A DNA stretch of 64,000 nt. Origin: Peptostreptococcaceae bacterium. GTDB taxonomy: Bacteria; Bacillota; Clostridia; Peptostreptococcales; Peptostreptococcaceae. How positions within the stretch are numbered: the stretch's first letter is position 1; the number at the start of each line of letters is the position of its first letter. Of this stretch, positions 1-64,000 are shown one piece after another. The position numbers were made by a program, and so were the translations under genes. The DNA is taken from assembly GCA_051654865.1 (NCBI GenBank), contig JBOFYV010000007.1, positions 32,053-96,052 of the forward strand. Reading direction: 5' to 3'. The notes beneath the pieces were generated by a model. It had not been told where the DNA came from. It ran no database searches and saw only the letters and a program-made list of their open reading frames with translations.

Positions 1-604
1 TGCAAATAGGTTAGGAGAACAAATAGCATCTAAAAAGATTACTGCTATTGATGATGGTACATTAAAAAACTATTGGGGATCATCAAATATAGATGATGAG
101 GGAAATGAAACTAAGAAAAATATTTTAATTGAAAATGGAATATTAAAATCTTATATGATAGATAAATTAAATGGTAGAAGGATGAATATGAAACCTACAG
201 GAAGTTCAAGAAGGCAAAATTATAAATTTGCACCAACATCTAGAATGACAAATACATATATAGCAGCAGGAGATGATAATCCAGAAGATATAATCAAATC
301 AATAGAATATGGATTATATGCTAAGAAGATGGGTGGAGGATCAGTAAATCCTGTAACGGGTGAATTTAACTTTGCAGTATCAGAAGGCTATATTGTAAAA
401 AATGGAATAATACAAGAGCCTGTAAGAGGAGCTAGCTTAATAGGAAAAGGTAGTGAAGTTCTTATGAATATAGATATGGTAGGAAACAATATGAAGCAGG
501 CCCAAGGTATGTGTGGTTCAAGTTCAGGAAGTATACCAACTAATGTAGGTCAACCTATGATTAGAGTTAAAGATATTACTGTAGGTGGAAGAACGGAGGA
601 GTAA
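1..604 (+). CDS. tldD: TldD-family metalloprotease, C-terminal portion (gene begins upstream of window)
   Basis: Frame open from position 2 into ORF 155..604; C-terminus ...GMCGSSSGSIPTNVGQPMIRVKDITVGG typical of TldD/PmbA; followed by paralogous pmbA with a 3-nt gap. Confidence 0.8.
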   Translation, partial: ANRLGEQIASKKITAIDDGTLKNYWGSSNIDDEGNETKKNILIENGILKSYMIDKLNGRRMNMKPTGSSRRQNYKFAPTSRMTNTYIAAGDDNPEDIIKSIEYGLYAKKMGGGSVNPVTGEFNFAVSEGYIVKNGIIQEPVRGASLIGKGSEVLMNIDMVGNNMKQAQGMCGSSSGSIPTNVGQPMIRVKDITVGGRTEE

Positions 605-606
605 GA

Positions 607-1956
607 ATGGAACTAGAATTATTTAAAGAAAAGTTATTTAAAAAGGCTAAAGATGAAGGCTTTAAAGAATATGAAATATATTATAATAAGGGTGAAAGTA
701 TAAATATATCAGTTTATGATAGTAGTATAGATAAATATAATATAGAAAAATCTTTTGGTTTATCATTCAGAGGTAAACTAAATAACAAGATGGGATACTC
801 CTTTACAGAGATTATAGATGAAGATGCAATAGATATGCTTATAAAAAAGGCTAAAGATGCAACAAAGGTTATAGAGAATAATGATGAACAGTTTATATAT
901 AGTGGAGATAGTGAGTATAAATCTATAAAAACATATTATGAAAAGCTAGAAAATGTCAAAGCTGATAAACTAATAGATATTGCAATAAGCCTAGAGAAGG
1001 AAACAAAAGCTTACAATAAAAATGTTATTAATACAAATGGATGTAAAGTATCATATAATACATCTGAGTACGGGCTATCTAATAGTAAAGGATTAAACTT
1101 GAGTAATAGAAATAATTTATTAGTAGCTTATGTAGTACCTATAGTTCAGTATGAAAATAGAAAGTACGATGGCATAGGATATGTAGTAGCTAGAAGTTTA
1201 GATGAGGTTAAACCAAAAGAAATAGCTAAAGAAGGTGTAGAGGATGCTATATCTAAAATTGGATCAAAGAGTATAGCATCAAAAAAATACAAAGGCATTA
1301 TCTATAATGAAGCAATGGTTTCACTAATTCAAACTTTTTCAGAAATATTTAGTGCAGATGCTGTACAAAAAGGATTATCACTTTTAAAGGACAAAGAAGG
1401 TGAGATTATTGCATCTAAAGCACTAACGCTTGTAGATGATCCATTTTTAGAAAATGGCTTAGGCTCAGCATCATTTGATGATGAAGGTGTAGCTACATAC
1501 AAAAAAGATATAATTGCTAATGGAAAGCTAAATACTTTATTGTATAACTTAAAAACTGCCAATAAGGCTAATGTAAAATCTACCGGTAATGGATTTAAGA
1601 GTTCGTATGCATCTACAATAGGAACATCAGCTACAAACTTATATATAAAAAAGGGTGATTATACATTTAATGAACTTTTAAAAAATTTAAATGAAGGTGT
1701 TGTAATAACCGATTTTCAAGGGACGCACTCTGGTGCAAATTCAATAACTGGAGACTTTTCACTTGCAGCTAAGGGGTATTACGTAATTAATGGTAAAAAA
1801 GAGTATCCTATAGAACAAATAACCGTTGCAGGTAATTATTTTGAATTATTAAAGAGTATAGAATGTATAGGTGATGACCTTGTCTTCCCTATGAGTAGCG
1901 TAGGATCACCATCAGTTTTAATAAAGAGTTTATCAATAGCAGGTAAAAATAAATAA
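607..1956 (+). CDS. pmbA: PmbA/TldE-family metalloprotease
   Basis: 449 aa; C-terminal GTHSGANSITGDFSLAAKGYYV... block of TldD/PmbA family; paired with tldD upstream; terminator follows. Confidence 0.8.
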   Translation: MELELFKEKLFKKAKDEGFKEYEIYYNKGESINISVYDSSIDKYNIEKSFGLSFRGKLNNKMGYSFTEIIDEDAIDMLIKKAKDATKVIENNDEQFIYSGDSEYKSIKTYYEKLENVKADKLIDIAISLEKETKAYNKNVINTNGCKVSYNTSEYGLSNSKGLNLSNRNNLLVAYVVPIVQYENRKYDGIGYVVARSLDEVKPKEIAKEGVEDAISKIGSKSIASKKYKGIIYNEAMVSLIQTFSEIFSADAVQKGLSLLKDKEGEIIASKALTLVDDPFLENGLGSASFDDEGVATYKKDIIANGKLNTLLYNLKTANKANVKSTGNGFKSSYASTIGTSATNLYIKKGDYTFNELLKNLNEGVVITDFQGTHSGANSITGDFSLAAKGYYVINGKKEYPIEQITVAGNYFELLKSIECIGDDLVFPMSSVGSPSVLIKSLSIAGKNK

Positions 1957-1965
1957 GATAAATAA

Positions 1966-2010
1966 AAGTAAAACAAAGCGATAAACTAATCGCCTTGTTT
2001 TACTTTTGAC
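1966..2010. terminator. bidirectional rho-independent terminator between pmbA (+) and nitroreductase (-)
   Basis: arms gtaaaacaaagcgat / atcgccttgttttac (1 mismatch) followed by ttttgac. Confidence 0.7.
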
Positions 2011-2752
2011 CAAGAAAAAATTTAAGGTTTTCTATAATAGACCTTTCCATTTCTATAGAAAAATCAGCAGTAGTTTTTTTATTATATATTAATTCTCCGA
2101 AATTTTTAGCGTTAAATTTATTGGTTTTAGGCATATTACTTTCCTTTATTGAGAACATATTTAAGAGTTCACTATCTGAGAGTTCTTTGTATTTGTCATT
2201 AAATATTACGTATTCATTATCAAATCTATCTCTATATATTTTCTTATAATTATCTGGATAATAGCCAAGTGTCAACATAGCGGCTGGAAAGACATAGTTA
2301 GGTAGATTTAATAATTCTTTGTGTACCTCATAGTTTTCCATAATATCACCAATGTAACAAGATCCAATACCTAAACTTTCAGCTGCAACAACAGCATTTT
2401 GTGCTGATATTAATGCATCATTTACACTCAACATAAAATCATTCATACCTGGAGATTTAATATTTTCTATTTCACATAGCTCAAAATACTTAAACCATTT
2501 ATTTAAATCGGCTAAAAAAATTAAAATAACAGGTGCATTTTTTATAAAAGGTTGATTATCACAACTTATACTAAGTTTTTCTTTAATATTATTATCAGTT
2601 ATTTTTAAAATAGAGTACATCATCATATTACCGGCAGTAGGAGCCTTTATAGCAGAGTTAAGAACTATATCTAAATGTTCTTTTGAAATAGGTTTATCCT
2701 TATATCTTCTTAATGATACCCTATTGTAAATAGTTTCAATAGTACTATTCAT
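2000..2752 (-). CDS. nitroreductase-family NAD(P)H-dependent oxidoreductase
   Basis: 250 aa; N-terminal RVSLRRYKDKPISKEHLDIVLNSAIKAPTAGNMM motif typical of nitroreductase fold. Confidence 0.7.
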   Translation of the reverse strand: MNSTIETIYNRVSLRRYKDKPISKEHLDIVLNSAIKAPTAGNMMMYSILKITDNNIKEKLSISCDNQPFIKNAPVILIFLADLNKWFKYFELCEIENIKSPGMNDFMLSVNDALISAQNAVVAAESLGIGSCYIGDIMENYEVHKELLNLPNYVFPAAMLTLGYYPDNYKKIYRDRFDNEYVIFNDKYKELSDSELLNMFSIKESNMPKTNKFNAKNFGELIYNKKTTADFSIEMERSIIENLKFFLGQK

Positions 2753-3049
2753 ATTTATACCTCCTATAGATTAAATTTGTAGCATTTTAAATAAGATTAG
2801 ACAATGTAGACTATATTTCCTTTAAAAAGAGTATAATGATTTTAACTTAAATAACTTCAAAAAATATTGTATACATAATGTAATATAAGTATAAAAATAT
2901 AACAAATTAATACTTAGAAATTAACAAATGAGAATTATTAAGGGTTAAAATGGAATTAAATGGAATAATTTAGATAAATTTATTGTAGAACTTAAGCGTA
3001 ATATGCTAATATTATAAAGGATATATATATTTATGAGGGAGATAGGCTA

Positions 3050-4090
3050 ATGAAGATTTCAAAAGAAATATTATCTAGATATGAAGATAAAGAAATTATA
3101 TCTTACAATGTAAAGTTTGACAACGGATTTGAAGTAGAAGTTTTAAACTTAGGGGGAATTATAACAAAAATTATTACCCCGGACATAAATGGTAAATTAG
3201 AAAATATTGTATTAGGATATAAAGATATAGAAAGTTACATTGAAAATCCATCATATTTTGGAGCTATAATAGGAAGAACATCAGGGAGAATTTGTGATGG
3301 TTTAGTTAATATAGATGGTAATAAATATGATTTAGCAAAAAATTATAATCCTCATCAAGGTCATGGTGGAAATGTAGGGTTTAGTAAAAAAATATGGGAT
3401 GTAGAAATAGATGAAAAAGAAAATAGTGCTACAATAAAGTTGAAAAATATTAGTGACGATATGGAAGAAAATTACCCAGGAAAAGTTGAAGCGATTGTTT
3501 CGTTTGAAATATATGAAAATTATATTATTGAACAGACGTATGAAGCGATAGCAGATAAAACAACATTAATTAATTTAACAAATCATAGCTATTTTAATTT
3601 AAGTGGTAATATAAAAAGTCCAATAACAGAACAATACTTAACGTTAGCTTCTGATTATATATTAGAAATAGATGAAACTTGTGCTACTACAGGCAAAAAA
3701 ATAAACGTAGAACAAACTCCTTTTGACTTTAGAAAAACAGAGTGTATAGGAGATAGAATAGATGATAATCATAAACAAATACAAATTGGGTGTGGATATG
3801 ATCACTCATTTTTATTAAATAATACTGAAGAACAAATTTCTTTAGTAGATAATGTGAGTAGAAGAAGTATGACAATAAGTACAAATCAAAAGTGTGCAGT
3901 AATATATAGCATGAATTTCCCGGACAATGTTCCTTTATATAATGGAAAAGACACTCAAAGAAGATACGGTATATGTTTTGAAACGCAAGCACCTCCTATA
4001 GGAAGAGGTCTGTGCTTTATAGAAGATTCAATAATCAACAAAGATGATAAATATCTTCAAAAAACAACTTATAAATTTTCAATAAAATAA
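3050..4090 (+). CDS. galM: aldose 1-epimerase (galactose mutarotase) family protein
   Basis: 346 aa; RTSGRI...GHGGNVGFSKKIWDVE motifs of aldose epimerase; RBS gagggag upstream. Confidence 0.7.
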   Translation: MKISKEILSRYEDKEIISYNVKFDNGFEVEVLNLGGIITKIITPDINGKLENIVLGYKDIESYIENPSYFGAIIGRTSGRICDGLVNIDGNKYDLAKNYNPHQGHGGNVGFSKKIWDVEIDEKENSATIKLKNISDDMEENYPGKVEAIVSFEIYENYIIEQTYEAIADKTTLINLTNHSYFNLSGNIKSPITEQYLTLASDYILEIDETCATTGKKINVEQTPFDFRKTECIGDRIDDNHKQIQIGCGYDHSFLLNNTEEQISLVDNVSRRSMTISTNQKCAVIYSMNFPDNVPLYNGKDTQRRYGICFETQAPPIGRGLCFIEDSIINKDDKYLQKTTYKFSIK

Positions 4091-4101
4091 ATATAATTAA
4101 T

Positions 4102-4140
4102 AGAGTGTGGATATTATTTCTACACTCTTTATTTTTAAAA
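4102..4140 (+). terminator. rho-independent terminator
   Basis: agagtgtgg...ctacactct hairpin then ttatttttaaaa. Confidence 0.7.
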
Positions 4141-4176
4141 AACGTACATTGTATACAATAACAAAAGGAGTAAAAT

Positions 4177-5322
4177 ATGAAAAATGTTAGTGTAAGAAAG
4201 TGTAATGACTATAGTTATGAAAATGTTAAAGTATCTATAGAAAAACTAATTGAAGATTTGGGAGGTTTAGACAAATATATAAAACCTAACAGTAAGGTAT
4301 TAGTTAAACCGAACTTACTTATGAAAAAAACACCAGAGGAAGCGACTACAACTCATCCTATGGTGGTAAGGGTAGTATGTGAAAAGCTGCTTGAACTAAA
4401 TTGTAAAGTAACAATAGCTGATAGTCCAGGAGGACCTTATACTATAGCATCATTAAAAAGTATTTATAAGTCAACAGGACTAGAAGAAGTAGCAAAGGAT
4501 TTAAATATAGATTTAAATTATGATATATCGGAAATAAAGGTAGAAAATGAAAATGCGAATGCACTTAGATATATGGATATAATAAAACCTATAAAAGATG
4601 CTGATTGTGTAGTGAATTTATGCAAATTAAAAACGCACCAAATGGCTACCTTTACAGGTGGGACAAAAAACTTGTACGGATGTATAGCGGGACTAAAGAA
4701 GGCAGAAATTCACTATAGATTTCCGACGGAAGAACTATTTTGTCAAGACGTATTGCTAGATATATGCTCATATATAAACCCAACACTTACTATAATGGAT
4801 GGGATTGTTGGTATGGAAGGAGAAGGACCATCTGCAGGAGTGCCAAGAAAAATTGGTGCAGTTCTAGCATCCTCTAGTCCATATGCAATAGATTATGTAG
4901 CATGTAAATTGATAAACCTAGAGGCAAAAAGAGTACCTACATTAATAGGAGCTATAAAAAGAGATTATATAAAAGAGGATGCTTCAGATATAAATATTAT
5001 AGGTGATGATATTAATCCAATAATTATATATGATTTTGATATTCCAAATACAAGTAAGGACTTTAGGTTATTGTCATCAAGTTTGCCTAAATTTATTCAT
5101 GAACCTTTAACTAAGATGATTACACCTAAACCTTCAATAAGGCATAAAGATTGTATAAAATGCAGTAAGTGTATAGAAGCTTGTCCGGCAAAAGTAATGA
5201 AACTAAAAGATAAAGTTGAAATAGATTTATCTAAATGTATAAGATGTTATTGTTGTCATGAATTATGTCCTAAAAAGGCTGTAGATATAAAGCGTAGTTT
5301 TATATTTAAACTTATAAAATAA
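4177..5322 (+). CDS. DUF362-domain protein with C-terminal 2x[4Fe-4S] ferredoxin domain
   Basis: 381 aa; C-terminal CIKCSKCIEACP and CIRCYCCHELCP cysteine motifs; RBS aaaggag. Confidence 0.6.
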   Translation: MKNVSVRKCNDYSYENVKVSIEKLIEDLGGLDKYIKPNSKVLVKPNLLMKKTPEEATTTHPMVVRVVCEKLLELNCKVTIADSPGGPYTIASLKSIYKSTGLEEVAKDLNIDLNYDISEIKVENENANALRYMDIIKPIKDADCVVNLCKLKTHQMATFTGGTKNLYGCIAGLKKAEIHYRFPTEELFCQDVLLDICSYINPTLTIMDGIVGMEGEGPSAGVPRKIGAVLASSSPYAIDYVACKLINLEAKRVPTLIGAIKRDYIKEDASDINIIGDDINPIIIYDFDIPNTSKDFRLLSSSLPKFIHEPLTKMITPKPSIRHKDCIKCSKCIEACPAKVMKLKDKVEIDLSKCIRCYCCHELCPKKAVDIKRSFIFKLIK

Positions 5323-5430
5323 AAATATTATTAAGTATATTATAAATGAGTATAAATATTGTATATAAAAAAATATTATGTTATTCTTTTATATAACAAA
5401 GATAAATATTAGGAACATATGAGGTACTAT

Positions 5431-5904
5431 ATGAAAATAAATGAATTATTAAACTTTATAGATAATGAAAATGATAAAAATATTATAAATAAAATGCTAC
5501 TAGATAAAGAAGAAACGCTAAATACATTTATTTCAAGTGTTATAAGTGATTTACTAAATGGCCTTTTATTAGAAGATGAATTTAAAGTAAATGCTAACAA
5601 TAATATAAAAAGTTATGATGATATTTCTTTAGGAGAGATAGCTACATTTACAGCACTAATTCCTTATGTACAATTAGCGTTAAAAGAAAATAAAGATGGA
5701 TATACAATATCAACATCATTTGTTGAAGCATTAATTAGTTATATAGTGGGATGTATAGCTAGAGATGAATTTAAAAAGCAACTTATTCAAATAAAAATAA
5801 TTTTAAATATATCTGATAAATTATATGAAGCAATGATTAAATATTTTAGTTATCAAAAAAATGATATTACTATAAAAATATTAGAAAATACCTATGGAGC
5901 CTAA
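5431..5904 (+). CDS. hypothetical protein
   Basis: ORF 5419..5904; ATG at 5431 has better RBS spacing (gagg 7 nt upstream). Confidence 0.45.
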   Translation: MKINELLNFIDNENDKNIINKMLLDKEETLNTFISSVISDLLNGLLLEDEFKVNANNNIKSYDDISLGEIATFTALIPYVQLALKENKDGYTISTSFVEALISYIVGCIARDEFKKQLIQIKIILNISDKLYEAMIKYFSYQKNDITIKILENTYGA

Positions 5905-5920
5905 ACCATAGGTATTTTTT
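5891..5920 (+). terminator. rho-independent terminator
   Basis: cctatgg agcctaaa ccatagg followed by tatttttt. Confidence 0.7.
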
Positions 5921-6111
5921 AATAAACAAAAAAGGGGAGGACAATATGCTAAAATGATAAACAAGAATACTTGCCCTAAATATAATATTTACTTTTTATA
6001 AAAAATTATGACAGAAAAAGAAGGTAGAAATTACTTTTATTGGGTATGAATTATATTATTATTAGATTTATGATATAATAAGGAAAGACAATAATACTTA
6101 GGAGTGAAAAT

Positions 6112-6414
6112 ATGGAATTAGAAATATTTATATCACAAACTGCAAAAGCAGAACTTGATAAATTATTAGAAAATAGCGATAAAAAATATATAAGAGTTTT
6201 AACAAGAAGACCATCTATATATGAGCAAGCGACTTTTGACTTAGAGCTTGATGATGTAAAATCAAATGATATTACATTTTTTGTAGATGATTATAAGGTT
6301 ATAATAGAGGTTACCTTAGCTTCTCAATTAGAAAGTGTAAGTATATCTTACGGGGGATTATTTAGTAGAGATAAATTCTGTGTTGATGCAGACTTAGGAA
6401 TTTTCCGTTATTAA
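6112..6414 (+). CDS. small HesB/YneR-like domain protein (hypothetical)
   Basis: 100 aa; architecture resembles the cysteine-less HesB-like YneR family; RBS aggag. Confidence 0.4.
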   Translation: MELEIFISQTAKAELDKLLENSDKKYIRVLTRRPSIYEQATFDLELDDVKSNDITFFVDDYKVIIEVTLASQLESVSISYGGLFSRDKFCVDADLGIFRY

Positions 6415-6418
6415 AAAG

Positions 6419-6448
6419 AACATAGCTAGATGGCTATGTTTTTTTTAA
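6419..6448. terminator. bidirectional terminator
   Basis: aacatagctagatggctatg hairpin followed by tttttttt; lies between convergent genes. Confidence 0.65.
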
Positions 6449-6704
6449 TATAATTTAGAGAGTCATTAAAATTATTAAAACTCTTTTTGTCAATTATAAG
6501 TCTTTCAATACCTTTATAAAAATTTTTCTCATCAAACACTTTATCAATGCTAACTTCAATATAATCATCAAAAACACTTATATAAATACACTTAGTGTAC
6601 TTATGAAAAATCTTGAATATGACAGCTTTGTTACTAGTAGTTTTAATAAAAATAAAATTACGTAAATCTATATTATCTTTGATGTGATTTAAAAAATTAT
6701 CCAT
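6426..6704 (-). CDS. hypothetical protein
   Basis: 92-aa ORF with an AT-rich promoter-like region upstream on the minus strand; no recognisable domain. Confidence 0.4.
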   Translation of the reverse strand: MDNFLNHIKDNIDLRNFIFIKTTSNKAVIFKIFHKYTKCIYISVFDDYIEVSIDKVFDEKNFYKGIERLIIDKKSFNNFNDSLNYIKKNIAI

Positions 6705-6942
6705 GTAATTGTAACTCCTTTAAAATTAGATATAGATTCTTTTAATGTTAAATAGTTTAGAAATACATACATATTATTGACAAAAACATAAAAAATATAT
6801 TTTTGAAATGTAAAATTTATAGAAAAATATTACGACATATAAATTATCAATTATATTTGTTCATAAAAAATAATTAATAAAATAGACTATAATATAGTAT
6901 TAAAATAGTTAGAAAAATGTTATTAAAAGAAGGGAGAAAAAT

Positions 6943-7689
6943 ATGAATCCAATTATAGGTATTTTATCAAATTTAACTCCTACAAATGATTCAGCATCAT
7001 TACAAGAGAAAGTATATGTAAATAATACATATATATCAGCTGTAGAAAAAGCAGGAGGGGTTCCTATTATAATACCTGTTAATACAAATAGAGATAATAT
7101 TAAACGTCAAATGGATTTAATAGATGGATTGATAATTTCAGGCGGGGCAGATATTAATCCGATTTTATATAAAGAAGAACCACTAGTAGGCCTTGGATAT
7201 TTTGATAATGATAATGATGAATTTGATATAATAGCTACAAGAATAGCCTTAATTTTAGATAAACCAATACTTGGGATTTGTAGAGGACTTCAGGTACTAA
7301 ATGTGTGCTTAGGAGGAACCTTATACCAAGATATAAATCATATAGAAGGTAGTTATATAAAGCACTCACAAGGTGCTAAAAGATTCATGGGAAGTCATTC
7401 GATTACAATAAGTGAATGGAGTAAACTAGCAGAAATACTTGGAACCGATAGTATTGTAAATAGCTTTCATCATCAAAGTGTAAAAGATCTAGGCAAAGGA
7501 TTGGTTGTAAGTGCCTCTGCTAAGGACGGTGTTATTGAAGCTATAGAATTAAAAGGAGATAAATATGCAATTGGAGTGCAGTGGCATCCTGAAGAAATGA
7601 TAGAAGAAAATGAAAATATGCTACTCTTATTTAAAAAGCTAGTAGGTATTGCAAAACAAAAGAAAGAAGAAAAAGAAGATAATGAATAG
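6943..7689 (+). CDS. gamma-glutamyl-gamma-aminobutyrate hydrolase family (peptidase C26, class I glutamine amidotransferase-like)
   Basis: 248 aa; GICRGLQVLNV catalytic-Cys motif and HHQ.. / WHPE motifs. Confidence 0.75.
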   Translation: MNPIIGILSNLTPTNDSASLQEKVYVNNTYISAVEKAGGVPIIIPVNTNRDNIKRQMDLIDGLIISGGADINPILYKEEPLVGLGYFDNDNDEFDIIATRIALILDKPILGICRGLQVLNVCLGGTLYQDINHIEGSYIKHSQGAKRFMGSHSITISEWSKLAEILGTDSIVNSFHHQSVKDLGKGLVVSASAKDGVIEAIELKGDKYAIGVQWHPEEMIEENENMLLLFKKLVGIAKQKKEEKEDNE

Positions 7690-7764
7690 GTAAAATATTG
7701 GAATTTAGAAAAAATTATAATATAATCAAATAGACAGAATTATATAAAAACATAGGGGGCAAAT

Positions 7765-8616
7765 ATGAAGAATATCGTATCGCCAAATTGGTTAAAAGAA
7801 AACATCAATAATAAAAAATTAGTTATAGTTGATTGTAGGTTTGACTTAAATGACAAAGAATATGGAAAAAAACAATATGAAAAAGAACACATAAAAGGTG
7901 CTAAAAGAGTTGATATAGAAACAGAACTATCAAGCGAAATAAAAGAATATGGAGGCAGACACCCATTACCTTCAATAAAAAAACTAGAAGAAGTCTTTAG
8001 TAATATAGGAATTAATACAGACTCAATAGTTGTAGCTTATGATGAAGGAGACTTAGCAGGACCATCTAGATTATGGTGGATACTTAAATATTTGGGTCAT
8101 AAAGAAGTCTATGTTTTAGAGGGTGGAATAAATGTATTTAAATCTATTAGTGGAGAAGTAACTAATAAAATAGAGGAAAGTAAAAAAGGCGACTTTAAAG
8201 CAAATTCACTAGAAGAACTAAAAGCAGATATGGAGTATGTAAAAAGTAGAGTAAATAATAATAAGATTGCAATAATAGATTCGAGAGAACATAAAAGATA
8301 TCTTGGAGAGTTTGAACCAGTGGATATAAAAGCGGGACATATACCAGGGGCCCTAAATTATTTTTGGATGGATATACTAGATAAAAAAGATAATTATATT
8401 TCATTAAAATCACTAAAAGAACTAAATGAAATATTTAAAGAGCTAAGAGTATATGATGAAGTAATAGTTTACTGTGGATCAGGAATCACAGCCTGTTCAA
8501 ATAGCTTAGCGTTAGATGAAATCAATATAAAGCACAAAGTATACTGTGGTAGCTTTAGTGACTGGATAAGCTATGAAGGTAATGAGGTGCAAACAGGAAT
8601 TAATGATAAAAATTAA
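7765..8616 (+). CDS. tandem-rhodanese sulfurtransferase (3-mercaptopyruvate/thiosulfate sulfurtransferase-like)
   Basis: 283 aa; two rhodanese halves; active-site CGSGITAC. Confidence 0.75.
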   Translation: MKNIVSPNWLKENINNKKLVIVDCRFDLNDKEYGKKQYEKEHIKGAKRVDIETELSSEIKEYGGRHPLPSIKKLEEVFSNIGINTDSIVVAYDEGDLAGPSRLWWILKYLGHKEVYVLEGGINVFKSISGEVTNKIEESKKGDFKANSLEELKADMEYVKSRVNNNKIAIIDSREHKRYLGEFEPVDIKAGHIPGALNYFWMDILDKKDNYISLKSLKELNEIFKELRVYDEVIVYCGSGITACSNSLALDEINIKHKVYCGSFSDWISYEGNEVQTGINDKN

Positions 8617-8628
8617 AAATACAACTAT

Positions 8629-8664
8629 AAAAAAGAAGGAGGTTAAAATCTCCTTCTTTTTTCA
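8629..8664. terminator. bidirectional terminator
   Basis: aaaaagaaggagg ttaaaat ctccttctttttt. Confidence 0.7.
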
Positions 8665-8666
8665 CT

Positions 8667-8993
8667 TTACTCAGATCTATTTATGCTATCTTCGCTACTA
8701 AAACCATTAGGATATCTCTTTTTTAATTTATCAATATTACCAGTAGCTACATCACTTAACTGGATATCTAATACATTACAAATATTAGATAAATACCACA
8801 TCACATCACCTAATTCTTTTACTACTTCCTCAACATCTAGCTCATGGTTGTGATATAAGTGTTTTTTTATTATATCTCCAAACTCACCAGCCTCACATAC
8901 TAGGCCAAGTGTATAGTTTGTTAATTCTGATTCATTAAAACTTCTAGTTCTTTGAACTTGATTTTGATATTCTTTAAATGTATCAATGCTCAT
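8667..8993 (-). CDS. MazG-like nucleotide pyrophosphohydrolase domain protein
   Basis: EAGEFGDIIKKH...ELGDVMWYLSNIC motifs of MazG/HisE-like NTP-PPase; start moved to MSIDTFKEY (ATG 8993) because GGAGGGAAGTA RBS precedes it. Confidence 0.6.
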   Translation of the reverse strand: MSIDTFKEYQNQVQRTRSFNESELTNYTLGLVCEAGEFGDIIKKHLYHNHELDVEEVVKELGDVMWYLSNICNVLDIQLSDVATGNIDKLKKRYPNGFSSEDSINRSE

Positions 8994-9195
8994 TACTTCC
9001 CTCCATAATAAATATAATAATATAGACATTATTTTACCAAATAATACAAAAATAATAAACAAAGATATAAAATACATTTACCCAAATAGGTATTATGTTT
9101 TATAATTAAATATATCTAAAGTGTTAAAAAACGTTTTACAAAAACGGAATGTATATATGCAAGTATCTGTTTAAGGATTGTAAGTGGAGGGTATT

Positions 9196-9690
9196 ATGAA
9201 TAAAACAAGAATAAATTTATTAATATGTGTATCTATAATAGCGATTGGATTTATACTTTTGGGGATAAAGAGTGAATTCAAAGTAAATAACTCATTGGAA
9301 TTTGATAAAGTAGATGTAGTATCAACTTGGACCTATGATAATGAAAAACAAGTACATAATTATGGATTTGATATAACAAATATTGAAACAAATATTATAA
9401 GCGATGAATTATTAAACTCAAAACTAAAAAGAGGAAGTATAAAAGATTGTCCAAATAATGAAACTAAGGAAGTTACTATTTTATTAGATGGAGAAAAGAT
9501 AAAAGACAAAGGCGATATATTATATTTATATGAAACAAAAATATATCTTAAGAATATAAATGATAAAAGCACATATTTATATATAGAAATATTAGATATT
9601 GATAATAAAAGCTTAAAAACCATTATAGAAAGACATTACACTATTGAGTCAAAAACTTTAGCTGATGCAATAAATAATCTGTACAAATAA
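9196..9690 (+). CDS. membrane-anchored hypothetical protein
   Basis: N-terminal TM helix INLLICVSIIAIGFILLG; RBS gtggaggg before ATG 9196. Confidence 0.45.
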   Translation: MNKTRINLLICVSIIAIGFILLGIKSEFKVNNSLEFDKVDVVSTWTYDNEKQVHNYGFDITNIETNIISDELLNSKLKRGSIKDCPNNETKEVTILLDGEKIKDKGDILYLYETKIYLKNINDKSTYLYIEILDIDNKSLKTIIERHYTIESKTLADAINNLYK

Positions 9691-9737
9691 TAAAAGATAA
9701 AAATGTATCTAACGCTAATATAAAGAGAGGTTAAAAT

Positions 9738-10283
9738 ATGAATGAACAAATTTTAAAAAGATGTATAATGATATTTCCTGAGTTTGAAAATATGGAAATA
9801 ATAGATAAAATCAGAGAAAAATATGACCCATTTGCAAACAATGTAGGACCACATGTTACATTGGTATTTCCTTTTGATAGTTCTATTAAATCAGAGGATT
9901 TAAAAGAGTATCTAAAAGAACATCTAAAAGATAAAAAGACATTTGAAATTAGATTAAAAGATATTATTAAAATAGATGATGATACAGGTAAATTTTTATT
10001 TTTAACAGTAAAAGATGGTAATGAAAAAGTAAAAGAGTTAAATAAACTTTTATACAGCGGTATTTTAAAAAAGTATAAACCTGGATTTTTGAATACTGTG
10101 GAGTTTATGCCTCATATGACTTTAGGAAAATTTGATTCTAGTGAAAAACTAAACATAGCATATGAAAATATAAAAAATATGCAAGATGAATTTAAATCAA
10201 CAGTAAAAAAGGTATCAGTTGAAATTATAGATGAAAATATGGATTCGATCATTGAAATGGAAATAGATTTAAAGGAAAAGTAA
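9738..10283 (+). CDS. 2H phosphoesterase superfamily protein (LigT/YjcG-like 2'-5' RNA ligase family)
   Basis: 181 aa with two H-x-T-x motifs (HVTLVFPF, HMTLGKF) at the expected spacing. Confidence 0.6.
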   Translation: MNEQILKRCIMIFPEFENMEIIDKIREKYDPFANNVGPHVTLVFPFDSSIKSEDLKEYLKEHLKDKKTFEIRLKDIIKIDDDTGKFLFLTVKDGNEKVKELNKLLYSGILKKYKPGFLNTVEFMPHMTLGKFDSSEKLNIAYENIKNMQDEFKSTVKKVSVEIIDENMDSIIEMEIDLKEK

Positions 10284-10284
10284 G

Positions 10285-10335
10285 TACATAAATAAAGTAG
10301 ACAATAAAATTTGTCTACTTTATTTATGTATATAT
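10285..10335 (+). terminator. rho-independent terminator with a 19-bp perfect stem
   Basis: acataaataaagtagacaa ataaaat ttgtctactttatttatgt. Confidence 0.7.
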
Positions 10336-10420
10336 GAAATTTATGTTAAAAGAACTATATTAAAAAAATTATACATTATAATAATAGATATGAAGAAAGC
10401 ATTAATAAACTTAAAGTGAT

Positions 10421-11743
10421 GTGATGATAATGAATAAAATATTTAAATTATCTTGGCCAGTAATGTTAGGAATGATTTTGCAGAGTCTGTTGTCTACTGT
10501 TGATATGGTGTTTATAGGTAAATTAGGTACCTATGAACTAGCAGCAGTTGGAATATCTAACTCTGCTTTAACTGTTGTTTTTGTAATATCAACATTTGTA
10601 TCTGCAGGGGTAGTTGCATTAGTATCTAGATATTATGGTGAAGGTGATTTAGAAAAAGTAAAACAAGTAAGTACCCAAGCATATTTACTATCATTAGTTA
10701 TTGGGGTAGTAGTAAGTATTGTATGCTGTAGTTTTACCAAACCATTTCTTAAAATTTTATTTAACCCAGAACAAAGAACTCTTCAATATGCATATGATTT
10801 TTCTGTTATTGTATTTTCAGGAACGGCCTTAGTGTTTATATCATCAACTCTTAGAACAATAGTACAATCAATAGGGAATACTAAAACTCCCTTATATATT
10901 TTTGGATTAGCAAATGTTTTAAATATTATACTTGATCCAATACTTATATATGGGTTTGATTTAGGGGTGAAAGGTGCTGCTATAGCAACCTTGAGTTCTA
11001 CTATACTTAGCTTTATATTAATGAACATAGTTATAATAAAGAGATTGTACAACAATGATAAACGTTTATTTATTAAATCTCTAAAAATATCTAAGTCAGT
11101 TTCTGTAAGAATACTAAAAATAGGAAGTTGGGCGTGCATTAAAGAGGTTACAAGACCTGTTACAGGAATGCTTATGGTTAGCTTGGTATACCTTGTAGGT
11201 AAAGAAGTTGGAAGTGCTGCGTTTTCAGTAGGTCAACAAATATTCAATTATACATTTATATTTTTAAATGGACTATCTATATCCATATCGATACTAGTAG
11301 GTCAAAATTTAGGGAAAGGTAATATTGACGAATGTTACAAATTAATTAAATCAGGGTTGAAGCTTGCCTTTATAAATATGCTAGTATTTGCAATTCCGTA
11401 TTTTATATTTCCTAAAAATATGATTTCTATATTTTCTACAGACCTAGAAGTTATAAGTGTAGGTTCATCTTATCTTAGAATTACTTATTTAGGCTTATTA
11501 TTTGTAGTTTTCCCCATAATATTAGGAGGTGTATTTCAAGGGTCAGGTGATACTAAGCCACCGATGGTATCATCAATAGTAGCTAATGTAGTATTGAAGC
11601 TACCACTAGCATATTTATTAGCAATAACATTTAAATTAGGCCTTAATGGGGTTTGGATAGCAATTGCTTTATCTGTTTTAATAGAAGCAATAATGATTGT
11701 AAATTATTATAAAAAAGATAAATGGAGGGAAAAATTAATTTGA
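10421..11743 (+). CDS. MATE-family multidrug efflux transporter
   Basis: 440 aa; 12 predicted TM helices; typical MATE N-terminus WPVMLGMILQSL..DMVFIG. Confidence 0.8.
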   Translation: MMIMNKIFKLSWPVMLGMILQSLLSTVDMVFIGKLGTYELAAVGISNSALTVVFVISTFVSAGVVALVSRYYGEGDLEKVKQVSTQAYLLSLVIGVVVSIVCCSFTKPFLKILFNPEQRTLQYAYDFSVIVFSGTALVFISSTLRTIVQSIGNTKTPLYIFGLANVLNIILDPILIYGFDLGVKGAAIATLSSTILSFILMNIVIIKRLYNNDKRLFIKSLKISKSVSVRILKIGSWACIKEVTRPVTGMLMVSLVYLVGKEVGSAAFSVGQQIFNYTFIFLNGLSISISILVGQNLGKGNIDECYKLIKSGLKLAFINMLVFAIPYFIFPKNMISIFSTDLEVISVGSSYLRITYLGLLFVVFPIILGGVFQGSGDTKPPMVSSIVANVVLKLPLAYLLAITFKLGLNGVWIAIALSVLIEAIMIVNYYKKDKWREKLI

Positions 11744-12483
11744 TGCTTTATGAGAGTGAGTTAAATGTTAATATTAAAAAATTACTATATAAAGATTTAA
11801 TAAGCAATTTAAATATTATTGGAATATTAGAAAATCAAGAAAATACAAAAATATATGTTGATGACATAAATTATCCAACAGGAATAGTAGTTAATATAGG
11901 GTATTTGAATTATATGTATACAGAAAATGAAAAATTTACAGATAAGGTTATAGACTATATCTCAAATAATAAAGGTGAGTATGGATTTAGCGGGGTGAAA
12001 AGTGAAATTGCTAAAAAAATACAATCAAGATTTAAAGTGGAATGGAAGAATCCTTGCACATTATATTATTATGATAATAACAAATATATTAGGAGTAGTA
12101 TTAAAGATAATGTATGTAGCTTAAGCGTTGATTATGCAGAAATAGTTAATAATTATTATACTTTTAAAGATGAAGATTCCTTATTTGAAATAAAAGAATC
12201 TATATTAAATAGAGTTAGCAAATGTGTATTTAAAGAAGGTGAATTGGCATCTTGGTTACTGATTCATAAAGATAATTCACTAGGTCCAATGTTTACGAGA
12301 GAAGAATATAGAAAAGAAGGGTATGCAGTAGATATTACGTTAAGTTTGGTTGATGAAATTTTAGATCAAGGTAAGATACCATATTTACAAGTAGAAAAGG
12401 GGAATTATGCATCTGAGAAGTTAGCTGAAAAATGTGGATTTAAACAATATGGAAATTGTGAATGGTTTGGTATCAGAGTATAA
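11743..12483 (+). CDS. GNAT-like acetyltransferase domain protein
   Basis: C-terminal GNAT-like block; ATG 11743 overlaps the MATE stop (TGATG), suggesting translational coupling; ORF track starts at 11722. Confidence 0.45.
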   Translation: MLYESELNVNIKKLLYKDLISNLNIIGILENQENTKIYVDDINYPTGIVVNIGYLNYMYTENEKFTDKVIDYISNNKGEYGFSGVKSEIAKKIQSRFKVEWKNPCTLYYYDNNKYIRSSIKDNVCSLSVDYAEIVNNYYTFKDEDSLFEIKESILNRVSKCVFKEGELASWLLIHKDNSLGPMFTREEYRKEGYAVDITLSLVDEILDQGKIPYLQVEKGNYASEKLAEKCGFKQYGNCEWFGIRV

Positions 12484-12522
12484 ATTATTATATTTATAAT
12501 CGATAAAGTCGTATAATACATA

Positions 12523-12580
12523 AAGTATAATTATAGGAATGTAAAATGTAATTCATAGTCCTATAATTATACTTTTTTAT
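12523..12580 (+). terminator. rho-independent terminator with a 16-bp perfect stem
   Basis: aagtataattatagga ... tcctataattatactt followed by tttttt. Confidence 0.65.
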
Positions 12581-12590
12581 ATATAAAATA

Positions 12591-12619
12591 TTGCTAAAAT
12601 ATGACATAAGTATTATTAT
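12591..12619 (+). promoter_or_regulatory. candidate sigma-A promoter for the RND/TetR operon
   Basis: TTGCTA, 17-nt spacer, TATTAT; about 50 nt upstream of the RND start. Confidence 0.4.
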
Positions 12620-12628
12620 ATTATTACA

Positions 12629-12646
12629 AGACTGACCAGTCGGTTC
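12629..12646 (+). promoter_or_regulatory. GC-rich palindrome, candidate TetR operator
   Basis: GACTG-ac-CAGTC (5-2-5 inverted repeat) just downstream of the predicted -10, in otherwise AT-rich DNA; TetR gene is the next gene after the RND pump. Confidence 0.35.
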
Positions 12647-12668
12647 TAAAAAGCGAAGGGGTGAAATT

Positions 12669-15600
12669 ATGATTTCTAAATTTAGCGTAAAAAGACCATT
12701 TACAGTAGCGGTAGGTGTAATAATGGTACTAATATTAGGTATTGTATCATTTATGAATATGACTACAGACTTATTACCAAGTGTTGATCTACCGTATGTG
12801 ATGGTGAATACAGTGTATCCAGGTGCTAGTCCTGAAAAGGTAGAAGCTACTGTAAGTAAGCCGTTAGAACAGGCACTAGCAACAACTAGTGGGTTAGAAA
12901 ATATAAGTTCTGTATCAAGTGAAAACTCCAGCATGGTTATACTAGAGTTTAATCAAGACGTAAATATGGATTCTGCTATGATTGATGTTAGTGGAAAGAT
13001 AGATATGGTAAAAGGTATGTTTGATGAAGGTGTTCAATCTCCTGTTACAGTAAAGATGAATCCTGATATGATGCCTATAATGATGTTAAGTATTGATATT
13101 GAGGATATGGATATTAAAGAAGTAACAAAGTATGTAAATGATAATATAATGCCTAAATTTGAAAGAATAGAAGGTGTAGCATCTGTAAGTGCAGTAGGTT
13201 TAGTACAAGATCAACTGAAGATTAAACTAGATGAGAAAAAAATCGATGATATAAATAATAAGATACTAGCAAACATAGATGATGAATTATCAATACAGCA
13301 AAATGAATTAAATAAATCTAAAACAGATTTGAGTAAATCAAAACAAGAATTAGATAGTCAAAAGAAAAATCAAACCTCACAAATAGAGAGTGGACTAAAG
13401 GAATTACAAACAGCAAAAAAAGAGTTACAAGCAGCGGTTAATGTAATTGGTTTATCAAAGGGAGAGTTACAAGATAAAATCGATGAAGCTAATATGGCAT
13501 ATGCACAAAACTCATTGCAGCTTAGTACTTTGAAAGAAGCACAACGTAATCTAGTAGAAGGTTCTGAAGAGTACATAAAGCTTCAAGGGCAAATAACTGC
13601 ACTAGAAGAAGTTGATGCTAAAATTAAAGAAGGTATAAGTCAGGCTAAAAAGGGAATAGAAGCTATCGATTCTTTAGCTCAATTAGATGCAAAGGAAAAA
13701 GAGTTATTAACAGGTAAAGTAACTTTAGAAAAAGAGTTAAATAATGCATCAAGTCAAATAACTCAAGGTGAATCTCAATTAAAATCAGCACAAGAACAAT
13801 TAGATAATGCAAAAGAAAGTGCATATAAAAGTGCTAATATAAAAGATAAAATTACTCCTGAAATGATAGGAAATATATTAACGGCTGAGAATTTCTCTAT
13901 GCCAGCAGGATACATTAAAGAAAATGAAACACAATACTCTGTAAAAGTAGGAGAACAATTTGCAACTGTAGAAGAGTTGGAAAATTTACTATTATTTAAT
14001 GTAGATGTCAAAGGAGTAGGAGACATTAAAATTAAAGATGTAGCTAGTGTGGAATTTGTGGATAATTCTTCAGATACATATACAAACGTTAATGGCAATC
14101 CAGGTATAATGCTTACATTCCAAAAATCAAGTGCATATTCAACTGCAAATGTAACTAAGTCTATTAATAAAACTATAAGTAGTTTATCTAATGAAAATGA
14201 TAAAATGCATATTACAACGTTAATGGATCAAGGTGTGTATATAGATTTAATAATAGATAGTGTATTAAGTAACTTAATATATGGAGGAATACTAGCAGTT
14301 ATAGTATTATTACTTTTCCTAAGAAGCTTTAAGACTACAATTGTTGTAGCTTTTAGTATTCCAATAAGTGTGCTATTTGCAATAGTACTTATGTACTTTA
14401 GTGGTATTACATTAAATATAATATCTTTATCAGGTTTAGCACTTGGTGTGGGTATGCTAGTTGATAATAGTATTGTTGTTATTGAAAATATATACAGACT
14501 AAGAAATGAAGGAATGAGTATGGCAAAAGCTGCAGTATATGGTGCTAAACAAGTTGCAGCAGCGATTAGTGCATCAACATTAACTACAATATGTGTATTT
14601 TTACCTATAGTGTTTACTGGTGGTATGACTAAACAATTATTTGTAGATATGGGGCTTACTATAGCATATTCATTGATTGCAAGTTTGGTTGTAGCCTTAA
14701 CCGTAGTTCCAGCTATGAGTTCAAATTTATTAACTAAAGTAGATGAGAAAGAACATATTCTATTTGATAAGTTTGTAAATATATATGAAGTTATATTAAG
14801 AAAAAGCTTAAAACATAAAATAGTTGTAATATTATTTGCAATAGCATTATTAGGATTTAGTGGATATAAAGCAGTAACAATGGGAACAAGCTTTATGCCT
14901 ACAATGGATTCAACGCAGATGACAGCAACATTAACAATGCCAAAAGAAAGTAAAAAAAGTGATACTTATAAAATGAGTGATAAGTTTATTGATACATTGT
15001 TAACTATTGAAGATATAGAAACAGTAGGTGCTATGGAAAGTACTGGAATGATGGGACAAGCAGGAGAAGGAATGTCCTTTTATATAATACTAAAAGAAGA
15101 GAAGAAATTATCAAATATTGAGGTAGAAGATTTAATATATGAAAAAACTAAAGATTTAGAGTGTGAAATAAAAGTAACAGCATCAAATATGGATATGAGT
15201 GCTTTAGGTGGTTCTGGAATACAAATAGAAGTAAAAGGAACTGATCTAGATAAACTTCAGGAAATAGCAAAAGATTTAGCAGCAGTTTTATCTACAGTTG
15301 AAGGCGTTGCAGATGTATCTAATGGTATGGAAGATGCATCGACAGAAACACGTGTAGTAGTAGATAAGAATAAGGCAATGGAATATGGATTGACAGTAGC
15401 TCAAGTATATCAAAAGGTATCTAGTATCATAGAGGAAGAAAAAGAGGCAACAAAAGTTACTATAGAAAATAATGAATATCCAGTTATAGTAGCAAGTGAT
15501 GTTGATATTTCAAGATCAGATTTAAAAAAATATAAAATAAAGGCAACTAAAGGTCAGGAAGAAGTAGAAATAAAGTTATCTGATATAGCATCTATACAAA

Positions 15601-16307
15601 GTGCGAATAGCTTAGCTTCTATAAATAGAGATAATCAATCAAGATACATTACAGTAAGTGCATCAATTGATTCTAAGTTTAATATCGGGCTAGTGAGTAG
15701 AGATGTACAATCAAAGCTAAAAGATTATGAGTTACCATCAGGATATACAATTGAAATGAAAGGTGAAAATGAAACCATTAATAAATCATTTACAGATTTA
15801 TTACTTATGGGAGCATTAGCTATAGTATTCGTATACTTAATAATGGTTGCTCAGTTCCAATCGTTACTATCTCCATTTATAGTAATGTTTACAATACCTT
15901 TAGCATTTACAGGAGGATTACTTGCATTATTAGTGACTAATAATGACTTAAGTGTAATATCATTACTAGGGTTCCTAGTATTATCAGGTGTGGTAGTAAA
16001 TAATGGTATAGTATTTGTTGATTATATTAATCAACTAAGATTAAGTGGAATGAAGAAAAAAGATGCTATAATAGAAACAGGACGTACTCGTATTAGACCT
16101 ATACTTATGACAGCTCTTACAACAATATTAGCAATGTCAACAATGGCGATAGGTGTTGGTATGGGTGCAGAAATGACACAAGGGTTAGCTATAGTGACTA
16201 TTGGAGGGTTATTATATGGAACGGTACTTACATTAGTTGTTATACCAGTTTTATATGATTTATTACATAAAAAAGAATTAAAGCAAATCCTAATAGAGGA
16301 GGAATAA
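12669..16307 (+). CDS. RND-family (AcrB-like) efflux transporter permease with a large coiled-coil insertion in periplasmic loop 1
   Basis: 1212 aa; AcrB-like N-terminus and TM topology with two 6-TM bundles; about 200 extra residues (aa ~185-390) of heptad-like Q/E/K-rich sequence. Confidence 0.8.
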   Translation: MISKFSVKRPFTVAVGVIMVLILGIVSFMNMTTDLLPSVDLPYVMVNTVYPGASPEKVEATVSKPLEQALATTSGLENISSVSSENSSMVILEFNQDVNMDSAMIDVSGKIDMVKGMFDEGVQSPVTVKMNPDMMPIMMLSIDIEDMDIKEVTKYVNDNIMPKFERIEGVASVSAVGLVQDQLKIKLDEKKIDDINNKILANIDDELSIQQNELNKSKTDLSKSKQELDSQKKNQTSQIESGLKELQTAKKELQAAVNVIGLSKGELQDKIDEANMAYAQNSLQLSTLKEAQRNLVEGSEEYIKLQGQITALEEVDAKIKEGISQAKKGIEAIDSLAQLDAKEKELLTGKVTLEKELNNASSQITQGESQLKSAQEQLDNAKESAYKSANIKDKITPEMIGNILTAENFSMPAGYIKENETQYSVKVGEQFATVEELENLLLFNVDVKGVGDIKIKDVASVEFVDNSSDTYTNVNGNPGIMLTFQKSSAYSTANVTKSINKTISSLSNENDKMHITTLMDQGVYIDLIIDSVLSNLIYGGILAVIVLLLFLRSFKTTIVVAFSIPISVLFAIVLMYFSGITLNIISLSGLALGVGMLVDNSIVVIENIYRLRNEGMSMAKAAVYGAKQVAAAISASTLTTICVFLPIVFTGGMTKQLFVDMGLTIAYSLIASLVVALTVVPAMSSNLLTKVDEKEHILFDKFVNIYEVILRKSLKHKIVVILFAIALLGFSGYKAVTMGTSFMPTMDSTQMTATLTMPKESKKSDTYKMSDKFIDTLLTIEDIETVGAMESTGMMGQAGEGMSFYIILKEEKKLSNIEVEDLIYEKTKDLECEIKVTASNMDMSALGGSGIQIEVKGTDLDKLQEIAKDLAAVLSTVEGVADVSNGMEDASTETRVVVDKNKAMEYGLTVAQVYQKVSSIIEEEKEATKVTIENNEYPVIVASDVDISRSDLKKYKIKATKGQEEVEIKLSDIASIQSANSLASINRDNQSRYITVSASIDSKFNIGLVSRDVQSKLKDYELPSGYTIEMKGENETINKSFTDLLLMGALAIVFVYLIMVAQFQSLLSPFIVMFTIPLAFTGGLLALLVTNNDLSVISLLGFLVLSGVVVNNGIVFVDYINQLRLSGMKKKDAIIETGRTRIRPILMTALTTILAMSTMAIGVGMGAEMTQGLAIVTIGGLLYGTVLTLVVIPVLYDLLHKKELKQILIEEE

Positions 16308-16308
16308 A

Positions 16309-16923
16309 ATGAGTTATGAAAATAAGTACTCAAAAAAAGAAATTTTAGTTTTTGAGGGATTTATAAAACTTGTAGATGAAGGCGTTAGTTTAAGTAGTAT
16401 TAAAGTTGCAGATATAGCGAAATCAGCAGGAATAGGTAAAGGCACAGTTTACGAATATTTTAGAAATAAAGAAGAAGTAATAGCAAAATCCATTTTGTAC
16501 AAGATGCACAAGGAATTTGCCAATATGATAATAAAGATAGAAAATGTTGACGGATTTAAAAATAAATGTGATGTTGGATTTCAAGAAATTCTAGAAGTAA
16601 TGACCAGTAGATGTGCATATTTTCAAATGTTAATGACAAGTAGGGAAATACATGATGTATTTAAATGTATAAATCATGGCAAAGATGAAATGATTGAATT
16701 TAGAGATTACGTTGTTGAAATACTTGAACCTATTATTGAATTAGGCATAAAAGAAGGTATAATAAACTATAAACTTGATAAGATTTATATTAGAAGTGTA
16801 TTTGTTAGTGTTTGTAGTGGGATATCAACGATTTCTCGTTTTCAGTTTGGAGAATTTAATCAAAGTGATCTGATAAGACAAAAAGATATTGCGTATACAA
16901 TGTTAATAAAAGCATTAAACTAA
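16309..16923 (+). CDS. TetR/AcrR-family transcriptional regulator
   Basis: 204 aa; N-terminal HTH IADIAKSAGIGKGTVYEYFRNKEEV; start 2 nt after the RND stop. Confidence 0.8.
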   Translation: MSYENKYSKKEILVFEGFIKLVDEGVSLSSIKVADIAKSAGIGKGTVYEYFRNKEEVIAKSILYKMHKEFANMIIKIENVDGFKNKCDVGFQEILEVMTSRCAYFQMLMTSREIHDVFKCINHGKDEMIEFRDYVVEILEPIIELGIKEGIINYKLDKIYIRSVFVSVCSGISTISRFQFGEFNQSDLIRQKDIAYTMLIKALN

Positions 16924-16925
16924 GA

Positions 16926-16955
16926 AAAGCTAGCAAAATTTGCTAGCTTTTTTTG
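16926..16955 (+). terminator. rho-independent terminator
   Basis: aaaagctagcaaa at ttgctagcttttttt. Confidence 0.8.
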
Positions 16956-17179
16956 TGAAAATCGTACAAGCAAAAACGACAAAAAAATACGAAAACAATG
17001 CTATATATAAGGATATTGAATCAAAAAAAGTATTTTCATATTGAAAGAAATGTCGAAAATAAAGAAAAAATAATACGATAAGCTTTATTGAAATACTGTT
17101 ATTTAAAAATACAAAGGAAAGCTACATTCCTTTAGTGAATTATATATATACAGAGATTTTAATAAAGGGGACAAAATAT

Positions 17180-17878
17180 ATGAAATTGAGTAAAAAAATG
17201 GTTAGCTTAATGTGCTTATCTTTAGTGATGATGGGTTTTGGCAAATCATCAACAAGTAACATAATAGATGATTCAAATTTAAGCTCAAAAGTAATTAATA
17301 AGGCTACAGATAATGTAGTCAAAGAAGCATCTATAGAAATTGAAGAAAAAGAATATATAGATGAAGAAAAAGAACGTATAGATATAGAAAATATTGAAGT
17401 CAGATATACAAGAAGTGATATGACAGTACCGAGTAATATAACAAAAGAGGAACTAGAGAACGTATTTGAAAAATACAAAGGTGCATCAACTATGAATCAT
17501 CTTGCAAGTGCATTTGTAGATGCGGAGAAAGCGTACGGAGTAAATGCGTTTGCTATGGCAGGAATAGTAGCATTAGAAAGTGGATTTGCAACATCAAGAA
17601 GAGCAGTGGAAGATAATAATCTAACAGGATATGAAGTATATGCGGATGATTCAAAAGGAAGGTTATTTTCTAGTCAATACGAAAGTATAATGCAAACTGC
17701 AAAGCATTTAGGTAAAAATTATTTAACTGAAGGTGGTCAATACTATAATGGGGTATCTGTAGATGCGGTACAAGTATCATATTGCCCTGATGAAGGTAAA
17801 GGTAAAAATTGGAACGGGAAAGTAGATTCATTAGCTTTAGGTTTTTTTAAAACCTATGAAGAAATTTATAAGAATTAA
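17180..17878 (+). CDS. secreted glucosaminidase-domain protein (mannosyl-glycoprotein endo-beta-N-acetylglucosaminidase-like, LytD/FlgJ type)
   Basis: Signal peptide MKLSKKMVSLMCLSLVMMGFG; ...AFAMAGIVALESGFATS... block of the glucosaminidase domain; RBS aaagggga before ATG 17180. Confidence 0.6.
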   Translation: MKLSKKMVSLMCLSLVMMGFGKSSTSNIIDDSNLSSKVINKATDNVVKEASIEIEEKEYIDEEKERIDIENIEVRYTRSDMTVPSNITKEELENVFEKYKGASTMNHLASAFVDAEKAYGVNAFAMAGIVALESGFATSRRAVEDNNLTGYEVYADDSKGRLFSSQYESIMQTAKHLGKNYLTEGGQYYNGVSVDAVQVSYCPDEGKGKNWNGKVDSLALGFFKTYEEIYKN

Positions 17879-17964
17879 ATAGAAAAAGTTACCTCCTTTT
17901 AAATAGTATTAAAGTCTTAAGATATGGGATATTTATATTATAGATGGCATAATGGAGGTGGGGA

Positions 17965-18381
17965 ATGAAAAAGATTATATTAATTTTAATGATGGCTATA
18001 TTGATAAGTATAGCAATTGAAGATTTGCCAATTAGTGCATTATCAAATGATGATTTAGAAAAAATAATTATACAAGAGTATCAAGGAGAAAATGCAGTTT
18101 TTACAAGTCAAAGAGAAATTAATGAAATAGTAAAAGTGTTAAGAGAAAGTTCTATAGAAATATCTGATATTCAAAACATAAAATTAGAACCTGATTTATA
18201 TATAATTGAGGACTATGAAAATAGAGGAACGTTAACCTTTGGACTAATAAAGGGATCTCAATATATTAAGTGTGATATAGAAGGGGATATATACTGGTAC
18301 AAAGTTCCTATAGAAAAGAAAGATGAAGTATACAAAGCAATAAAAGAAAAATTAAAAACTAATATAGAAGCGAATAAGTAA
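17965..18381 (+). CDS. secreted hypothetical protein
   Basis: N-terminal signal peptide; RBS ggaggtgggg. Confidence 0.5.
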   Translation: MKKIILILMMAILISIAIEDLPISALSNDDLEKIIIQEYQGENAVFTSQREINEIVKVLRESSIEISDIQNIKLEPDLYIIEDYENRGTLTFGLIKGSQYIKCDIEGDIYWYKVPIEKKDEVYKAIKEKLKTNIEANK

Positions 18382-18410
18382 AAGTGTAGATATAATCTAC
18401 ACTTTTTTTG
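18381..18410 (+). terminator. rho-independent terminator
   Basis: aaagtgtaga tataa tctacacttttttt. Confidence 0.75.
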
Positions 18411-18594
18411 AGTATTAAGGCAGCATATTAAATTGAATATTTAGCTAATATACATAAAAATGGATGGTAATGAAAAAAAAAACGTTCAACTTGAAAAAAA
18501 TACGACTCCTCGGAAAATAAAACTAGATATATCAAGGGTTATAATCTTGTAAATTGTTTGATAAAATAAAAAAATGAAATATAAATAAAAAATA

Positions 18595-18623
18595 TTGCAT
18601 TTTTATAGTGATTAACATATACT
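18595..18623 (+). promoter_or_regulatory. candidate sigma-A promoter of the pxp-acc operon
   Basis: TTGCAT, 17-nt spacer, TATACT; about 40 nt upstream of the pxpB start. Confidence 0.45.
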
Positions 18624-18661
18624 TAAAAAAGAAGCATAATTAAAACAAAGGGGGGAGATAT

Positions 18662-19396
18662 ATGAAATATTTGATTGTAGGCGATAGTGCAATTTCAATA
18701 GAATTTGGAAATGAGATAAATAGCCAAATAAACGATAAAATTAAAAATCTTAACTATGTAATTAAAAAAGCTAAAGTAGATGGAATAATTGAAACTGTAC
18801 CATCATTTAAATCATTATTAGTATACTATGATCCTGTAAAGTTATATTTTAGAGAAGTAAAAGAAATACTTATTAATTTGGAGAAAGAAGTTGAAAACAT
18901 AGATGTAATTAATAAGAGAATAATAGAGATCCCCGTATGCTATGATGAAGAGTTTGGAAGTGATATTAGATATGTAATGGAACATACTAAATTATCATAT
19001 GAGGAACTCGTGAGTATACATACTAATCAAGAATATTTAATATATATGCTAGGATTTCTTCCAGGATTTGCATACCTAGGTGGTATGGATAAAAAATTAG
19101 TTACTCCAAGATTAGATAATCCACGAATTAAAATAAATGCAGGGTCAATTGGTATAGGGGGAGAGCAAACAGGTATATATCCAATAGAATCTCCTGGAGG
19201 ATGGAGAATAATTGGAAGGACGCCGATTAAACCATACGATATAAATAGAAAAAATCCAGTGATTTATGAGGTTGGTGATTATATTAGATTTATAGCTATA
19301 AATAAAAATGAATACTACAGAATAAGTGATTTACTTCAAAAAGGAAGTTATGAGTATAGGGTTATAGAAAGGAGTGGGGAAAACTGGGGATATTGA
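18662..19396 (+). CDS. pxpB: 5-oxoprolinase subunit B / KipI-family carboxyltransferase subunit (allophanate hydrolase subunit 1-like)
   Basis: 244 aa; KipI/PxpB-family blocks; strong RBS aaaggggggag. Confidence 0.75.
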   Translation: MKYLIVGDSAISIEFGNEINSQINDKIKNLNYVIKKAKVDGIIETVPSFKSLLVYYDPVKLYFREVKEILINLEKEVENIDVINKRIIEIPVCYDEEFGSDIRYVMEHTKLSYEELVSIHTNQEYLIYMLGFLPGFAYLGGMDKKLVTPRLDNPRIKINAGSIGIGGEQTGIYPIESPGGWRIIGRTPIKPYDINRKNPVIYEVGDYIRFIAINKNEYYRISDLLQKGSYEYRVIERSGENWGY

Positions 19397-20394
19397 TTGT
19401 TGAAGGAGGACTACAAACCACGATACAAGATTTTGGAAGAGTTGGATATCAAGAATTTGGATTTTCTCCATGTGGAGCCTTGGACAAAAAATCCTTAGCC
19501 ATTGCAAATATACTTGTGGGGAATGTAGAAAATGAAGCTGGTATAGAAATAACTTTAATTGGTCCAATAATGAAATTTACTAAATCTAATATAATAGCCA
19601 TAACTGGAGGAAATTTAAATCCAAAGATTAATGGAAAAGAAGTAAAAATGTATAAAGCAGTATTAGTTGAAAAAGGAGATATGCTAAGTTTTACCAATGC
19701 TATAAATGGAGCTAGAGGTTATATATCCTTTGCTGGAGGACTAGATGTTGACTGTGTAATGGGAAGTAAATCAACTAATTTAAAATGTAAGATAGGGGGA
19801 TTAGAAGGAAGAGAATTAAAAAAGAATGATTTTATAGAATTCACATCACCTAAAGATTATCTAGAAAATTTCGCATCAAGAGTAATAAATGTAAATGATA
19901 GAGCTAATAAAACTATTATATTAAGAGTAATACTAGGACCACAAGATGATGCATTTACTAGTGAGGGTTTAAAAACATTTTTAAGTTCAGAATATGAAAT
20001 AACTAAAGAGTTTGATAGAATGGGATGTAGACTAGAAGGTCCTGAAATTGAACATAAAAGTTCTTCAGATATAATTTCAGATGGAATAGCACTGGGGTCA
20101 ATTCAAATTCCTGCCACTAAAAAGCCAATAATAATGTTAAACGATAGACAAACAACTGGAGGATACACAAAGATTGGAACGATAATTTCAGTAGATATTC
20201 AAAAAATTGCACAATGTAAAGTTAAAGATAAGATTAAGTTTGAAAGTGTTGATGTTGAAACTGCACAAAATATATATAGAAAAGAACTAGAAGAGTTAAA
20301 AAAGATAAAAGACGAAATTAATAGACCTTGTATAGAGGTACTAAAGCCAAGAAAAGCATCTAGGAGGATAGAACATTTACTAAGTAAAATTTAG
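19393..20394 (+). CDS. pxpC: 5-oxoprolinase subunit C / KipA-family (allophanate hydrolase subunit 2-like)
   Basis: 333 aa; TTG start overlapping the pxpB stop (TTGA); GLQTTIQDFGR..G N-terminus typical of the family. Confidence 0.75.
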   Translation: MIVEGGLQTTIQDFGRVGYQEFGFSPCGALDKKSLAIANILVGNVENEAGIEITLIGPIMKFTKSNIIAITGGNLNPKINGKEVKMYKAVLVEKGDMLSFTNAINGARGYISFAGGLDVDCVMGSKSTNLKCKIGGLEGRELKKNDFIEFTSPKDYLENFASRVINVNDRANKTIILRVILGPQDDAFTSEGLKTFLSSEYEITKEFDRMGCRLEGPEIEHKSSSDIISDGIALGSIQIPATKKPIIMLNDRQTTGGYTKIGTIISVDIQKIAQCKVKDKIKFESVDVETAQNIYRKELEELKKIKDEINRPCIEVLKPRKASRRIEHLLSKI

Positions 20395-20407
20395 GAGGGA
20401 AATAATA

Positions 20408-20827
20408 TTGGATTTTGAAAAATTATTAAAGTTAATAGATGTAGTAGATAAAGCATCCTTTTCAAAGTTTAATTACAAAGAAAATTCTATTGAAATAAAT
20501 ATAGAGAAAAGCGTATTAAATGAAAAATATATGAAGAGAGAAATGCTAAGAGAAGAAAGTAAGATTAATGATAAGTTAGATTGTGATATTTATGAGATAA
20601 AATCACCATTAATAGGTACATTTTATATATCACCATCTCCTGATGAAAAACCATTTGTATCTGTTGGTCAAAAAGTAAGTAAGGGAGACGTTATAGGAAT
20701 AATTGAAGCTATGAAGATTATGAATGAAGTAACTAGTAGCGAAGATGGAATTATAGAAGAAATTTTAGTTAAAAGCAATGATATTGTTGAGTATGGACAA
20801 AGTATATTAAAGGTGAAAAGAATTTGA
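20408..20827 (+). CDS. accB: biotin carboxyl carrier protein (biotinyl domain, AMKM attachment motif)
   Basis: 139 aa; EAMKIMNEV biotinylation motif; TTG start with RBS taggaggga. Confidence 0.75.
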   Translation: MDFEKLLKLIDVVDKASFSKFNYKENSIEINIEKSVLNEKYMKREMLREESKINDKLDCDIYEIKSPLIGTFYISPSPDEKPFVSVGQKVSKGDVIGIIEAMKIMNEVTSSEDGIIEEILVKSNDIVEYGQSILKVKRI

Positions 20828-20842
20828 TTTGGAGAATTAAAT

Positions 20843-22186
20843 ATGATAAAAAAAATTTTGATTGCTAATAGGGGAGAAATAGCAGTAAGGATTATTAGAA
20901 CATGTAAACTATTAAAAATAAAAACTGTGGCAGTATATTCACTAGCAGATGAGATGTCACTACATACAGAACTAGCAGATGAAAAGATATGTATAGGTCC
21001 ACCAAATCCAAAAGAGAGCTATTTAGATATGTATAAAATAATAAGTGCAGCACTAGCTACTAATAGTGATGCAATACATCCAGGTTTTGGGTTCTTATCA
21101 GAAAATAGTGAGTTTGTAAATTTATGCAAAGAGCACAATATAAAATTTATAGGGCCTAGTAGTGACGTAATAGATATGATGGGAAATAAAAGTAGTGCGA
21201 GAAATACAATGATAGATGCAAATGTACCCGTAGTTCCAGGTAGTAAAGAAGCTGTTTATGATGTAATAGATGGAAAAAAAGTTGCCAATAAAATAGGGTA
21301 TCCGGTAATAGTAAAAGCATCCTCAGGTGGGGGAGGCAAAGGAATGAGAATTGTTGAACGTGAAAATGATTTTATAAAATTATTTAACTTGGCTCAAAAA
21401 GAGTCATTAAATGGATTTGATAATGATGCTATGTATATTGAAAAATATATAAAAAATCCTAAACATATTGAAGTACAAATACTAGGAGATAAATACAAAA
21501 ACATTGTACATTTAGGAGAAAGAGATTGTTCTATTCAAAGAAATCACCAAAAGATGATAGAAGAATCTCCAGCAGTATTTTTAACAGAAGAGACTAGAAT
21601 TAAATTACTAGAGTGTGCTGTAAGGGCAGCAAAAGCAGTAAACTATGAAAATGCAGGTACTATTGAGTTTTTAGTAGATAATAATCAAAACTTTTATTTT
21701 ATAGAAATGAATACTAGAATTCAAGTAGAGCATCCTGTTACAGAGATGGTAACAGGTATTGATTTGATAAAAGAGCAAATTAAAATAGCTAGTGGAGAAA
21801 AATTATCTTTTGCTCAAGAAGATGTAAATATAAAAGGACACTCTATAGAGTGTAGAATTAATGCTGAAATACCGACAAATAACTTTATGCCTTGTCCTGG
21901 AAAAATAAAGAGTATGCATTTACCTGGAGGATTTGGTGTTAGAGTAGATACAGCTATATATGTTGGCTATAAAATACCAACTAATTATGACTCAATGATA
22001 GCAAAGGTTATTGTTTATGGAAATGATAGAAATGAAGCCATAGAGAAAATGAAAGTTGCACTAGATGAATTAGTTATAGTTGGTGTGGAGACTAATGCAG
22101 ATTTTCAATATTCAATAATGAACAACAAAACATATTTATATGCAAATGCAAACACTGGATTTATTGAATCATTGAGTAAAAAGTAA
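20843..22186 (+). CDS. accC: biotin carboxylase (ATP-grasp)
   Basis: 447 aa; canonical AccC N-terminus KKILIANRGEIAVRIIRT and ATP-grasp motifs. Confidence 0.85.
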   Translation: MIKKILIANRGEIAVRIIRTCKLLKIKTVAVYSLADEMSLHTELADEKICIGPPNPKESYLDMYKIISAALATNSDAIHPGFGFLSENSEFVNLCKEHNIKFIGPSSDVIDMMGNKSSARNTMIDANVPVVPGSKEAVYDVIDGKKVANKIGYPVIVKASSGGGGKGMRIVERENDFIKLFNLAQKESLNGFDNDAMYIEKYIKNPKHIEVQILGDKYKNIVHLGERDCSIQRNHQKMIEESPAVFLTEETRIKLLECAVRAAKAVNYENAGTIEFLVDNNQNFYFIEMNTRIQVEHPVTEMVTGIDLIKEQIKIASGEKLSFAQEDVNIKGHSIECRINAEIPTNNFMPCPGKIKSMHLPGGFGVRVDTAIYVGYKIPTNYDSMIAKVIVYGNDRNEAIEKMKVALDELVIVGVETNADFQYSIMNNKTYLYANANTGFIESLSKK

Positions 22187-22221
22187 TATGAAATGTTTTA
22201 AATAATGTATATGGGGGTCTT

Positions 22222-22992
22222 ATGTTTAATATTGATTTAAATTGTGATTGTGGGGAAAGCTTTGGAAGATACAAATTGGGCATAGATGAAGAAATTATAA
22301 AATATATAACATCAGCTAATATAGCTTGTGGATTTCATGGTGGAGATCCTTTAGTTATAGAAAGTACCGTAAAGCTTGCAAAAGATAATGGGGTAAGCAT
22401 AGGAGCACATCCTGGTTTTTTAGATTTAATGGGATTTGGAAGACGAAATATGGAGCTTAGCTTTAATGAAGCCAAAGCATATACAACATATCAAATTGGA
22501 GCATTGTATGCATTTTGCAAATCTTTAAAAGTGGATTTGATTCATATAAAGCCACATGGTGCTATGTATAATATGGCAACAAAGGATGAAAAATTATCTA
22601 GAGCTATTTGTGAGTCTATATATGAATTTGATAAAGATTTAATTATATTAGCTCCCTATAACAGCGCAATGATAAAAATAGCAAACGATATAGGTATTAA
22701 ATATGCTAAAGAAGCTTTTGTAGATAGAGCATATGAAGAAGATGGCTCGCTAGTTAGTAGAAGCAAAGAAGGTGCGATAATTGAGGATGAAAATGAGGCA
22801 ATAGATAGAGTAATAGATATTATTAAGCGTAAAAAAGTAAAATCGATTAGTGGAAAATATATAGATATTGAAGCTGATTCAATATGTGTTCATGGAGATA
22901 ATATTAAGGCATTAGAGTTTTTGAAAAATATTAGAACAAGTTTAGAATTAGAAAAAATAAATATAGCACCTTTTAAAGAATTTATATATTAA
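22222..22992 (+). CDS. pxpA: 5-oxoprolinase subunit A (LamB/YcsF family)
   Basis: 256 aa; [16 protein letters not shown]-terminus diagnostic of LamB/YcsF. Confidence 0.8.
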
Positions 22993-23004
22993 GGGGGATT
23001 TTTA

Positions 23005-24279
23005 ATGATAGAAAAAGTAGCGTCAAATAAAATAAAAAAAGAAAATAATAAACTAAAAGAAAGGCTTAGAAATATAGGTCCTGGAGCATTAATTGCAGCA
23101 GGATTTATAGGGCCGGGAACAATAACTACATGTACAAAATCTGGAGCAAGTAGTGGATATACATTACTGTGGGCTATGTTATTTTCTACTGTAGCTACGA
23201 TAATATTTCAAGAAATGTCAGCTAGACTTGGGATAGTGACTCAAAAAGGTCTAGGAGAGAATATTAGAGAAAAAATATCGCATAAAATATTGAAAACATT
23301 CGCGGTAACGATAGTAATAGTTGCTATATTTATAGGTAATATTGCTTATGAAACTGGAAACTTAGTAGGAGGTTCAATGGGACTTTCAACATTAGTTCCA
23401 TCAGTACCTAATCAAATATGGGCACCTCTATTAGGTGTATTGGCATTTATGTTATTGTGGTCAGGTAACTATAAGAAAATAGAAAAAATATTGATAGCTT
23501 TAGTTTTAATTATGAGCGTTACATTTTTTAGTACAGCTATATTATCCAAACCAGATATAGGAGCGATACTAAAAGGAATGTTTATTCCAAGCGCGGGTAC
23601 AAATGATTGGCTAACTATAGTAGGATTAATAGGGACTACAGTGGTTCCGTATAATTTATTTCTTCATGCATCATCAGTATCAGAGCGTTGGAAAAATAAA
23701 GAAGATTTAAAAAATGCAAGAATAGACACTGTAATATCAATAGGTTTGGGAGGATTAATATCTATAGCAGTAATAGTATCTGCATCAGCATCATTTTATG
23801 GAAGTGATGTAGTTATAGATAGTGGTGCAATAATGGCTCAACAATTAGAACCTTTACTGGGGTCATGGGCAAAGTGGTTCTTTGGTATAGGTTTATTTGC
23901 AGCAGGTTTTACCTCTTCAATAACAGCGCCATTATCAGCAGCATTTGCTACAGCAGGAGCACTAGGATATAAAAAAGATATGAAAAGTATTAAATTTAAA
24001 TCTATATGGATAGTAGTACTGGGAGTGGGAATAATATTAAGTGCGATAGGTATGTCATCAAGTCCTATGGAACTTATATTAGTAGCACAAGCTGCAAATG
24101 CAATAATACTACCAATAATAGCAATTTTCTTAATGTATGTATTAAACCATAATGACTTAGGTGAGTTTAAAAATAAGCTTTGGAACAATATATTAGGAAT
24201 AGGTATATTATGTGTAACGCTAGTTATAAGTTACAGGTCCTTATTATCATTTGCAAGTACTTTTAAAAGTTTACTTTAA
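23005..24279 (+). CDS. mntH: Nramp-family divalent metal (Mn2+/Fe2+) transporter
   Basis: 424 aa; GPGALIAAGFIGPGTITT Nramp signature; 11-12 TM helices; last gene of the pxp-acc operon. Confidence 0.7.
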   Translation: MIEKVASNKIKKENNKLKERLRNIGPGALIAAGFIGPGTITTCTKSGASSGYTLLWAMLFSTVATIIFQEMSARLGIVTQKGLGENIREKISHKILKTFAVTIVIVAIFIGNIAYETGNLVGGSMGLSTLVPSVPNQIWAPLLGVLAFMLLWSGNYKKIEKILIALVLIMSVTFFSTAILSKPDIGAILKGMFIPSAGTNDWLTIVGLIGTTVVPYNLFLHASSVSERWKNKEDLKNARIDTVISIGLGGLISIAVIVSASASFYGSDVVIDSGAIMAQQLEPLLGSWAKWFFGIGLFAAGFTSSITAPLSAAFATAGALGYKKDMKSIKFKSIWIVVLGVGIILSAIGMSSSPMELILVAQAANAIILPIIAIFLMYVLNHNDLGEFKNKLWNNILGIGILCVTLVISYRSLLSFASTFKSLL

Positions 24280-24287
24280 TTTTTAAG

Positions 24288-24320
24288 AAAAGACCTTTGT
24301 TTCTAAAGAGGTCTTTTTTT
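24288..24320 (+). terminator. rho-independent terminator
   Basis: agaccttt gtttctaa agaggtct followed by ttttttt. Confidence 0.7.
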
Positions 24321-24410
24321 GTATATATTGATGACAATAAAATAAAATATTCCATATAGATAAAATATACTAGAAGAGTTTTATTTGTTATATAGTATTT
24401 TAAATTTATT

Positions 24411-24438
24411 AAAGAGCTCAAGAGAGCTCTTTTTTTAT
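24411..24438. terminator. bidirectional terminator
   Basis: aaagagctc aaga gagctctttttttat; on the minus strand it is followed by a U-rich tract and sits just after the stop of the Cys-rich gene. Confidence 0.7.
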
Positions 24439-24440
24439 TA

Positions 24441-24776
24441 TTAGCAAGTGGAACAAGGGCAATTATAGTTAGTAGAGATTTCTCTAACACAAATATTAAT
24501 TGGGTTTGTTGATACTAAACTAATTACGCCACTACAATTAACATTTACAGTTACTAAAACAACACTTGTAACAGGAGTTGATGTGACAACTGTTTTTTGT
24601 GCTATATAATAATATACAGTTTGGCAATTACATTTTTCTAGTACTAATAGAGGAACATAAGTAGTACCTAAGATATTGCCAATAGCTGTGTTGAAAATTT
24701 GTAATTGAGCAGCTGTTAATGGTGCGAAATTACCACAAGTATAAGTGTTATTTTGGTTACAATTATTTTGTACCAT
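24441..24776 (-). CDS. small cysteine-rich protein (9 Cys in 111 aa), possible spore coat/exosporium component
   Basis: RBS ggag 9 nt upstream; no signal peptide; beta-strand-rich core with terminal Cys clusters (C6, C14, C49-x-C51, C81, C96, C106-x-C108, C111); isolated monocistronic unit. Confidence 0.55.
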   Translation of the reverse strand: MVQNNCNQNNTYTCGNFAPLTAAQLQIFNTAIGNILGTTYVPLLVLEKCNCQTVYYYIAQKTVVTSTPVTSVVLVTVNVNCSGVISLVSTNPINICVREISTNYNCPCSTC

Positions 24777-24830
24777 AATAGCATCTCCAATATTATATTT
24801 AGAATAGTATAAAAATACGATTCTATGAAA

Positions 24831-24860
24831 TATTATATGTATTTAAAATCAAAATGTGAC
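24831..24860 (-). promoter_or_regulatory. candidate sigma-K-type (or sigma-A) promoter for the Cys-rich protein
   Basis: minus strand reads AC-16nt-CATATAATA, about 55 nt upstream of the start; AT-rich context makes a chance match possible. Confidence 0.25.
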
Positions 24861-25125
24861 AAAATAAATAAAAAAAGACTATACCTTAAATCCGATCAGG
24901 TATAGTCTAAATACAAAATATATTATAAAAAGGGGTTTATTAGGGAATATATTTTATTTGGGGAGTAAATTGGTTATTAGGGGAATAACCATGTATTAAT
25001 AATAACATTGCTTCCCAGAAAAAGCAACAAAAAACGACAAAAAAATTGAAAAAAATGAATGAGTAGCTAAAATAAACAAATAATATGTTTGAGGTCTAAT
25101 TTGTTATTGAAAGAGGTTGTGCAAA

Positions 25126-26484
25126 ATGATTTTGACGAAAGATAAATATTTTTATAAGACAGCACTTAATATAGCACTACCAATAGCTATACAAAATCTT
25201 ATTACTTTTTCTGTAAGTATGGCGGATACAGTAATGCTTGGAAACTTAGGTGAATTAAGCTTATCAGCATCATCAATAGGTAATCATCTAGGATTTTTTT
25301 TAATGGTATTAATGTTTGGTGTTGGAGGTGGTGCTAGTGTTATGGCATCTCAATATTACGGACAAAAAGATGTAGATTCTATACATAAGGTGATTGCTAT
25401 TATGTACAGAGTGTGCATTATACTTAGTGTATTTTTCGCACTTATAGCTATAATTACACCTAAATTGTTTATGAATATATATACAAATGATATAGAGGTT
25501 ATAAATGAAGGGGTATTATATATTCGAATAATTGGAATTAGTTATATATTTTACTCTATTACAAATTGTACAATTTCTATATTAAGGTCTGTAAAAACAG
25601 TAAGAATTTCGCTATTAGTATATTCAATTTCGTTAATTATAAATATATTTTTTAACTATATATTAATTTTTGGGAAGCTAGGATTTCCAGTATTAGGCAT
25701 AAGAGGAGCTGCTATTGCAACCGTTATATCAAGAATAGCTGAATTTTTAATAGTATTAATATTTATAATATATTTTGAAAAGAAGATACATCTAAGGTTT
25801 AAAGATATTACAGTTATAGATAAAGATATGATTAGTAATTTTAAAAAGGTATGCACACCTATAATATTAAATGAACTATTTTGGGCAATAGGTTCAACTA
25901 TAATTTCAATAATAGTAGGTAGAATGGGAAGAGTAGTAGTAGCTGCAAATAGTATAAATAATGTAACTTTCCAGTTTGCATCATTATTTGTTTTTGGACT
26001 TGCTAGTGCATCTTCAGTAATTATAGGTAATATTATAGGTGAAGGAAAGTACGAAAAAGCTAAAGAATATGCAAGTACAATATGTATTTTAAGTTTTGCT
26101 ATGGGGATTTTATCAGGATTAACTATATACTTAGTGAGACCGATAGTGGTTAATTTTTATAATGTATCACAAAGTACAAAAGTAATAGCTATGCAAATAA
26201 TGATAGCTACATCTATAATAGCTATATTTAAATCTTTAACATCAAATATAATGATGGGAGTACTAAGAGGTGGTGGTGATAACAAATTTGTTTTTAAAGT
26301 TGAAATGATTTTTTTATGGTGTATATCAATTCCCCTAGGATTATTAAGTGCTTTTGTATTTAAATTACCTATATTTGTAATATTTATAGCAATTAAAATA
26401 GATGAAGTTTTAAAAGCGTTAGTAGGCATACTAAGGCTAAAAAGTGGAAAATGGATAAAAGATTTTACAAGAGGATATAAATAA
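25126..26484 (+). CDS. MATE-family efflux transporter
   Basis: about 452 aa; MATE topology; RBS aaagaggt before ATG 25126. Confidence 0.8.
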   Translation: MILTKDKYFYKTALNIALPIAIQNLITFSVSMADTVMLGNLGELSLSASSIGNHLGFFLMVLMFGVGGGASVMASQYYGQKDVDSIHKVIAIMYRVCIILSVFFALIAIITPKLFMNIYTNDIEVINEGVLYIRIIGISYIFYSITNCTISILRSVKTVRISLLVYSISLIINIFFNYILIFGKLGFPVLGIRGAAIATVISRIAEFLIVLIFIIYFEKKIHLRFKDITVIDKDMISNFKKVCTPIILNELFWAIGSTIISIIVGRMGRVVVAANSINNVTFQFASLFVFGLASASSVIIGNIIGEGKYEKAKEYASTICILSFAMGILSGLTIYLVRPIVVNFYNVSQSTKVIAMQIMIATSIIAIFKSLTSNIMMGVLRGGGDNKFVFKVEMIFLWCISIPLGLLSAFVFKLPIFVIFIAIKIDEVLKALVGILRLKSGKWIKDFTRGYK

Positions 26485-26600
26485 AAAAAACAAAATTTCA
26501 CATAATAATTTTAGTACTTTTAATAATCTATATTGGATATTCGTATATATCTGCTAGTAAGAAATAAGTTAAAAATCATAACTTAAGAAGGGAGATCCTT

Positions 26601-26885
26601 ATGGATGATATTGTCACCTTTTCTTTAATAGTTATAATATTGTTAGCGAGTTTCCAATTGGTAGATTCAATACAAATATTTATGCAAAGGAATAAAGGCA
26701 ATCCTAAAAAGATATTGAAATTTGGGATAATACGTTTAGTTACTATATTCTTAGCATTAACATCTTTTGCTTATTTAACTGGATTGTCAAATTGGATTAT
26801 TAATAGTATATTAATATTAATGGCAATTGTTATTGCTATATTTGTACTAATGATTAAAGTTATGTACAAAAACAATATTAATTAA
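26601..26885 (+). CDS. small hypothetical membrane protein (3 TM)
   Basis: 94 aa, hydrophobic; RBS gaagggag. Confidence 0.45.
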   Translation: MDDIVTFSLIVIILLASFQLVDSIQIFMQRNKGNPKKILKFGIIRLVTIFLALTSFAYLTGLSNWIINSILILMAIVIAIFVLMIKVMYKNNIN

Positions 26886-26916
26886 GCTACTTATTTTTAA
26901 TAAGTAGCTTTTAATA
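26884..26916 (+). terminator. rho-independent terminator
   Basis: aagctactta ttttta taagtagctt followed by ttaat. Confidence 0.7.
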
Positions 26917-27139
26917 TGTAAAGTAGTATCATTGTATAAACATAATAAATATGATAATATAAATTAAAATAATTATAGTGGAGGAAGTTTTATGAAAAAA
27001 ACAATATACAATGAGTCGGGAGTTAGACTTCTTAATAAATAGGGAGTTTAATAAGATATAAAATTTTAATAAGCCCTATTTATAAGAAGTCTAAATAGAA
27101 TACTAAATAGACATTTATAAATAGAGGAGAAATAAATCA

Positions 27140-29044
27140 ATGAATTTAAATACAATAGAAAAGCTTCAGCTAAATGAAGTAAAAGAATTAGTTAAAGTAC
27201 ACTGTGTAAGTAGTCTTGGAAAAGAGCTTGTAGATAAATTAAGTCCTAGCGGTAACACAAATATAGTAAGAAGAAGACTAAAAGAAAATGAAGAAGCTAG
27301 AAAAATACTAGAAAATAGTAACTATATTCCGTTAGAAGGACTATTTAATATAACATCAACTATAGAAAAGGTTGAGAAGGGTATGATATTAGACCCTACA
27401 GAACTTATACGTATAGAAGATTTCTTAAGAGGTTGTAGAAAGATAAAATCATTTATGGTTGATAAAGAATTTTACTCTCCTACATTAAGTTCATATGCAC
27501 TAAATATTACAGAGTGCAAAAACATTGAAGAAGAAATATTATACAGTATAAAAGGTAATAAAGTAGACTCTAATGCATCAAAAGAATTAAAAAAGATACG
27601 TAGAAACATTGAAGTATGTGAAAGTAAAATAAAAGAAAGAATAAATAAATTTTTAACTTCAAGTGTAAATAAAAAATATATACAAGAATTTATAGTTAGT
27701 AAAAGAGATGATAGATATGTTGTGCCTATAAAAGCATCATATAAAAATGAAGTAGATGGAGTTATACTTGATACATCATCTAAAGGTAATACCGTATTTA
27801 TAGAGCCAAGAAGTATATCTAAGTTTAGTGTAGAACTTATAACTTTAAGGTCGGAGGAATTAATAGAAGAATACAAAATACTATCATACTTAACTGAGCT
27901 TGTATCTGAAAGAATAAATGAAATAAATCTAAATATGGAAATAATATCAGAATATGATTTAGTATTTGCAAAGGCTAAATTTAGCCAAAATACTAATGGT
28001 ATTACACCTAAATTAAACAATAATGGATATATAAAAATCAAAAATGGAAAACACCCTCTTTTAAATAAAGATTGTGTACCTCTTAATGTTGAAATAGGAA
28101 AAAATTATAGAAGTTTAATAATTACAGGACCTAATGCAGGAGGAAAAACAGTTGCATTAAAAACAGTGGGAATACTTACACTAATGGTACAATGTGGATT
28201 TGATATCTGTGCAAGTAAAGACACCGAGATGAGTGTGTTTGAAAAAGTATTTGTTGATATAGGTGATAATCAAAGTATAAAAAATGCACTAAGTACTTTT
28301 TCATCCCACATAAAAAATATATCAGATATTTTAAAATCATCAAATAAATCAACATTAGTATTATTTGATGAAATAGGTAGTGGAACTGAGCCCAATGAAG
28401 GTGCAGGACTTGCTATATCAATATTAGAAGAATTTTACCAAATGGGATGTATAACAATAGCATCTACTCATTATGGAGAGATAAAAAAATTTGCAAACCT
28501 ACATCCAGAGTTTGAAAATGCGGGTATGATGTTTGATAAAGAAACGCTAGAACCTATGTATAAGCTGACTATAGGAACTTCTGAAGATAGTAATGCGCTA
28601 TTTATATCTAGAAAAATGGGTATAATGGAAAAAGTATTAAGACGTGCAAAAAAATATATAAATGATAGAGAATATAACCTAGAACGAGTAAAATTCACTA
28701 AAATATCATCAAATACTAATCCTGAAGATGATATTTTAGTAAATGAAATGCCGATATATGATATTGGTGATAAAATAAAGCTATTAGATAAAGAAGATTT
28801 TGCAATTATATACAAGCCAGTAGATAAGTTTAACAACGTAGAAGTTTTATACAAAGATGAATTTATAACTATAAATGTAAAAAAGGTTGAGTTGTTTTTA
28901 AAAGCTAAGGACTTATATCCACCAGGTTATGATTTAGATACATTATTTACTAGTTATGAAGATAGAAAACTAGAAAAAGATATTAAAAGAGGATCTAAAA
29001 AAGCATTAAAGAAAATACAAAAAGAAATAAAAAATAAGAAATAA
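27140..29044 (+). CDS. MutS2-family ATPase paralog lacking the C-terminal Smr domain
   Basis: 634 aa; MutS domain V Walker A TGPNAGGKTVALKTVG; MutS2-like N-terminal region; ends in a short KOW-like Lys-rich tail instead of Smr. Confidence 0.7.
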   Translation: MNLNTIEKLQLNEVKELVKVHCVSSLGKELVDKLSPSGNTNIVRRRLKENEEARKILENSNYIPLEGLFNITSTIEKVEKGMILDPTELIRIEDFLRGCRKIKSFMVDKEFYSPTLSSYALNITECKNIEEEILYSIKGNKVDSNASKELKKIRRNIEVCESKIKERINKFLTSSVNKKYIQEFIVSKRDDRYVVPIKASYKNEVDGVILDTSSKGNTVFIEPRSISKFSVELITLRSEELIEEYKILSYLTELVSERINEINLNMEIISEYDLVFAKAKFSQNTNGITPKLNNNGYIKIKNGKHPLLNKDCVPLNVEIGKNYRSLIITGPNAGGKTVALKTVGILTLMVQCGFDICASKDTEMSVFEKVFVDIGDNQSIKNALSTFSSHIKNISDILKSSNKSTLVLFDEIGSGTEPNEGAGLAISILEEFYQMGCITIASTHYGEIKKFANLHPEFENAGMMFDKETLEPMYKLTIGTSEDSNALFISRKMGIMEKVLRRAKKYINDREYNLERVKFTKISSNTNPEDDILVNEMPIYDIGDKIKLLDKEDFAIIYKPVDKFNNVEVLYKDEFITINVKKVELFLKAKDLYPPGYDLDTLFTSYEDRKLEKDIKRGSKKALKKIQKEIKNKK

Positions 29045-29083
29045 ATATGATATCTTAGTGTGATTCAATAGATATTATAGTAA

Positions 29084-29122
29084 AAAAGAGTAAATTTATT
29101 TAATAAGCTTACTCTTTTTTTG
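29084..29122 (+). terminator. rho-independent terminator
   Basis: aaaagagtaa ...15 nt... ttactctttttttg. Confidence 0.75.
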
Positions 29123-29266
29123 TAATAAAAATATTATTATTATTTAATTCAAATACTAACATAATATTGATACAAGTGGATATACATTGAATCCTATCAC
29201 ATTTATAAAAAGTTAGCATATATATATACTAGATTAATTATATGATTATTCTAATATATATATAAG

Positions 29267-31231
29267 ATGGTGATTAAAATTTCAAAGTCTAAAGGAATAT
29301 TATCCAATTTAAAAAAAATCTTAATCTCTAGTGAAACAAATGTAGTTTCTTATGATGAATCGAGCAGAGATAAGGCTATTGTTGATGAAAATAATTATGA
29401 TGACTCAGATATAAGCCTATCACTTGATCAAGCTATTACAAATGAGACTCAAGTAAATACTGAGGAGTTAAAAGAATTCATAAATTCGGAGGTAAACATA
29501 AAAATTGATGAGGATACTTGTTTTGATGTGCTAGATACAAAAGGAAATAGTTATTATACAACTGGAAAAAGAAAAATTCTTTTCAAGGTAGAAAAATACA
29601 AATTTAACTACCCAGTACCTAAATCTACAACACTATATTATTACCCCAATTTACCTATAATACAAAGCTTAGAATATACAACAAAAACTAAAACGGATAA
29701 AACTAAAACTACTACAATAATTTGTAACAATCAGCAGGTAGATGTACCAATTGAATATGAGTATGATGAAGTTACATTTAAACCATATGTTTCTTATTCT
29801 GTTGCTCTTTATAATCAAAAACCATCGTGTTTAATTGATACATCTAAAGGGGATTTTGATATAAATAATTTAGATATCTACACATTAGAAAATGACTCTT
29901 TATTTTTAATACCATTTACAATGTGTTTTCCTAAACCTGCAAAAGTTTTTTATCCTTCAGATTATTTAGTTGAAGTTTCAATTGTAAATCCAATAGGAGG
30001 TAAAGTTTCCCCAGTTTGTGAATTTGATTCTTACTATCTATATGAGGTTGAAGTAATAATTGAGTTAACTATAGCTCAATCTGTAAATCTAAACACTATA
30101 AATATGGATACTCTAAATGTTTTAAATGCTAAATTAGATAAACCTTTTGGAAATACAATATTTACTCAATGTGAACTTGAATCTGTCACAGAAATTGATT
30201 TTTCAACATTAAATACATTAAATAATTCTAGAATTAGTACTGTGTATTTAGATTATAATATATTTGATTATCTTCCAAATCTGAGTATATTAAATATTTC
30301 GGGAACTAATGCAAATCAAAATACATCATCTAACTTTGCACATTTAAATAATCTTCATAAATTAACTAGATTAATAGCAGCAGATAATAATTTTAATAAT
30401 TACAATGGATTTAGCATACTTACAAATTTGGTAGGGAGTCTTACTGGTTTAAATCTAAATAATACATCTGATTTAGTTAATAATATCAGTGTATTAGGAG
30501 TACCTGATGGGGATATTTCACCTATTATGATATTTACTAATTTAATAAGACTAGATCTTTCTGGAAATAAATTGAGTAGTTTACCTGCGTCTATTAGTAG
30601 TCTTTCTAATTTAGTTAACTTAAATTTAAGTAATAACAACTTGATTTCATTACCAACAGAGTTTTCTAGTCTTACAAACTTAAAATCATTAGATTTATCA
30701 AAGAATAAGATAGATGATTTGTCAGCTTTATATGGTCTTGATAATATAGAGTATTTAAACATAGCAGGTAATACTATAGATCCAAATATTATTGAAAATT
30801 TAAAGGTCACGATATTGGATTTTTCTAATAGTAACCTTAATAATCAATCTCTAAATACATTGAAATTAGCTAGTACAGTAGAAACTCTTATAATTTCAGA
30901 AAATCATATATCTGATTTAACTCCATTAGGAGAATATAATATTGAGATTATAGCTAAAAATCAAAGTTTCGATTATGGTACACTTAATAGTCAAGCAGGA
31001 GGAATATATATACTTGAGTTAGAAGATTTCTTACTAGATGAGCAAGGATATGTTCCATGTATTAATTATATTTCAGATGAAGGTACTTGTGAACCTGTTG
31101 AAAGTTGTGATTGTATGAGTATAATATGGATAAATTTAAATCCTGTAACTCAAGCTTATTTTACTTTCTCAAATGAAACTAATACTTTTGATGGGACGGT
31201 TACAGTCGAACTTACCTTGACTCAAGCATAG
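29267..31231 (+). CDS. leucine-rich repeat (LRR) protein without signal peptide, with a Thr/Lys-rich tract and a Cys-containing C-terminal domain
   Basis: 654 aa; about 10 LRR units (LxxLxLSxNxLxSLP) at aa ~420-520; TTKTKTDKTKTTT tract; no RBS and no N-terminal signal; C-terminal CINYISDEGTCEPVESCDC. Confidence 0.65.
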   Translation: MVIKISKSKGILSNLKKILISSETNVVSYDESSRDKAIVDENNYDDSDISLSLDQAITNETQVNTEELKEFINSEVNIKIDEDTCFDVLDTKGNSYYTTGKRKILFKVEKYKFNYPVPKSTTLYYYPNLPIIQSLEYTTKTKTDKTKTTTIICNNQQVDVPIEYEYDEVTFKPYVSYSVALYNQKPSCLIDTSKGDFDINNLDIYTLENDSLFLIPFTMCFPKPAKVFYPSDYLVEVSIVNPIGGKVSPVCEFDSYYLYEVEVIIELTIAQSVNLNTINMDTLNVLNAKLDKPFGNTIFTQCELESVTEIDFSTLNTLNNSRISTVYLDYNIFDYLPNLSILNISGTNANQNTSSNFAHLNNLHKLTRLIAADNNFNNYNGFSILTNLVGSLTGLNLNNTSDLVNNISVLGVPDGDISPIMIFTNLIRLDLSGNKLSSLPASISSLSNLVNLNLSNNNLISLPTEFSSLTNLKSLDLSKNKIDDLSALYGLDNIEYLNIAGNTIDPNIIENLKVTILDFSNSNLNNQSLNTLKLASTVETLIISENHISDLTPLGEYNIEIIAKNQSFDYGTLNSQAGGIYILELEDFLLDEQGYVPCINYISDEGTCEPVESCDCMSIIWINLNPVTQAYFTFSNETNTFDGTVTVELTLTQA

Positions 31232-31246
31232 AAACATAATTTAAAA

Positions 31247-31291
31247 TAAAAGTCTTCTATTATTTATAAAGATAGAAGACTTTTATTTTTA
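31247..31291 (+). terminator. rho-independent terminator
   Basis: aaagtcttctat ...11 nt... atagaagactttt followed by attttta. Confidence 0.75.
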
Positions 31292-31303
31292 TGAGGTGAT
31301 TGT

Positions 31304-32011
31304 ATGATTAATAATGGATTTTCTATTATTACTGTAACTAATAGGAAATATTGCATAGATAATATATTGAAAAACTACTATAATCAGATGTTTACTAATA
31401 AAGAACTTATTATTATTATTAACTCAGACTATATTGAAATAAGTGATTTTAGTAGATATACTAATGACTTAAATGTACGTATATTCAATAAATTAGGTAA
31501 CGTCACACTAGGAGAATGCTTAAATTTTGCAATAGAAAAATGTAATTATGACTTTATTGCAAAATTTGATGATGATGACTACTATGGCGTGTATTATATA
31601 CAAGAAGCCTTTAATATATTTTCAAATAACAGTTGTGCAGTTGTAGGCAAAAGTAGAACGTATTATTATATAGAAAAAAATAATGAATTAATGTTAAAGA
31701 AAATAGGAAATGAAAATAAATATAGCAACTCTATAATGGGATCTACTATTTGTTTTAAAAAAGAAGTTTATCAGAAGATAAAATTTAGACATATATCATC
31801 TAGGGAAGATTACTATTTTAATAAGGATTGTATAAATAGTGGGTACAGAATATTTTCATCATCTTCTTTTAATCATATTGTATTTAAGCATTCAGATGAA
31901 TATAAACATACTTTTATGTCTAATATTGAGATACTAATGGGTAAATGTGAAATTATTAAAGAAAATATATCTTTTGAAGAGAGTTTTAAATTTGTAGACT
32001 TTTTAACTTAA
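31304..32011 (+). CDS. GT-A fold (GT2-like) glycosyltransferase, paralog A
   Basis: 235 aa; FSIITVTNRKY..NKELIIIINSD N-terminus and KFDDDDYYG DxD motif; no TM segment; paralogous to 33197..33937. Confidence 0.6.
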   Translation: MINNGFSIITVTNRKYCIDNILKNYYNQMFTNKELIIIINSDYIEISDFSRYTNDLNVRIFNKLGNVTLGECLNFAIEKCNYDFIAKFDDDDYYGVYYIQEAFNIFSNNSCAVVGKSRTYYYIEKNNELMLKKIGNENKYSNSIMGSTICFKKEVYQKIKFRHISSREDYYFNKDCINSGYRIFSSSSFNHIVFKHSDEYKHTFMSNIEILMGKCEIIKENISFEESFKFVDFLT

Positions 32012-32020
32012 AACTTGATA

Positions 32021-32075
32021 TAAATATTAATACAAGGAAGAATAAAGACGTTTTAGTCATTAATCTTTCCTTGTA
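32021..32075. terminator. bidirectional terminator
   Basis: acaaggaaga ...23 nt... tctttccttgt followed by atattttattta; lies between convergent genes. Confidence 0.6.
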
Positions 32076-32079
32076 TATT

Positions 32080-32982
32080 TTATTTATCTAGTATTATTAA
32101 ACCTTGTCTTGCACCAGAATGCTTATAGTTTATACCAGTATAATAAAAGTAATATATACTATTGACAATAGTTAAACTTGGTCTGTATAATCCATTCTTA
32201 TCCCAATTATTATCACTTACCTTTAGTATTGTAGAACAATTGCTCCAAAGTTTATTATCTAGGCTACAGGAATATATACATGATTGTCTATTTTTTACAT
32301 TTGCTACTAATTCATACAGTTCACCGTTTTTAATAACGTCGATATGCCAGAGTTTAATTTCGCTAAGTTGCATATCTCTTATGTGCATTAAATTTATGCC
32401 ATCCAAGCTCTCATAATATCTAAGTAGATAAGTGTTATAGTCTAAAGTTCCAACAAACCATACTTTGTATATATCATCATTATATATAACGGCAGGAGAT
32501 AATAGCCAACCATCAGTACCATTACTTTCTAATAATTTTATTCGTGTAGACCAATGTATTCCATCAGTGGAAACTTTTTTATATATAGTCTCTTTTCTTG
32601 GATTTTTAGAAAAGTGTCGATACCATACTTCCATAGTATCTCCATTCATAACTATATGTGTATCGCTATTGTATTCCAAGTTTTCTTTTTTTATATTATC
32701 AATAGGGTTTATTAATCCATTAGGCACAGTCCAATTTACACTATCATTTGAAACAACAATACAGGGATTTTCTATATTTTCATTTATTGAAGGGTAGTAT
32801 GTTAAAGGTGTAAATACCATCCAAAATTTATATCCATTCCACCCATTGTCAAAGTATAATGTTTTGCTGTGAACACATTGATTGCTACCGTCATAAGTAG
32901 GAATATTCAAATATTGAGATGCATTATCAAGATAAGTTTTATCTAATGAGAGAGTTTTTTTGTAAAACATAATATATACCAC
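32080..32982 (-). CDS. beta-propeller glycoside hydrolase-like protein (GH43/GH32/GH130-type fold, uncertain)
   Basis: 300 aa; repeated W/Y-rich blade-like segments; no signal peptide; RBS aggtgg. Confidence 0.35.
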   Translation of the reverse strand: MVYIMFYKKTLSLDKTYLDNASQYLNIPTYDGSNQCVHSKTLYFDNGWNGYKFWMVFTPLTYYPSINENIENPCIVVSNDSVNWTVPNGLINPIDNIKKENLEYNSDTHIVMNGDTMEVWYRHFSKNPRKETIYKKVSTDGIHWSTRIKLLESNGTDGWLLSPAVIYNDDIYKVWFVGTLDYNTYLLRYYESLDGINLMHIRDMQLSEIKLWHIDVIKNGELYELVANVKNRQSCIYSCSLDNKLWSNCSTILKVSDNNWDKNGLYRPSLTIVNSIYYFYYTGINYKHSGARQGLIILDK

Positions 32983-33196
32983 CTATAATTATTTTATATT
33001 TGACAAACACATACAAATATATCTATATATTAGCATATGTATTTTATAAAAAAATGTAACATTATATAATAAAATAAAATATACACATTATAATTTAAAG
33101 ATATAAAATTAAGAATAATTCAGGAACTAATGAAATTGCAATGCATATTATATTATAAATATATGAACATGGTAAATTTAAAGGAGGAGAATTAAG

Positions 33197-33937
33197 TTGA
33201 CTATTGAAGAGGGATTCTCTGTTGTTACATCAACTTATAGATACGAGTGTATAGAGAACTTGATTAATAATTTTATAGTTCAAGATTTTAAAAATAAAGA
33301 ATTAATAGTAATAATAAATAATGATAGTATAGAAATATCTGATTTTGATATTTATACACAAAAAGAGTCGAGTATAAAAGTTTACAAACTTCCACAAGCG
33401 ACAAATCTAGGAATTTGTTTGAATTTTGCAATAAGCAAAGCAAAATATAAATATGTAGCTAAATTTGATGATGATGATTTGTATGGCAAAAACTATTTAA
33501 AAGAAGCGTATAATGCTTTTATTAAAGAAGATTGTGATGTGGTTGGTAAATGGCAGTATTTAATTTATTTAGAAGGAGAAAATAAAATTCTTGCAAGGCC
33601 TAAAGATCCAAGGAGAAGTAGACAATTTGCATATGTATCGTGGCTTCCTGGGGCTACTCTTTGCTTTAAAAAAAGTATATTTGAAGACATAGAATTTTCT
33701 GATATAAATAGTCAAGTAGATGATGATATAATGAAAAAATGTGTTGAAAAAAAATTAAAGATATTTTCAACATCAAGAAATAATTTTATAGCAATGAGAC
33801 ATATAGATACAAATAAGCACACATGGAAGATAACTCATGAGAAACTTATAGAAACTTGTACTTTGATTAAAGAGGATATATCATTTGAAAAAGCGTATGA
33901 AGCTATAAATAATGATGATGATTTATATACAAATTAA
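33197..33937 (+). CDS. GT-A fold (GT2-like) glycosyltransferase, paralog B
   Basis: 246 aa; TTG start with RBS aaggaggag; FSVVTSTYRYECIENL..NKELIVIINND and KFDDDDLYG; about 40-45% identical by eye to paralog A. Confidence 0.6.
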   Translation: MTIEEGFSVVTSTYRYECIENLINNFIVQDFKNKELIVIINNDSIEISDFDIYTQKESSIKVYKLPQATNLGICLNFAISKAKYKYVAKFDDDDLYGKNYLKEAYNAFIKEDCDVVGKWQYLIYLEGENKILARPKDPRRSRQFAYVSWLPGATLCFKKSIFEDIEFSDINSQVDDDIMKKCVEKKLKIFSTSRNNFIAMRHIDTNKHTWKITHEKLIETCTLIKEDISFEKAYEAINNDDDLYTN

Positions 33938-33999
33938 AATTTATACTATACAAACATATAATAAGCAATAAATTATATCATAATAGAAAGGAGCCAAAT

Positions 34000-35292
34000 A
34001 TGTTATATAGTAAATCAGAATATAATAAAATCGCAGTAATTGGACTAGGATATGTAGGATTACCGCTAGCTATAGAATTTGATAAACATTTTAGCGTAAT
34101 TGGATTTGATATAGATAAAAACAAGATAAAATCATATATTGAAGGAATAGATGCGACAAATGAAGTTGGAGATGATAATTTAAAAAACAGTACTATTGAG
34201 TTTACATCAGATGAAACAAAACTAAAGGAAGCGAACTTTTATATAATAGCAGTTCCAACTCCAATAAATATAGATAAAACACCTGATTTAAATCCTATAA
34301 TATCAGCAAGTGAAATTGTAGGTAGAAATTTAGAATCAGGAGCTGTAATCGTATATGAATCAACTGTTTATCCAGGACTTACAGAAGAAGTATGTATTCC
34401 TATACTTGAGAAAAGTTCAAGTCTTAAATGCAAAGATGATTTTAAGGTGGGGTATTCTCCTGAAAGGATAAACCCTGGAGATAAAGTAAATAAACTTCCA
34501 AGTATAGTTAAGATAGTTTCTGGATGTGATGAAGAAGCATTAGAAATTATATCTAATATATATGGTGTAATAATTAAAGCAGGATTATGTAAAGTGAAGA
34601 ATATAAAAGTTGCAGAAGCCGCAAAAATACTAGAAAATTCACAAAGAGATATAAATATAGCATTTGTAAATGAAGTTGCAATGATTTTTCATAAAATGGA
34701 TATAGATATAAATGAAGTATTAAATGCTTGTAAGACTAAGTGGAATTTTTTAGACTTTACACCGGGCTTAGTAGGTGGAAATTGTATAGGTGTAGATCCA
34801 TATTACTTAATATATAAAGCAAATACTCTAAGCTGCTCATCTCAAATAATATCTTCAGCTAGAAATATAAATGATAATATGGGAAATTATATAGGTGAAA
34901 ATATAATAAAAAAACTTATTCTTTGCAACAAAAAGGTAAAAAACGCTAATGTAGGCATATTTGGAATAACATTTAAGGAAGATTGTCCAGATTGTAGCAA
35001 TAGTAAAGTAGTAGATATAATTAATTATTTAAAGGAATATGATGTAAATATAAAGGTTTTTGATCCAGTAGCTAGTTTTGATGAAATTAAGAAGAAATTT
35101 AATGTAGAGCTATGCAAAATAGAAGAAATGAAAGACTTTGATGTTATAGTATTTGCAGTAAATCATCAGTTCTTCAAAGACACATTTAATATAGAAAATA
35201 TAAGTATACTCTATCAATCTGATACTAAAATTTTGATAGACATAAAAGGTATCTTTGATGATACAGATAAGTATGTATATTGGAGATTATGA
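34000..35292 (+). CDS. nucleotide-sugar dehydrogenase (UDP-GlcNAc/UDP-ManNAc 6-dehydrogenase family, TviB/WbpA/Cap5O-like)
   Basis: 430 aa; N-terminal Rossmann KIAVIGLGYVGLPLA; central catalytic Cys region GGNCIGVDPYY. Confidence 0.75.
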   Translation: MLYSKSEYNKIAVIGLGYVGLPLAIEFDKHFSVIGFDIDKNKIKSYIEGIDATNEVGDDNLKNSTIEFTSDETKLKEANFYIIAVPTPINIDKTPDLNPIISASEIVGRNLESGAVIVYESTVYPGLTEEVCIPILEKSSSLKCKDDFKVGYSPERINPGDKVNKLPSIVKIVSGCDEEALEIISNIYGVIIKAGLCKVKNIKVAEAAKILENSQRDINIAFVNEVAMIFHKMDIDINEVLNACKTKWNFLDFTPGLVGGNCIGVDPYYLIYKANTLSCSSQIISSARNINDNMGNYIGENIIKKLILCNKKVKNANVGIFGITFKEDCPDCSNSKVVDIINYLKEYDVNIKVFDPVASFDEIKKKFNVELCKIEEMKDFDVIVFAVNHQFFKDTFNIENISILYQSDTKILIDIKGIFDDTDKYVYWRL

Positions 35293-35324
35293 TTTTAGTT
35301 ATAAAAAATTAAAAGGTGATAGAT

Positions 35325-36887
35325 ATGAACTTGGATTTAAATCAAAGTAAATGGTTAAGCAAAAGTAAAGTGAAAATATATAATGATAATAATTTTTTAG
35401 TAATAGAATATGATGAATCAAGCAGTGAACATGGGTATGAATATATACAATATGAACATTTTACTACATTCACTAAATATAGTGAAAAAGATAGAACTGA
35501 TATGAGCCCAAATAATGTCTATAGGGTAGATTTTGATGGCAAAATTGAAGGTAATATAAATGTACTATTGACAATAAAAACTTATTCAAAAGCAGGACAA
35601 CTGTCCTCTAATAATATAACTACAGGTAGTAGTATTATTATGAAAGCAGATGAAAATATAATATCCTATAAAGTTGCAATAAGAGTAAGTGGAAAAGGTA
35701 GAATAGTAATCAATAATATAAGTATAAATGATTTTAATGAAAATTATTTAGCAAATAAAGACAAAAGTGAAAAATATCTTATATTAACCAATGGGTACCC
35801 TAGTGATAATGATTTATATAGAAATGCATTTATTCATAGAAGAGCAAAACTGTATAAATCTAGTAACTTAAATCTTGATATATATTATTTATGCAAAGAC
35901 AGATATTTGATTAGCTATAAATTTGATGGAGTTGATATATACAAAGGTAATAGTAAAATGTTAGAAGATGTTATTAAATATGGAAATTATAAAAAAATAT
36001 TAATACATTTTGTAGACTCAACTATGATTGATACAATAAATAAAAATATACCTAATATAGAAAAAGTTGTGTGGATTCATGGTTATGAAGCTGAACGATG
36101 GGATAGAAGACTATTTAATTATACAGGCGATGAAATAGATAGAAATAAGTTTATATTTGATAAAAATGATGAAAATAAGTTTATATTTCTAAGAAAAATA
36201 TATAAAAGTCCTGAATATACATTTGTGTTTGTATCTAATTATCATAAAGAAGCTTGTGAGAGTGATGCTAATACAAAAACAAAACACTCATATGTAATTC
36301 CAAATGTAGTAGATGAAAAGCTTTTTAATTTTACACCAAAAGATATAGAACAAAGAAAAAAGATACTTTTAATAAGACCGTTTAAATACAAACATTGTGC
36401 TAATGACTTAGCAGTAAAAGCAATAATAGAATTAGCTAAAAGAGAAATTTTTAAAGAATTAGAGTTTAATATATACGGAGAAGGTAGTTTATTCTATGAG
36501 ACTTTAAGTCCTATAAAGGATTTAAAAAATGTTAACATACACAATACCTTTTTAACTCAAGATGAAATTTCACAAATGCACAAAAAACATGGAGTGTTAT
36601 TGTGTCCAACAAGAAAAGATAGTCAGGGTGTATCAATATGTGAGGCAATGAGTAGTGGACTAGTACCTGTTTCCACAAATATAGATGCTATACCAGAATT
36701 TGTTCCTTTCAATTGTGGTATGCTATCAAATCCAGAAGATTATATAGGGCTTGCCAATTCAATAGAATATATTTATAACCATCCTGATATATTTTTAGAA
36801 ATGTCCCAAAATGCATCTTCTTTTATTAAGAATAAGTGTGGAATAGATAAGACAATATCAAAAGAATTAGAAATAATAAGACGCTAA
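35325..36887 (+). CDS. GT4-family (GT-B, Glycos_transf_1) glycosyltransferase with an N-terminal extension of about 140 aa
   Basis: C-terminal ...HGVLLCPTRKDSQGVSICEAMSSGLVPVSTNIDAIPEFV typical GT4 E-x7-E region; ATG 35325 preferred over GTG 35316 on RBS spacing. Confidence 0.65.
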   Translation: MNLDLNQSKWLSKSKVKIYNDNNFLVIEYDESSSEHGYEYIQYEHFTTFTKYSEKDRTDMSPNNVYRVDFDGKIEGNINVLLTIKTYSKAGQLSSNNITTGSSIIMKADENIISYKVAIRVSGKGRIVINNISINDFNENYLANKDKSEKYLILTNGYPSDNDLYRNAFIHRRAKLYKSSNLNLDIYYLCKDRYLISYKFDGVDIYKGNSKMLEDVIKYGNYKKILIHFVDSTMIDTINKNIPNIEKVVWIHGYEAERWDRRLFNYTGDEIDRNKFIFDKNDENKFIFLRKIYKSPEYTFVFVSNYHKEACESDANTKTKHSYVIPNVVDEKLFNFTPKDIEQRKKILLIRPFKYKHCANDLAVKAIIELAKREIFKELEFNIYGEGSLFYETLSPIKDLKNVNIHNTFLTQDEISQMHKKHGVLLCPTRKDSQGVSICEAMSSGLVPVSTNIDAIPEFVPFNCGMLSNPEDYIGLANSIEYIYNHPDIFLEMSQNASSFIKNKCGIDKTISKELEIIRR

Positions 36888-36893
36888 AACTTT

Positions 36894-36942
36894 AGCCAAT
36901 AGTACCTAGAAATTAATATGGAAGCTATTGGCTTTATTATGT
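36894..36942 (+). terminator. candidate terminator
   Basis: agccaatag ...23 nt... ctattggct followed by ttattatg; weak U-tract. Confidence 0.35.
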
Positions 36943-36996
36943 CTATTCAAAACATTTCATTATTAGTTAAATGCTTGTTAGTATGATGAAGTTGTA

Positions 36997-37686
36997 TTAA
37001 TCCTTAGACAAGTTAAAATTATTTAAAATTATTTTCTTTTGAATAGAATTATCTATAATATTCCTTACAAATGGATGATTAAACTTAGTGCTAGTATTTT
37101 GACCATGTAGTATTACCATAAAATTTCCACTATTAAATACATAATGATTAAGTTTTATTGCATTAGTATGGCTATTTAGTATATATCTGAATCCACTTAA
37201 ATAGTCTTGAACTTTGTAAATAAGAGTAAAAAAAGGAGGGGATTGAGCATACCAAATTCCCAAATTATCACCAACTATATCATAGACATAACCTTCTTTA
37301 TTTACTATACACTCTAAGTTGGAGGTATGCTCAAAATCTATTAATTGTTGAATGAAATTAGGATGATACATATCATCACTGTCTAGTCTTACAATATAAA
37401 GATAATCATAACCATGTATAATTTTTTTTATAAGAGCGTTTCCACTAGATGTAAAGATTATATTAGAAGGCATTAAATCATATTGAGAAAGAGCGCTTTG
37501 AATTAATACCTCGCTAAGTTCATCATAGTGAATTATAGCAGTAAAAGATTGGTTAGTTTGATTTATCAAACTTTTAAATGTATAATTCATAAAAATGCTC
37601 ATTCTATAGTCAATCCATTCTTTATTTAGTCGAAATTGGTTTAGTTTATTCTTATTGAAACTAATATCAATAATTATTTTTTTCAT
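36997..37686 (-). CDS. GT-A fold glycosyltransferase (DSDD motif; putative rhamnosyltransferase-like family)
   Basis: 229 aa; LYIVRLDSDDMYHPNF DxD-type motif; RBS gaggtga; no TM. Confidence 0.5.
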   Translation of the reverse strand: MKKIIIDISFNKNKLNQFRLNKEWIDYRMSIFMNYTFKSLINQTNQSFTAIIHYDELSEVLIQSALSQYDLMPSNIIFTSSGNALIKKIIHGYDYLYIVRLDSDDMYHPNFIQQLIDFEHTSNLECIVNKEGYVYDIVGDNLGIWYAQSPPFFTLIYKVQDYLSGFRYILNSHTNAIKLNHYVFNSGNFMVILHGQNTSTKFNHPFVRNIIDNSIQKKIILNNFNLSKD

Positions 37687-37788
37687 AGTATCACCTCAAT
37701 ATACAATATGTAAATTTATAGGAAATAGTGCTACCTTCTATACTCATAAGTGATTCATAGTTATTAAATATGCAAATTAATATCCTTT

Positions 37789-37917
37789 GATCAATATATA
37801 ATTGTAAAAGATATTGGAATTGGAATGCCTAAAGAAAAAATAGAAAATAAAGATGATGACATATTAGATTCACCGACTCAATTTTTAAGTGGGGGAAATA
37901 TATTATAGGTGGAATTT
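37789..37917 (+). pseudogene. short remnant resembling a histidine-kinase ATP-binding G1 box
   Basis: Frame reads ISFDQYIIVKDIGIGMPKEKIENKDDDILDSPTQFLSGGNIL-stop with no usable start; compare VKDTGIGMS in the intact kinase at 55427..57403. Confidence 0.25.
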
Positions 37918-38075
37918 TCGGATATATATATAAAGATAAGATAAAAAGTCAGAATATATCAAAAGACTATGAATTTTAAAAATTAATAGTCTTTTTTGCA
38001 TATCGAAATATAAAGGGAATAGTTTTATGAAAAAGAATATAAATTAAGAAGTAAATTATTGGGGGAAATTGTAAC

Positions 38076-39662
38076 ATGAGAAAGATACTAAATTCTATAA
38101 TTATTTTTTCAGCATTAGTTACTATCACAGGGTGTACATCGACTATTCAAACTGAAGTAAAAAACGAGGTAGAAGAAGAGGTAAAGGAAGTAAAAGAAGA
38201 ACTATTAACATCAATAGAAACATCATACTTAGATAATGAAACTTTATCATACAAAACAAATACAGAATTTGAACATAATAAAGATATAGTATTTCAAAAT
38301 AAATATTCTGATATAGATGGAATATTTACATTTAGAGGAAACTCTCTTAGGAATGCACCTTCATTTGGTAATGCAAAACTAGATAGCAAAGAACTTGAAG
38401 TAGCATGGGAATTTAGAACATCTTCTAGCTCTTGGGGAGGAGGAGCTGGATGGACAGGTCAGCCAAGTATAATCAAGTGGCCAAAAGAACTTAGAGAAAG
38501 TATGAACATATATGATGAATTTAAGAGTAAAGAAGATTTTACAGAGGTTATATATGCAAGCTTAGATGGAAATATATATTTTATAGAGTTAACATCAGGA
38601 AAGCCAACCAGAGATAAAATAAGAGTAGGAAATCCAATAAAGGGAAGTGTAAGTATAGACCCTAGAGGAATACCATTGTTATATGTAGGAGAAGGTATAA
38701 ATGAAAGTGGAACAGTAGGATTTAATATATATAGCTTGATAGATGGATCTCATTTATATGAATTGCCAGGATCTGATTCATTTGCAAGTAGAGGGTGGCC
38801 AGCATTTGATTCATCTGCTATAGTAAACAAAGAAACAGATAGTGTGGTATTAGGTGGAGAGAATGGGTTATTATATAATATAAAATTAAATACAGACTAT
38901 GATAAAAATAACAACACGATAAGCATAGATCCTAAAATAAATAAATATAATTTTTCATCAAATCTAAACAAAGGGCGTTTAGGAATAGAAAACTCAGTAG
39001 CTACATATGCAAACCTTGCTTACTTTGCAGATAATGGTGGAGTAATACAATGTGTAGATTTAAATACTTTAAATCCAGTATGGTCAATAAATGGTTTTGA
39101 TGATATTGATGCTACATTAACTATAGATGTAAAAGAAGGAAAACCATATGTATACTGTGGAAATGAAGTAGACCATCAGGGAACTAGAGGAATCAGTAAA
39201 TTAAAAAAGATTGATGGGCTAACAGGAGAAGTAATTTGGGAAAAAGAATTTGAATGTCAGTCACTATTAGGGAAAAAACCTAATAATGGAGGTCTAATGG
39301 CTACAAATGTAATAGGTAAAAATAATATTGATGACTTAGCAATATTCTCACTAGCAAGATATAATGGATTTAATAAAGGAGGTACGTTTGCTTTAAACAA
39401 AGAAACAGGAGAAATAGTTTGGGAAACTTTATTTGATAATTATATGTGGTCATCACCTGTTGATATATATGATGAAAATGGAAATGGATATATTATCCAA
39501 GGGGACAGTGCGGGGAATTTACATCTATTAGATGGCGAATACGGTAAGAATCTAAATTCAGTATTATTAAATGGAAACATAGAAAGCTCACCTGCAGTAT
39601 ATAACGATATGGTAGTAGTTGCAACTAGAAATGGAACAATATACGGAGTAAAAATAAAATAA
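38076..39662 (+). CDS. lipoprotein with PQQ-like/BamB-like beta-propeller repeats
   Basis: 528 aa; lipobox VTITGC; repeated ...DG.IY..D..TG..VW... propeller blades. Confidence 0.6.
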   Translation: MRKILNSIIIFSALVTITGCTSTIQTEVKNEVEEEVKEVKEELLTSIETSYLDNETLSYKTNTEFEHNKDIVFQNKYSDIDGIFTFRGNSLRNAPSFGNAKLDSKELEVAWEFRTSSSSWGGGAGWTGQPSIIKWPKELRESMNIYDEFKSKEDFTEVIYASLDGNIYFIELTSGKPTRDKIRVGNPIKGSVSIDPRGIPLLYVGEGINESGTVGFNIYSLIDGSHLYELPGSDSFASRGWPAFDSSAIVNKETDSVVLGGENGLLYNIKLNTDYDKNNNTISIDPKINKYNFSSNLNKGRLGIENSVATYANLAYFADNGGVIQCVDLNTLNPVWSINGFDDIDATLTIDVKEGKPYVYCGNEVDHQGTRGISKLKKIDGLTGEVIWEKEFECQSLLGKKPNNGGLMATNVIGKNNIDDLAIFSLARYNGFNKGGTFALNKETGEIVWETLFDNYMWSSPVDIYDENGNGYIIQGDSAGNLHLLDGEYGKNLNSVLLNGNIESSPAVYNDMVVVATRNGTIYGVKIK

Positions 39663-39668
39663 ATTATA

Positions 39669-39722
39669 AAAGTCCCGTTTGTGATAATATTGATTTAGCA
39701 TCATAAATAGGGCTTTTTATTA
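39669..39722 (+). terminator. candidate terminator
   Basis: imperfect hairpin tttgtgat ...14 nt... atcataaa within agtccc...gggc, followed by tttttatt. Confidence 0.35.
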
Positions 39723-39853
39723 TTTTGTTAAAAATATGTAAAGTTTGAATCTGTTGTTTGAAGATAATAAAAGCAGGTATATATATTAAAGATAAAACAT
39801 AAAACTTAAAATATAGTTATTTTTTTAAAAAAATTGAAAAGGGGCTAAAGTTT

Positions 39854-40486
39854 ATGGATTTAATTAGTAAAATAAGAAAAAATACAGGGGCTTTACATAG
39901 TGCGACTGAAAATAGTGGTATTATAAAAAGAATATTAGATGTAAATTCTAATAAAGATGATTATGCAGAGTATTTATTTAATCTATATCCAATGTACAAA
40001 GCAATAGAAGATACTATTGAAAATAATAAATCTAATGAAACTGTAAAAAACTTTGCAACAAAAGAATTATATAAGTCTGAATTAATAAAAGAGGACTTAG
40101 AGTATTTACTAGGTGACAAAATAGACACACTAAAGTTACTACCGTCAACAATAGCTTCAGTAGAAAGAATTCGACAAATAAATGAAAATGAGCCGGAGCT
40201 TATAGTTGCATATGCATACACAAGATTTATAGCAGACTTATTTGGAGGACGTACTTTTGCTACATTATTAAGTGAGAAATACGAACTACCAACAGAAGCT
40301 CTAAATTATTATAATTGTGAAGGTATAAAAGATATTAGAGGCTATGTAATGAACTATGCTTCTAAAATAAATAATATAGAATTAACAAAAGAGAAGGAAG
40401 ATAAAATTTTAAATGAAGTAAGTAATGCATATATATATAACTTAGGAATATCATGTGAATTAGAGGCTAAATTGAATAAAAAGTAA
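39854..40486 (+). CDS. heme oxygenase (HO-1/HemO-like, biliverdin-producing) family protein
   Basis: 210 aa; N-terminal LHSATENSGIIKRIL...YAEYLFNLYPMYKAIE matches the heme oxygenase proximal helix pattern. Confidence 0.5.
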   Translation: MDLISKIRKNTGALHSATENSGIIKRILDVNSNKDDYAEYLFNLYPMYKAIEDTIENNKSNETVKNFATKELYKSELIKEDLEYLLGDKIDTLKLLPSTIASVERIRQINENEPELIVAYAYTRFIADLFGGRTFATLLSEKYELPTEALNYYNCEGIKDIRGYVMNYASKINNIELTKEKEDKILNEVSNAYIYNLGISCELEAKLNKK

Positions 40487-40694
40487 CTATAATGAAAACG
40501 TATAAACAAATTAATCACCCCCATATGAGTTAAAATAAACTTATATGGGGGTATTTCTTATATATAATACCGCGAAATAATACAATGAATTAATAATATT
40601 TTATAAATAATACTTTAAACATCAAATAAAAATAGCACAATAAAATAGTTGCTGTCATATTATAAAGAAAATATATAAATAGGGGGCAATTATT

Positions 40695-41201
40695 ATGAAA
40701 AAGTATATTGATAATAAAAATAGACCTGGTGGAATTGTAATATTCCCACCGGGAGGAGGACCAGGACCGGTTATATATCCACCAAATACATTTCCACCTA
40801 TACCGCCATTACCACAACCAGAAAATGATAAGTTTAAGGTGAAAATAAAATCAGTATTTGAAAATGGATTTGTAGTAGTTGGGGAAAATGGATATTTATA
40901 CGTAGCTGAAGATAAGTATACTAAAAATGCAGTATTTAAATTGATATTTGATAAAAATCAAGTAAAAATCAAGTATATAAATGATAACTTTATAAGAGTT
41001 GATCAAAGGGGATTCTTGATAGCTGATACCAATAAAAAAGGTGCTACAGTATTTAATTTATATAAAGTGGACAAGGAACAATATGTATTACAAGCTCCAA
41101 ATGGATATTATGTAAGAGTAAGGGATAAAGATAATTTACTAGTAGCAAAAGCTGAAAAAGCAGGGCCAAGAACTATATTTAAATTTAAAATGGTAGATTA
41201 A
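40695..41201 (+). CDS. beta-trefoil (fascin-like) domain protein with Pro/Gly-rich N-terminal linker
   Basis: 168 aa; three pseudo-repeats of about 40 aa; PPGGGPGPVIYPPNTFPPIPPLPQP segment; no signal peptide. Confidence 0.4.
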   Translation: MKKYIDNKNRPGGIVIFPPGGGPGPVIYPPNTFPPIPPLPQPENDKFKVKIKSVFENGFVVVGENGYLYVAEDKYTKNAVFKLIFDKNQVKIKYINDNFIRVDQRGFLIADTNKKGATVFNLYKVDKEQYVLQAPNGYYVRVRDKDNLLVAKAEKAGPRTIFKFKMVD

Positions 41202-41220
41202 ATGAAGCTGTATAATAATA

Positions 41221-41275
41221 AAGCTGTATCCTAGAAATTATATGATATAATCCTAAGGTGTAGCTTTATTGTTAT
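41221..41275 (+). terminator. candidate terminator
   Basis: aagctgtatcctag ... ctaaggtgtagctt imperfect hairpin followed by tattgttat. Confidence 0.4.
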
Positions 41276-41448
41276 ATGAATAATATTCGTGATTATATGA
41301 GTATAACCTAGGATTGATTTGTTTAATTTATTATAAACGAGATAAAATACGAACTAAATTTTAAAAAAAATAAAAAATATATGGAAAAAATAAACGCGTT
41401 GTGCTAATATTATAAATGTAAAACACAGGAAACTAGGGGGACTAATAA

Positions 41449-42777
41449 ATGAAGAATGGATCAATTTATGAATTAGAAGGGAAAGTTGCTTTAAACAAAG
41501 CTATACCTTTAGGAATACAACATGTATTAGCTATGTTTTTAGGAAATATATCACCACTTATAATTATTAGTGGAATGTTAAATATGCCAATAGAAATGAA
41601 AACTATGTTAATTCAAAATGCAATGTTTGTAGCAGGAATAGCAACATTAATTCAGTTATACCCAGTATTTAAAGTAGGAGCGGGACTACCAATTGTAATG
41701 GGAACTAGTTCTGGATTTATAGGAACAGCAAAAGCAATAGGAGCAACTTATGGATATGGAGCAATACTAGGAGCATCACTTGTAGGTGCTATTATAGAAA
41801 TGTTCTTAGGATTTTTTATAAAACCACTTAAAAAGTTATTTCCACCTATAGTAACAAGTCTAGTAGTTATAGCTATAGGGTTATCTCTTTTACCAGTTGG
41901 GATTAAATACTTTGGTGGAGGAGTAGGAGCAAGTGATTTTGGTAGTACTAATCATTTATTAGTAGGAACAACAGTTATCATAACAATATTAATACTAAAG
42001 CAATTTAAAGGATTTATAGGAGAATCATCAATTTTATTAGGAATTGTAGTAGGATACATATTAGCAATAGTACTTGGAATGGTAGATTTTACTCAAGTAA
42101 AAGAGGCTGAATGGTTAAGTTTACCTAGACCATTTGTAACAGGAATAGAGTTTAATATACAAGCAATAATAGCAATGACAATAATGTTTATAGCAACAAC
42201 AGTAGAAACAATAGGAGATATATCTGGAATTACAAATGGTGGACTAGATAGAGAGCCAACTGACAAAGAATTAGCAGGTGGAGTAATGGCAGATGGGGTC
42301 GCAAGTTTTATAGGAGCTTTATTTGGGGTATTACCAAATACATCATTTAGTCAAAATGTTGGATTAGTAGCAGTTACTAAAGTTGTAAATAAGTTTGTAA
42401 TAATGACAGGGGCAGTATTTTTAATAATATGTGGATTTGTACCAAAGCTAAGTGCAATATTTTCTGTAATGCCTCAATCTGTACTTGGTGGAGCAGCAGT
42501 TATAATGTTTGCAATGATTTTAGTAAGTGGGCTTCAATCATTAACAAGAGAAAAAATAGATGGAAGAAATGGACTTATAATAGCAGTATCAATAGGAATT
42601 GGTGTGGGAATAGGAAATGTACCTGAAGTACTTTCACAGCTACCAGAGTGGGTATCTAATATATTTGCTCAAAATGGAATAATTATGACATTTGTAATAG
42701 CTACTGTACTTAATTTAGTTTTACCTAAAGATAAAGAAGAAGGTATAAAAGTAGAAAATAAGCTTATAATTGAATAG
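41449..42777 (+). CDS. NCS2-family nucleobase:cation symporter (xanthine/uracil permease)
   Basis: 442 aa; IPLGIQHVLAMFLGNISP NCS2 signature; 12-14 TM; RBS agggggac. Confidence 0.8.
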   Translation: MKNGSIYELEGKVALNKAIPLGIQHVLAMFLGNISPLIIISGMLNMPIEMKTMLIQNAMFVAGIATLIQLYPVFKVGAGLPIVMGTSSGFIGTAKAIGATYGYGAILGASLVGAIIEMFLGFFIKPLKKLFPPIVTSLVVIAIGLSLLPVGIKYFGGGVGASDFGSTNHLLVGTTVIITILILKQFKGFIGESSILLGIVVGYILAIVLGMVDFTQVKEAEWLSLPRPFVTGIEFNIQAIIAMTIMFIATTVETIGDISGITNGGLDREPTDKELAGGVMADGVASFIGALFGVLPNTSFSQNVGLVAVTKVVNKFVIMTGAVFLIICGFVPKLSAIFSVMPQSVLGGAAVIMFAMILVSGLQSLTREKIDGRNGLIIAVSIGIGVGIGNVPEVLSQLPEWVSNIFAQNGIIMTFVIATVLNLVLPKDKEEGIKVENKLIIE

Positions 42778-42780
42778 CCT

Positions 42781-42845
42781 AAAATCAAAAGTGTATCAAT
42801 ATAAATATTATTATATTGATACACTTTTGATTTATTATTTTTTAA
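42781..42845. terminator. bidirectional terminator with a 21-bp perfect stem
   Basis: aaatcaaaagtgtatcaatat aaatattatt atattgatacacttttgattt followed by attatttttt. Confidence 0.75.
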
Positions 42846-43290
42846 TAATAAAATCCTTTATATATCCGTAAGACTCATAATTATCAAACATAGGTATAGA
42901 TGAATCAAATTTAACATAAATAGGTGTATTAATAAGCTCTGGGTATTTTATGAATAAATCCTTATCACCATAAAATATAGCTTCTAGGGCTAATCTCATA
43001 TGGTATTTAAAAGCGGCATATTTCATAGATGCACTAAAAAAATCTGACTCGTTAACATAAGCATAAAAATATAATTTATAAGAAACATCCTCAGACATTT
43101 TCCAAGAACCTAAAAGTTCATCTCTTAAATCTTTGTTTATAGCTTCATAATTAAAAAAATCAGCTATATTCAAAAACATCATACCAGTATCATCAGAATG
43201 GGTAAGGGTGTACTTTCTATTTTCAATAGGTCCAAAAGGAGTCATAGGTTCAATAAACGTAGTTTCTAATTTATTAGGGTTAAATTTCAT
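42835..43290 (-). CDS. STAY-GREEN (SGR) family protein homolog (Mg-dechelatase-like)
   Basis: 151 aa; YTLTHSD block and C-terminal GDKDLFIKYPEL...VKFDSSIPMFDNYES match, as I recall them, the plant SGR/NYE1 blocks (YTLTHSD; GDGNLLNNYPEL..VYFHSN.PEFNKVE). Confidence 0.6.
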   Translation of the reverse strand: MKFNPNKLETTFIEPMTPFGPIENRKYTLTHSDDTGMMFLNIADFFNYEAINKDLRDELLGSWKMSEDVSYKLYFYAYVNESDFFSASMKYAAFKYHMRLALEAIFYGDKDLFIKYPELINTPIYVKFDSSIPMFDNYESYGYIKDFIIKK

Positions 43291-43513
43291 ATAATCACCA
43301 CCATATAGTTTTCATAGTAATATAATATAGAAACTATATAGTATAAGTTACTAATTAAGGCCATACTGTTAAAATAAGAGTGATATAATAATATTACTCT
43401 AAATGGTGCCGCAGCTATGAGGTGTGTAAGATTTCTATGAAGAAGGATTAATATTAGAAAAATTAGGATTTGGAGGACTGAATAAAAAGGAATTAATAGA
43501 TAATGTATAAAAT

Positions 43514-43578
43514 ATAAGAACAAAACAATAGCACTTATATCTAGCTAATATAAGTGCTGTTGTTTTGTTCTTATAAGA
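43514..43578. repeat. 27-bp near-perfect inverted repeat (hairpin) in the intergenic region
   Basis: ataagaacaaaacaatagcacttatat ctagctaat atataagtgctgttgttttgttcttat (one A/G wobble). Confidence 0.7.
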
Positions 43579-43643
43579 CTATTGTTATATTATACTACCT
43601 ATGATATACTTCAAAAGAATATGTAATAAAAGTGAGGTTTAAA

Positions 43644-44951
43644 ATGAAAAAAACGAATTCTTTTAAGGTGATAATCCTTACAATCTTAATGTTGACAATG
43701 AATAGCATTACAAGTATTGTAAATGCTCAGAATAATCTAGGGAAGATTGAGGGAATAATTGCCGAATCAGCGATAGTTATGGATATGGATACAGGGGAAG
43801 TTATAGCTTCAAAAAATGCGGATAAAGAAATGCCTGTAGCAAGTACAATTAAGCTATTAACATCTTTAATATTTGCGGAAAATAAGTCTAAAAATGATAC
43901 TATATCATTTACTGAAGATTCATTAAAAACAACTATAACAGCATTAAATAACTTTAAGAAATTAAATGTTGGAGATACAATCTCAGCTAATGATTTAATG
44001 AAAGCAGTAATGATTTTCTCGGCTAATGATGCTGCATACTTAATGGCAGATTCAGTGGCTGGAAACTCAAAAGATTTTGTAAAAATGATGAATGAGAAAG
44101 TTAAGTCATTCGGGCTTAAAGATACTCACATTGTAAATCCATGTGGATTAGAGTCAGATGCAATAAATCCAGAAAATAAAGAAATAAATACATCAACGGC
44201 TTATGATATGGCAATAATTGCAAGTCAAGCTTATAAAAATGAATGGATTAGAGATATAGTATCAGATAAATACAAAAAGACATCAATAGATTTATCAGGA
44301 TCACCATTATACATTGATTCAAGAAACAAAATATTAGGTGAAGTTGGCAATATTGGAGGTAAAACAGGGAATGAGACTAAAGCAGGTCATTGTTTTGTGG
44401 GTTACTTTGAAAGAGATGGAAGAAAGTTAGTTACTGTTGCTCTTAAATCGCAATATGGAGCAGATGGGATGAATGTATTTAACGATACTAAAAAGATAGC
44501 AGACACAGGATATGAAACAAAAAAGCAAGTATATAAAAAAGCTAATGAAGAAATAGGAAGTATAGATTTAGAATTCAAAGCATTTAGATTCTTTGGGCCA
44601 ACAAAGAGTATAAATGCTCCAGTAATAGCTACAGAAGATATAATGTACTACAAAAACGATATAAACGATAAAAATGCAAAGTTAGATATAGATGATAAAA
44701 ATAACAATGCATGGAAATTAGCAAACAAAGAAGTAGAAATGAAACTTTCATTACCAAATAATAACTCAAAGATATCAGGAAAGATAGATATATCAACATT
44801 TGATTTATTAAAAATGAATGCAGGATTATACGTAGGTACTATGTTAGGTATAGTTATACTAGGGTTAATAATAATATTTATAGTTAAATTAATAAATGAT
44901 AGAAATAGAAGTAGTAGAAGAAGATATAAAAATAGATATAGAAGAAGATAG
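43644..44951 (+). CDS. D-alanyl-D-alanine carboxypeptidase (low-MW PBP, peptidase S11) with C-terminal membrane anchor and Arg-rich tail
   Basis: SxxK (ASTIKLL), SxN (FSANDAA) and KTG (GGKTGNE) motifs; signal peptide; ATG 43644 preceded by gtgagg. Confidence 0.75.
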   Translation: MKKTNSFKVIILTILMLTMNSITSIVNAQNNLGKIEGIIAESAIVMDMDTGEVIASKNADKEMPVASTIKLLTSLIFAENKSKNDTISFTEDSLKTTITALNNFKKLNVGDTISANDLMKAVMIFSANDAAYLMADSVAGNSKDFVKMMNEKVKSFGLKDTHIVNPCGLESDAINPENKEINTSTAYDMAIIASQAYKNEWIRDIVSDKYKKTSIDLSGSPLYIDSRNKILGEVGNIGGKTGNETKAGHCFVGYFERDGRKLVTVALKSQYGADGMNVFNDTKKIADTGYETKKQVYKKANEEIGSIDLEFKAFRFFGPTKSINAPVIATEDIMYYKNDINDKNAKLDIDDKNNNAWKLANKEVEMKLSLPNNNSKISGKIDISTFDLLKMNAGLYVGTMLGIVILGLIIIFIVKLINDRNRSSRRRYKNRYRRR

Positions 44952-44954
44952 ATA

Positions 44955-45000
44955 AAATCTCTCCTCAAATTTGATTTCAAATTAGGAGAGATTTTTTTAA
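44955..45000 (+). terminator. rho-independent terminator
   Basis: aaatctctcct ...18 nt... aggagagattttttt. Confidence 0.75.
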
Positions 45001-45082
45001 AGATTACAAATATTTACAAAGTATAGAAACTACAATTAACCTCTGATACAATTTAACTAACATTTAACAAGGGGGAATCAAA

Positions 45083-45982
45083 ATGGATGATAATGAAGTA
45101 AAACAAGTAGATAAGAAAAAAAATAATAACGCAGTTAAAATACTAAAGACAGTATCAATAGCAATACCACTCATAATAATATTAGGAATGTTAGCAGTTA
45201 CATGTACTACAACTATAAAACAAGGGCATGTAGGGGCAGTATACGATAGATTTAAAAAAGGTATACAAAATTATACCTTGTCAGAAGGATTAAACTTCAA
45301 AGCACCATGGCAAAGTGTAAATCAATTCCCAGTATCAATAGAAACTGTATATATGAGTAAAGATACTAGAGAAGGATCAAAAGAGGATGAGTCAATACTA
45401 ATAAGCTGTAATGATGGTTCATTAAGTGCAGATCTAACATTTAGTTATAGATTTAAATCAGAGGATGTACCAAAAGTACAAAAACAATATAGGGGTAAAG
45501 ATGGTCAAGAAATAATGAACAGTGTCCTTAGAGGGCAATTAAGAAGCTGGATAAGTGAGGTAACAAAAAACTATTCTACAATGGAAGTGCATTTAACTAA
45601 AAAAGAAGTAGTAAATGAAAAATTAACAGAACATCTAAACAAAAAGGCTAAAAAGTATGGTGTACTATTTGAAAATGTATCTTTAGCAGAAACTAGAGCT
45701 TCAAAAGAAGTTCAAGAGGCTATAGAAAAAAGGCAACAAATAAGCCAAGAAGTAGAACAACAGCGTTTACAACTAGAAAAAGCAGAAATAGCAAAACAAG
45801 CAGCTCAACTTGAAGCAGAAAGAAAAATAATTCAAGCAGAAGGTGAGAAAAAAGCAAATGAAATAAAAGCACAAGGTTTAGATGAAAGAATACTTAGAGA
45901 AATGTATATAAAAAAATGGGATGGTAAATTACCACAAGTAATGGACTCTAAATCTAGTATAATGCTAGATATGAATAATTGA
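45083..45982 (+). CDS. SPFH/band-7 (stomatin/prohibitin/HflC-like) domain membrane protein
   Basis: 299 aa; N-terminal TM helix then SPFH core; C-terminal coiled-coil EQQRLQLEKAEIAKQAAQLEAERK. Confidence 0.7.
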   Translation: MDDNEVKQVDKKKNNNAVKILKTVSIAIPLIIILGMLAVTCTTTIKQGHVGAVYDRFKKGIQNYTLSEGLNFKAPWQSVNQFPVSIETVYMSKDTREGSKEDESILISCNDGSLSADLTFSYRFKSEDVPKVQKQYRGKDGQEIMNSVLRGQLRSWISEVTKNYSTMEVHLTKKEVVNEKLTEHLNKKAKKYGVLFENVSLAETRASKEVQEAIEKRQQISQEVEQQRLQLEKAEIAKQAAQLEAERKIIQAEGEKKANEIKAQGLDERILREMYIKKWDGKLPQVMDSKSSIMLDMNN

Positions 45983-46000
45983 TAAAATATATTAAACTTT

Positions 46001-46040
46001 AAAAGTTATATTCTAATATAGAATATAGCTTTTAATTTAA
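46001..46040 (+). terminator. rho-independent terminator
   Basis: aaagttatattcta ata tagaatatagcttttaattt. Confidence 0.6.
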
Positions 46041-46172
46041 TATATTCTAGGTATTTAACTTTATCTAAAGGTTATTATATAAATAGATGATTAAAATTTT
46101 CCTCAATAATAAATTTGCTTATTTTCCAATAAAGTAGTATATTCATAGTAGGAAATTTTTAGGAGGACTCAT

Positions 46173-46799
46173 ATGAAATACATGACAAAAGAAGAATTAG
46201 AACAAAAAGATTTAATATCACAATTTTCAGTAGTAGATGGTAAGCTAGTATTAAATGCAGGTTGTGAATACACAACTAACTTTAATACTGGAGACATAGT
46301 AGTATATAAAAACGATACAACAAAAGTTGGAGTTGTATCTTTTATAGAAGAAGACGAATTAACTATAAAGTGGACAAACAATGAAGAGACTACAGAAGCT
46401 CCATCTAATTTAATAATAGTTCCACCAACTGTCGGTATAGAGTTATTAGAAAAAAGCCCTTTACTGAGATTATGGGAAGAATTATCTAATGGTAAAAGTG
46501 AAGACTTTGATTTAAAATGCATTTACGTAGGAGAGAACGTAATAAACGAAGTTCCTTTTGTGAAAGCTTTTAAAAATACTAACACTATATTAGATAAAAA
46601 ATTTAAAAGAACTTTTACACTTCACAGAAAGTTTGGACCTACACAAATTTTTAAAACAAGCCTATATACAATTTCTAATGGTAAAGTAGGGATAGACGCC
46701 TCAAGATATGTTTATTACCTATTAAAAGATAATGTTGTTTATTATTTAGGTATTGATTTAAACGATGCAAAGTTAGCGACTTACTTATTCAACAAATAA
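46173..46799 (+). CDS. hypothetical protein
   Basis: 208 aa; RBS aggagga; no recognisable domain. Confidence 0.45.
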   Translation: MKYMTKEELEQKDLISQFSVVDGKLVLNAGCEYTTNFNTGDIVVYKNDTTKVGVVSFIEEDELTIKWTNNEETTEAPSNLIIVPPTVGIELLEKSPLLRLWEELSNGKSEDFDLKCIYVGENVINEVPFVKAFKNTNTILDKKFKRTFTLHRKFGPTQIFKTSLYTISNGKVGIDASRYVYYLLKDNVVYYLGIDLNDAKLATYLFNK

Positions 46800-46807
46800 G
46801 CTAAATA

Positions 46808-46855
46808 AAAAAAGGACCTATCTCAAAGTCAAAATAGAGACAGGTCCTTTTTAAG
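46808..46855. terminator. bidirectional terminator
   Basis: aaaggacctatctc ...12 nt... gagacaggtccttttt. Confidence 0.75.
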
Positions 46856-46862
46856 TTAAACA

Positions 46863-47642
46863 TTATCTTTCAAATAAATTACCAAGAGAACCTAGTATAC
46901 TTCCTTCGCCCTTGTTATCACCATATAATTGAGGAGCTGAAGCAAATACTCTAGAAGCTAAGCGGCTAAAGGGTAAACTTTGTATCCACACACTGCCAGG
47001 ACCAGTAAGAGTGGCAAAGAACAATCCTTCTCCACCAAATAAACTATTTTTAATACCACCTACAAATTGAATATCATACCTAATATCTTGAGTCATAGCT
47101 ACTAAGCATCCTGTATCTACCTTTAACTTTTCACCAGGAGAGAGCTTTTTCTCTATAATAGTACCACCAGCATGAATAAAGCATAGCCCATCACCTTCTA
47201 GTTTTTGAAGAATAAATCCCTCTCCACCAAAAAAACCAACACTAAGTTTTTTTCTAAAATCTATTCCAATACTTACACCTTTAGCAGCACATAAAAAAGA
47301 GTCCTTTTGGCAGATTAACTTACCTCCGACATTATATAAATCTACAGGTATTATTTTACCTGGATAAGGAGAAGCAAAAGATACCTTTTGTTTGCCTCTA
47401 TAAGAGTTTGTAAAGGCTGTCATAAATAGATTCTCACCAGTTAATACCCTTTTAGCAGCACCAAATAGTTTATTACCAACCTTTTGGCTACCATCTCCAA
47501 ATATAGTTTCCATAGTAATACCTTCATCCATCATCATCATAGCTCCAGCTTCAGCTACCACCGCCTCGTTATGATCAAGTTCTATTTCAACAAATTGCAT
47601 ATCATCCCCGTACAATTTGTAATCTACATTATGTGATCTCAT
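46863..47642 (-). CDS. TIGR00266/AIM24 (DUF124) family protein
   Basis: family N-terminal block [26 protein letters not shown] 47642 preceded by GGGAGGAG; ORF track extends to a TTG at 47657. Confidence 0.6.
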
Positions 47643-47829
47643 ATGTACTCCTCCCAAATTTTTCTCTATATATTAATACATTAATTATATGCTTTTATAT
47701 AAAGATAAATTACAAATATACTTAACAATTTAAATGCAATCCAAATGTTGAAAAATGTCATAGAGTGGCGTATAATGTGATGTGGAAAAAATTAACATAA
47801 TATAAAAATTATAATTAGGAGGAAATATT

Positions 47830-50052
47830 GTGTATATAAGGGGAGCAAAATCAAAGAAAATACATATAATCACGTTACTAATATTAGGAATTATTGTATT
47901 TGGGGTAAGTGTATTTATTAGTAATAAAGAAAAAATAATAATCAATAAAATAGAAAATACATATTTAGAAGATAAAAACTTAAGTCAAAAACAAATAAAA
48001 ATAATAGAGTCAACAATATTAAATAAAAAACATCTATTCCCAGATGAAAAGTTTATTTTGGGATATTATTATTTATTTGAAAAAAATAACCCCGAGTTAG
48101 CATATAACTACTTTGAACAGGTAGTAAAAAATATATCATCTGTAAAATCTAATTTCGCAAAAGTATATAGCTATAAATTTTTATCAGATAAATATTTAGA
48201 AGAGGGGGATATAGAAAGAGGTATAGAATTCACAAAACAAGCATGCCATAGTATGAGTACAAAATTATATTCAAAAAATTTAAATATAATAAATGATATA
48301 TTTAGACCGATTTTAGATGTAAAAGAAGGACGAGAATTAATAATTAATTTCCTTGAAGGTATTTTATTAGAAAATGAAAAAATGGGAAATTATGAAATAT
48401 CACTTTATGCTTATAGAACATTAGAACAATTTTATACACTAAAGGGTGATTTAGTAAGTGCAATAGATGCCAGTGTAAATACAATAAGTTTATCAACCAA
48501 ACTGAACAAAGACTACTTTAAAGGTAAATCAATAGTGCATCTGTCACGAATATTATTTGAATTGGGGGAATATAGCGAAGCGCTTAAACTATTGAATGAG
48601 GTAAAAAATATACAACCCAATGACCTTGAGTGGAATGATAAACTAAACATATACAGGCTAATAAGCTTAGCACAGCTCGAAATAGAAAATAAAAATTATA
48701 ATAAAGTTTTAGATTATGTAAATGAATTAGATAAATATAAATATAATATTAGCAAAGAAGATTGGCAAGATACAAAAATTTTACAATATATAATAAAAGC
48801 TCAAATATATATAAAACAGAATAAAATAAGTTTAGCAACAGAGAGCTTAGAACAAGCAAAAGTATTAATAGAGATAGATAAAGTAGTATATTTTCCAGAT
48901 AAAGACATATATTATTATAATATATTAGCACAACTTAATGAAAAAAATGGAAATTACGAAATGGCCATAGAAGAATATAAAAAAGGTAAGCAATTAGCAA
49001 TAGAAAGAAATAACATAGATGCAGTTGAACATAGTATATCTAATTTACAATCTGTATATAAAAAAGTAGGAAATAAAGCAGAGTATGAAAATAGCTCTAT
49101 AGAATTAATCAAAGTAAAAGAAAATAAAAAACAAAACATATCAAAGTATTCTTATAGTTATGTTATGAAAAACTATGAGCTGAATAATATAATAGAAAGT
49201 GATAAGAAAATTAAAAATAATAATACGATTCTATTCATTATATCTATCATTGTGGTCTTGTTAATATATGTGATTAATATACATCCAAAAATTAAGAATA
49301 AGATTTTATCTATCAAAATAGATAAAAGAATTAGAAATAATAACTATATATTAAACTATCAAGCAATAGTAAATCCTAAAAAAGATGAGATTGTGGGATA
49401 TGAAGCACTATTAAGATTAAACTCAAAGGGTAAAGTTATAATGCCATACATACTAATTAAGGAGCTGGAAGCATCTAAAAAGATGGGTGAAATATCTATT
49501 TATATACTAAAGCAAATAATTAAGGATTATGCTTTAATTAAAGAAAAAGCAAATATAAATAGTGATTTTTATATATCTATGAATATATCAATATTAGAAA
49601 TAGAAGATGAGAAAATAATAGAACAACTTATAACAATTCTTAAGCAATCTAAATTAGGAAATAATACTATATGTATAGAAATAACTGAAAATATAGGTAT
49701 TAAAGATTTGCAAAGTGTTGAATCAAATATTATTAAGCTTAGGAGCGCAGGATTTAAAATTGCTATAGATGACTTTGGTATAGAGTATTCTAATTTATCT
49801 ATGTTACAACTAACTCAGTATGATATAGTGAAAATAGATAAAATATTTATAGATAATATTGAATCGTCTGATATAAATAAGTACATCATAGAATTTTGTG
49901 ATTATATGTTTAGTAAAAAGGATAAAGTAGTAATAATTGAAGGTGTAGAAGAGTATAATCAGGTAGAATTTATAAAAAATATGAAGCATAATAAGTTTTA
50001 TATACAAGGATATTATTATTCAAAACCATCAAAGTTAGAAGATATATTATAA
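47830..50052 (+). CDS. membrane protein with N-terminal TPR-like repeats, one internal TM helix and a C-terminal EAL (c-di-GMP phosphodiesterase) domain
   Basis: 740 aa; GTG start after taggagga; EAL-domain motifs YEALLRL, ExTE (EITE), DDFG, KIDK; TM at aa ~470-490. Confidence 0.7.
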   Translation: MYIRGAKSKKIHIITLLILGIIVFGVSVFISNKEKIIINKIENTYLEDKNLSQKQIKIIESTILNKKHLFPDEKFILGYYYLFEKNNPELAYNYFEQVVKNISSVKSNFAKVYSYKFLSDKYLEEGDIERGIEFTKQACHSMSTKLYSKNLNIINDIFRPILDVKEGRELIINFLEGILLENEKMGNYEISLYAYRTLEQFYTLKGDLVSAIDASVNTISLSTKLNKDYFKGKSIVHLSRILFELGEYSEALKLLNEVKNIQPNDLEWNDKLNIYRLISLAQLEIENKNYNKVLDYVNELDKYKYNISKEDWQDTKILQYIIKAQIYIKQNKISLATESLEQAKVLIEIDKVVYFPDKDIYYYNILAQLNEKNGNYEMAIEEYKKGKQLAIERNNIDAVEHSISNLQSVYKKVGNKAEYENSSIELIKVKENKKQNISKYSYSYVMKNYELNNIIESDKKIKNNNTILFIISIIVVLLIYVINIHPKIKNKILSIKIDKRIRNNNYILNYQAIVNPKKDEIVGYEALLRLNSKGKVIMPYILIKELEASKKMGEISIYILKQIIKDYALIKEKANINSDFYISMNISILEIEDEKIIEQLITILKQSKLGNNTICIEITENIGIKDLQSVESNIIKLRSAGFKIAIDDFGIEYSNLSMLQLTQYDIVKIDKIFIDNIESSDINKYIIEFCDYMFSKKDKVVIIEGVEEYNQVEFIKNMKHNKFYIQGYYYSKPSKLEDIL

Positions 50053-50082
50053 AAATAAGATGTTATTTATGGAGGTTGTTAG

Positions 50083-51537
50083 ATGAAAATAGGTGAGAGA
50101 AAATTAAATTTATTAATGGATTTATACCAACTAACAATGTCTCAGGGATACTACAACGAGGGATTAGAAAATGCAACAGTTGCCTTTGATATGTTTTTTA
50201 GAAAAATACCAAATGGCGGAGGATATGCAATATTTGCAGGACTAGAACAAGTAGTAGAATACATACAAGGGCTAGTGTTTAGTGATGAAGAAATAAAATC
50301 ATTAAAAGAAATGAACATATTTAAAGATGAATTCTTGAATTACCTAAAAAATTTCAAATTCAAAGGTGATGTGTACTCAGTACCTGAAGGGACAGTAATA
50401 TTTCCATATGAGCCCTTAATAACAGTAGTAGGAAATCCTATAGAAGCACAGTTAATAGAGACTATGCTTTTACTTACAGTAAATCACCAAAGTCTAATCG
50501 CTACAAAAGCATCAAGAATAGTTCAAAGTGCAAAGGGAAGGGATGTACTAGAGTTTGGAGCTAGACGATCACAAGGTTATGATGGAGCTATGTATGGAGC
50601 GAGAGCATCATATATAGGAGGAGTAAAGGGAACAGCAACAACCCTAGCTACTCCAATGTTTAATATACCATCAGTAGGAACAATGGCACACTCATGGGTA
50701 CAACTATTTGAGGATGAATATAGTGCATTTAAAGCCTATGCAACAAGCTACCCAGATAGTTGCTCGCTATTAGTAGACACATATGATGTATTAAAAAGTG
50801 GTGTACCTAATGTAATAAAACTTCAAAAAGAAGTATTAGACCCATTAGGTAAAAAAGTAAAAGGGATAAGAATAGATAGTGGAGATATCGCTTATTTATC
50901 AAAACAATCTAGAGAAATGCTAGATAATGCAGGATTAAATGACTGCAAAATAATAGCTTCTAATTCACTAGATGAATATACTATATCTACACTTTTAGAC
51001 CAAGAGGCAAAGGTAGATGTATTTGGAGTAGGAGAGAGATTAATTACTTCAAAATCAGAGCCTGTATTTGGAGGCGTATATAAGTTAGTAGCTGCAGATA
51101 TAAAAGGAAATAAAGAGCTTGAACCTAGAATAAAAATAAGTGGAAATATAGAAAAAATAACAAACCCAGGACTAAAAGAAGTATTTAGACTATATGATAA
51201 CTCTACAGGTAAAGCCATAGGTGATATAATAGCCATAAAAGGTGAAACAATAGATGAATCTAAACCATATACACTATTTGACCCAACTCACACATGGCTA
51301 AGAAAATCAGTAGAAAACTACAGAGTAAGAAATTTACAAGTAAAAGTTTTTGATAATGGAAAGTTAGTATACACATTACCATCACTAGATGAAATACGTG
51401 GAAATACTAAAACTGAATTGGATACAATCTGGCCTCAAATGAAAAGATTTAATAACCCACATAAATATCATGTAGATTTATCAGAAAAATTATGGAATCT
51501 AAAAGATCAAATGCTAAAAGAAAAATCAAAACTATAA
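50083..51537 (+). CDS. pncB: nicotinate phosphoribosyltransferase
   Basis: 484 aa; N-terminal LMDLYQLTMSQGYY and central NAPRTase blocks. Confidence 0.8.
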   Translation: MKIGERKLNLLMDLYQLTMSQGYYNEGLENATVAFDMFFRKIPNGGGYAIFAGLEQVVEYIQGLVFSDEEIKSLKEMNIFKDEFLNYLKNFKFKGDVYSVPEGTVIFPYEPLITVVGNPIEAQLIETMLLLTVNHQSLIATKASRIVQSAKGRDVLEFGARRSQGYDGAMYGARASYIGGVKGTATTLATPMFNIPSVGTMAHSWVQLFEDEYSAFKAYATSYPDSCSLLVDTYDVLKSGVPNVIKLQKEVLDPLGKKVKGIRIDSGDIAYLSKQSREMLDNAGLNDCKIIASNSLDEYTISTLLDQEAKVDVFGVGERLITSKSEPVFGGVYKLVAADIKGNKELEPRIKISGNIEKITNPGLKEVFRLYDNSTGKAIGDIIAIKGETIDESKPYTLFDPTHTWLRKSVENYRVRNLQVKVFDNGKLVYTLPSLDEIRGNTKTELDTIWPQMKRFNNPHKYHVDLSEKLWNLKDQMLKEKSKL

Positions 51538-51540
51538 TAT

Positions 51541-51570
51541 AAAAAGAGGACTGCATATGTCCTCTTTTCA
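51541..51570. terminator. bidirectional terminator
   Basis: aaaagaggac tgcatat gtcctctttt. Confidence 0.75.
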
Positions 51571-52650
51571 TTATCCATTAATATTTTTATCTTTGTATGA
51601 TTTATAATTGTGTAAAAACTCTCTACTATTAAAAATATACTTACCACCTATTTGAGTATAATATGAACCTGTAGTATCATATATTTCTTTTAGTTTTTGA
51701 CTTAAGTTTTTATTGTAATATCTAAGTTCTTTAAATTCCTTTTTTAACTTATCAGCAGTCATCCATACTTTGTTTGCCCCGATATCTGACTGTTTAATAT
51801 TTTCAAAATTAATGTTGTTTTTCTTAGCATAAACATAAATCTCTGCTAATAATTCTTGTAAATTTTCGTTTGTTAATTGGTGATCAAGTTTTTTGTATAA
51901 TATAGCACCCATAGAATCAGTACCTTTTGTCTCAAGTCCTTCTTGCTTTATAAGAGCATCAAGTGGTTGCCTCTTTATATACACATAGGCAGTATTATCA
52001 AGTATATATGTGCCTCTAAGGTACTTAGCAGGCTTATGAATTACAAGTATAGGGCTATATCTACCATTAATCTCAGTATCGTTTAAATCAGATATATCAT
52101 CTATATTTTTTAAATCATAATCCTTAGACATAGTTCCATAAGTAGATCGTGCATTTAATGAGTACATATCTTCACTTTTTATATAAGCCACTATCTCATT
52201 TACATAATTTTCACTAATTATATCATCTAAGCAATGCTCTGTAGAGATATAACTATTTGCTAAGTCGTCTCTCATTTTATATAATTTTTCTAAATCTACT
52301 CCTAATGCAGAGCAAACATTTATTAATCTTTCCTCGATACTATCAATATCTACTTCTAAAAATGGTAATATCTCATTTATAGATTCCAAAGATTTTATCT
52401 TCATAATTTTATTTAGTATATCTAGAGGTGTTATCTTACTAGATTTATCAAATAGATACTTGTTTATTAATTCTTTTAAATTCTCGATATCTGTGTATAT
52501 TTTTATATAATCTGAGACTGATTGATTTCCTTTATTTAATATTTGATGTGGTATATTTATATAAGTATTATTTTCTTTAACGTATAAGTTTAAATCCATA
52601 TTTTCCATAATGTTATTTTGCCTTTCTGTCAACTTTCTTACAAATGTCAT
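51571..52650 (-). CDS. hypothetical protein (359 aa, cytoplasmic, no recognisable domain)
   Basis: Long ORF with an AT-rich promoter region upstream on the minus strand; no family recognised by eye. Confidence 0.45.
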   Translation of the reverse strand: MTFVRKLTERQNNIMENMDLNLYVKENNTYINIPHQILNKGNQSVSDYIKIYTDIENLKELINKYLFDKSSKITPLDILNKIMKIKSLESINEILPFLEVDIDSIEERLINVCSALGVDLEKLYKMRDDLANSYISTEHCLDDIISENYVNEIVAYIKSEDMYSLNARSTYGTMSKDYDLKNIDDISDLNDTEINGRYSPILVIHKPAKYLRGTYILDNTAYVYIKRQPLDALIKQEGLETKGTDSMGAILYKKLDHQLTNENLQELLAEIYVYAKKNNINFENIKQSDIGANKVWMTADKLKKEFKELRYYNKNLSQKLKEIYDTTGSYYTQIGGKYIFNSREFLHNYKSYKDKNING

Positions 52651-52737
52651 TTATATTATAACATTAAAATATACATTATAAGTTTATTTTTTAATAAATT
52701 ACAAATAAACTTATAATGTATAGGAATATACTAAAAA

Positions 52738-54138
52738 TTATTCTTGAGTAGAGTCACTAGTATGATTTAATCTACTATGTTTAGCACCGTATAAGAAGTA
52801 AACAGCTACACCTACAGCCATCCATATAGCAAATCTAAACCAAGTAACTAAAGGTATACTGAATGTTATATACAAGCAAAAAGCTATAGCAAGTATTGGT
52901 AAAAATGGAACCCATGGACATTTAAATTTTCTTTCTACATTAGGCATAGTTTTTCTTAAAACTATAATACCAGCAGATACAGCTATAAAAGCAAATAATG
53001 TTCCTATATTACATAAATCAATAATTACAGTTAGTGGGAAAAATCCTGCTATTAAGCAAGTAACAACCCCAGTTATTATAGTACAAGCACCAGGTGTACC
53101 ATGTTTTTCATTAATAGATGCAAATGCCTTTGGTAGTAATCCATCTCTTGACATAGCCATAAATATTCTCACTTGACCATATAAAGTAACCAATAAAGTA
53201 GATATCATACCTATAACAGCACCAGTAGCAACAAGAGTAGAACCCCAGTTTATACCTATTTGAGATAACGCATTAGGTATAGCATTCATAACATCAATTT
53301 TAGTAAATGGTATCATACCAGTAAGCGCTAATGCTACACCAACATAAAGTATAACAACAGAAACTAAACAAATTAATAATCCTATAGGTACATCACGTTT
53401 AGGATTTTTAGTTTCCTCAGCAGCAGTAGAAACAGCATCAAATCCTATATAAGCAAAGAATATTACAGCTGTAGCTGACATTATTCCACCCATACCAAAA
53501 GGAGCAAATGGAATGTAGTTTTGAGGTTGTATATGAGTTATACCTAAAAAGATAAATAAAAGTATAACAAAAACTTTAATACCAACTATTATATTGTTAA
53601 CCTTAGCACTTTCAGAAACACCAAGGTATAATAGCCATGTTATGACAGCAGTTATTAATACTGCAGGCAAATCAACAAAACCACCTGCTATTATAGATTT
53701 AGTAAGAAAATCTGGTAAAATTATTCCATAGGTACTCAACATACCAACTAAAGTAGATGACCATCCAGAAGCAACGGCAGCTCCAGATACTAAATATGTT
53801 AGCATCAAGTTCCATCCAATAATCCACGCTACAATTTCACCAAAGGCTACATAAGAATATGAATAAGTACTACCAGAAACAGGGAACATAGTAGATAATT
53901 CTGCATAAGTAAGTGCACATAATGCACTTGTTATTGCGGCTATAATAAATGAAATTATAATTGCTGGTCCTGCCATTAAAGCGCCTTGCCCAGTAGCTAC
54001 AAAAACACCTGTACCTACCACTGATCCGATTCCTAATAAGCCTAAATCAAAGGCTGTTAGATTTTTCTTAAGTCCACTGTTTTCTGAAGTCACTTTGAAA
54101 TCTGAGATAGTCTTTTTTCTAAAAAAATCTACTTTCAT
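52738..54138 (-). CDS. APC-family amino acid permease
   Basis: 466 aa; 12 TM; AFDLGLLGIGSVVGTGVFV N-terminal APC consensus; RBS aaggaag. Confidence 0.8.
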   Translation of the reverse strand: MKVDFFRKKTISDFKVTSENSGLKKNLTAFDLGLLGIGSVVGTGVFVATGQGALMAGPAIIISFIIAAITSALCALTYAELSTMFPVSGSTYSYSYVAFGEIVAWIIGWNLMLTYLVSGAAVASGWSSTLVGMLSTYGIILPDFLTKSIIAGGFVDLPAVLITAVITWLLYLGVSESAKVNNIIVGIKVFVILLFIFLGITHIQPQNYIPFAPFGMGGIMSATAVIFFAYIGFDAVSTAAEETKNPKRDVPIGLLICLVSVVILYVGVALALTGMIPFTKIDVMNAIPNALSQIGINWGSTLVATGAVIGMISTLLVTLYGQVRIFMAMSRDGLLPKAFASINEKHGTPGACTIITGVVTCLIAGFFPLTVIIDLCNIGTLFAFIAVSAGIIVLRKTMPNVERKFKCPWVPFLPILAIAFCLYITFSIPLVTWFRFAIWMAVGVAVYFLYGAKHSRLNHTSDSTQE

Positions 54139-54416
54139 GATTTTACTTCCTTTCTTAGTTTTAAGATTTGGTTTAGATATAAAATATATTTTATATGTTT
54201 ATATATATTATAATACAAAAAAACAAACCTAGTTATTTCAATGGTGTTAAAGTTTTTTAATAGATTAAATGATGGTTAAGTGATAGTTAAAATCTATTAA
54301 AAACATAAGAATGGCATAAAATCTGCTTAAGATGATAAGGCCTGTAGAAGTAATATTTAAATTAACTTTTAAATAGAGTATAACTAAGAGTATAAATATA
54401 AAAAAGGAGCGCTTAA

Positions 54417-55376
54417 ATGATTGTAATAAAGAAAAAATATATATACATAGCACTGTTAATAATACTGATAACAATATCAATATCAAAACTTATAGACAAT
54501 AAAAAACTATTAATGGGAGGCATAATTAACACTGCTTGCTATGAAGTAGAAGAGATAGAGGTAGATAGTAAAGACTTTAGCTTAGATCAAGAACGTTTTT
54601 TTAGACCATCGAAACAGCCAATACTTAACACTAGAAATATGAACTTTGAATACGATACAAACATAAAGCCTAATGACATAAAACTACCTAAAGAATTTTT
54701 CAAAACACCAAGTGACACCATAATAAACTACTATAGCACACTAAGAGAAGCCGCAAATCCAACAGACAATACAAACATAGGATGTGGTACTCTAGGAAGC
54801 GCTAAAGAGCCTTATAAATACGCATATAATTACTTTACAAATGCATATAAAGAAAAGAATACATACAAAAAATATTTAAAGTCCTTTGAAGATATACAAC
54901 ATATTAATTTAATAAAACTAGAAGAAGTACCAACAGATAAAGAACACAATGATGATTTAAAATACTTTGTAGAAATAGAAACAATACAAGGGTCTAAATC
55001 TAAAGTAGGAATGTTTGCATATTATTATGGATATATATATTTATCAAAAGAAGACGGAATATATAAAATAGATGAGATTGACTATACAGGAGAAAATTAC
55101 CTATGTGCACCGTATCATGGATGGAGTTATGATGCAGAGCTTTCAGTAGATATTAGATATGGAGATTGGTGCAAACTAATAAAAGAAAAACGTCCAACAG
55201 AACAAGATGGGTTTAAAAAGAAAGTTAAATTTTTAGGAACTGATAACAATGAATATATGATATTATTTTACCAACTAACTAATGGAGTTGATTTAGAAAT
55301 AGCACAATATAAAATGGATGAAAATGGAGAATGGGTAAATATATACTTAGACACAACTAAATGTATAGAACAATAA
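54417..55376 (+). CDS. membrane-anchored/secreted hypothetical protein
   Basis: 319 aa; N-terminal TM; RBS aaaggag. Confidence 0.45.
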   Translation: MIVIKKKYIYIALLIILITISISKLIDNKKLLMGGIINTACYEVEEIEVDSKDFSLDQERFFRPSKQPILNTRNMNFEYDTNIKPNDIKLPKEFFKTPSDTIINYYSTLREAANPTDNTNIGCGTLGSAKEPYKYAYNYFTNAYKEKNTYKKYLKSFEDIQHINLIKLEEVPTDKEHNDDLKYFVEIETIQGSKSKVGMFAYYYGYIYLSKEDGIYKIDEIDYTGENYLCAPYHGWSYDAELSVDIRYGDWCKLIKEKRPTEQDGFKKKVKFLGTDNNEYMILFYQLTNGVDLEIAQYKMDENGEWVNIYLDTTKCIEQ

Positions 55377-55402
55377 AACCACAGCAAAACTGTGGTTTTT
55401 TG
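55375..55402. terminator. bidirectional terminator
   Basis: aaaccacag caaaa ctgtggtttttt. Confidence 0.75.
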
Positions 55403-55426
55403 AGTTAAGAAACCTAATCTATATAA

Positions 55427-57403
55427 TTAGTTTTTATCAATATCAGATAATTCAATTCTACTAACATAATCAATAGGTGCAAAAGGTAGAGTATTAGAAT
55501 CTTCTTTAGCATCAATTATAACCTGAGGAATAGATATAACAAAGGTAGTACCCTTATTAATCTCACTATGAACCTCAATACTACCATTATGAAGAAGAAC
55601 AAGTCCTTTTACAATATAAAGTCCTAAGCCACTACCTTCATAGGGTCTTTCAAGAGAAGCATAAGAGTCTTCTTTTTTGAATTTCTCGAAAAGGTTTTTC
55701 TGTAAAATATCAGACATACCAATACCAGTATCTTTTACCGTAACAATAATTATATTATTATGTTTTTCAATGTTAACAAAAATTTCACCGCCAGAATTAG
55801 TAAACTTTATTGAATTTGACAATAGATTAAGCATAATTCTTTCAATTTTATTTTTATCAATAGAAGTAATTATTTCCTCTTCCTCAGTATCAAACAAAAT
55901 ATTTATATTATGGCTATTAGCCAAATCTACAACAGACATAGTTGCATCTTCAATAATTTCTACAATATTTTCATTTTTAAAAATCGAATCCATATATCCA
56001 AGTTCAATTTTACTAACATCAATTAAATTATTAATTAACCTTAATAATCTATTTGAGTTTTTAGATATCATAATTAGTTGAGAATCGAAAAAATCTAAAT
56101 CAACATTATTATTACTAATTTTTAGTTTTAGTAAGCTAGTTGCATTAGTAATAATGTTTAGTGGCGTCCTTAGCTCGTGAGAAAGAGTAAGTATAAAGTC
56201 TGTTCTTATTTTATCTCTTTCTAAAGATTCGTTTAAAAGTTTTTGATTTTTTTCAAATGTTTTCTTTTCCTTACGATGTGATAATAATAAAAATATTATA
56301 AGTGATAATATCAAAATAATCACACCATAAAGAGCTATTTTAATAGGCTTAGAAATCAATAAATCAAAAGGTCCTTTATTTATAAATTCACTATTTGAAG
56401 GTAAAATAGATGGATTTATATTATAATGCATAAGTTCATCATAATTAAATAATAACCTAGAAAATGAATTATTAAAGGATATAGGTATATTAAGATTTTC
56501 TCCATTATTAACAGTATCTAATAAAATATTTGATAATATTTTTCCTAACTTATATCCATCATTTACCTTACCTCCAATAGCTCCACTTTTAACGTAAAAA
56601 CTTAGGGTAGTGTATATAGGTGCTTTAGTTAAGGCCTTTATTTTATCAACTAATAACTTAGTATCAATATACTCATTATTAGCATACATATATGCTCCGG
56701 ATAAGATAATAGCGCTATTTTTTTGATTTATAGCTTTGATATTATCCTCAATATCATCAAAGTATGCAGATTTTAGAATTTTAACATTAAAGTCACGTTT
56801 TCTAGAATTAGTTAAGTTCTTAATATTAGCTTCTAAAGTACTTGAATACATACTATTGTCTAATAATAAATAGATATTATTTATTTTAGAGGATGATTCT
56901 AATATAATATCTATCAACTGAGTATTGTCTTGGTATTCAAATATCCCCTTAATATACTTTTGTTCATTTAAAGTTAAAGGGACATAATTATTAACCCCTG
57001 CAAATATAACGTGCTTGTGGTACATAAATGAATTTTCATCAAAAACTAGAGACTTTGCAAGTATTAAAGCTTCATCATCTAAAGCAATAACGCAATCTAA
57101 TTTTTTATTTTTATACTTAACATTTAATAAACTAATAAAACTATTAATAAACTCTTCAGAATCTGATGAACTTGAATCTAAATATTCAACTTTAAAATAT
57201 AACTTGTTTTCTAAACCATCTCTTAAGCCATTTAGTATAGTAGTTTCCCATCTATTTTGACTGTTGTAAGATCCTAACACTAAAACTGACTTACTTGCTG
57301 TATTGTCAGTTTTATTTTCACTGTAGGCTTGTACAATGCTACAATATATAAAAACTAGAAGCAATGTAGTATATAAAATAATACGCTTATTACTTTTAAT
57401 CAT
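55427..57403 (-). CDS. sensor histidine kinase with N-terminal periplasmic solute-binding-like (ABC_sub_bind-type) domain; orphan (no adjacent response regulator)
   Basis: HisKA H-box LSHELRTPLNII; HATPase G1 VKDTGIGMSD; G2 GSGLGLYIV; signal/TM at N-terminus; ATG 57403 preceded by TAGGAGAG. Confidence 0.75.
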   Translation of the reverse strand: MIKSNKRIILYTTLLLVFIYCSIVQAYSENKTDNTASKSVLVLGSYNSQNRWETTILNGLRDGLENKLYFKVEYLDSSSSDSEEFINSFISLLNVKYKNKKLDCVIALDDEALILAKSLVFDENSFMYHKHVIFAGVNNYVPLTLNEQKYIKGIFEYQDNTQLIDIILESSSKINNIYLLLDNSMYSSTLEANIKNLTNSRKRDFNVKILKSAYFDDIEDNIKAINQKNSAIILSGAYMYANNEYIDTKLLVDKIKALTKAPIYTTLSFYVKSGAIGGKVNDGYKLGKILSNILLDTVNNGENLNIPISFNNSFSRLLFNYDELMHYNINPSILPSNSEFINKGPFDLLISKPIKIALYGVIILILSLIIFLLLSHRKEKKTFEKNQKLLNESLERDKIRTDFILTLSHELRTPLNIITNATSLLKLKISNNNVDLDFFDSQLIMISKNSNRLLRLINNLIDVSKIELGYMDSIFKNENIVEIIEDATMSVVDLANSHNINILFDTEEEEIITSIDKNKIERIMLNLLSNSIKFTNSGGEIFVNIEKHNNIIIVTVKDTGIGMSDILQKNLFEKFKKEDSYASLERPYEGSGLGLYIVKGLVLLHNGSIEVHSEINKGTTFVISIPQVIIDAKEDSNTLPFAPIDYVSRIELSDIDKN

Positions 57404-57612
57404 AATGACTCTCCTATAATAATTGTGATGCATTTAGTTTTAGCACTATTAAAAATACTATCCATCTTGAATACTGTAAGGTTGTTTTTACCATCTATAT
57501 TTTTATACAAATTACTACACACTATTAAAGAAATTTCAACTTTAAATATTAAAGTCAGACATCAAGAGGAGGTTAATTTAATAGCTTACAAACTAAGTTG
57601 TTAAAAATAATT

Positions 57613-58818
57613 ATGCCAACTAACATAACTTTAGAAAAAATACAAAAAGCAAAAGAAACAATAAAAGATATAGTAAAGGAAACTCCATTAGTAGAAAGTT
57701 CTACACTAAACGATAGAACAGGAGCTAATATATATTTAAAATGTGAAAACCTACAAAAAACAGGTTCCTTTAAAATCAGAGGTGCATGTAATAAAATAGC
57801 AAATTTAACAGATGAAGAAAAAGCTAAAGGCGTTATTGCATCAAGTGCAGGTAACCATGCACAAGGAGTAGCATTAGGTGCAAAACTAAGTGGGATAAAA
57901 GCAACTATTGTAATGCCATCTACAGCACCATTAGCTAAAGTAACTGCTACAAAAGAGTATGGAGCAGATGTGGTATTAAATGGACTTGTATATGATGATG
58001 CCTATTCTAAAGCTATAGAAATACAAAAAGAAACGGGAGCAACTTTTTTACATCCATTTAATGATGAGTTTGTTATAGCAGGACAAGGTACAATAGTTTT
58101 AGAAATCTTTGAACAAATGAACAACAAGGTAGATACTATTTTATGCCCAATAGGTGGTGGTGGTATTTTATCTGGTATATCAGTAGCGGCCAAAGCATTA
58201 AACCCAAATGTAAAGATAATTGGGGTCCAAACAGAAAATATACCATCAATGAAAGAATCTTTAGAAAAGGGTCAACTAACAACTACATTTAAAGCAACCT
58301 CAATAGCAGATGGTGTAAGTGTAAAGACCCCAGGGGAATTGACTTTTAATATAGCAAAAAAATATTTAGATGAAATAATACTAGTTGAAGAAGATGAAAT
58401 TCATAGAGCGATGCTTTTCTTACTAGAGTCACAGAAAATAGTAACAGAAGGTTCGGGAGCATTAACAACCGCAGCTATATTGTCAGGAAAGTACAAACCC
58501 AAAAAAGATGAGAATGTGGTGTGTATAATTTCAGGTGGTAATGTAGATATAAACACTGTGTATAGGGTAATTGAATCAGGTTTAAAGGGATGTGGTAGAA
58601 GATTCACCTTTACAACTGAAATAAATGATAAGCCTGGTGGTTTAGCTGAGTTAACTAGTATAATAAGCCAACTAGATGCAAATATAATATCGGCTAATTT
58701 GACTACAACCTCAGAACTAGGAAAACTAAAAGCAGATATGACCCTGGAGACTTTTAATAAAAAGCATATAGAAAAGATATTGTCTGCTATAAAAAAAGAA
58801 GGATTCGTTATAATATAG
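57613..58818 (+). CDS. threonine ammonia-lyase (PLP-dependent threonine dehydratase) with C-terminal ACT-like domain
   Basis: PLP Lys motif SFKIRGA; GGGG loop; about 402 aa; start ambiguous between TTG 57598 and ATG 57613. Confidence 0.7.
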   Translation: MPTNITLEKIQKAKETIKDIVKETPLVESSTLNDRTGANIYLKCENLQKTGSFKIRGACNKIANLTDEEKAKGVIASSAGNHAQGVALGAKLSGIKATIVMPSTAPLAKVTATKEYGADVVLNGLVYDDAYSKAIEIQKETGATFLHPFNDEFVIAGQGTIVLEIFEQMNNKVDTILCPIGGGGILSGISVAAKALNPNVKIIGVQTENIPSMKESLEKGQLTTTFKATSIADGVSVKTPGELTFNIAKKYLDEIILVEEDEIHRAMLFLLESQKIVTEGSGALTTAAILSGKYKPKKDENVVCIISGGNVDINTVYRVIESGLKGCGRRFTFTTEINDKPGGLAELTSIISQLDANIISANLTTTSELGKLKADMTLETFNKKHIEKILSAIKKEGFVII

Positions 58819-58852
58819 GTTTTAGTACAACTATATGAAAGTTGGTGAGTTT

Positions 58853-59323
58853 ATGAAAAAAGTTATTTTATCCATAATTATTTCAATAGCAGTACTATTA
58901 TCAACTTCTATAAATACTTTTGCATATGAAAGAGATGATATTGTAAAAGAATATATATCATACCTAGAAAATATAGATAAAAATGTTGAATTTGCAGTGA
59001 AAAATTCTTTGAAAGCAAAAGAAGAGAATAATACAAAATTAATTGATGAGTATAAAAAAAGTATCAATACTGTTGATGGAGAGGTATCTAGACTATTAAC
59101 AAGTGTAACAAATGATTATAAAGAGTATAAAAATGATAATAAAATTTCAAATATACTTCTATATATAGGAATTATATTATCAGATTATAAATTTGCAATA
59201 GATACATTAAATACTTATTTAGAATCAGATAATACAGATATAAAGTATGAATCTCTTAAAAACTTATTTATTTCATTATCAGATGCAGAAAGAAAGATAG
59301 ATACGTTAAAACGTAGTAATTAA
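58853..59323 (+). CDS. secreted hypothetical protein
   Basis: signal peptide MKKVILSIIISIAVLLSTSINTFA; RBS ggtgag before ATG 58853. Confidence 0.45.
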   Translation: MKKVILSIIISIAVLLSTSINTFAYERDDIVKEYISYLENIDKNVEFAVKNSLKAKEENNTKLIDEYKKSINTVDGEVSRLLTSVTNDYKEYKNDNKISNILLYIGIILSDYKFAIDTLNTYLESDNTDIKYESLKNLFISLSDAERKIDTLKRSN

Positions 59324-59816
59324 TTAAGGTAAAATAGTTATATACTGTTAATCAAATATTTAACTAATATACAAGCTATATAAGTTAAGTATTTCAGATG
59401 CTACTTTTTTTAGTTCATCTATTGCAGCAATGGGAGGTCATATTTAGATACCCTTGCCATACCCAAAGGCAAACTTTATTCCTTGAAAAATAAAATCGAA
59501 TTTTATATCTATATAAGGATTATAATCTTTAAAGTAAATCTTGCTAATAGGGATGAAAGGTCTATTCTTAATATGGTTTACTGTGATAAGTAGATAAGTT
59601 TAATTCACAAATGTTATAGCATCTAATAATAAATAGCCGTGTATTAGTATTTATAAATTAAAAACTAATATATGGCTATTTATTATTACTTAATTATATA
59701 AGGAAGTTTAGTGAGGAGTATAGTTATGTAAATATGTTGCCTTTTTATTTTTTTAGAATGTTAAAATATAAGGTGTGTTATAATAGTTTACAGCAAAATT
59801 AATAGGAGGAGATAAA

Positions 59817-61169
59817 ATGGAAGAAAATATATTAGGTAGTAAAAGTGTACATAAATTATTTATAAAGTACTCGCTACCAGCAATAATATCAATGGTAATA
59901 ACAGGTATGCAAACTATGGTTGATGGGATGTTTGTTGGAAACATACTAGGTCCTAATGCTATAGCAAGTGTAAATATAGCAGCACCATTTATGCAGCTTA
60001 TAATAGCATTAGCTATGATTATGAGCATAGGATCTCAGAGTTATATGGGACTAAGTCTTGGAGATAAGAACATAGAAAAAACTCAAAATATATTCAAAAC
60101 AGCTATTATACTTATATTAGGTTTAGGTTTTATAATAACTATATTTGGGTTTACTATGAACCACAAGATTGCTAAATTACTAGGATCAAGTGAGGTATTA
60201 ATGGATAATGTTTCTGTATATATCAAAACATTATCTATATTTACTGTGCCGATGTGCCTAATGTTTTTATTTGGATTTTCAGGAAGAATAATAGAAAAGC
60301 CACAATTATATTTTTATGGTTCAATATTAAGTTTAGTAGTAAATATAACTTTAAACTATATATTAATATATAAGCTTAGACTTGGAATGGTAGGAGCAGC
60401 AACGGCTACAGGGTTTGCATATTCATCAGCATTTTTAGTTGTAGTTTGGCCAATGCTAAATAAAAATAATGTTATAAATATATTTAGTGGAAAGTTTGAT
60501 AAAAGTACTGTAATGCCTGTTATATATAATGGTTCGTCGGAAGGGGTAAACTCTATATCTACAGCAACAAGTGCATATTTATTTAATATGGCATTTATGA
60601 ACATAGCTGGGGAGATGGGAGTTGCTGCTTTTACCTCTATAAACTATGTAGCACAATTTGGAATACTTTTAATGTTTGGAGTATCTGATGGAATAGGGCC
60701 AATTGTCAGCTATAACTATGGAAGTAAGGACTTTGATAGAGTAAAATCAATAATGAAGTTAAGTAATAAAGTATTGATGCTTATGGGTACAGGAATATTT
60801 ACTATATTATTTTTCTTTGGGACAAACTTAGTTACAGCGTTCGTAGGAAATAATAAAGAAATACTAGAAATAGCAACTATGGGTGCTAAGATATACGCAT
60901 TTGCCTTCTTTATGAATGGATTTAATATAGTTAACTCAGGTTACTTTACGTATATAGGAAATGCAAAAGAATCTGTAATAGTTGCAGCATCTAGAGGATT
61001 GATATTTATATTTGTAGGTATATTTATATTACCTATTATGTTTGGTACAAATGGCATATGGATGAGTATACCTTTTGCAGAGTTTGTAGCAATACTTATT
61101 GGATTTAAGTTAATGAAAAACTCTTACAAAGCTATGGATAAAGTTACAATACAGTGTATGGTTTCGTAA
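59817..61169 (+). CDS. MATE-family efflux transporter
   Basis: 450 aa; 12 TM; strong RBS taggaggag. Confidence 0.8.
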   Translation: MEENILGSKSVHKLFIKYSLPAIISMVITGMQTMVDGMFVGNILGPNAIASVNIAAPFMQLIIALAMIMSIGSQSYMGLSLGDKNIEKTQNIFKTAIILILGLGFIITIFGFTMNHKIAKLLGSSEVLMDNVSVYIKTLSIFTVPMCLMFLFGFSGRIIEKPQLYFYGSILSLVVNITLNYILIYKLRLGMVGAATATGFAYSSAFLVVVWPMLNKNNVINIFSGKFDKSTVMPVIYNGSSEGVNSISTATSAYLFNMAFMNIAGEMGVAAFTSINYVAQFGILLMFGVSDGIGPIVSYNYGSKDFDRVKSIMKLSNKVLMLMGTGIFTILFFFGTNLVTAFVGNNKEILEIATMGAKIYAFAFFMNGFNIVNSGYFTYIGNAKESVIVAASRGLIFIFVGIFILPIMFGTNGIWMSIPFAEFVAILIGFKLMKNSYKAMDKVTIQCMVS

Positions 61170-61180
61170 TTAACTTTTAT

Positions 61181-61219
61181 AAATTCCCTATAGAATAGCT
61201 ACTATTCTATAGGGAATTT
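61181..61219. terminator. 39-bp perfect palindrome between convergent genes (candidate bidirectional terminator)
   Basis: aaattccctatagaatag cta ctattctatagggaattt. Confidence 0.5.
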
Positions 61220-61285
61220 AATAATAGATGTCACGGTAGTAGTTTATTATATAACTTCTTAATATCTGACTATAGAACTAAAAAA

Positions 61286-62326
61286 TTATAAATCTAGTTT
61301 TAAATCACCGTCTTTAATAAATCCTTTTTTTCTCATTAAGTTATAAACGACTAAAGTAATAATAGCAGGTAATACAAAATGTAAAAGAATAATACCAACC
61401 CAAGTAGATAGGGAATTACCCATAGCAGTTATAGTTCCAAACTGACCAACAAAACCACTTGTCCCCATACCAGAGCCAATAGGAACATTCATCATCTTAA
61501 AGACAGTAGTAGACAAAGGTCCAAGTATCATAGACGCGATAGTTGGAGGAATCCATATTTTATAATTTTTTATTATATTAGGCATCTGAAGCATAGAAGT
61601 ACCTAATCCCTGAGCAACCAGCCCTCCAACTCCATTATCTCTAACGCTCATCACAGCAAATCCAATCATTTGACAGCAACATCCAACAGTAGCCGCACCA
61701 CCAGCAAGACCTGAAAGGCTAAGCATAATACAAATTGCCGCACTACTGATAGGTAGTGTAAGTGCTATTCCTACTAAAGTAGAAACTAGAGCGCCCATAA
61801 TAATTGGTTGCATATCAGTGGTACTCATTATAAGGTTACCAAAGCTTGTCATAAAAGAAGATATAATCGGTCCAACTAACTGAGCAGAGAATACACCAAC
61901 TAATATTGTAAGTGCAGGTGTAACTATAATATCTATTTTAGTTTCTTTAGAAACTACTTTACCAAATTCTACCGCAAGGATAGTAGCAACAAAAGCTCCA
62001 ACTGGTCCACCTAGTTCATTACCACAAGCACCAACTATTGCAGATGAAAACATTACTAGAGGTGGAGCTTGAAGAGCATATGCAATAGCTACTGCAATAC
62101 AAGGTCCTGTAACTTGCTTTGCTAGTGGATTTATTACATCTGTAAATAATGCGATATTAAACATCTCTCCTAGTGTATTAAATATAGTACCGATAAGTAA
62201 TGATGAAAATAGTCCTAGGGCCATATAGCTTAGAGCATCTATTAGATAACGATTTACTGAAATTTCTATATTTTTTCTTTCCATAAAGTTTTTGATACTT
62301 GATGTTTTATTGATTTGACTAATCAT
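61286..62326 (-). CDS. polytopic membrane transporter, PTS EIIC-like (PTS_EIIC_2-type) family, orphan
   Basis: 346 aa; about 10 TM; Gly-rich re-entrant-like segments; strong RBS GGGAGGAATTT. Confidence 0.35.
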   Translation of the reverse strand: MISQINKTSSIKNFMERKNIEISVNRYLIDALSYMALGLFSSLLIGTIFNTLGEMFNIALFTDVINPLAKQVTGPCIAVAIAYALQAPPLVMFSSAIVGACGNELGGPVGAFVATILAVEFGKVVSKETKIDIIVTPALTILVGVFSAQLVGPIISSFMTSFGNLIMSTTDMQPIIMGALVSTLVGIALTLPISSAAICIMLSLSGLAGGAATVGCCCQMIGFAVMSVRDNGVGGLVAQGLGTSMLQMPNIIKNYKIWIPPTIASMILGPLSTTVFKMMNVPIGSGMGTSGFVGQFGTITAMGNSLSTWVGIILLHFVLPAIITLVVYNLMRKKGFIKDGDLKLDL

Positions 62327-62545
62327 AAATTCCTCCCAAATTATTAAGTATATATATATTTTATGTCAAAACTAATGACAAGACAACTGTAAATACGAAT
62401 ATTGTTAATAAAAAGATAAAAAATTAATATTACTAATTTATTACATATAATAAGTGTATAAGTATATGCAAGAAGATGCTCTAGTACTAGACTTATATAA
62501 ACAAAATTCACACTATTATATTAAAAATAGTATTGAGGTAAAATA

Positions 62546-62845
62546 ATGGATTTAGTAGAAGTAGTAATATACGTTTTTGTATACATATTTCTTATACCAG
62601 TGCTAGTAATTATGCATGAGTTAGGTCATGGTATAGTAGCACTTATTACATCTAAAGAAAAGGTAGATGTGGTAATTGGTGATTCAAATTTAGGTATAAA
62701 ATTTAAAATGAGTAGATTTACAATATACTTTAGAAGATATAAGTCATTTTTAGGTATTAGTTTGGATTATGTTAGATTTATATCGATTTATATAGTATTA
62801 TCATTAATAACTTATAATATAAATAAGAGATTATTCATAAAGTAA
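62546..62845 (+). CDS. small membrane protein carrying an M50-type HExxH motif (possible truncated site-2 protease)
   Basis: 99 aa; first TM contains HELGHGIVAL, as at the N-terminus of M50 peptidases; lacks the rest of the M50 core. Confidence 0.4.
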   Translation: MDLVEVVIYVFVYIFLIPVLVIMHELGHGIVALITSKEKVDVVIGDSNLGIKFKMSRFTIYFRRYKSFLGISLDYVRFISIYIVLSLITYNINKRLFIK

Positions 62846-62886
62846 ATAAGATATTTGAATCAATTAATAAAAGGGGGGAGGACAAA

Positions 62887-63312
62887 ATGAATAAAAGATT
62901 AATTATAGTGATATCGTTACTAGCTACAATGCTAATGTTAGGATGTTCAAATAACCTAACCAATCCAGTTCTAGAAGGATCTTATCAAAGTGAAATGAAA
63001 AAAGGATATCATATACAATTCTCCTTTGCAAGTGATGATAAATGGTTTGTGAGTTATATCAATAACATAGAAATAAATAAAGGGACATATGAATCTTTAG
63101 GTGATGGGAAATATGCTCTAAATGGAGATGTTGAAAAATTAGAAGTTAAACTGGATAAAGATGATTCGTTTAATCTTGATATGGAAAAGTTATCAGAAAA
63201 ATTAAATGAAGGTAAAGCAATAAAACTAAAAAATATAGATAAAACACCAACATATTTTGAATCCGTATTTAGTGACGAAGACAAAGAGGCTATACAAAAT
63301 CTATTAAAATAG
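62887..63312 (+). CDS. lipoprotein, hypothetical
   Basis: lipobox LMLGCSNN; RBS aaggggggagg. Confidence 0.5.
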   Translation: MNKRLIIVISLLATMLMLGCSNNLTNPVLEGSYQSEMKKGYHIQFSFASDDKWFVSYINNIEINKGTYESLGDGKYALNGDVEKLEVKLDKDDSFNLDMEKLSEKLNEGKAIKLKNIDKTPTYFESVFSDEDKEAIQNLLK

Positions 63313-63323
63313 TAGGTAATGAT

Positions 63324-63713
63324 ATGATTACACTCGTTTTACTTATCTCTTTATTTAACCTAGGATGTAGTCAAAATTCGTTATCTGTAGAGTATCCAAA
63401 TAAAATAATAATTAAATACACTCAAGGAAAAGAAGTAGAAATAATAGATAAAAAAGAGGTAGAAAACTTTGATTATATTCTTCAATATGGGACTTTGAAG
63501 GAGTTAAAATCAGTAGAATTAGACTTTAATTCGGATATAAGTATTGTAGAAGAATATAAATCATCAAAAACAAAAAGTAGAGAAATATATTTTGATAAAG
63601 ATTCTAAAAATATAAAATTAGTTATAAATGGAGAATACATTTATATGTATGGAGTAGAAGCTAAAATATATAATGAAATATATGATAGTATATCAGCTAG
63701 ACTATATAATTAG
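63324..63713 (+). CDS. lipoprotein, hypothetical
   Basis: lipobox LFNLGCSQNS. Confidence 0.45.
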   Translation: MITLVLLISLFNLGCSQNSLSVEYPNKIIIKYTQGKEVEIIDKKEVENFDYILQYGTLKELKSVELDFNSDISIVEEYKSSKTKSREIYFDKDSKNIKLVINGEYIYMYGVEAKIYNEIYDSISARLYN

Positions 63714-63767
63714 AATATGAACTAGAGATAGCAATATACAAAACCTACTTAACATTTTATGAATTTA

Positions 63768-63822
63768 AAATAGCAACTTTTATTAGATTGTAAAATATCT
63801 AATATAGTTGCTATTTTTATTA
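63768..63822. terminator. bidirectional compound hairpin terminator
   Basis: aaaatagcaact [inner hairpin tattagat..atctaata] agttgctattttt. Confidence 0.65.
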
Positions 63823-64000
63823 CCAAGGTTTAGCCCATTCAAGTCCATAATATTCTTCAAGCCATACCAAATCAGTAGATACCCTAAAAACATCTGAGGA
63901 TAAAGCTGATTTATAATATATATTTATTACATTTATTTTATCTGATAGATCTTTATTTAATATAATAGTAAAATCATCATATTCAAATGTAACATCATTT
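63821..64000 (-). CDS. 3' end of an unidentified minus-strand gene running off the window
   Basis: Open frame on the minus strand ending ...DLVWLEEYYGLEWAKPW-stop at 63821, followed by the terminator. Confidence 0.3.

Follow-up and report, generated by a model that had tools for sequence, protein, structure and literature searches.

The RND permease encoded in the window, by which we mean the whole 64,000-nucleotide stretch of Peptostreptococcaceae DNA analysed here, is a pump of AcrB-type fold that is predicted with high confidence to carry a long coiled-coil hairpin within its docking domain. We propose that it is probably a stand-alone, TetR-controlled exporter of a monoderm member of the Peptostreptococcaceae, in which the hairpin built into the DN subdomain acts as a wall-penetrating stalk or exit guide. 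The features on which this proposal is based are listed in Table 1.

Table 1. Positions in the window of the pump gene, its neighbours, the parts of its insertion and the candidate regulatory sites
Feature	Position	Strand	Details
MATE gene	10421-11743		neighbour of the RND permease gene
GNAT gene	11722-12483		neighbour of the RND permease gene
Promoter-like site	12591..12619	+	TTGCTA, 17-nt spacer, TATTAT; GNAT-RND intergenic region; 9/12 consensus matches
Operator-like site	12631..12644	.	14-nt palindrome ACTGACCAGTCGGT; 24 nt upstream of RND start; family consensus ACCGACNNGTCGGT
RND permease gene	12669..16307	+	AcrB-type fold; 1212 aa; preceded by Shine-Dalgarno-like AAGGGGTG
Ascending limb	13233..13547	+	aa 189-293; AF2 helices H189-260 and H264-293; canonical a/d heptads
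Insertion relative to AcrB-type pumps	13245..13850	+	aa 193-394, 202 aa; within the DN docking subdomain
Hairpin turn	13548..13565	+	aa 294-299, VEGSEE; AF2 loop
Descending limb	13566..13835	+	aa 300-389; AF2 helix H300-389; heptad register read
TetR-family regulator gene	16309..16923	+	204 aa; TetR_N E = 7e-9 (Pfam)
Intrinsic-terminator-like hairpin	16925..16957	+	GCTAGCAAA / TTTGCTAGC, then T7; terminator scan and sequence reading

In a Pfam search the permease matched ACR_tran (PF00873) with an E-value of 2e-211 and 705 bits against a cut-off of 28, as compared with 38.5 bits, over one TM segment, for the MMPL profile. The ACR_tran match is in two pieces, aa 4-192 aligning to positions 1-196 of the profile and aa 393-1200 to positions 196-1021. 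MdtB was the top PDB match by sequence (2.5e-96), and the AF2 model was matched by Foldseek to AcrD, CmeB, MtrD and AcrB in the PDB (E ~1e-52, target-normalised TM ~0.76). The AF2 secondary structure has 12 TM helices and two large extracytoplasmic loops, which make up the porter and the DN/DC docking subdomains. The equivalent of the AcrB inter-protomer loop (aa 408-432) opens with the family-invariant NFSMPAGY and has low pLDDT in the monomer model, and the motifs of TM4, TM10 and TM11 are invariant across the pump family. Judged from sequence and model, the pump core appears to be intact in this insert-bearing permease. Full-length homology and the predicted fold are thus common to this protein and pumps of the AcrB/MdtB/CmeB type; what distinguishes it from them is the 202-aa hairpin in DN, the absence of adjacent MFP/OMF genes and the monoderm host. 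The cut-off of no named NCBIfam RND subfamily was reached (best, NF033617, 609 bits against 1250), and this, together with the missing operonic MFP and an altered proton relay, separates it from canonical HAE-1 pumps. An annotated protein identical to the permease is present in a Peptostreptococcaceae MAG. The annotation that these pumps carry is the generic 'efflux RND transporter permease subunit'.

The relay changes were identified by alignment with AcrB. D407-D408 of AcrB is replaced by D599-N600 and K940 by N1111; R971 and T978 are retained as R1141 and T1148. The D-N and N replacements are invariant across the pump family. Since the D-D and K of the AcrB relay have been altered to D-N and N, the energetics of the permease may differ from those of AcrB.

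The first extracytoplasmic loop was found to span ~495 aa, from the end of TM1 at ~aa 30 to the start of TM2 at ~aa 521, in agreement with the ~500 aa given for this 1212-aa permease in the original prediction, which was made from the DNA sequence alone. When the permease was aligned with E. coli AcrB in MAFFT, the whole length excess fell into a single gap, flanked by AcrB F196 and T199/P200 (T396/P397 here). Loop 2 aligns with AcrB without a large gap. Like the Pfam profile, the alignments to the NCBIfam RND models and to all PDB RND chains are interrupted at the site of the excess. Because all of the excess lies in one alignment gap, it represents a single insertion and not diffuse extra length, and the earlier description of ~200 extra residues as one block was therefore correct. 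The placement of this block at the docking-domain position also stands, but not the statement that it lies where DN is itself inserted: the site is inside DN, in a short helix-turn-helix, and the DN subdomain is retained.

The insertion is rich in K, L, E, Q, A and S, and contains no proline, no cysteine and only 0.5% methionine (2% across the family). Its 3.5-residue hydrophobic periodicity exceeded that of all 1000 of 1000 shuffled sequences (z = 7.1), and for two stretches taken from the same permease as controls, z was ~0; the heptad-like, Q/E/K/L-rich character that had been read from the sequence is thus borne out. In 79 inserts, the a and d positions are ~65% hydrophobic and the e and g positions 8-12%, and alanine and glycine are frequent at g, b and f. 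Conservation decreases from a and d through e and g to b, c and f. The primary sequence of the inserts is poorly conserved overall, the tip third being the least conserved segment, and no cysteine or hydrophobic patch was found at the hairpin tip.

In the AF2 models, full-length and fragment alike, the insertion forms the long alpha-helical hairpin that had been anticipated. The fragment model (pLDDT 90-97) is helical from end to end and consists of one antiparallel two-helix hairpin of ~100 residues per limb and ~15 nm in length. The ascending limb is kinked at aa 261-263, within the clade-conserved motif V-x-x-I-G-(L/M)-S, and this kink is faced at mid-height by GIEAIDSL (aa 329-336) of the descending limb. 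The paired motif IG(L/M)S / GIEAIDSL is confined to a Peptostreptococcaceae-like clade, and no functional motif inside the hairpin was found to be conserved across the whole pump family. At the turn, most close homologues have P-E-G or P-E-S in the aligned column. Prolines are concentrated in the central fifth of the insert (114 of 175, p = 3e-38), in 64 of 79 sequences and irrespective of how long the insert is. In close homologues whose inserts measure 91, 132 and 173 aa, both bases are kept and the central part is lacking. Prolines at the midpoint and loss of the middle in short variants are both what a hairpin predicts. We can thus predict with high confidence that the insertion folds into an antiparallel two-stranded coiled-coil hairpin. 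When the hairpin fragment was compared with the PDB using Foldseek, the nearest matches were the coiled coils of Smc/MukB, RipA and MmpL5, with 9mvz_D (a chain of MmpL5-S5-AcpM) at rank 25. None of these matches was significant, and as they are also generic, no ancestry can be assigned from them.

The original prediction had left open how widespread the insertion is, and our survey found it in hundreds of pumps. In a genome scan that returned insert-bearing members only, 80 species genomes yielded 78 full-length homologues, all of which carry the insertion at the same site with lengths of 134-434 aa; 124 representatives of 50%-identity clusters have inserts of 157-589 aa. Together with the close homologues, the lengths range from ~90 to 590 aa, a roughly six-fold variation seen even between close relatives, and no family member with an insert shorter than ~90 aa was found in the genome scan, the close-homologue alignment or the cluster representatives. 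The insert is at one site in hundreds of independent genomes and metagenomes, with the reading frame always kept. Insert-bearing pumps were found in Clostridia, Erysipelotrichia and Tissierellia, including the gut genera Blautia, Dorea, Roseburia, Ruminococcus and Acetatifactor and the pathogens or opportunists Paraclostridium sordellii, Clostridium cadaveris and Terrisporobacter. The clusters of ten long-insert representatives carried almost no taxonomy, one being assigned to the Oscillospiraceae. Our literature searches returned no published description of a coiled-coil insertion in AcrB-type pumps of Clostridia, and the main HAE-1 phylogeny left out Gram-positive proteomes by design (PMC10872679).

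The TetR gene starts 1 nt past the stop of the permease gene, whose last nucleotides contain the ribosome-binding site GAGGAGGA of TetR. We predict that the two genes form an operon in which TetR is translationally coupled to the pump and which is closed by the terminator-like hairpin. The same TetR cluster is found directly downstream of the pump, on the same strand, in 28 loci. With up to 2 mismatches allowed, 23 of 76 loci have the operator-like site in the 120 nt that precede the RND start; the frequency in the remainder of these loci predicts 0.003 sites per 120 nt. Of the 23 loci that bear the site, 20 carry the same downstream TetR cluster, and it is present in none of the 7 loci that have a different, upstream TetR. 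Taken alone, the promoter-like match is weak, its kind being no commoner here than in shuffled sequence; it is plausible because it lies just upstream of the conserved operator-like site. The TetR gene and the putative operator appear to constitute a conserved module with the pump, which would follow the logic of inducible efflux.

The original prediction that no MFP gene flanks the pump holds for the window, where GNAT lies upstream and TetR downstream, and for ~80 homologous loci. Among linked genes, no HlyD/MFP or OEP/OMF gene was found beside the pump in either. No MFP was among the 25 commonest Pfam families listed for 142 neighbour representatives, the larger of two batches (142 and 32). 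Since a singleton MFP could escape such a list of 25 families, we added a direct Pfam scan of 10 membrane-anchored neighbour candidates, a phmmer search with AcrA against 1181 proteins of the homologous loci, and the loci of Paraclostridium sordellii and Romboutsia sedimentorum, for which independent gene calls and Pfam annotation were available. There was no MFP among the candidates or near the pump in these two species, and AcrA had no match. Clustering of neighbours across the homologous loci left TetR as the only conserved partner gene, and no MmpS-like partner was seen.

The closest parallel to this arrangement is provided by MmpL4/5. The MmpL5 coiled coil is a 196-aa hairpin insertion which has been modelled to trimerise into a 13-nm tube, reaches into the wall and is essential for efflux, and MmpL5 is under the repressor Rv0678 (PMC12501195). 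Our permease has in common with MmpL4/5 an insertion of ~200 aa forming an extracytoplasmic antiparallel hairpin, the absence of a Gram-negative-type MFP/TolC and control by a repressor, predicted here to be the TetR. The two differ in their core, which scores 705 bits for ACR_tran here as against 38 for MMPL, and in the insertion site, which is in DN of loop 1 here and in PD2 of loop 2 in MmpL4/5. The MmpS partner, the tip disulfide, the conserved hydrophobic tip and the Met-rich lumen pattern of MmpL4/5 are all missing here, and instead of a cell with a mycomembrane, the host is a true monoderm. As RND family, insertion site, partner, tip and host are all different, the resemblance appears to be convergent and not orthologous.

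The hairpin is also reminiscent of the alpha-hairpin of MFP/HlyD proteins such as AcrA, being an antiparallel two-stranded coiled coil with a/d heptads that stands above the RND docking domain. The AcrA hairpin is ~70 aa long, and the inserts of this family are 2-8 times longer. Here the hairpin is a covalent part of the pump, presumably in 3 copies per trimer instead of 6; lipoyl, beta-barrel and MP domains are absent, no homology is detectable and there is no TolC to dock to. SwrC and FemT are ~1050-1065 aa long, which would leave no room for a large insertion. SwrC of B. subtilis and FemT of S. aureus are AcrB-like pumps that have been described without an operonic periplasmic adaptor, and their AlphaFold models are reported to closely resemble AdeB/AcrB, with no mention of a coiled coil (bioRxiv 10.64898/2026.08.10.744025). 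They resemble our permease in being AcrB-like RND proteins of monoderm Bacillota without a Gram-negative-type operonic MFP/OMF; they belong to Bacilli, whereas the insert-bearing family was found in the three classes named above. C. difficile has, in addition, a separate RND operon (CD630_24070) with MFP-like and TolC-like neighbours (PMC11170357). Comparison of SwrC and FemT, without an operonic MFP, and CD630_24070, with an MFP-like neighbour, suggests that the relation between the insert and an adjacent MFP is not a simple one.

Based on these observations, we would picture the exporter as follows. Since the inter-protomer loop region of DN is retained, the pump is likely to be a trimer of the AcrB kind, and such a trimer would have three rods above the docking domain. 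These acidic rods would rise from the docking-domain crown into the cell wall. Their most likely role would be that of a stalk through the wall, by which the route out of the pump funnel across the peptidoglycan is kept open or lengthened, so that substrates expelled from the outer leaflet of the membrane would be released away from it. Such a stalk would be a functional analogue of the MmpL4/5 coiled coil and of the MFP hairpin ring, arrived at by independent invention and not by capture of an MFP, and its length may be tuned to the thickness of the envelope. The finding that the coiled coil of MmpL5 is needed for efflux offers a precedent for this model in an RND pump (PMC12501195). The tip third, where conservation is lowest, has neither cysteine nor hydrophobic patch; in this it differs from MmpL5, and it is unlikely to dock to a conserved partner. 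The self-contained extracellular funnel of the original prediction may hold in the weaker form of such a stalk or exit guide.

A stricter version would be a sealed exit duct, in which the three hairpins close into a six-helix alpha-barrel and substrates cross the wall in its lumen, as proposed for MmpL5. The insert matches the MmpL5 hairpin in size and topology, the MmpL5 insertion, modelled to form a tube, is essential for efflux (PMC12501195), 9mvz_D is among the Foldseek matches of the hairpin, and small residues are frequent at g, b and f. However, hydrophobic residues are confined to a and d, and with polar e and g positions this describes an isolated two-stranded coiled coil having no second seam for lateral packing, so that a closed conduit is unsupported. 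The methionine content leaves no possibility of a Met-lined lumen, the face formed by b, c and f shows no conservation, and the hairpin leaves from DN and not from PD2. Given this heptad pattern and an unconserved tip, the structure does not look like a sealed tube, and we regard such a duct as unlikely, if worth keeping in view. It is less probable still that the coiled coil is a scaffold, which would drive trimer assembly or recruit an unlinked wall, S-layer or lipoprotein partner with no part in guiding substrates. MmpL10 oligomerisation is stated to be triggered by a coiled-coil domain (PMC12183618), SwrC is reported to need the accessory lipoprotein MeeY (as cited in bioRxiv 10.64898/2026.08.10.744025), and the motif pair facing each other at mid-height of the hairpin is conserved in its clade. 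A six-fold variation in length and a variable tip would be odd for a specific docking site, though, and trimerisation would require much less length than the rods have; the inter-protomer loop region of the AcrB type is retained in any case, and TetR is the only conserved partner gene.

The original prediction had also suggested that the pump may have internalised the adaptor function, the insert being derived from an MFP or replacing one by fusion. MFPs do contribute alpha-hairpins around the docking domain, and no MFP gene is near the pump or its ~80 homologues. Against this, the insert is coiled coil only, the other three MFP domains being absent; it has no similarity to any Pfam MFP family at E <= 1, only generic coiled-coil noise, and in the host, a monoderm, there is no channel of an outer membrane that an adaptor could serve. 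The absence of an MFP is by itself no proof of replacement, since the insert-free SwrC and FemT are also described without an operonic adaptor (bioRxiv 10.64898/2026.08.10.744025). A further point against an adaptor origin is that C. difficile keeps MFP-like and TolC-like genes in a separate RND operon (PMC11170357). We consider an adaptor origin very improbable. A functionally neutral low-complexity expansion, or an artefact of assembly or annotation, might be suspected from the biased K/E/Q/L composition, the very variable length and the poor conservation of the primary sequence; it is scarcely credible for an insert that is kept in frame at one site in hundreds of independent genomes and metagenomes, maintains its heptad register with a and d conserved and prolines confined to the turn, and has no member with fewer than ~90 aa. 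We thus retain the stalk or exit guide as the preferred reading. Its extension to monoderm Clostridia in general is offered tentatively, and we hold it to be rather doubtful: their AcrB-type pumps would be independently evolved, single-polypeptide trans-envelope machines with a duct or stalk of ~7-45 nm, matched to envelope thickness lineage by lineage and convergent with both the MmpL4/5 tube and the MFP-TolC duct.

RND pumps are the best-studied multidrug exporters, and their mechanism is understood almost entirely from the tripartite Gram-negative setting. The role of AcrB-like pumps in single-membrane bacteria is a question raised both by the study of C. difficile (PMC11170357) and by the FemT preprint (bioRxiv 10.64898/2026.08.10.744025), and how the substrates of a monoderm pump avoid falling back into the membrane is part of the same question. 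What is new here is a very large AcrB-type family whose docking domain is predicted to bear a rigid rod of coiled coil. This also matters for annotation, as the insert-bearing pumps are at present named only generically. By way of the TetR and operator module it may be possible to find inducers and substrates, such as bile acids or antimicrobials of host or microbial origin. With the rod, the solution that was reported in 2025 for MmpL5 of mycobacteria would have arisen independently a second time, and a stalk built into the pump may explain how these exporters work without the helper proteins of Gram-negative bacteria.

The RND permease encoded in this low-GC DNA (25-31% GC) belongs to the ACR_tran family, both by profile and by fold. 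The Pfam ACR_tran profile matched it with E = 2e-211, the match being split into two segments (aa 4-192 and 393-1200), and an identical protein in a Peptostreptococcaceae MAG is annotated as 'efflux RND transporter permease subunit'. An AlphaFold2 model was built for the first 1200 residues from a 23-sequence alignment, and its core superposed on AcrD, CmeB, MtrD, AcrB and MdtB (Foldseek E ~1e-52, TM ~0.76 normalised to the target). The pump nevertheless differs from canonical HAE-1 pumps: it lies far under every curated NCBIfam subfamily cut-off, and its locus has neither the membrane-fusion protein (MFP) nor the outer-membrane factor (OMF) that they possess. Its proton relay is also altered. 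Alignment with E. coli AcrB puts D599-N600 where AcrB has D407-D408, and N1111 in place of K940, while equivalents of R971 and T978 are retained; the corresponding motifs, LVDN and VVNN, showed no variation among the aligned family members. We take this single-Asp arrangement to be closer to that of CusA-type pumps than to AcrB, and the altered relay may entail a different proton coupling.

The ACR_tran profile picks up after the insert exactly at the point where it had stopped, and the NCBIfam RND models and all solved PDB chains of RND proteins break there too. The entire excess over E. coli AcrB falls in one gap, from F196 to T199/P200, the latter aligning with T396/P397 of the window pump. 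The original prediction of a single insertion of ~200 residues, as opposed to diffuse extra length, is thus borne out. Its placement in the docking region also holds, but the insert does not take the place of the docking subdomain (DN), which is kept; it lies within the short helix-turn-helix of DN, a site at which no solved RND structure carries anything.

The insert (aa 193-394) contains no proline and is abundant in K, L, E, Q, A and S. A 3.5-residue periodicity is evident in its hydrophobic residues (z = 7.1; none of 1000 shuffles reached the observed value); for two control segments from the same pump, z was ~0. Register-tracking revealed canonical a/d heptads with a few stutters, in agreement with the heptad-like character proposed for this segment. 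AlphaFold2 placed helices at 189-260, 264-293 and 300-389, with a turn at 294-299, on an AcrB-like core, and a fragment model of aa 170-480 reproduced the hairpin with pLDDT 90-97 on both limbs. The predicted structure is an antiparallel two-helix rod of ~100 residues per limb and, since a helix rises ~1.5 Å per residue, its length would be ~15 nm. Two motifs face each other at mid-height, at a kink in the model (aa 261-263); they occur only in a Peptostreptococcaceae-like clade, which includes a Massiliimalia locus, and are absent from Lachnospiraceae and Oscillospiraceae members. This pair may form a hinge or contact site. The NFSMPAGY motif hardly varies, if at all, within the family and coincides with the start of the AcrB inter-protomer loop; aa 408-429 are of low confidence in the monomer model.

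When one genome of each species was scanned, 80 loci were recovered, all of them in Bacillota: Lachnospiraceae (including Blautia producta, Dorea, Roseburia and Acetatifactor), Oscillospiraceae, Ruminococcus, Erysipelotrichaceae, Tissierellaceae, Anaerovoracaceae, Syntrophomonadaceae, Clostridium cadaveris, Terrisporobacter and Massiliimalia. All 78 full-length homologues carry the insertion at the identical site (134-434 aa, median 275). Searched exhaustively by phmmer with aa 155-424, a set of 1.8 billion cluster representatives gave 394 matches, 159 of them at E < 1e-10, and in the 124 representatives with both flanks the insert spans 157-589 aa (median 293). The extreme members, a metagenomic protein of 1942 aa (P0172, insert about 590 aa) and three others of 1451-1629 aa (P0216, P0220 and P0228), carry inserts of 540-590 aa; if each folds as a single hairpin, it would reach ~40-45 nm. 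In P0172 there are, in addition, ~350 extra residues past the end of its ACR_tran match, without a Pfam match. The prolines cluster midway along the insert, with 114 of the 175 in its central fifth (binomial p = 3e-38), and 64 of 79 sequences show this pattern. In close relatives (65-70% identity) whose inserts measure just 91, 132 or 173 aa, both bases are kept and the central segment is missing, exactly as predicted by trimming a hairpin from its tip. These sequence patterns support a single hairpin at all insert lengths and, together with the two models, uphold by prediction the α-helical hairpin originally proposed.

When three genes on each side of the pump were clustered over all loci, the only recurrent neighbour was a TetR gene of the window type, which directly follows the pump gene, in the same orientation, at 28 loci; at 7 loci there is a different TetR upstream. 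In the window, the ribosome-binding site of the TetR gene falls within the final stretch of the RND coding sequence. Of 76 loci, 23 have the palindrome ACCGACNNGTCGGT in the 120 nt that precede the RND start, where 0.003 would be expected; it lies 19-108 nt from the start codon, and the loci come from several Clostridia families (the window and the scan loci L001, L004, L005, L006, L008, L010-L012, L014, L016, L020, L030, L035, L041, L045, L052, L056, L057, L063, L065, L076 and L080). The downstream TetR accompanies it in 20 of the 23, the upstream TetR never. The palindrome is very likely an operator, probably that of the downstream TetR, and it could serve as a marker for the pump-TetR regulon.

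Features of the pump locus in the window
Feature	Position	Strand	Remarks
MATE-family efflux gene	10421-11743		E = 2e-61
GNAT/FR47-like acetyltransferase gene	11722-12483		directly upstream of RND operon
24-nt inverted repeat	12522-12575		just past GNAT stop; 88% complementary, 6-nt loop, then T-run
14-nt palindrome ACTGACCAGTCGGT	12631-12644		just 3' of -10-like TATTAT
RND permease	12669-16307	+	ORF, 1212 aa
Clade motif V-x-x-I-G-(L/M)-S-(K/R)-x-E-L	13437-13472		aa 257-268
Clade motif G-I-E-A-I-D-S-L	13653-13676		aa 329-336
NFSMPAGY motif	13890-13913		aa 408-415; directly after hairpin re-enters DN
Proton-relay replacements	14463-14468, 15999-16001		aa 599-600, aa 1111; alignment with AcrB
TetR gene	16309-16923	+	starts 1 nt past RND stop codon
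Terminator-like hairpin	16925-16957		3' of TetR gene
Secreted/anchored protein with glucosaminidase (peptidoglycan hydrolase) domain	17135-17878		Pfam E = 3e-8

Other neighbours are less constant. A MATE gene lies near the pump in 6 loci including the window, where it overlaps the start of the GNAT gene by 22 nt; two further window ORFs (25117-26484 and 59817-61169; 8 and 11 predicted TM segments) have N-termini that we take to be MATE-like. The AT-rich inverted repeat past the GNAT gene may act as a weak terminator for the upstream unit, or else as a second regulatory site. The glucosaminidase gene, directly past the operon terminator, is probably a coincidental neighbour, since it is not conserved beside the pump elsewhere. 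At an Anaerovoracaceae MAG locus (L055), two very large ORFs precede the RND gene (967-4422 and 4497-8102), one (1152 aa) with a Cna_B domain and the other (1202 aa) without a Pfam match.

The absence of a flanking MFP gene, noted originally for the window, extends to the homologous loci. No MFP or OMF was found by Pfam in the recurrent families (142 neighbour representatives), and ten membrane-anchored neighbour candidates, like the window's own anchored ORFs, were unrelated proteins. An AcrA query gave no match at E < 1 among 1181 proteins from 81 loci, and independent gene calls with precomputed Pfam placed no MFP/OMF within 8 kb of the pump in P. sordellii and R. sedimentorum. It had been suggested that the pump internalised the adaptor. 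As an account of ancestry this is not supported: the insert shares no homology with MFP families and brings no other MFP domain, and SwrC and FemT, Gram-positive AcrB-like pumps free of the insert, are also described without an operonic periplasmic adaptor (bioRxiv 10.64898/2026.08.10.744025).

The closest functional precedent is mycobacterial MmpL5, in which a 196-aa hairpin insertion in PD2 is essential for efflux and the hairpins are modelled as a 13-nm trimeric tube into the peptidoglycan-arabinogalactan layer (PMC12501195). The window pump is not itself an MmpL: it scores 38 bits with MMPL against 705 with ACR_tran, its insertion is in another loop, and the MmpS partner, tip disulfide and Met-rich lumen pattern are absent. 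Over 79 inserts, heptad positions a and d are ~65% hydrophobic against 8-12% for e and g, and conservation among close homologues falls from a,d (0.68) through e,g (0.58) to b,c,f (0.41), being least in the distal third round the tip. Cysteine is essentially lacking, methionine scarce, and acidic residues are in net excess. This is the sequence signature expected of a self-sufficient two-stranded coiled coil that lacks both a second hydrophobic seam and a conserved tip. Heptads confined to a/d, a low methionine content and tip variability all speak against a sealed hydrophobic tube like that modelled for MmpL5, and against a conserved partner at the tip. A barrel is no more likely here than three struts that stand apart or associate only loosely.

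A full-text literature search found no published description of this DN insertion. The C. difficile transporter catalogue lists a different RND operon, with MFP-like and TolC-like genes (PMC11170357), and a recent HAE-1 phylogeny left out Gram-positives by design (PMC10872679).

The window pump represents an RND pump with a coiled-coil extension independent of that of MmpL4/5, in another RND family and at another site. In its monoderm host it stands alone as an AcrB-type pump under TetR control, and its docking domain bears a rigid predicted hairpin of ~15 nm. If it trimerises like AcrB, as the presence of the inter-protomer loop region with NFSMPAGY at its start suggests, three acidic rods would rise from the docking-domain crown into the wall, in an orientation and packing that we infer. 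Given the MmpL5 precedent, we favour a wall-penetrating stalk or exit guide, which would lengthen or shield the route that leads from the funnel across the wall. With half of the insert in each limb and a rise of 1.5 Å per residue, inserts of 91-589 aa correspond to roughly 7-45 nm, within the range of Gram-positive envelope dimensions, and stalk length may be tuned by lineage.

Follow-up and report, generated by a model that had tools for sequence, protein, structure and literature searches.

The gene examined in the present study lies within a 64,000-nucleotide stretch of DNA from a Peptostreptococcaceae bacterium (hereafter the window) and raises the question of what a small, cysteine-rich protein, the database copy of which is annotated as 'MAG: hypothetical protein ACRDA3_00725 [Peptostreptococcaceae bacterium]', contributes to its host. 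A preliminary description of this DNA had taken the product for a spore coat or exosporium component with a BclA-like core. The reading frame and its start signal are as follows.

24441..24776, minus strand: coding sequence of 111 aa, with an ATG start and nine cysteines (8.1%), without a signal peptide
24785..24788, minus strand: ribosome-binding site GGAG, 8 nt before the ATG, kept in the ortholog locus L001

The open reading frame on the minus strand, its nine cysteines with C-x-C and a terminal CPCSTC, and the lack of a signal peptide all agree with what had been described. The product, MVQNNCNQNNTYTCGNFAPLTAAQLQIFNTAIGNILGTTYVPLLVLEKCNCQTVYYYIAQKTVVTSTPVTSVVLVTVNVNCSGVISLVSTNPINICVREISTNYNCPCSTC, carries cysteines at positions 6, 14, 49, 51, 81, 96, 106, 108, and 111, which include the C49-N-C51 pair and the C-terminal C106-P-C-S-T-C111, and its N-terminus, MVQNNCNQNNTYTCGN, is hydrophilic and without a hydrophobic stretch. 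The sole close relative of this protein is P0002, which is 81% identical and is found on two short Logan contigs (L001 and L002). The gene is real because a comparison with this ortholog gave 15.5 synonymous and 18.5 non-synonymous changes over 102 codons (pN/pS = 0.36). The lineage of the protein itself consisted of these two sequences only in the word-seeded, exhaustive HMMER, and metagenome searches, and the metagenome scan gave no orthologs.

Regarding the transcription unit, three hairpins and two neighbouring genes delimit it.

24411..24432, no strand assigned: palindromic hairpin with A-run/T-run flanks directly 3' of the stop codon, the terminator of the gene, probably bidirectional
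24284..24321, no strand assigned: second hairpin (-8.5 kcal/mol), the terminator of the convergent NRAMP gene
24869..24908, minus strand: upstream intrinsic terminator with an 11-bp stem (24876..24908) and U7 (-15 kcal/mol, z = -4.0)
23005..24279, plus strand: NRAMP gene, convergent with the 111-aa gene
25117..26484, plus strand: MATE gene, divergent from the 111-aa gene

The minus-strand fold of the hairpin at 24411..24432 has an energy of -13.3 kcal/mol (z = -4.5), and its flanks suggest that it acts in both directions, while the hairpin at 24284..24321, which is followed on the minus strand by UUUUCUU, could serve the gene as a back-up terminator. Both of these hairpins had been described as enclosing a monocistronic gene; they exist and the unit is insulated, but they do not enclose it because both sit between its stop codon and NRAMP. 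The 5' boundary, which had been left out, is formed by the third hairpin (24876..24908 plus U7), which ends approximately 12 nt before the -35 element of the promoter and is also kept in L001, where a single base pair has changed in a compensatory manner from A:U to G:C; it is predicted to insulate the promoter from upstream minus-strand transcription. The placement of the gene between convergent operons also needs correction, since NRAMP is convergent and MATE is divergent. No open reading frame was found upstream of the third hairpin on the minus strand, and the hairpin 3' of the stop codon, the 5' terminator without an upstream open reading frame, and the divergent MATE gene therefore describe a well-insulated monocistronic unit.

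A terminator without an upstream gene may be a promoter insulator or may mark where an unannotated small RNA, divergent from MATE, ends, and two copies of TTATTAGGG(G)AAT lie just past it, within 24940..25000. A search of the window against Rfam gave no match at the gathering score and sub-threshold intergenic matches only, the best of those at 24869..25000 being ncr1241 (21 bits vs a gathering score of 60). The neighbours of the gene encode NRAMP, MATE, LamB/YcsF, and biotin carboxylase proteins, and the downstream neighbour differs at L001. A conserved gene neighbourhood was considered as a functional clue and rejected, as the lineages of the wider family vary (nitroreductase, YjfB-like, thioredoxin, NRAMP/MATE). 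Among these, a YjfB_motility (PF14070) gene of 61-66 aa is directly upstream at the Cellulosilyticum-type loci L012, L013, L015, and probably L041, a nitroreductase gene is upstream of P0009/P0190 (loci L003, L005, and L009), and a thioredoxin gene is directly downstream of P0039 (locus L007).

The identity of the folded part of the protein emerged when its relatives were brought in. The sequence alone gave no usable match to Pfam or NCBIfam, PF00031 included, a single-query phmmer search of the PDB returned a noise match only, and a word-seeded homolog search returned the protein itself and one ortholog only. An exhaustive HMMER search with a two-sequence profile against 1.84 billion cluster representatives gave 71 matches at E < 1e-3, which span residues ~15-96, often several times per protein; for repeat proteins, E values were as low as 7e-15. 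An ~85-residue module, GGW...T.E..(helix)..F..A...L.G..Y.P....SQVVAGTNY.F, is present in the targets in one to six copies, and on sequence grounds it is the stefin/cystatin signature; human stefin A reads MIPGG...YKTQVVAGTNYYIKV. Borderline matches to PF00031 occur in some of the targets (3 of 87 relatives touch this model), and an NCBIfam scan of ten relatives returned nothing usable. When a 37-sequence family profile was run against the PDB, it found the Fasciola type-1 cystatin 6i1m (2e-4), the cystatin-A2 8gqq (1e-3), and 4lzi (8e-3), and its matches include multicystatin and tick cystatins; membership of the cystatin superfamily is thus supported by both profile searches. The AlphaFold model built with an 87-sequence alignment had a mean pLDDT of 81 (> 90 for 69 residues), against 53 with two sequences only, and is ordered beta1-alpha-beta2-L1-beta3-beta4-L2-beta5, that is, a strand and a long helix on a five-stranded antiparallel sheet with the loops L1 and L2, as in the cystatin fold.

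24486..24734, minus strand: cystatin/stefin-like domain, residues ~15-97, with beta1, a helix at 22-32, and strands at 38-49, 53-63, 69-79, and 85-92

Judged by these profiles and this model, the protein is a divergent, cysteine-rich member of the bacterial stefin-like (type-1 cystatin) family, and its size and N-terminus are those of the stefin type (~100 aa, no signal peptide). Within the family, it falls into the subgroup without signal peptides, its helix being preceded by 'F-R-P-L-T' and its 'P-L-L-V-S-T-Q' spacing being shorter by one residue. Bacterial stefins (MEROPS I25A-like; PMC2784779), which are exemplified by 86-95-aa signal-peptide-less proteins of Clostridia, Pseudomonas, Chryseobacterium, Aeromonas, and Shewanella, have the same domain, fold, and helix-then-sheet order and likewise lack a signal peptide; the 'F-x-P-L-T ... 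G-x-x-Y-x-P-L-L-V' framework with its short spacing is common to them and the 111-aa protein. They are a known group that is experimentally uncharacterised; they were reported in Clostridia, and host cathepsins were suggested as the targets of their inhibition (Kordis & Turk 2009, PMC2784779). Unlike typical bacterial stefins, which have 0-2 cysteines, the 111-aa protein has nine, as well as N/Q/Cys-rich tails at both ends.

We also observed that the bacterial stefin/cystatin-like domain (P0003-P0188) is abundant in gut Firmicutes, both as a single domain in secreted proteins or lipoproteins and in arrays of two to six repeats, some of them anchored through LPXTG (P0004). In a word-seeded profile search, 874 stefin-like proteins were collected, almost none of which is annotated by Pfam or NCBIfam, and a dedicated family model for this domain seems to be missing. 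A profile scan of genome contigs gave mostly Gram-negative stefin-like genes and two Cellulosilyticum MAGs.

The residues by which stefins act on their targets are replaced in the present protein, the first of them in loop L1.

24621..24635, minus strand: hairpin loop L1, K48-C-N-C-Q52, aligned with QVVNG (QxVxG); strand ends at 49 and 53 in the model

The QVVNG/QVVAG of the relatives, which represents the QxVxG motif, aligns with K48-C49-N50-C51-Q52, a replacement kept in P0002. The N-terminal GG of bacterial relatives aligns with Y12-T13, again in common with P0002; G15 stands two residues downstream of the GG column in a low-confidence segment, such that a shifted register is possible. Since the conserved GG and QxVxG contacts are replaced, papain-type inhibitory activity has, on the evidence of the alignment, most likely been lost. 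The model places C49 and C51 in L1, C81 in loop L2 (N80-C-S-G-V84), C96 just past the last strand, and C6, C14, C106, C108, and C111 in disordered tails (pLDDT < 50); with three cysteines in the two loops, one after the last strand, and five in the tails, all nine are peripheral. The inhibitory wedge of the cystatin fold arises where the N-terminal trunk, L1, and L2 come together. Because of this convergence, C14, C49, C51, and C81 may be neighbours in space in the modelled protein.

Cysteine enrichment is not confined to this lineage. At least ten other signal-peptide-less relatives have 6-23 cysteines, mostly in Cys/Pro-rich N-terminal extensions that precede one stefin domain in most of them (P0009, which starts with MSQCRKCCCKECCCKKCYPCYSPSYPCYPPYP, P0013, P0016, P0018, P0020, P0039, P0047, P0053, P0067, P0072, P0190, and P0205), and further cysteine-rich members were found in Cellulosilyticum sp. 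MAGs at L015 (197 aa) and L041 (226 aa, with CSQECxC repeats). GG and QVVNG are intact in most of these relatives, whereas P0039 (INECV) and P0072 (KIHDG) are degenerate in the same manner as the 111-aa protein. In the alignment, the cysteines are not conserved column by column, a pattern that would fit cross-linking and is equally what neutral drift gives.

These relatives bear on whether the protein is still a working stefin-like inhibitor, spore-associated or cytoplasmic, the altered wedge of which (C14 in the trunk, KCNCQ in L1, and NCSG in L2) binds another cysteine peptidase, with YabG, a host or predator cathepsin, and an endogenous C1-family enzyme as candidate targets. Membership of the cystatin superfamily is clear, and P0009, P0013, P0020, P0053, P0190, and P0205, which have a promoter of the same type as the gene in question, retain GG and QVVNG; for such intact-motif relatives, a spore inhibitor tethered by a cysteine-rich tail is plausible. 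The proposed action of bacterial stefins on host cathepsins (PMC2784779) and the sigma-K control of YabG in C. difficile (PMC3789822) point in the same direction. However, the hallmark contacts have changed in the protein itself (GG to Y-T and QVVNG to KCNCQ), P0039 and P0072 have degenerated likewise, and no peptidase gene adjoins the locus. We thus consider a retained inhibitory role to be unlikely, while still credible enough to be kept in mind.

The promoter of the gene is located as follows.

24831..24857, minus strand: sigma-K-type promoter, with -35 AC at 24857-24856, a 16-nt spacer, and -10 CATATAATA at 24839-24831

The consensus for sigma-K in C. difficile was given for sigK P2 as AC at -35 and CATATAAT at -10, and sigma-E and sigma-K in that species have a common -10 and different -35 elements (ATA vs AC) (Saujet et al., PMC3789822). 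The promoter of the 111-aa gene matches this AC/CATATAAT pattern exactly. The motif had been pointed out in the preliminary description together with its ambiguity, and both are confirmed: the same bases also read GTCACA-17-TATAAT, a 10/12 match to sigma-A. Neither the -35 block GTCACATTTT nor the -10 block CATATAATATT has changed in L001, and the spacer between them has substitutions and a 1-nt indel. We scanned 250 nt upstream of every cysteine-rich homolog with retrievable DNA for a strict motif, AC-N16/17-CATAnnnTA, and obtained the following positions relative to the ATG.

Window: strict motif at -81
L001 (P0002): strict motif at -82
L007 (P0039): strict motif at -77
L012 (P0020): strict motif at -75
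L013 (P0205): strict motif at -71
L015: strict motif at -73
L041: strict motif at -75
L003 (P0009): relaxed motif CATACTATG at -80
L009 (P0190): relaxed motif CATACTATG at -81

AC-N16/17-CATAnnnT(A) was accordingly present at -71..-82 in nine of the nine cysteine-rich loci with enough upstream DNA, which represent four lineages; at L006 (P0016), no motif was found within an upstream sequence of only 86 nt. The motif is conserved in the ortholog and recurs in three other cysteine-rich lineages, as expected in silico of a late mother-cell (sigma-K) promoter. The -10 variants of the Cellulosilyticum type, CATATTATA, CATATTGTA, CATATTCTA, and CATATGATA, differ only in the free 'nnn' (TTA, TTG, TTC, and TGA). 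In shuffled sequences, the strict motif arose by chance at 1-2% per locus in 250 nt and at 0.1-0.3% within -95..-60, and its density across the window is 14 per 128 kb of strand. It was absent from all of about 115 control loci upstream of relatives that are not cysteine-rich (35 plus 80 from the metagenome scan); in contrast to the 111-aa gene, the stefin loci L048 and L053 among these controls have ordinary TTGACA-type (sigma-A-like) promoters.

The sigma-A match leads to a second alternative, in which the protein is a vegetative, cytoplasmic metal-binding (Zn, Fe, or Cu) or redox sensing/buffering protein that uses C14/C49/C51/C81 at the former wedge and C96/C106/C108/C111 at the C-terminus, and the sigma-K motif is a by-product of AT-rich DNA. 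With GTCACA-17-TATAAT matching the sigma-70 consensus at 10 of 12 positions, this view is supported further by the predicted convergence of trunk, L1, and L2, which could bring four cysteines close together, by the adjoining NRAMP metal transporter gene, and by thiolate ligation being more natural than disulfides in the reducing cytoplasm of an anaerobe. C-x-C and C-P-C-x-x-C spacings are known in metal-binding proteins, and both are present here. On the other hand, the -35 elements of the other cysteine-rich lineages resemble TTGACA only poorly or stand at an unsuitable spacing, whereas all of them retain the C at -13 (CATA) and the AC at -35, and the promoter in the window is therefore favoured, on this sequence comparison, as sigma-K rather than sigma-A. 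In addition, the NRAMP neighbourhood is not conserved at L001, no metal-binding family was matched in the Pfam, NCBIfam, and PDB searches, and a defined metal site is disfavoured because the cysteine columns are not conserved across relatives. A metal or redox role is, in our opinion, rather improbable.

As a separate observation, in a non-cysteine-rich stefin-like lineage of 84-88 aa (MPGGWSYQSYLTPYDSFIFFNAIGRH...), the element GCATATAnTnTA is conserved at 40-55 nt upstream of the ATG at L091, L094-L096, L098, L100-L104, L107-L109, L117-L121, and L125, which are contigs from human-gut and other gut metagenomes. GCATATAnTnTA is a mother-cell-type -10, and sporulation control may therefore extend beyond the cysteine-rich members.

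A cysteine-rich bacteriocin or RiPP precursor exported by the MATE pump next door is highly unlikely, despite the small size, the cysteine content, the terminal CPCSTC, and the divergent MATE gene: the protein has a globular, folded domain of 80 residues homologous to stefins in place of a leader-core peptide, a leader-like motif is absent, no partner genes for a modification enzyme, C39 peptidase, ABC exporter, or immunity function are nearby, and the downstream neighbour is different in L001. The chance that it is a BclA-like exosporium nap protein with a C1q/TNF fold, as the preliminary description had suggested for the beta-rich core, is negligible, since only the beta-rich, Thr/Val-rich composition speaks for it, there are no GXX repeats, and the profile searches and structure prediction that had been recommended as a check gave a stefin/cystatin fold (a helix plus an antiparallel sheet), with no C1q/TNF jelly-roll in either match list of the fold searches.

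The reading that we prefer, with a probability of about one half, is that the gene encodes a sigma-K-transcribed, cross-linkable component of the spore coat or exosporium, the stefin scaffold of which no longer inhibits proteases of the papain type. The previously proposed candidacy as a cross-linkable protein of the outer spore layers that needs no secretion is supported, as far as promoter sequences can tell, by the recurrent sigma-K-like motif with its invariant -35 and -10. RNA polymerase with the late mother-cell factor sigma-K would transcribe the gene as a monocistronic unit, and its product, synthesised in the mother-cell cytoplasm and lacking a signal peptide, would be added to the spore as it develops; since that cytoplasm is where coat and exosporium proteins are assembled from, export would not be needed. 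The stefin core would act as a compact, stable module displaying the nine peripheral cysteines, which may form intermolecular disulfides with other copies or with other coat and exosporium proteins after lysis of the mother cell. A former inhibitor scaffold would thereby have become a structural or cross-linking brick, and the protein probably represents a novel type of building block for the spore surface, neither BclA-like nor bacteriocin-like. CRES-type cystatins provide a precedent for the structural use of a non-inhibitory cystatin fold. The comparison with CRES (cystatin-8), a subgroup of the family-2 cystatins, has its limits, as CRES is eukaryotic, secreted, and assembled into amyloid.

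The closest functional parallels would be the CotY/CotZ/ExsY proteins of the Bacillus crust and exosporium and CdeC/CdeM from the exosporium of C. difficile. For CotY/ExsY and CdeC/CdeM, disulfide cross-linking and self-assembly have been proposed as the role; CdeC and CdeM contain 9% and 8.7% cysteine, respectively, and CdeM is a lineage-specific protein of 161 aa encoded by a monocistronic gene among housekeeping genes (PMC6101409). The 111-aa protein resembles this group in having a cysteine content in the 8-9% range (9/111 = 8.1%), no secretion signal, a predicted late mother-cell promoter, and a small, lineage-restricted, monocistronic gene. Homology to CotY/CotZ/ExsY or CdeC/CdeM was found neither in Pfam and NCBIfam nor among its homologs, its fold is likewise unrelated to theirs, and in contrast to CdeC and CdeM, which have no recognised domains, it has a defined, albeit predicted, stefin fold. 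We found no report of a cysteine-rich stefin branch with sigma-K-type promoters and no literature link of cystatins or stefins to sporulation; the branch thus appears to be new, whereas bacterial stefins and cysteine-rich spore proteins are each already known.

None of the approximately 40 open reading frames scanned in the window is a canonical spo, ger, or cot gene, which weighs against the preferred reading. The region 31300..41200 has four more strict AC-N16/17-CATAnnnTA motifs (33126 plus, 33057 minus, 37729 minus, and 40637 plus), 40-75 nt upstream of the following genes.

33197..33937: GT2 glycosyltransferase
32080..32982, minus strand: 300-aa unknown protein
36997..37686, minus strand: rhamnosyltransferase-like protein
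40695..41201: signal-peptide-less protein of 168 aa with a Pro-rich N-terminus and a fascin/beta-trefoil domain

The stretches between these genes contain a UDP-sugar dehydrogenase-like gene and additional glycosyltransferase genes, and this region may be a sigma-K-driven cluster for spore-surface glycosylation and coat formation. Elsewhere in the window, a full-length Staygreen homolog (PF12638, E = 1e-43; 42835..43290, minus strand) is located a few kb from a heme oxygenase gene (PF01126; 39854..40486, plus strand), an unusual tetrapyrrole-handling pair in the MAG of an anaerobic Firmicute.

More tentatively, and with more doubt than confidence, we propose that spore-forming Clostridia have repeatedly recruited the stefin fold into the sigma-K regulon as a hitherto unrecognised class of spore-surface proteins, the intact-motif members of which display an inhibitor and the degenerate members of which are structural. 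The taxa concerned would be Peptostreptococcaceae, Lachnospiraceae of the Cellulosilyticum type, and others. The members with intact GG/QVVNG and Cys/Pro-rich anchoring tails (P0009, P0020, P0053, and P0205) would place a cysteine-protease inhibitor on the spore, which may guard the coat against cathepsins of gut, protozoan, or invertebrate origin or regulate a protease of coat maturation, and the degenerate members, including the protein in the window, would be disulfide-cross-linked bricks in which the inhibitory wedge has turned into a cysteine cluster.

The composition of the spore coat and exosporium is almost unknown outside Bacillus and C. difficile, and the known cysteine-rich morphogenetic proteins (CotY/ExsY and CdeC/CdeM) are lineage-restricted and without recognisable folds. 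Cysteine-rich stefin genes are at present all annotated as 'hypothetical protein' because Pfam and NCBIfam do not model the family. If our reading is correct, this branch would give the outer layers of spores a defined structural module and would provide the first physiological context for bacterial stefins, the role of which has so far been guessed to be that of anti-host inhibitors; it also raises the idea that the surface of some gut spores may be equipped with protease inhibitors.

Follow-up and report, generated by a model that had tools for sequence, protein, structure and literature searches.

A soluble glycosylation gene block joined to a lineage-specific LRR protein in a Peptostreptococcaceae bacterium: a candidate spore-surface module

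A total of seven open reading frames (ORFs) were called between 29.27 and 37.69 kb of the window, the whole 64-kb stretch of DNA that was analysed. They encode an LRR protein together with glycosyltransferases and glycan-related enzymes:

29270..31231, plus strand: LRR gene, 653 aa from a conserved GTG (an ATG lies at 29267)
31304..32011, plus strand: GT2a, a 235-aa GT-A (GT2) enzyme with an FDDDD motif and a Glycos_transf_2 match
32080..32970, minus strand: ORF3, a signal-less five-bladed beta-propeller of 296 aa, candidate glycan N-deacetylase
33197..33937, plus strand: GT2b, a 246-aa GT-A enzyme with an FDDDD motif and a Glycos_transf_2 match
34000..35292, plus strand: nucleotide-sugar 6-dehydrogenase, TviB/WbpO/Cap5O-like, with all three UDPG_MGDP_dh domains
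35316..36887, plus strand: GT4, a GT-B enzyme with a GT1 domain at residues 350-500 and an extra N-terminal domain of ~150 residues
36997..37686, minus strand: GT-A enzyme of 229 aa with an LDSDD (DSDD-type) motif

The original prediction of a soluble seven-gene block is confirmed, as all the ORFs lie at the positions it gave. Profile searches matched LRR_8, Glycos_transf_2 and UDPG_MGDP_dh and located the GT1 domain in GT4. None of the seven proteins has a signal peptide or a TM helix, as had been claimed: the top 19-residue mean in a Kyte-Doolittle scan was at most 1.32 in all of them, as compared with 1.74 for an adjacent lipoprotein, and a hydrophobic N-terminus was found in none. The predicted lack of a flippase, polymerase, initiating transferase and exporter also held, since Pfam detected neither Wzx nor Wzy, and neither a polyprenyl-phosphate transferase nor an ABC exporter, in 46 ORFs of at least 94 aa in the window, a scan that left out a 1212-aa ORF (12669-16307) and a 162-aa ORF (58835-59323).

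The proteins had further been described as strikingly Asn-rich. An excess is present in four of the seven, where Asn forms 10.3-11.6% of the residues versus 7.2 +/- 2.4% for the window ORFs, but it is only modest and in the LRR protein is partly due to the LRR consensus itself. A compositional deviation was borne out to the extent that the overall GC content of the block is slightly below that of the rest of the window (p = 0.02), whereas its GC3 and synonymous codon choice are like those of the remaining window. Codon usage in the block is native and shows no sign of recent transfer, so that the recent horizontal acquisition that had been suggested is not supported.

Hairpins with U-tracts were observed at the left edge of the block and between its genes:

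29075..29125, plus strand: terminator-like hairpin after the upstream MutS2-like gene, at the left edge of the block; -12.5 kcal/mol, z = -3.0
31243..31289, plus strand: strong 19-bp hairpin between the LRR gene and GT2a; -19.8 kcal/mol, z = -6.4
32030..32076, no strand assigned: hairpin between the convergent GT2a and ORF3; -18.1 kcal/mol, z = -4.8
36894..36933, no strand assigned: hairpin between the convergent GT4 and minus-strand GT-A genes; -15.1 kcal/mol on the plus strand and -12.5 kcal/mol on the minus strand, z about -2.2

The strong terminators that were thought to bracket the block exist as hairpins, but instead of enclosing it they split it into four or five transcription units, one of which runs from GT2b through the dehydrogenase to GT4.

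Related LRR loci were recovered from R. lituseburensis (L001 and L005) and from metagenomic sequences (L002-L004, L006-L009, L012 and L013). GT2a and GT2b are paralogues with 41% identity. A homologous module forms part of an 1820-aa multi-GT fusion protein in R. lituseburensis, and residues 28-523 of GT4 are 40% identical to part of this fusion protein in L001. The N-terminal domain of GT4 has a weak similarity to Asp3 (E 0.004-0.025), and by Pfam GT4 does not belong to the CgeB-type transferases. The minus-strand GT-A enzyme has a marginal Rhamno_transf match (23.7 bits against a 23-bit cut-off) and orthologues in L001, L002 and L003 (51-54% identity). The assignment of the dehydrogenase to the UDP-HexNAc type fits its best NCBIfam match (TviB UDP-GlcNAc 6-dehydrogenase, 433 bits, below the equivalog cut-off of 592 bits) and its closest solved structures, which are UDP-HexNAc dehydrogenases. 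Its product is predicted to be a UDP-HexNAc uronic acid.

The likeness of the dehydrogenase to TviB and Cap5O of capsule pathways, weak matches of the GT2 enzymes to TuaG, WcaA and EpsE, and MATE-family genes within the window would fit a conventional capsule, teichoic/teichuronic acid or S-layer glycan pathway with its carrier-lipid and export genes elsewhere in the genome. We consider such a pathway very improbable. Matches to capsule and teichuronic equivalogs are far under their cut-offs (26-35 bits versus 400+), and the three MatE genes are of the ordinary MATE type, with strong MatE matches, and lie outside the block. Furthermore, initiating transferases, Wzx/Wzy and ABC exporters were found neither in the scanned window ORFs nor in any of nine related loci, each taken with at most 10 kb of flank, and Pfam detected no export or lipid-carrier genes in the gene calls of the related loci. 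The constant partner of the glycan genes is a signal-less protein and not a membrane component.

ORF3, most likely starting at the ATG at 32970 to give 296 aa, has no Pfam or NCBIfam match. Its profile aligns with PDB 6n1a at E = 3e-51, and its AF2 model (pLDDT 92.5) superposes on that structure with a Foldseek TM of 0.81. ORF3 and its family are clear homologues of the GalNAc deacetylase of Flavonifractor plautii (FpGalNAcDeAc, PDB 6N1A), the sole close characterised relative of ORF3. An earlier guess of a propeller glycosidase was right about the propeller but not about the glycosidase, as the protein is deacetylase-like. The aligned His, Glu, Asp and His are invariant across the ORF3 family; roles of the FpGalNAcDeAc residues in catalysis were reportedly described by Rahfeld et al. 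in 2019. The position which we take to be His97 of FpGalNAcDeAc is a Tyr in ORF3. The F. plautii enzyme is secreted and has a C-terminal CBM. Its crystallised chain has 503 residues as opposed to 296 in ORF3, and it was used on the blood-group A antigen on cell surfaces, whereas ORF3 has no signal peptide. No copies of ORF3 were found by tblastn in the related LRR loci.

The family of the LRR protein is tiny and occurs only in Romboutsia and its Peptostreptococcaceae relatives. The Pfam matches of the protein (LRR_8, LRR_4 and LRR_14) are limited to residues ~410-560, and the following regions were distinguished:

N-terminus: conserved motif VIKISKSxGIFSKLK
up to ~95: variable, acidic linker
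~96-275: family-specific beta-domain
~280-555: LRRs
559-650: C-terminal Cys-rich beta-sandwich

The Thr/Lys tract TTKTKTDKTKTTT had been put forward as a site of O-glycosylation. This is not supported, as the tract aligns with a conserved segment inside a folded beta-domain (consensus ELTKNIKHDNTKTTTIICN) and forms a long strand in the model. Nor does the LRR protein have an obvious acceptor tract rich in Ser and Thr, as these form 16-30% of the linker versus 15-20% of the protein elsewhere.

A GT2a orthologue comes directly after the LRR gene in each related locus that extends beyond it. These orthologues are 45-64% identical to GT2a in L001, L002, L003, L004, L006, L012 and L013, and a 242-aa Glycos_transf_2 gene takes this position in L009. 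The gap between the two genes is often 6-8 nt in the related loci, which suggests co-transcription. In all loci of sufficient length the LRR gene is surrounded by sugar-nucleotide and GT genes, all for soluble proteins, and no TM helices or signal peptides were found in about 45 glycan proteins of seven related loci. The glycan gene sets differ widely among loci and include PF13524 (CgeB/YkvP-type) and YkvP_N transferases, whereas the LRR protein and GT2a are constant. The named GT2a homologues all come from endospore-forming Firmicutes (Bacillus, Paenibacillus, Neobacillus, Oceanobacillus, Ammoniphilus, Anaerosalibacter, Caloranaerobacter, Clostridium and Syntrophomonadaceae), and the locus is carried by R. 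lituseburensis, in which mature spores form readily (bioRxiv 10.1101/845511).

Constant LRR and GT2a genes among variable glycan genes fit a constant anchor or scaffold. It is possible, if rather unlikely, that the spore-surface module is real and the LRR protein is not its acceptor, in which case the glycan would be placed on other coat or exosporium proteins or form a free polysaccharide layer. The LRR protein might then be an internalin-like adhesin or ligand binder, or a scaffold that recruits transferases in trans, much as the TPR domain does in C. difficile SgtA. The missing Ser/Thr-rich tract and the nature of the Thr/Lys tract as a conserved beta-strand favour this, as does the need of SgtA for its fused TPR domain, whereas GT2a is a bare GT-A domain (PMC7157674). 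However, the strict LRR-GT2a pairing is just what would be seen for a pair of an acceptor and an initiating transferase (cgeAB and sgtA-bclA3), and a conserved TTT motif and an exposed acidic linker could still carry glycan.

SigmaK and sigmaE motifs are short and AT-rich. Candidate sigmaK-type motifs were found upstream of several block genes:

29196..29224, plus strand: LRR gene; ATCACA, 15 nt, CATATATA, with the -10 ending 45 nt upstream of the GTG
33031..33057, minus strand: ORF3; AC, N16, CATATGCTA, 49 nt upstream of the reading frame, in a single sequence
33126..33152, plus strand: GT2b; AC, N16, CATATTATA, 45 nt upstream of the gene
111 nt upstream of GT2b: second site by position weight matrix (PWM); GTAACA, 16 nt, AATATACA, scoring above the nearer site
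37702..37729, minus strand: minus-strand GT-A; AC, N17, CATATTGTA, 16 nt upstream of the ATG

A sigmaK-type motif (tCAC/AAC, N15-17, CATAT) precedes the LRR start in all ten loci examined, and each of them has the form AC, N15-17, CATAT[AT][AT][TA] at 33-51 nt before the conserved GTG. The surrounding intergenic DNA has diverged apart from the motif, which would turn up by chance about 0.03 times per 140 nt. When the upstream regions of 49 window genes were ranked by a PWM built from mapped C. difficile sigmaK promoters, this block took three of the six top places. GT2b scores 13.2, above the 99th percentile of random 200-nt windows, and the LRR promoter scores 7.3, about the median by this strict matrix, because its -35 is ATCACA and not GTAACA. 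The function of the minus-strand GT-A motif is doubtful because its spacing to the ribosome-binding site is tight. Divergent GT/dehydrogenase operons of the related loci have middling scores, and no clear sigmaK motif was found in the distant GT2a-containing modules of Bacillus (L010) and Anaerosalibacter (L011). An 'AC' -35 together with a CATA-type -10 is the mark of sigmaK promoters in C. difficile, and the LRR-gene motif is similar to those proposed for bclA2 (atcAC...CATATAAT) and bclA3 (gtcAC...CATATTAT; PMC3789822 and its Table S7).

A vegetative-cell role, namely cytoplasmic glycosylation of a non-classically exported protein or synthesis of an intracellular glycan unrelated to spores, is improbable. 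In its favour, no recognised sporulation genes adjoin the block in the window ORF annotation, the conserved upstream blocks can also be read as a weak sigmaA promoter (TTTATA, 17 nt, TATACT; 9/12), and Asp3, which the GT4 N-terminal domain weakly resembles, belongs to the accessory Sec glycoprotein pathway. This sigmaA promoter is not kept across the loci, however, as L012 has CTCTGA for TTTATA and the putative -10 moves, whereas the AC and CATA elements keep a fixed spacing in all ten loci. In addition, neither the scanned window ORFs nor the related loci yielded SecA2/SecY2, flagellin or S-layer genes, and the CgeB/YkvP-type transferases and the confinement of the GT2a family to spore formers point to spores.

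The original interpretation is partly supported overall. Its central idea, soluble and export-free cytoplasmic glycosylation probably of the spore surface, gains from the LRR-GT linkage in every related locus recovered, the conserved promoter motif, the CgeB/YkvP-type transferases, the spore-forming sources of the GT2a homologues and the soluble glycan proteins of related loci. We regard it as fairly likely that the block works in the mother cell to glycosylate the outermost layer of the spore without export, and that an LRR protein specific to the lineage has been joined to it. The conserved late-sporulation promoter signature of the LRR gene suggests that the block most likely decorates the spore exterior. 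Late in sporulation, the mother-cell sigmaK RNA polymerase would transcribe the LRR gene and probably also the transferase units. The dehydrogenase would convert UDP-HexNAc to the uronic acid, and the three GT-A enzymes and GT4 may use nucleotide sugars to assemble a glycan straight on a component of the spore surface. Because the forming spore is itself surrounded by mother-cell cytoplasm, this would require no lipid carrier, flippase or exporter. ORF3 would probably N-deacetylate HexNAc residues once the glycan is complete. The signal-less LRR protein would be deposited on the spore, with the amphipathic N-terminal motif and the Cys-rich C-terminal domain as candidate anchors, where it may either bear the glycan or organise glycan and enzymes.

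Listeria internalins combine LRRs with an Ig-like inter-repeat domain. The LRR protein differs from them in having no signal peptide, in showing none of the expected sorting or anchoring signals, in its extra N-terminal motif, linker and novel beta-domain, and in an NCBIfam InlA score of 38 bits versus a 1600-bit cut-off.

The B. subtilis crust system (cgeAB, cgeCDE, sps, ytcABC and cotSA) likewise uses soluble mother-cell transferases and sugar-nucleotide enzymes to decorate the outermost spore layer with no lipid carrier or exporter. The gene of the crust protein CgeA adjoins that of its putative transferase CgeB (PMC13577073), and the orthologous loci of our block contain CgeB/YkvP-type PF13524 transferases and a ytcA-like nucleotide-sugar dehydrogenase. 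The systems differ in that no CgeA, CotVWXYZ or Sps homologues were seen here, the partner is an LRR protein of 650 aa whose N-domain is family-specific, the window GT4 falls outside the CgeB type and the host is of a clostridial lineage.

C. difficile, from the same family as the host of this block, carries sgtA beside bclA3, and SgtA adds beta-O-GlcNAc to Thr of the exosporium protein BclA3 (PMC7157674). In both loci a soluble GT2/WcaA-like GT-A enzyme is encoded beside a signal-less protein, which in C. difficile belongs to the spore surface, and the candidate sigmaK promoters are alike (PMC3789822). However, BclA3 is collagen-like and not an LRR protein, the TPR domain of SgtA is a C-terminal one that GT2a does not have, and the several transferases, dehydrogenase and deacetylase-like gene of this locus imply a glycan that is larger and contains uronic acid. 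The block would thus represent an already known kind of spore-glycosylation system with a new protein partner.

All seven ORFs named in the original prediction were found at their expected positions, and their families were confirmed with Pfam and NCBIfam models. The block comprises the following genes:

29267/29270-31231, + strand: LRR protein, with LRR_8/LRR_4/LRR_14 matches confined to residues ~410-560
31304-32011, + strand: GT2a, a Glycos_transf_2 protein with an FDDDD motif
32080-32970, - strand: ORF3, no match in Pfam or NCBIfam
33197-33937, + strand: GT2b, a Glycos_transf_2 protein with an FDDDD motif and 41% identity to GT2a
34000-35292, + strand: dehydrogenase, three UDPG_MGDP_dh domains, top NCBIfam match TviB UDP-GlcNAc 6-dehydrogenase (433 bits)
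35316-36887, + strand: GT4, a GT1 domain at residues 350-500 and an additional N-terminal domain of ~150 aa
36997-37686, - strand: GT-A, an LDSDD motif and a marginal Rhamno_transf match

The closest PDB relatives of the dehydrogenase are UDP-HexNAc dehydrogenases. GT4 was matched by PF13692 and PF00534 and not by the CgeB/YkvP family PF13524, and its N-terminal domain shows a sub-threshold similarity to Asp3 (E 0.004-0.025). The GC content of the window is about 27-28%, and the LRR protein, ORF3 and GT2a have 100%-identical counterparts (P0001, P0121 and P0227) from a Peptostreptococcaceae MAG.

Hydropathy scanning of the seven proteins gave, as had been predicted, neither a TM segment nor a signal-like N-terminus, and in the same scan the product of the beta-propeller gene adjoining the block (38076-39662) was a clear lipoprotein. 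The reported lack of Wzx, Wzy, polyprenyl-phosphate transferase and ABC exporter was also borne out, as none was found by Pfam in the 46 window ORFs of at least 94 aa, a scan that left out the 1212-aa ORF 12669-16307 and the 162-aa ORF 58835-59323. The genes flanking the block are of housekeeping types (MutS2-like, MATE, Nramp, heme oxygenase and permease). With the ORFs in place, the families confirmed, no membrane or signal segments in the proteins and no export genes among the scanned ORFs, the factual core of the prediction is upheld. A conventional export pathway whose export genes are unlinked to the block is very improbable.

Other features ascribed to the block were only partly retained or were lost. 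Hairpins with U-tracts are real when folded individually (29075-29125, 31243-31289, 32030-32076 and 36894-36933), but only one stands at the left edge and the others lie inside the block, so that "bracketed by strong terminators" describes them only in part. All of these were missed by a simple terminator scanner, being AT-rich or having long loops. The transcription units are the LRR gene, GT2a, ORF3 (-), GT2b-dehydrogenase-GT4 and the GT-A gene (-). An Asn excess is present in the block proteins but is moderate rather than striking. GC3 and synonymous codon likelihood are the same as in the rest of the window and therefore give no sign of recent horizontal acquisition; horizontal transfer had been suggested. 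A defence-system reading was tried with PADLOC models and rejected, with one trivial match to the LRR protein (E = 8.5e-4, 17 bits) and none to the other six proteins.

The 390 bp that separate the block from its right-hand neighbour contain a short orphan reading frame (IVKDIGIGMPKEKIENKDDDILDSPTQFLSGGNIL; 37801-37909, + strand) and, beyond it, a terminator-like hairpin at 37961-37996. By eye the frame is similar to the part of a histidine-kinase ATPase domain around the G1 box, and the 35-aa ORF fragment (37801-37906) had no Pfam match; it could be a gene remnant at the block edge. A bacterial Staygreen-family protein (PF12638, E = 1e-43) is encoded further right at 42835-43290 (- strand), ~2.3 kb from the heme oxygenase gene (39854-40486). 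The Staygreen family is best known in plant chlorophyll breakdown.

ORF3 had been described as a glycosidase-like propeller. A profile built from 32 ORF3 homologues matched PDB 6N1A/6N1B in hmmsearch with E = 3e-51, where 6N1A stands for the N-acetylgalactosamine deacetylase of Flavonifractor plautii, an enzyme employed in A-to-O blood-group conversion (PMC11762096). The AF2 model of ORF3 (pLDDT 92.5) superposes on 6N1A with a TM of 0.81 and a Foldseek E of 9e-18, whereas the next matches, to GH130, GH43 and GH32, are far weaker. The homology and the fold match thus retain the propeller, which is five-bladed, and favour a deacetylase-like over a glycosidase assignment; from sequence and model, ORF3 is better read as a putative glycan N-deacetylase-like enzyme. 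Residues H34, E67, D103 and H209 are invariant in the ORF3 family, and their aligned counterparts in 6N1A are likewise His, Glu, Asp and His. One further 6N1A His, which we take to be catalytic, aligns with Tyr in ORF3, the residue roles being assumed here.

The deposited LRR protein is 653 aa long and begins at a GTG. It has few full-length homologues, and the named ones all belong to Romboutsia or Peptostreptococcaceae. When one genome per species was scanned with the family profile, two loci only were observed, in R. lituseburensis DSM 797 and in one Romboutsia MAG, which indicates that the family is rare, and most of the comparative data consequently come from metagenome contigs. The architecture was derived from the family alignment and an AF2 model. 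The N-terminus carries the conserved motif VIKISKSxGIFSKLKxIF, suggestive by its residue pattern of an amphipathic helix in a region where the AF2 model is of low confidence. Next comes an acidic linker that varies in sequence, spans 60-110 aa in most members, reaches 167 aa in the most divergent homologue, P0019, and is disordered in the AF2 model. It leads into a conserved beta-rich domain at ~96-275. The number of LRRs differs among family members, and a conserved Cys-rich beta-sandwich occupies residues 559-650. Matches in a structure search with the model were dominated by the LRR region, and the isolated N-domain and C-terminal domain had no Pfam match.

The Thr/Lys-rich tract TTKTKTDKTKTTT, proposed as a site of O-glycosylation, proved to sit in a long predicted strand of the conserved beta-rich domain. 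It aligns with the consensus ELTKNIKHDNTKTTTIICN and is therefore not a low-complexity glycosylation tract. Ser/Thr content in the linker is only mildly above the remainder of the protein; composition supports neither the linker nor the Thr/Lys tract as an O-glycosylation tract, and both were set aside.

An unusual start region, AAAAAGAAGGTGATTAAAAT, is highly conserved among the LRR genes of the window (29255-29290), of the R. lituseburensis loci L001 and L005 and of the metagenomic loci L002, L004, L007, L008, L009, L012 and L013. Its GTG start codon is embedded in a Shine-Dalgarno-like GGTGA, and no canonical Shine-Dalgarno sequence was found at the normal upstream spacing. Synonymous differences downstream place this GTG in the coding frame. 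The longer N-termini annotated for the homologues P0007 and P0009 are probably wrong.

In the related loci, wherever sequence beyond the LRR gene is available, a GT2a orthologue (45-64% identity) comes directly after that gene, with a gap of just 6-8 nt in some of them. Sugar genes are located upstream of the LRR gene, usually in divergent orientation, and the set varies by locus. A UDP-sugar dehydrogenase and CgeB/YkvP-type PF13524 transferases occur in L001, L002, L004, L007, L009 and L012; L008 carries an RmlA/FdtA/DegT/GT61/pyruvyl-transferase/ATP-grasp set, and a methyltransferase, an epimerase and a CMP-sugar synthetase are found in L009. The minus-strand GT-A has orthologues in L001, L002 and L003, and ORF3 is the sole block gene without a counterpart in the related loci. 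The GT2a pairing together with sugar genes at each locus indicates that the association of the LRR gene with sugar genes is not due to chance. The LRR gene and GT2a form a constant pair around which the other genes behave as a variable glycan island.

None of ~45 glycan proteins of seven related loci has a TM helix by hydropathy, the only above-threshold scores being Rossmann GxGxxG motifs, and no initiating transferase, flippase/ABC transporter or polymerase was found in the related loci. One R. lituseburensis assembly (L001 1284-6746, - strand) encodes an 1820-aa protein in which a CgeB-type domain is fused to GT4 and GT2 domains. Its GT4 part is 40% identical to the window GT4, N-domain included, and its GT2 domains are homologous to GT2a/GT2b; this gene fusion argues for a functional link among the separate window genes. 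Three consecutive signal-less heparinase II/III-like genes (PF16889/PF07940) were noticed in the glycan block of L002/L003 (187-6420) and at least one in L012 (1-553). Their products, apparently cytoplasmic, would be lyase or C5-epimerase-type enzymes on uronic-acid polymers.

A sodium:dicarboxylate symporter (SDF) gene adjoins the LRR-GT2a pair in L001, L002, L004 and L009, whereas a MutS2-like gene and the lipoprotein gene flank it in the window. These differing neighbours place the module in different chromosomal contexts, its codon usage nonetheless being native. A GT2/dehydrogenase/GT2/CgeB-GT2 module without an LRR gene was observed in Anaerosalibacter.

C. difficile belongs to the same bacterial family as the window organism. 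Its sigmaE and sigmaK promoters have a common CATA-type -10 element and differ in the -35 element, which is ATA for sigmaE and AC for sigmaK (PMC3789822). Upstream of the LRR gene, AC, N15-17 and CATAT[AT][AT][TA] were found in 10/10 loci with upstream sequence, a pattern with a chance rate of about 0.03 per 140 nt. From the end of the -10 element to the conserved GTG start there are 33-51 nt, and the AC and CATAT blocks together with the start region are the only conserved intergenic parts of the upstream alignment. The -35 element is mostly (A/T)TCAC, as it is in the promoters proposed for two C. difficile exosporium genes, bclA2 (atcAC...CATATAAT) and bclA3 (gtcAC...CATATTAT) (PMC3789822). 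A sigmaA promoter for the LRR gene (TTTATA, 17 nt, TATACT) can be read in some loci but lacks conservation; L012 has no -35 and the position of the -10 shifts.

In the window, GT2b, ORF3 and the minus-strand GT-A are also preceded by strict sigmaK-like motifs; those before GT units are weak or absent in the related loci. The strict sigmaK regex gave 14 matches in the whole window against ~11 expected, so the count is uninformative alone and the motifs gain weight only from position and cross-locus conservation. With a sigmaK PWM trained on 25 mapped C. difficile promoters, three of the six top upstream regions among 49 window genes belong to the block. The divergent GT operons of the other loci scored at about the 50th-99th percentile only, a modest sigmaK enrichment, and the C. 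difficile-trained sigmaE PWM gave no clear signal. Nothing convincing in the way of a sigmaK motif was seen upstream of the distant GT2a modules of Bacillus and Anaerosalibacter.

The best sigmaK-type match of the window (PWM 15.7) precedes a gene for a 111-aa protein with nine Cys and no Pfam match (24441-24776, - strand), 55 nt upstream at ~24831-24859 (GTCACA, 15 nt, CATATAAT). This protein looks like a small spore coat or exosporium protein, and finding the best match before a gene of this kind suggests that the sigmaK consensus is meaningful in this genome. It also hints that the window organism forms endospores. Another late mother-cell gene may be that at 40695-41201 (+ strand), whose 168-aa product has a fascin-like domain and an N-terminus rich in Pro and Gly (PGGIVIFPPGGGPGPVIYPPNTFPPIPPLPQP), with a sigmaK-like motif (AC, N17, CATATTATA) at 40637-40664, 31 nt upstream.

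The named GT2a homologues (~40% identity) are all from endospore-forming Firmicutes. R. lituseburensis carries the LRR locus (L005) and forms mature spores readily (bioRxiv 10.1101/845511). We regard cytoplasmic glycosylation in vegetative cells as improbable.

The reading we favour, as a reasonable probability, is that the block would be an export-free spore-surface glycosylation module serving the outermost layer and acting within the mother cell. A UDP-HexNAc would be oxidized to a uronic acid, three GT-A enzymes and one GT-B enzyme would build the glycan on a surface component, and the 6N1A-like enzyme would strip some of the N-acetyl groups. The LRR protein would be deposited under sigmaK control as acceptor or organiser. 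Within this spore-surface reading, its role as the acceptor is a tentative assignment, and a scaffold or adhesin carries similar weight.

The kind of system is already known, and its prediction here is well supported, entirely by sequence inference. The novelty lies in a partner of LRR/internalin-like type whose N-domain is specific to its family and which is strictly paired with a bare GT-A, in the surrounding glycan island that varies from strain to strain, and in the deacetylase-like propeller. Nothing relevant on LRR proteins of the spore or exosporium was found in the searchable literature. More speculatively still, the protein may be a "spore internalin", an internalin-like LRR protein shown on the spore surface without secretion, anchored by the N-motif and beta-domain and coupled to a strain-variable uronic/amino-sugar glycan island. 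It would be either a new acceptor class or an in-trans recognition/scaffold subunit for bare GT-As, and the pair would set spore adhesion or host/phage recognition in gut Peptostreptococcaceae.

In gut clostridia, adhesion, dispersal, the access of germinants and recognition by the immune system are all governed by the outermost spore layer. To our knowledge, its components beyond Bacillus and C. difficile are largely unknown and poorly conserved. If the proposal is true, LRR/internalin-type proteins would join the collagen-like (BclA) and Cys-rich (CdeC/CsxA) spore-surface components. The sugar genes beside the LRR gene vary by strain as in O-antigen/flagellin glycosylation islands, here with glycan assembly proposed to be wholly in the mother-cell cytoplasm. 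With ORF3, a relative of the GalNAc deacetylase that converts blood groups would be at work in the cytoplasm, in biosynthesis and not in degradation. R. lituseburensis DSM 797, which is cultivable, sporulates readily and has the locus, provides a testable model.

Among known systems, Wzx/Wzy- or ABC-dependent loci for capsule, teichoic, teichuronic or S-layer glycans require an initiating transferase and a transporter, neither of which was found among the scanned window ORFs or in the related loci, and block scores against the TuaG, WcaA and EpsE NCBIfam models were far under the cut-offs. The sole resemblance to accessory Sec (SecA2/Y2) systems is the sub-threshold Asp3-like N-domain of GT4; neither SecA2/Y2 nor a serine-rich-repeat protein was found among the scanned window ORFs. 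In common with internalins, the LRR protein has an Ig-like inter-repeat domain after its LRR domain, but it has no hydrophobic N-terminus and lacks their signal peptide and anchor (LPXTG, GW or WxL). The translated protein ends in the Cys-rich sandwich (...TVTVELTLTQA), where no sorting signal could be seen, and it scores 38 bits against the InlA NCBIfam model, whose cut-off is 1600 bits. ORF3 shares sequence and fold homology with the 6N1A catalytic propeller of FpGalNAcDeAc-type deacetylases. The signal-less LRR protein with its Cys-rich C-terminus is compatible with a glycosylated outer-spore-layer protein, which in itself proves nothing. The spore-type transferases (PF13524, YkvP_N) of cge/sps-type systems are found in the orthologous loci (L001, L002, L004, L007, L009 and L012), whereas the window GT4 is not of this type. 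Like the mother-cell spore-glycosylation systems cge/sps and sgtA-bclA3, the block has soluble transferases, with no lipid-carrier enzyme, flippase, polymerase or exporter among the scanned window ORFs, and the logic of the proposed module matches that of B. subtilis cgeAB with the crust polysaccharide (PMC13577073) and of C. difficile sgtA-bclA3 (PMC7157674).

What the first reader, a model, noticed from the sequence alone, without database searches (positions are those of the whole stretch)
42835..43290. STAY-GREEN (Mg-dechelatase) homolog in a presumed non-phototroph
The 151-aa protein contains YTLTHSD and a C-terminal GD..L...YPEL....V.F.S.IP.F block that I recognise as the conserved core of plant SGR/NYE1 Mg-dechelatases. 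There is no chloroplast-type Cys-rich tail. Bacterial SGR homologs with promiscuous dechelatase activity have been reported, but their physiological substrate in anaerobes is unknown. It could act on dietary chlorophyllides or another metallotetrapyrrole. The gene is isolated between a bidirectional terminator and a 27-bp hairpin.
Basis: partly seen in the sequence, partly recalled or inferred. Interest (0 to 1): 0.55.

Follow-up and report, generated by a model that had tools for sequence, protein, structure and literature searches.

The report
Staygreen Mg-dechelatase homolog in a Peptostreptococcaceae genome
The gene is a real, intact bacterial relative of the plant STAY-GREEN enzyme that removes magnesium from chlorophyll; it is already labelled as such in GenBank, but comparison with relatives suggests that in spore-forming bacteria it is a sporulation (spore-coat) gene rather than part of chlorophyll or heme breakdown.

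Summary
The 151-aa ORF at 42835-43290 (-) matches Pfam Staygreen PF12638 over its full length (149 bits, cutoff 27). Its AlphaFold model superposes on the only solved family member, 7Y5Y (TM 0.90). Every residue shown by mutagenesis to matter in that enzyme is conserved, including the catalytic His31/Asp33/Asp57. The gene is under purifying selection (dN/dS 0.10-0.20).

The exact protein is already in GenBank as "staygreen family protein [Peptostreptococcaceae bacterium]". Bacterial SGR homologs in non-phototrophs have been published since 2019. As stated, the finding is therefore correct but known.

- **Heme oxygenase link:** none of 87 other SGR loci has a heme oxygenase nearby, and the closest syntenic relative lacks it.
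- **Upstream hairpin:** it sits in a ~230-nt insertion specific to this lineage.

One new lead emerged. Firmicute SGR genes travel with their own promoter, which resembles the late mother-cell sigma-K class. The match is strict in Bacillaceae-type lineages and C. botulinum, and is a T/A-for-C variant in this window. SGR is also repeatedly fused or adjacent to the YybI_C inner-spore-coat domain, DUF3888 and collagen-like repeats. A spore-associated role is plausible but unproven.

The parts
42835..43290 (-). Staygreen-family gene. It encodes a 151-aa single-domain protein with no signal peptide and no cysteine.
   Evidence: ORF. PF12638 E=1e-43, 149 bits, profile 1-147/147. 7y5y_A E=1.7e-27. 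AF2 pLDDT 93 and TM 0.90 to 7Y5Y. dN/dS 0.10-0.20. Identical to GenBank MGL5345871.1.
43192..43200 (-). Codons for His31-Ser32-Asp33, the catalytic core of the YTLTHSD motif. Asp57 is encoded at 43120-43122.
   Evidence: These residues map onto AbSGR-h H32/S33/D34 and D62. D34N and D62N are inactive but soluble, and H32A is weakly active (PMC8531759). H31, D33 and D57 are invariant in 53 homologs.
43295..43302 (-). Shine-Dalgarno sequence GGTGGTGA.
   Evidence: Read from the sequence. The equivalent G(T/G)TGGTGAT is conserved upstream of 20 related lineages.
43321..43352 (-). Conserved promoter block AGTAACT-N16-TATATTATA (AC-N17-TATATTATA). The -10 element ends 30 nt before the ATG.
   Evidence: Conserved at a fixed position in 17 of 20 Peptostreptococcaceae-type lineages although the neighbouring genes differ. 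It is the only strict match in the window, against 0.22 expected. It resembles the mapped C. difficile sigma-K promoters, with -35 GTAACA. The matrix score is 9.5 bits, which 16% of controls reach.
42784..42831 (.). Bidirectional terminator-like hairpin shared by the SGR gene and the convergent pbuX gene.
   Evidence: Terminator scan. RNA folds of -28.0 and -27.6 kcal/mol on the two strands, z about -10.6. The T-tract is good on the + strand (pbuX) and weak (UUU) on the - strand.
43352..43583 (.). Lineage-specific ~230-nt insertion carrying the 28-bp hairpin (43513-43575). It lies between the divergent SGR and S11-peptidase promoters and is not a conserved part of the SGR unit.
   Evidence: Absent from the same intergenic region in L091 and L093, with only a 34-nt piece in L092. 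Unique in the window. The hairpin is perfectly paired on the + strand through a G-U pair.

Best explanation
The gene encodes a genuine, functional, stand-alone member of the Staygreen (SGR) family. It is the same fold and active site as the Anaerolineae enzyme AbSGR-h and the plant SGR/NYE1 Mg-dechelatases.

**Shown here:**
- Family membership, fold and conservation of the catalytic residues.
- Purifying selection on the gene.
- Monocistronic organisation with its own conserved promoter.
- Absence of a signal peptide, transit peptide and Cys-rich tail.

**Inferred from the characterised homolog.** Asp33 would coordinate and destabilise the central Mg2+ of a chlorophyll-type tetrapyrrole. His31 and Asp57 would assist deprotonation, so that Mg2+ is replaced by two protons. 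With chlorophyll a or chlorophyllide a the products would be pheophytin or pheophorbide.

**Inferred from comparative genomics.** In endospore-forming Firmicutes, including this Peptostreptococcaceae bacterium, the gene is most likely transcribed late in sporulation in the mother cell from a sigma-K-type promoter. It would then act in or on the spore coat rather than in a chlorophyll or heme catabolic pathway.

The natural substrate remains unknown.
For: **Family membership**
- PF12638 hit of 149 bits against a cutoff of 27, full length.
- 7y5y_A E=1.7e-27 and 41% identity.
- AF2 pLDDT 93. Foldseek finds only 7Y5Y at E<=0.001, with TM 0.90 and rmsd 1.9 A.

**Active site**
- R25/Y27/T28/T30/H31/D33/D57/D109 map to AbSGR-h R26/Y28/T29/T31/H32/D34/D62/D114.
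- The roles of these residues come from mutagenesis (PMC8531759; PMC11006732).
- H31, D33 and D57 are invariant in 53 homologs down to 35% identity. They are present in 88-93% of 134 family representatives.

**Selection and annotation**
- dN/dS is 0.10-0.20.
- GenBank already names this protein a staygreen family protein.

**Sporulation link**
- A strict AC-N16-17-CATAnnnTA motif lies upstream of SGR in 9 of 23 Bacillaceae-type lineages, against about 0.14 expected.
- The same motif is present in C. botulinum, and CATATAAT boxes occur in two fusion clades.
- SGR upstream regions score higher than control genes on a matrix built from 25 mapped C. difficile sigma-K promoters (p=4.5e-4 and 6.6e-6).
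- SGR is fused to the YybI_C domain in at least 8 clusters, and a YybI_C protein sits directly upstream in 7 lineages.
- YybI is an inner spore-coat protein (PMC7725329; PMC4433262).
- SGR+DUF3888 fusions are common, and one carries collagen-like repeats.
Against: **Activity**
- No activity has been measured for this clade.
- The literature says activity and substrate range vary widely among bacterial homologs. The highly active ones are those closest to eukaryotic SGRs (PMC8531759).
- This protein is further from the eukaryote-type sequences than AbSGR-h is (distance 0.68-0.73 against 0.53-0.56).

**Sigma-K reading for this window**
- The -10 element starts with T (TATATTATA). None of the 25 mapped C. 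difficile sigma-K promoters has T at that position; 13 have C and 12 have A.
- 16% of control upstream regions score as high as the window's, and the gene ranks only 9th of 58 in the window.
- The TAnnnT variation pattern also fits a sigma-A -10 element.

**Spore association more generally**
- The YybI_C partner genes themselves show no strict sigma-K motif.
- No sporulation marker gene lies in the window.
- SGR homologs also occur in non-sporulating Chloroflexi and in Archaea (PMC8531759), so a spore role cannot be the family's general function.
Confidence: 0.72

Rival explanations
1. The protein would be a vegetative, cytoplasmic enzyme that strips the metal from exogenous (dietary or plant-litter) chlorophyllides or another metallotetrapyrrole. 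It would possibly work with the nearby heme oxygenase as a small tetrapyrrole-salvage or detoxification module.
For: - The catalytic triad is intact and the characterised homolog has a broad substrate range: chlorophylls a, b and c, chlorophyllide and protochlorophyllide.
- A heme oxygenase (PF01126, E=2e-42) lies 2.3 kb away.
- Relatives occur in gut and fermentation metagenomes where chlorophyll derivatives are present.
- The promoter's -10 element also fits sigma-A.
Against: - The heme oxygenase is on the opposite strand and separated from SGR by two unrelated genes.
- It has no homolog near any of 87 other SGR loci covering 627 kb.
- It is absent from the syntenic site in L093/L094.
- No esterase, oxygenase or transporter partner is conserved next to SGR in 43 lineages.
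- The conserved -35 element (GTAACA, never TTG...) is a poor sigma-A -35 element.
- There is no obvious uptake route for chlorophyll derivatives.
Confidence: 0.15
2. In Firmicutes the SGR fold would serve mainly as a structural or assembly component of the spore coat or exosporium, for example as an oligomerising N-terminal module. Mg-dechelation of chlorophyll would then be only a promiscuous in-vitro side activity with no physiological role.
For: - AbSGR-h forms a homo-hexamer (PMC8531759).
- SGR occupies the N-terminal position in SGR / collagen-like / DUF3888 and SGR / YybI_C architectures. This resembles the N-terminal-domain / collagen-like-region / C-terminal-domain layout of spore-surface proteins.
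- Sporulation-type promoters lie upstream.
- The published view is that the bacterial activity is promiscuous and its physiological relevance unknown.
Against: A purely structural role would not need the His/Asp/Asp triad. Yet these residues are invariant across 53 homologs and strongly conserved family-wide, under dN/dS of 0.1-0.2. That argues for a conserved catalytic or metal or ligand-binding function.
Confidence: 0.1
3. The gene would be a decaying or non-functional remnant of a horizontally acquired SGR gene, or the ORF would be an annotation artefact.
For: - It is an isolated single gene flanked by opposite-strand genes, with variable neighbourhoods among relatives.
- No NCBIfam model matches it.
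Against: - The domain is full length and the Shine-Dalgarno sequence is good.
- dN/dS is 0.10-0.20 against four relatives.
- Functional residues are invariant.
- A conserved promoter travels with the gene.
- The structural model is high-confidence.
Confidence: 0.02

Closest known systems
AbSGR-h, the Staygreen homolog of an Anaerolineae bacterium (PDB 7Y5Y; Obata et al. 2019; Dey et al. 2021, 2022)
   Same: - Single-domain protein of about 150-160 aa, without transit peptide or Cys-rich tail.
- 41% identity, and the same fold (TM 0.90).
- Identical catalytic residues His/Asp/Asp and identical structural residues Arg/Tyr/Thr/Asp.
- Comes from a non-phototroph, and its physiological role is unknown.
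   Different: - Different phylum: Bacillota rather than Chloroflexota.
- Further from the eukaryotic SGRs than AbSGR-h is, so high activity cannot be assumed.
- R95 is replaced by K90 and R115 by K110.
- The Firmicute clade carries sporulation-type promoters and spore-coat-domain fusions. I found no such report for AbSGR-h.
Plant SGR1/NYE1, SGR2 and SGRL Mg-dechelatases
   Same: Same Pfam domain. It shares the YTLTHSD-type catalytic motif, the RDE motif and the C-terminal GD..L....P.L...V.F.S block.
   Different: - No N-terminal chloroplast transit peptide and no C-terminal extension with the CxxxCxCC motif. The window protein has no cysteine at all.
- Not embedded in a chlorophyll catabolic pathway (PPH, PAO, RCCR).
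- The host makes no chlorophyll.
Staygreen family proteins of other endospore-forming Firmicutes, as named by NCBI (Romboutsia, Terrisporobacter, Clostridium botulinum, C. felsineum, Gottschalkia, Acetohalobium, Orenia, Neobacillus, Ureibacillus)
   Same: - 35-86% identity, the same length and the same invariant residues.
- Usually monocistronic, with a promoter that travels with the gene.
- The window protein itself is GenBank MGL5345871.1.
   Different: - Some relatives are fused to DUF3888, the YybI_C domain or collagen-like repeats. The window protein is the plain single-domain form, as are 114 of 159 representatives.
- Its -10 box begins with T, where Clostridium and Bacillaceae relatives have CATA.
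Sigma-K-dependent spore-coat genes of Clostridioides difficile (cotA, cotE, cotJB2-cotD, cotF-cotCB; Saujet et al. 2013)
   Same: The promoter architecture matches: -35 (T/A)GTAAC(A), about 17 nt after AC, then an ATAnnnTA-type -10 element, followed by a short 5' UTR. Compare cotA TGTAACAT-N-AATATAAAT with the window's AGTAACT-N-TATATTATA.
   Different: - There is no expression or localisation data for any SGR homolog.
- The first -10 base is T, which was not seen among the 25 mapped sigma-K promoters.
- No named homolog from C. difficile appeared in the searches.

Membership tests
Staygreen family (Pfam PF12638) | Match to the family profile above the curated gathering score, covering the whole domain | tested here: met
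   149.1 bits against a cutoff of 27, E=1e-43, residues 2-147 on profile positions 1-147 of 147.
Staygreen family (Pfam PF12638) | SGR fold as in the crystal structure 7Y5Y | tested here: met
   AF2 model with pLDDT 93 and pTM 0.89. Foldseek against the PDB gives 7y5y_A at E=1.3e-17, TM 0.90 and rmsd 1.9 A, and this is the only hit with E<=0.001.
Staygreen family (Pfam PF12638) | Catalytic residues equivalent to AbSGR-h H32, D34 and D62 | tested here: met
   H31, D33 and D57 align to them. They are invariant in 53 homologs. Their roles come from mutagenesis (PMC8531759; PMC11006732).
Staygreen family (Pfam PF12638) | Structure-maintaining residues equivalent to R26, Y28, T29 and D114 | tested here: met
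   R25, Y27, T28 and D109 are present. R25, Y27 and T28 are invariant, and D109 is conserved in at least 90% of sequences.
Staygreen family (Pfam PF12638) | Mg-dechelatase activity on chlorophyll a or chlorophyllide a | not testable with these tools
   This needs a recombinant enzyme assay. The literature reports variable activity among bacterial homologs.
Staygreen family (Pfam PF12638) | Homo-oligomer (hexamer), as reported for AbSGR-h | not tested
   Only a monomer was modelled. Equivalents of the residues whose mutation broke the hexamer (T31, R61, E63, R95) are T30, R56, E58 and K90.
Plant-type SGR/NYE1 subfamily | N-terminal chloroplast transit peptide | tested here: not met
   The domain starts at residue 2. 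Eukaryote-type representatives carry 40-100 extra N-terminal residues.
Plant-type SGR/NYE1 subfamily | C-terminal extension with the cysteine-rich motif (CxxxCxCC) | tested here: not met
   The protein ends 4 residues after the domain and has no cysteine. The motif is visible in the eukaryote-type P0236 and P0218.
Sigma-K (late mother-cell) regulon | Promoter with a -35 AC element and a -10 CATAnnnTA element 16-17 nt apart, at a suitable distance from the start codon | tested here: inconclusive
   - The window has AC-N17-TATATTATA ending 30 nt from the ATG. The -35 element AGTAAC fits mapped C. difficile sigma-K promoters, but the first -10 base is T instead of C or A.
- The score is 9.5 bits, which 16% of controls reach.
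- The strict motif is present in 9 of 23 Bacillaceae-type lineages and in C. botulinum.
Sigma-K (late mother-cell) regulon | Loss of expression in a sigK mutant, or induction late in sporulation | not testable with these tools
   No transcriptome data for an SGR-bearing species was found in the library.
Spore-coat proteins | Physical presence in the coat or exosporium of purified spores | not testable with these tools
   The evidence is only indirect. It consists of fusion and adjacency to the YybI_C inner-coat domain and fusions with collagen-like repeats.

The most novel reading that the evidence does not exclude
In endospore-forming Firmicutes the Staygreen homologs would be late mother-cell (sigma-K/sigma-E-dependent) sporulation genes. 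Their products would be spore-coat-associated enzymes that work with YybI-type inner-coat proteins and DUF3888. This would give the first physiological context for bacterial SGR homologs. It would also imply that the plant chlorophyll-degrading enzyme descends from a family which, in one major bacterial lineage, acts on the spore surface. There it might remove or exchange a metal in a coat-bound tetrapyrrole or another chelate.
Probability: 0.35. Interest if true: 0.7.

Novelty: already known. Interest (0 to 1): 0.4.

Why it matters
As stated, the finding is already known. Bacterial SGR homologs in non-phototrophs were described in 2019, one has been crystallised, and this exact protein is auto-annotated in GenBank.

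The open question is what these proteins do in organisms that never make chlorophyll. The literature calls their physiological relevance unknown (PMC8531759; PMC9306834).

The comparative pattern found here makes that question testable in tractable spore-formers such as C. botulinum/sporogenes-group strains, Romboutsia lituseburensis and Neobacillus. The pattern has three parts:
- A promoter that travels with the gene and belongs to the mother-cell sporulation class.
- Repeated fusion or adjacency to the YybI_C inner-spore-coat domain.
- Fusions with DUF3888 and collagen-like repeats.

If the pattern holds, it would change the account of where the rate-limiting enzyme of plant chlorophyll breakdown came from.

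Tried and rejected
- **RNA families:** Rfam found nothing at gathering thresholds in the whole window. A permissive scan of 41150-43700 gave only sub-threshold miRNA-like matches to the two hairpins, and no riboswitch.
- **NCBIfam:** no model matches the SGR protein, the DUF3888 fusion or the YybI_C partner.
- **Heme oxygenase linkage:** rejected.
- **Metal-transporter neighbours:** an HMA P-type ATPase lies next to SGR in R. lituseburensis and Ureibacillus, with a ZIP transporter and a CNNM protein also nearby. This occurs in only 2 of 43 lineages, so I treated it as chance.
- **Thermonuclease neighbour:** an SNase gene lies upstream on the same strand in 3 lineages. I judged this to be lineage synteny.
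- **LexA box:** I considered a LexA (Cheo) box reading of GAACAT and rejected it by eye, because the right half-site is missing.
- **Same promoter elsewhere in the window:** only the SGR gene's own copy was found.
- **Partner-gene promoters:** the YybI_C partner genes show no strict sigma-K motif.
- **DUF3888 structure:** a PDB sequence search with the DUF3888 part found nothing.
- **The inserted hairpin segment:** it has no other copy in the window and no convincing copy in the fetched loci.
- **Literature:** searches for DUF3888, "staygreen family protein", PF12638 and staygreen plus sporulation gave nothing relevant to bacteria. The 2026 preprint on prokaryotic chlorophyll degradation does not mention spores.
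- **Papers not available:** Obata et al. 2019 and Dey et al. 2022 are not held in the library, so I could not check which Firmicute homologs, if any, were assayed.
Full report
**1. Observation.** The ORF is at the stated coordinates: 42835-43290, minus strand, ATG start, 151 aa. A Shine-Dalgarno sequence GGTGGTGA ends 4 nt before the ATG. It has no cysteine and no hydrophobic segment; the maximum 19-residue hydropathy is 0.38. The window has 27.6% G+C, so a 151-codon open frame is itself unlikely by chance. The profile match below removes any doubt.

**2. Family membership.**
- hmmscan against Pfam-A gives a single hit, Staygreen PF12638. E is 1e-43 and the score 149.1 bits against a gathering score of 27. 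Residues 2-147 align to profile positions 1-147 of 147.
- A search of all PDB sequences finds one relative, 7y5y_A, "Staygreen domain-containing protein" from an Anaerolineae bacterium (E=1.7e-27).
- A ColabFold model built on 53 homologs has mean pLDDT 93 and pTM 0.89.
- Foldseek against the PDB returns 7y5y_A at E=1.3e-17, TM 0.90 and rmsd 1.9 A. This is the only hit with E<=0.001. The next hits are weak cofilin-like matches with TM below 0.4.

**3. Active site.** For the Anaerolineae enzyme (AbSGR-h), D34N and D62N abolish activity without loss of solubility, and H32A weakens it. R26, Y28, T29 and D114 are needed for folding (PMC8531759).

The crystal-structure paper's mechanism, as summarised in PMC11006732, is as follows. 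D34 coordinates and destabilises the central Mg. H32 interacts with D62 so that D34 is readily deprotonated.

A global alignment maps these residues to window residues R25, Y27, T28, T30, H31, D33, D57 and D109, all identical. R95 becomes K90 and R115 becomes K110. Overall identity is 41%.

In an alignment of 53 homologs down to 35% identity, R25, K26, Y27, T28, T30, H31, D33, R56, D57 and E58 are invariant. Among 134 near-full-length family representatives, the triad positions are H in 119, D in 118 and D in 124.

Nei-Gojobori dN/dS against four relatives is 0.10, 0.14, 0.20 and 0.18. The gene is therefore intact, constrained and presumably catalytic. That it removes Mg2+ from chlorophyll-type substrates is an inference from the homolog and is not shown here.

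**4. Organism and existing annotation.** The exact sequence is GenBank MGL5345871.1, [quoted passage not shown], on a 96-kb contig. The neighbouring heme oxygenase, permease, beta-propeller and prohibitin proteins are on the same record.

The closest named homologs are from Romboutsia (72-73%) and Terrisporobacter (66%). Window genes are typical of an anaerobic Firmicute, and none relates to phototrophy.

[quoted passage not shown] It also says that some have high, broad Mg-dechelatase activity and that their physiological relevance is unknown (PMC8531759; PMC9306834).

The family is small. It has 373 representatives at 50% identity with E<=1e-3 among 1.84 billion.

**5. Local anatomy.**
- The gene is monocistronic.
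- Downstream it converges on a xanthine/uracil permease gene (pbuX, TIGR03173). The two genes share a hairpin at 42784-42831 (dG about -28 kcal/mol, z -10.6).
- Upstream it diverges from an S11 D-Ala-D-Ala carboxypeptidase gene.
- The same intergenic region in the closest relatives is only about 122 nt long, against 341 nt here. The hairpin lies within a ~230-nt segment (about 43352-43583) that is absent from L091 and L093, with only a 34-nt remnant in L092.
- That segment is unique in the window. It is a lineage-specific insertion immediately upstream of the SGR promoter, not a conserved boundary of the gene.

**6. Heme oxygenase.** The gene at 39854-40486 is a bona fide PF01126 heme oxygenase. 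However:
- It is on the other strand, with two unrelated genes in between.
- No homolog occurs in the 627 kb flanking 87 other SGR genes.
- In L093/L094 the order S11 peptidase / SGR / pbuX / fascin-like / beta-propeller is retained. There the fascin-like and beta-propeller genes are 90 nt apart with no heme oxygenase between them.

The proposed functional link is not supported.

**7. Comparative context.** I collected 88 SGR loci in 43 lineages, defined by at least 90% SGR identity.

In the low-GC, Peptostreptococcaceae-type lineages the gene is nearly always flanked by opposite-strand genes that differ from lineage to lineage. No catabolic partner is conserved.

In 7 higher-GC, Bacillaceae-type lineages a ~255-aa protein with an N-terminal signal or anchor sequence lies directly upstream on the same strand, with gaps of 9-87 nt. 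Its family is PF27120, labelled YybI_C in the precomputed annotation. Some source records call it "spore coat protein" or "inner spore coat protein". B. subtilis YybI is an inner-layer coat protein (PMC7725329), and its C. perfringens homolog is induced in sporulation (PMC4433262).

The same domain is fused to the C-terminus of SGR in P0141 and P0232. BLASTP of P0141 against the free-standing partner gives E=9e-19. It is also fused in at least 8 clusters found with a second query and in locus L097.

A second recurrent fusion is SGR+DUF3888 (PF13027). It accounts for 14 of 159 representatives and for dozens of clusters. One of these has collagen-like repeats between the two domains.

The window protein is the plain single-domain form, as are 114 of 159 representatives.

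**8. Promoter.** Upstream regions of the 20 Peptostreptococcaceae-type lineages align over about 60 nt despite unrelated flanking genes. The consensus is tGTAACAt-N-ttATATtATA-N-aGTTGGTGAT-ATG. In the window this block is 43321-43352. It is the only strict match in 64 kb, against 0.22 expected.

In the Bacillaceae-type group, 9 of 23 lineages have the textbook sigma-K pattern AC-N16-17-CATAnnnTA between -120 and -35. About 0.14 would be expected by chance. Three further clades fetched afterwards behave the same way:
- C. botulinum has ACAACTTCCTTAACCTAATCATATAATA.
- The SGR+YybI_C fusion has AC-N17-CATATAAT.
- The SGR+DUF3888 fusion has a sigma-E-type ATA...CATATAAT.

C. difficile belongs to the same family as the window organism. 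Its experimentally mapped sigma-K promoters have a -35 element of GTAACA, GAACA or TCACA. About half have a -10 box beginning with A instead of C (cotA, cotE, CD1891, CD3613, and CD2399 with AATATTAT). One candidate promoter has TATAATAT (PMC3789822 Table S7).

I built a two-block weight matrix from the 25 mapped promoters. It scores SGR upstream regions above the upstream regions of other genes in the same loci:

| Group | SGR median (bits) | Control median (bits) | Mann-Whitney p |
|---|---|---|---|
| Peptostreptococcaceae type | 8.9 | 6.5 | 4.5e-4 |
| Bacillaceae type | 9.3 | 4.9 | 6.6e-6 |

**Caveats for the window itself.**
- Its -10 box starts with T, which is not seen in the 25 mapped promoters.
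- Its score of 9.5 bits is reached by 16% of controls.
- It ranks 9th of 58 genes in the window.
- The invariant TAnnnT pattern would also suit sigma-A.

I therefore regard sporulation-specific transcription as well supported for the Clostridium and Bacillaceae relatives. For this gene it is the more likely, but unproven, reading.

**9. Mechanism, with status.**
- Shown: family, fold, active-site residues, selective constraint, monocistronic unit with its own conserved promoter, and cytoplasmic synthesis (no signal peptide).
- Inferred from the homolog: Mg2+ removal from chlorophyll-type macrocycles through Asp33, assisted by His31 and Asp57.
- Inferred from comparative genomics: mother-cell expression and a spore-coat association, possibly together with YybI-type proteins.
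- Unknown: the natural substrate.

A chlorophyll or heme catabolic role receives no support from gene context.

**10. Comparison and novelty.** The closest characterised relative is AbSGR-h (7Y5Y). The window protein is further from the eukaryote-type SGRs than AbSGR-h is (distances 0.68-0.73 against 0.53-0.56). The published observation that the most active bacterial homologs are those nearest the eukaryotic clade therefore argues for caution about its activity level.

It is not a plant-type SGR, because it lacks both the transit peptide and the Cys-rich tail.

The finding as written is already known. It is annotated in GenBank and the family is published. I found no paper in the searchable library linking Staygreen proteins to sporulation. 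The sporulation/spore-coat lead appears to be new, and it makes the open question of the bacterial function testable.

**11. Scores.**
- Interest: 0.40.
- Novelty class: already known.
- Most novel reading not excluded: Firmicute SGR homologs are sigma-K/sigma-E-dependent spore-coat enzymes (probability about 0.35, interest if true 0.7).

Noticed in passing
window 43352-43583 (hairpin 43513-43575): A ~230-nt segment carrying a perfect 28-bp hairpin is inserted between the divergent SGR and S11-peptidase promoters. The stem includes one G-U pair on the + strand, which is an A.C mismatch on the - strand. The segment is absent from the same site in the closest relatives and has no other copy in the window. 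It could be a small mobile element, an sRNA gene or a transcriptional insulator.
   Followed up: partly
window 39854-40486 (+): This is a canonical, O2-dependent heme oxygenase (PF01126, E=2e-42) in a presumed obligate anaerobe. It sits between the beta-propeller and fascin-like genes, which are directly adjacent in relatives L093/L094. It is therefore a lineage-specific gain or loss.
   Followed up: partly
window 40695-41201 (+); promoter-like site 40633-40664: This 168-aa protein has a Pro/Gly-rich N-terminus and a fascin-type beta-trefoil domain (PF06268, E=7e-10). It is conserved next to pbuX in L093. A strict sigma-K-type motif (GCACA-N-CATATTATA) ends 30 nt before its start codon, so it is a candidate spore-surface protein.
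   Followed up: partly
window 33122-33152 and 33197-37686; also 33031-33061 upstream of 32080-32982 (-): This glycosyltransferase cluster comprises a GT2, a UDP-glucose/GDP-mannose dehydrogenase, a GT1 and a weak rhamnosyl-transferase-like gene. It is preceded by the second-best sigma-K-matrix match in the window (AGGAAC-N-CATATTATA, 15.2 bits). The divergent 300-aa gene with no Pfam hit also has a match. This resembles sigma-K-dependent spore-polysaccharide (sps-like) loci.
   Followed up: no
window 24441-24776 (-); promoter-like site 24831-24861: This 111-aa ORF has no Pfam match, yet it has the best sigma-K-matrix score in the window (TGTCACAT-N-CATATAATA, 15.6 bits). It may encode a small spore protein.
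   Followed up: no
window 41202-41448: The 247-nt region upstream of the xanthine permease gene (pbuX, TIGR03173) has no purine riboswitch or any other Rfam match, even at E<=1. pbuX genes in Firmicutes are often riboswitch-controlled.
   Followed up: partly
L097 4001-5209; L095 4001-4798; proteins P0141, P0145, P0135: Multi-domain SGR proteins occur in other Firmicutes: SGR+YybI_C (~400 aa), SGR+DUF3888 (~260 aa) and SGR+collagen-like repeats+DUF3888 (325 aa). DUF3888 has no solved structure, no NCBIfam model and no mention in the searchable literature.
   Followed up: partly
L084, L062, L078, L060 (positions -3 to -1 relative to SGR): In Bacillaceae-type genomes the order parC-like topoisomerase subunit / alanine:sodium symporter / YybI_C protein / SGR is conserved across several lineages. 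A sigma-K-type promoter sits in the short gap before SGR.
   Followed up: partly
L003 14021-14935; L096 6453-6881; L097 5353-5997; L081 38-442: DUF2935 proteins lie near SGR in R. lituseburensis and C. botulinum. DUF4397 proteins lie next to SGR in three other lineages. These cases are too few to judge.
   Followed up: no
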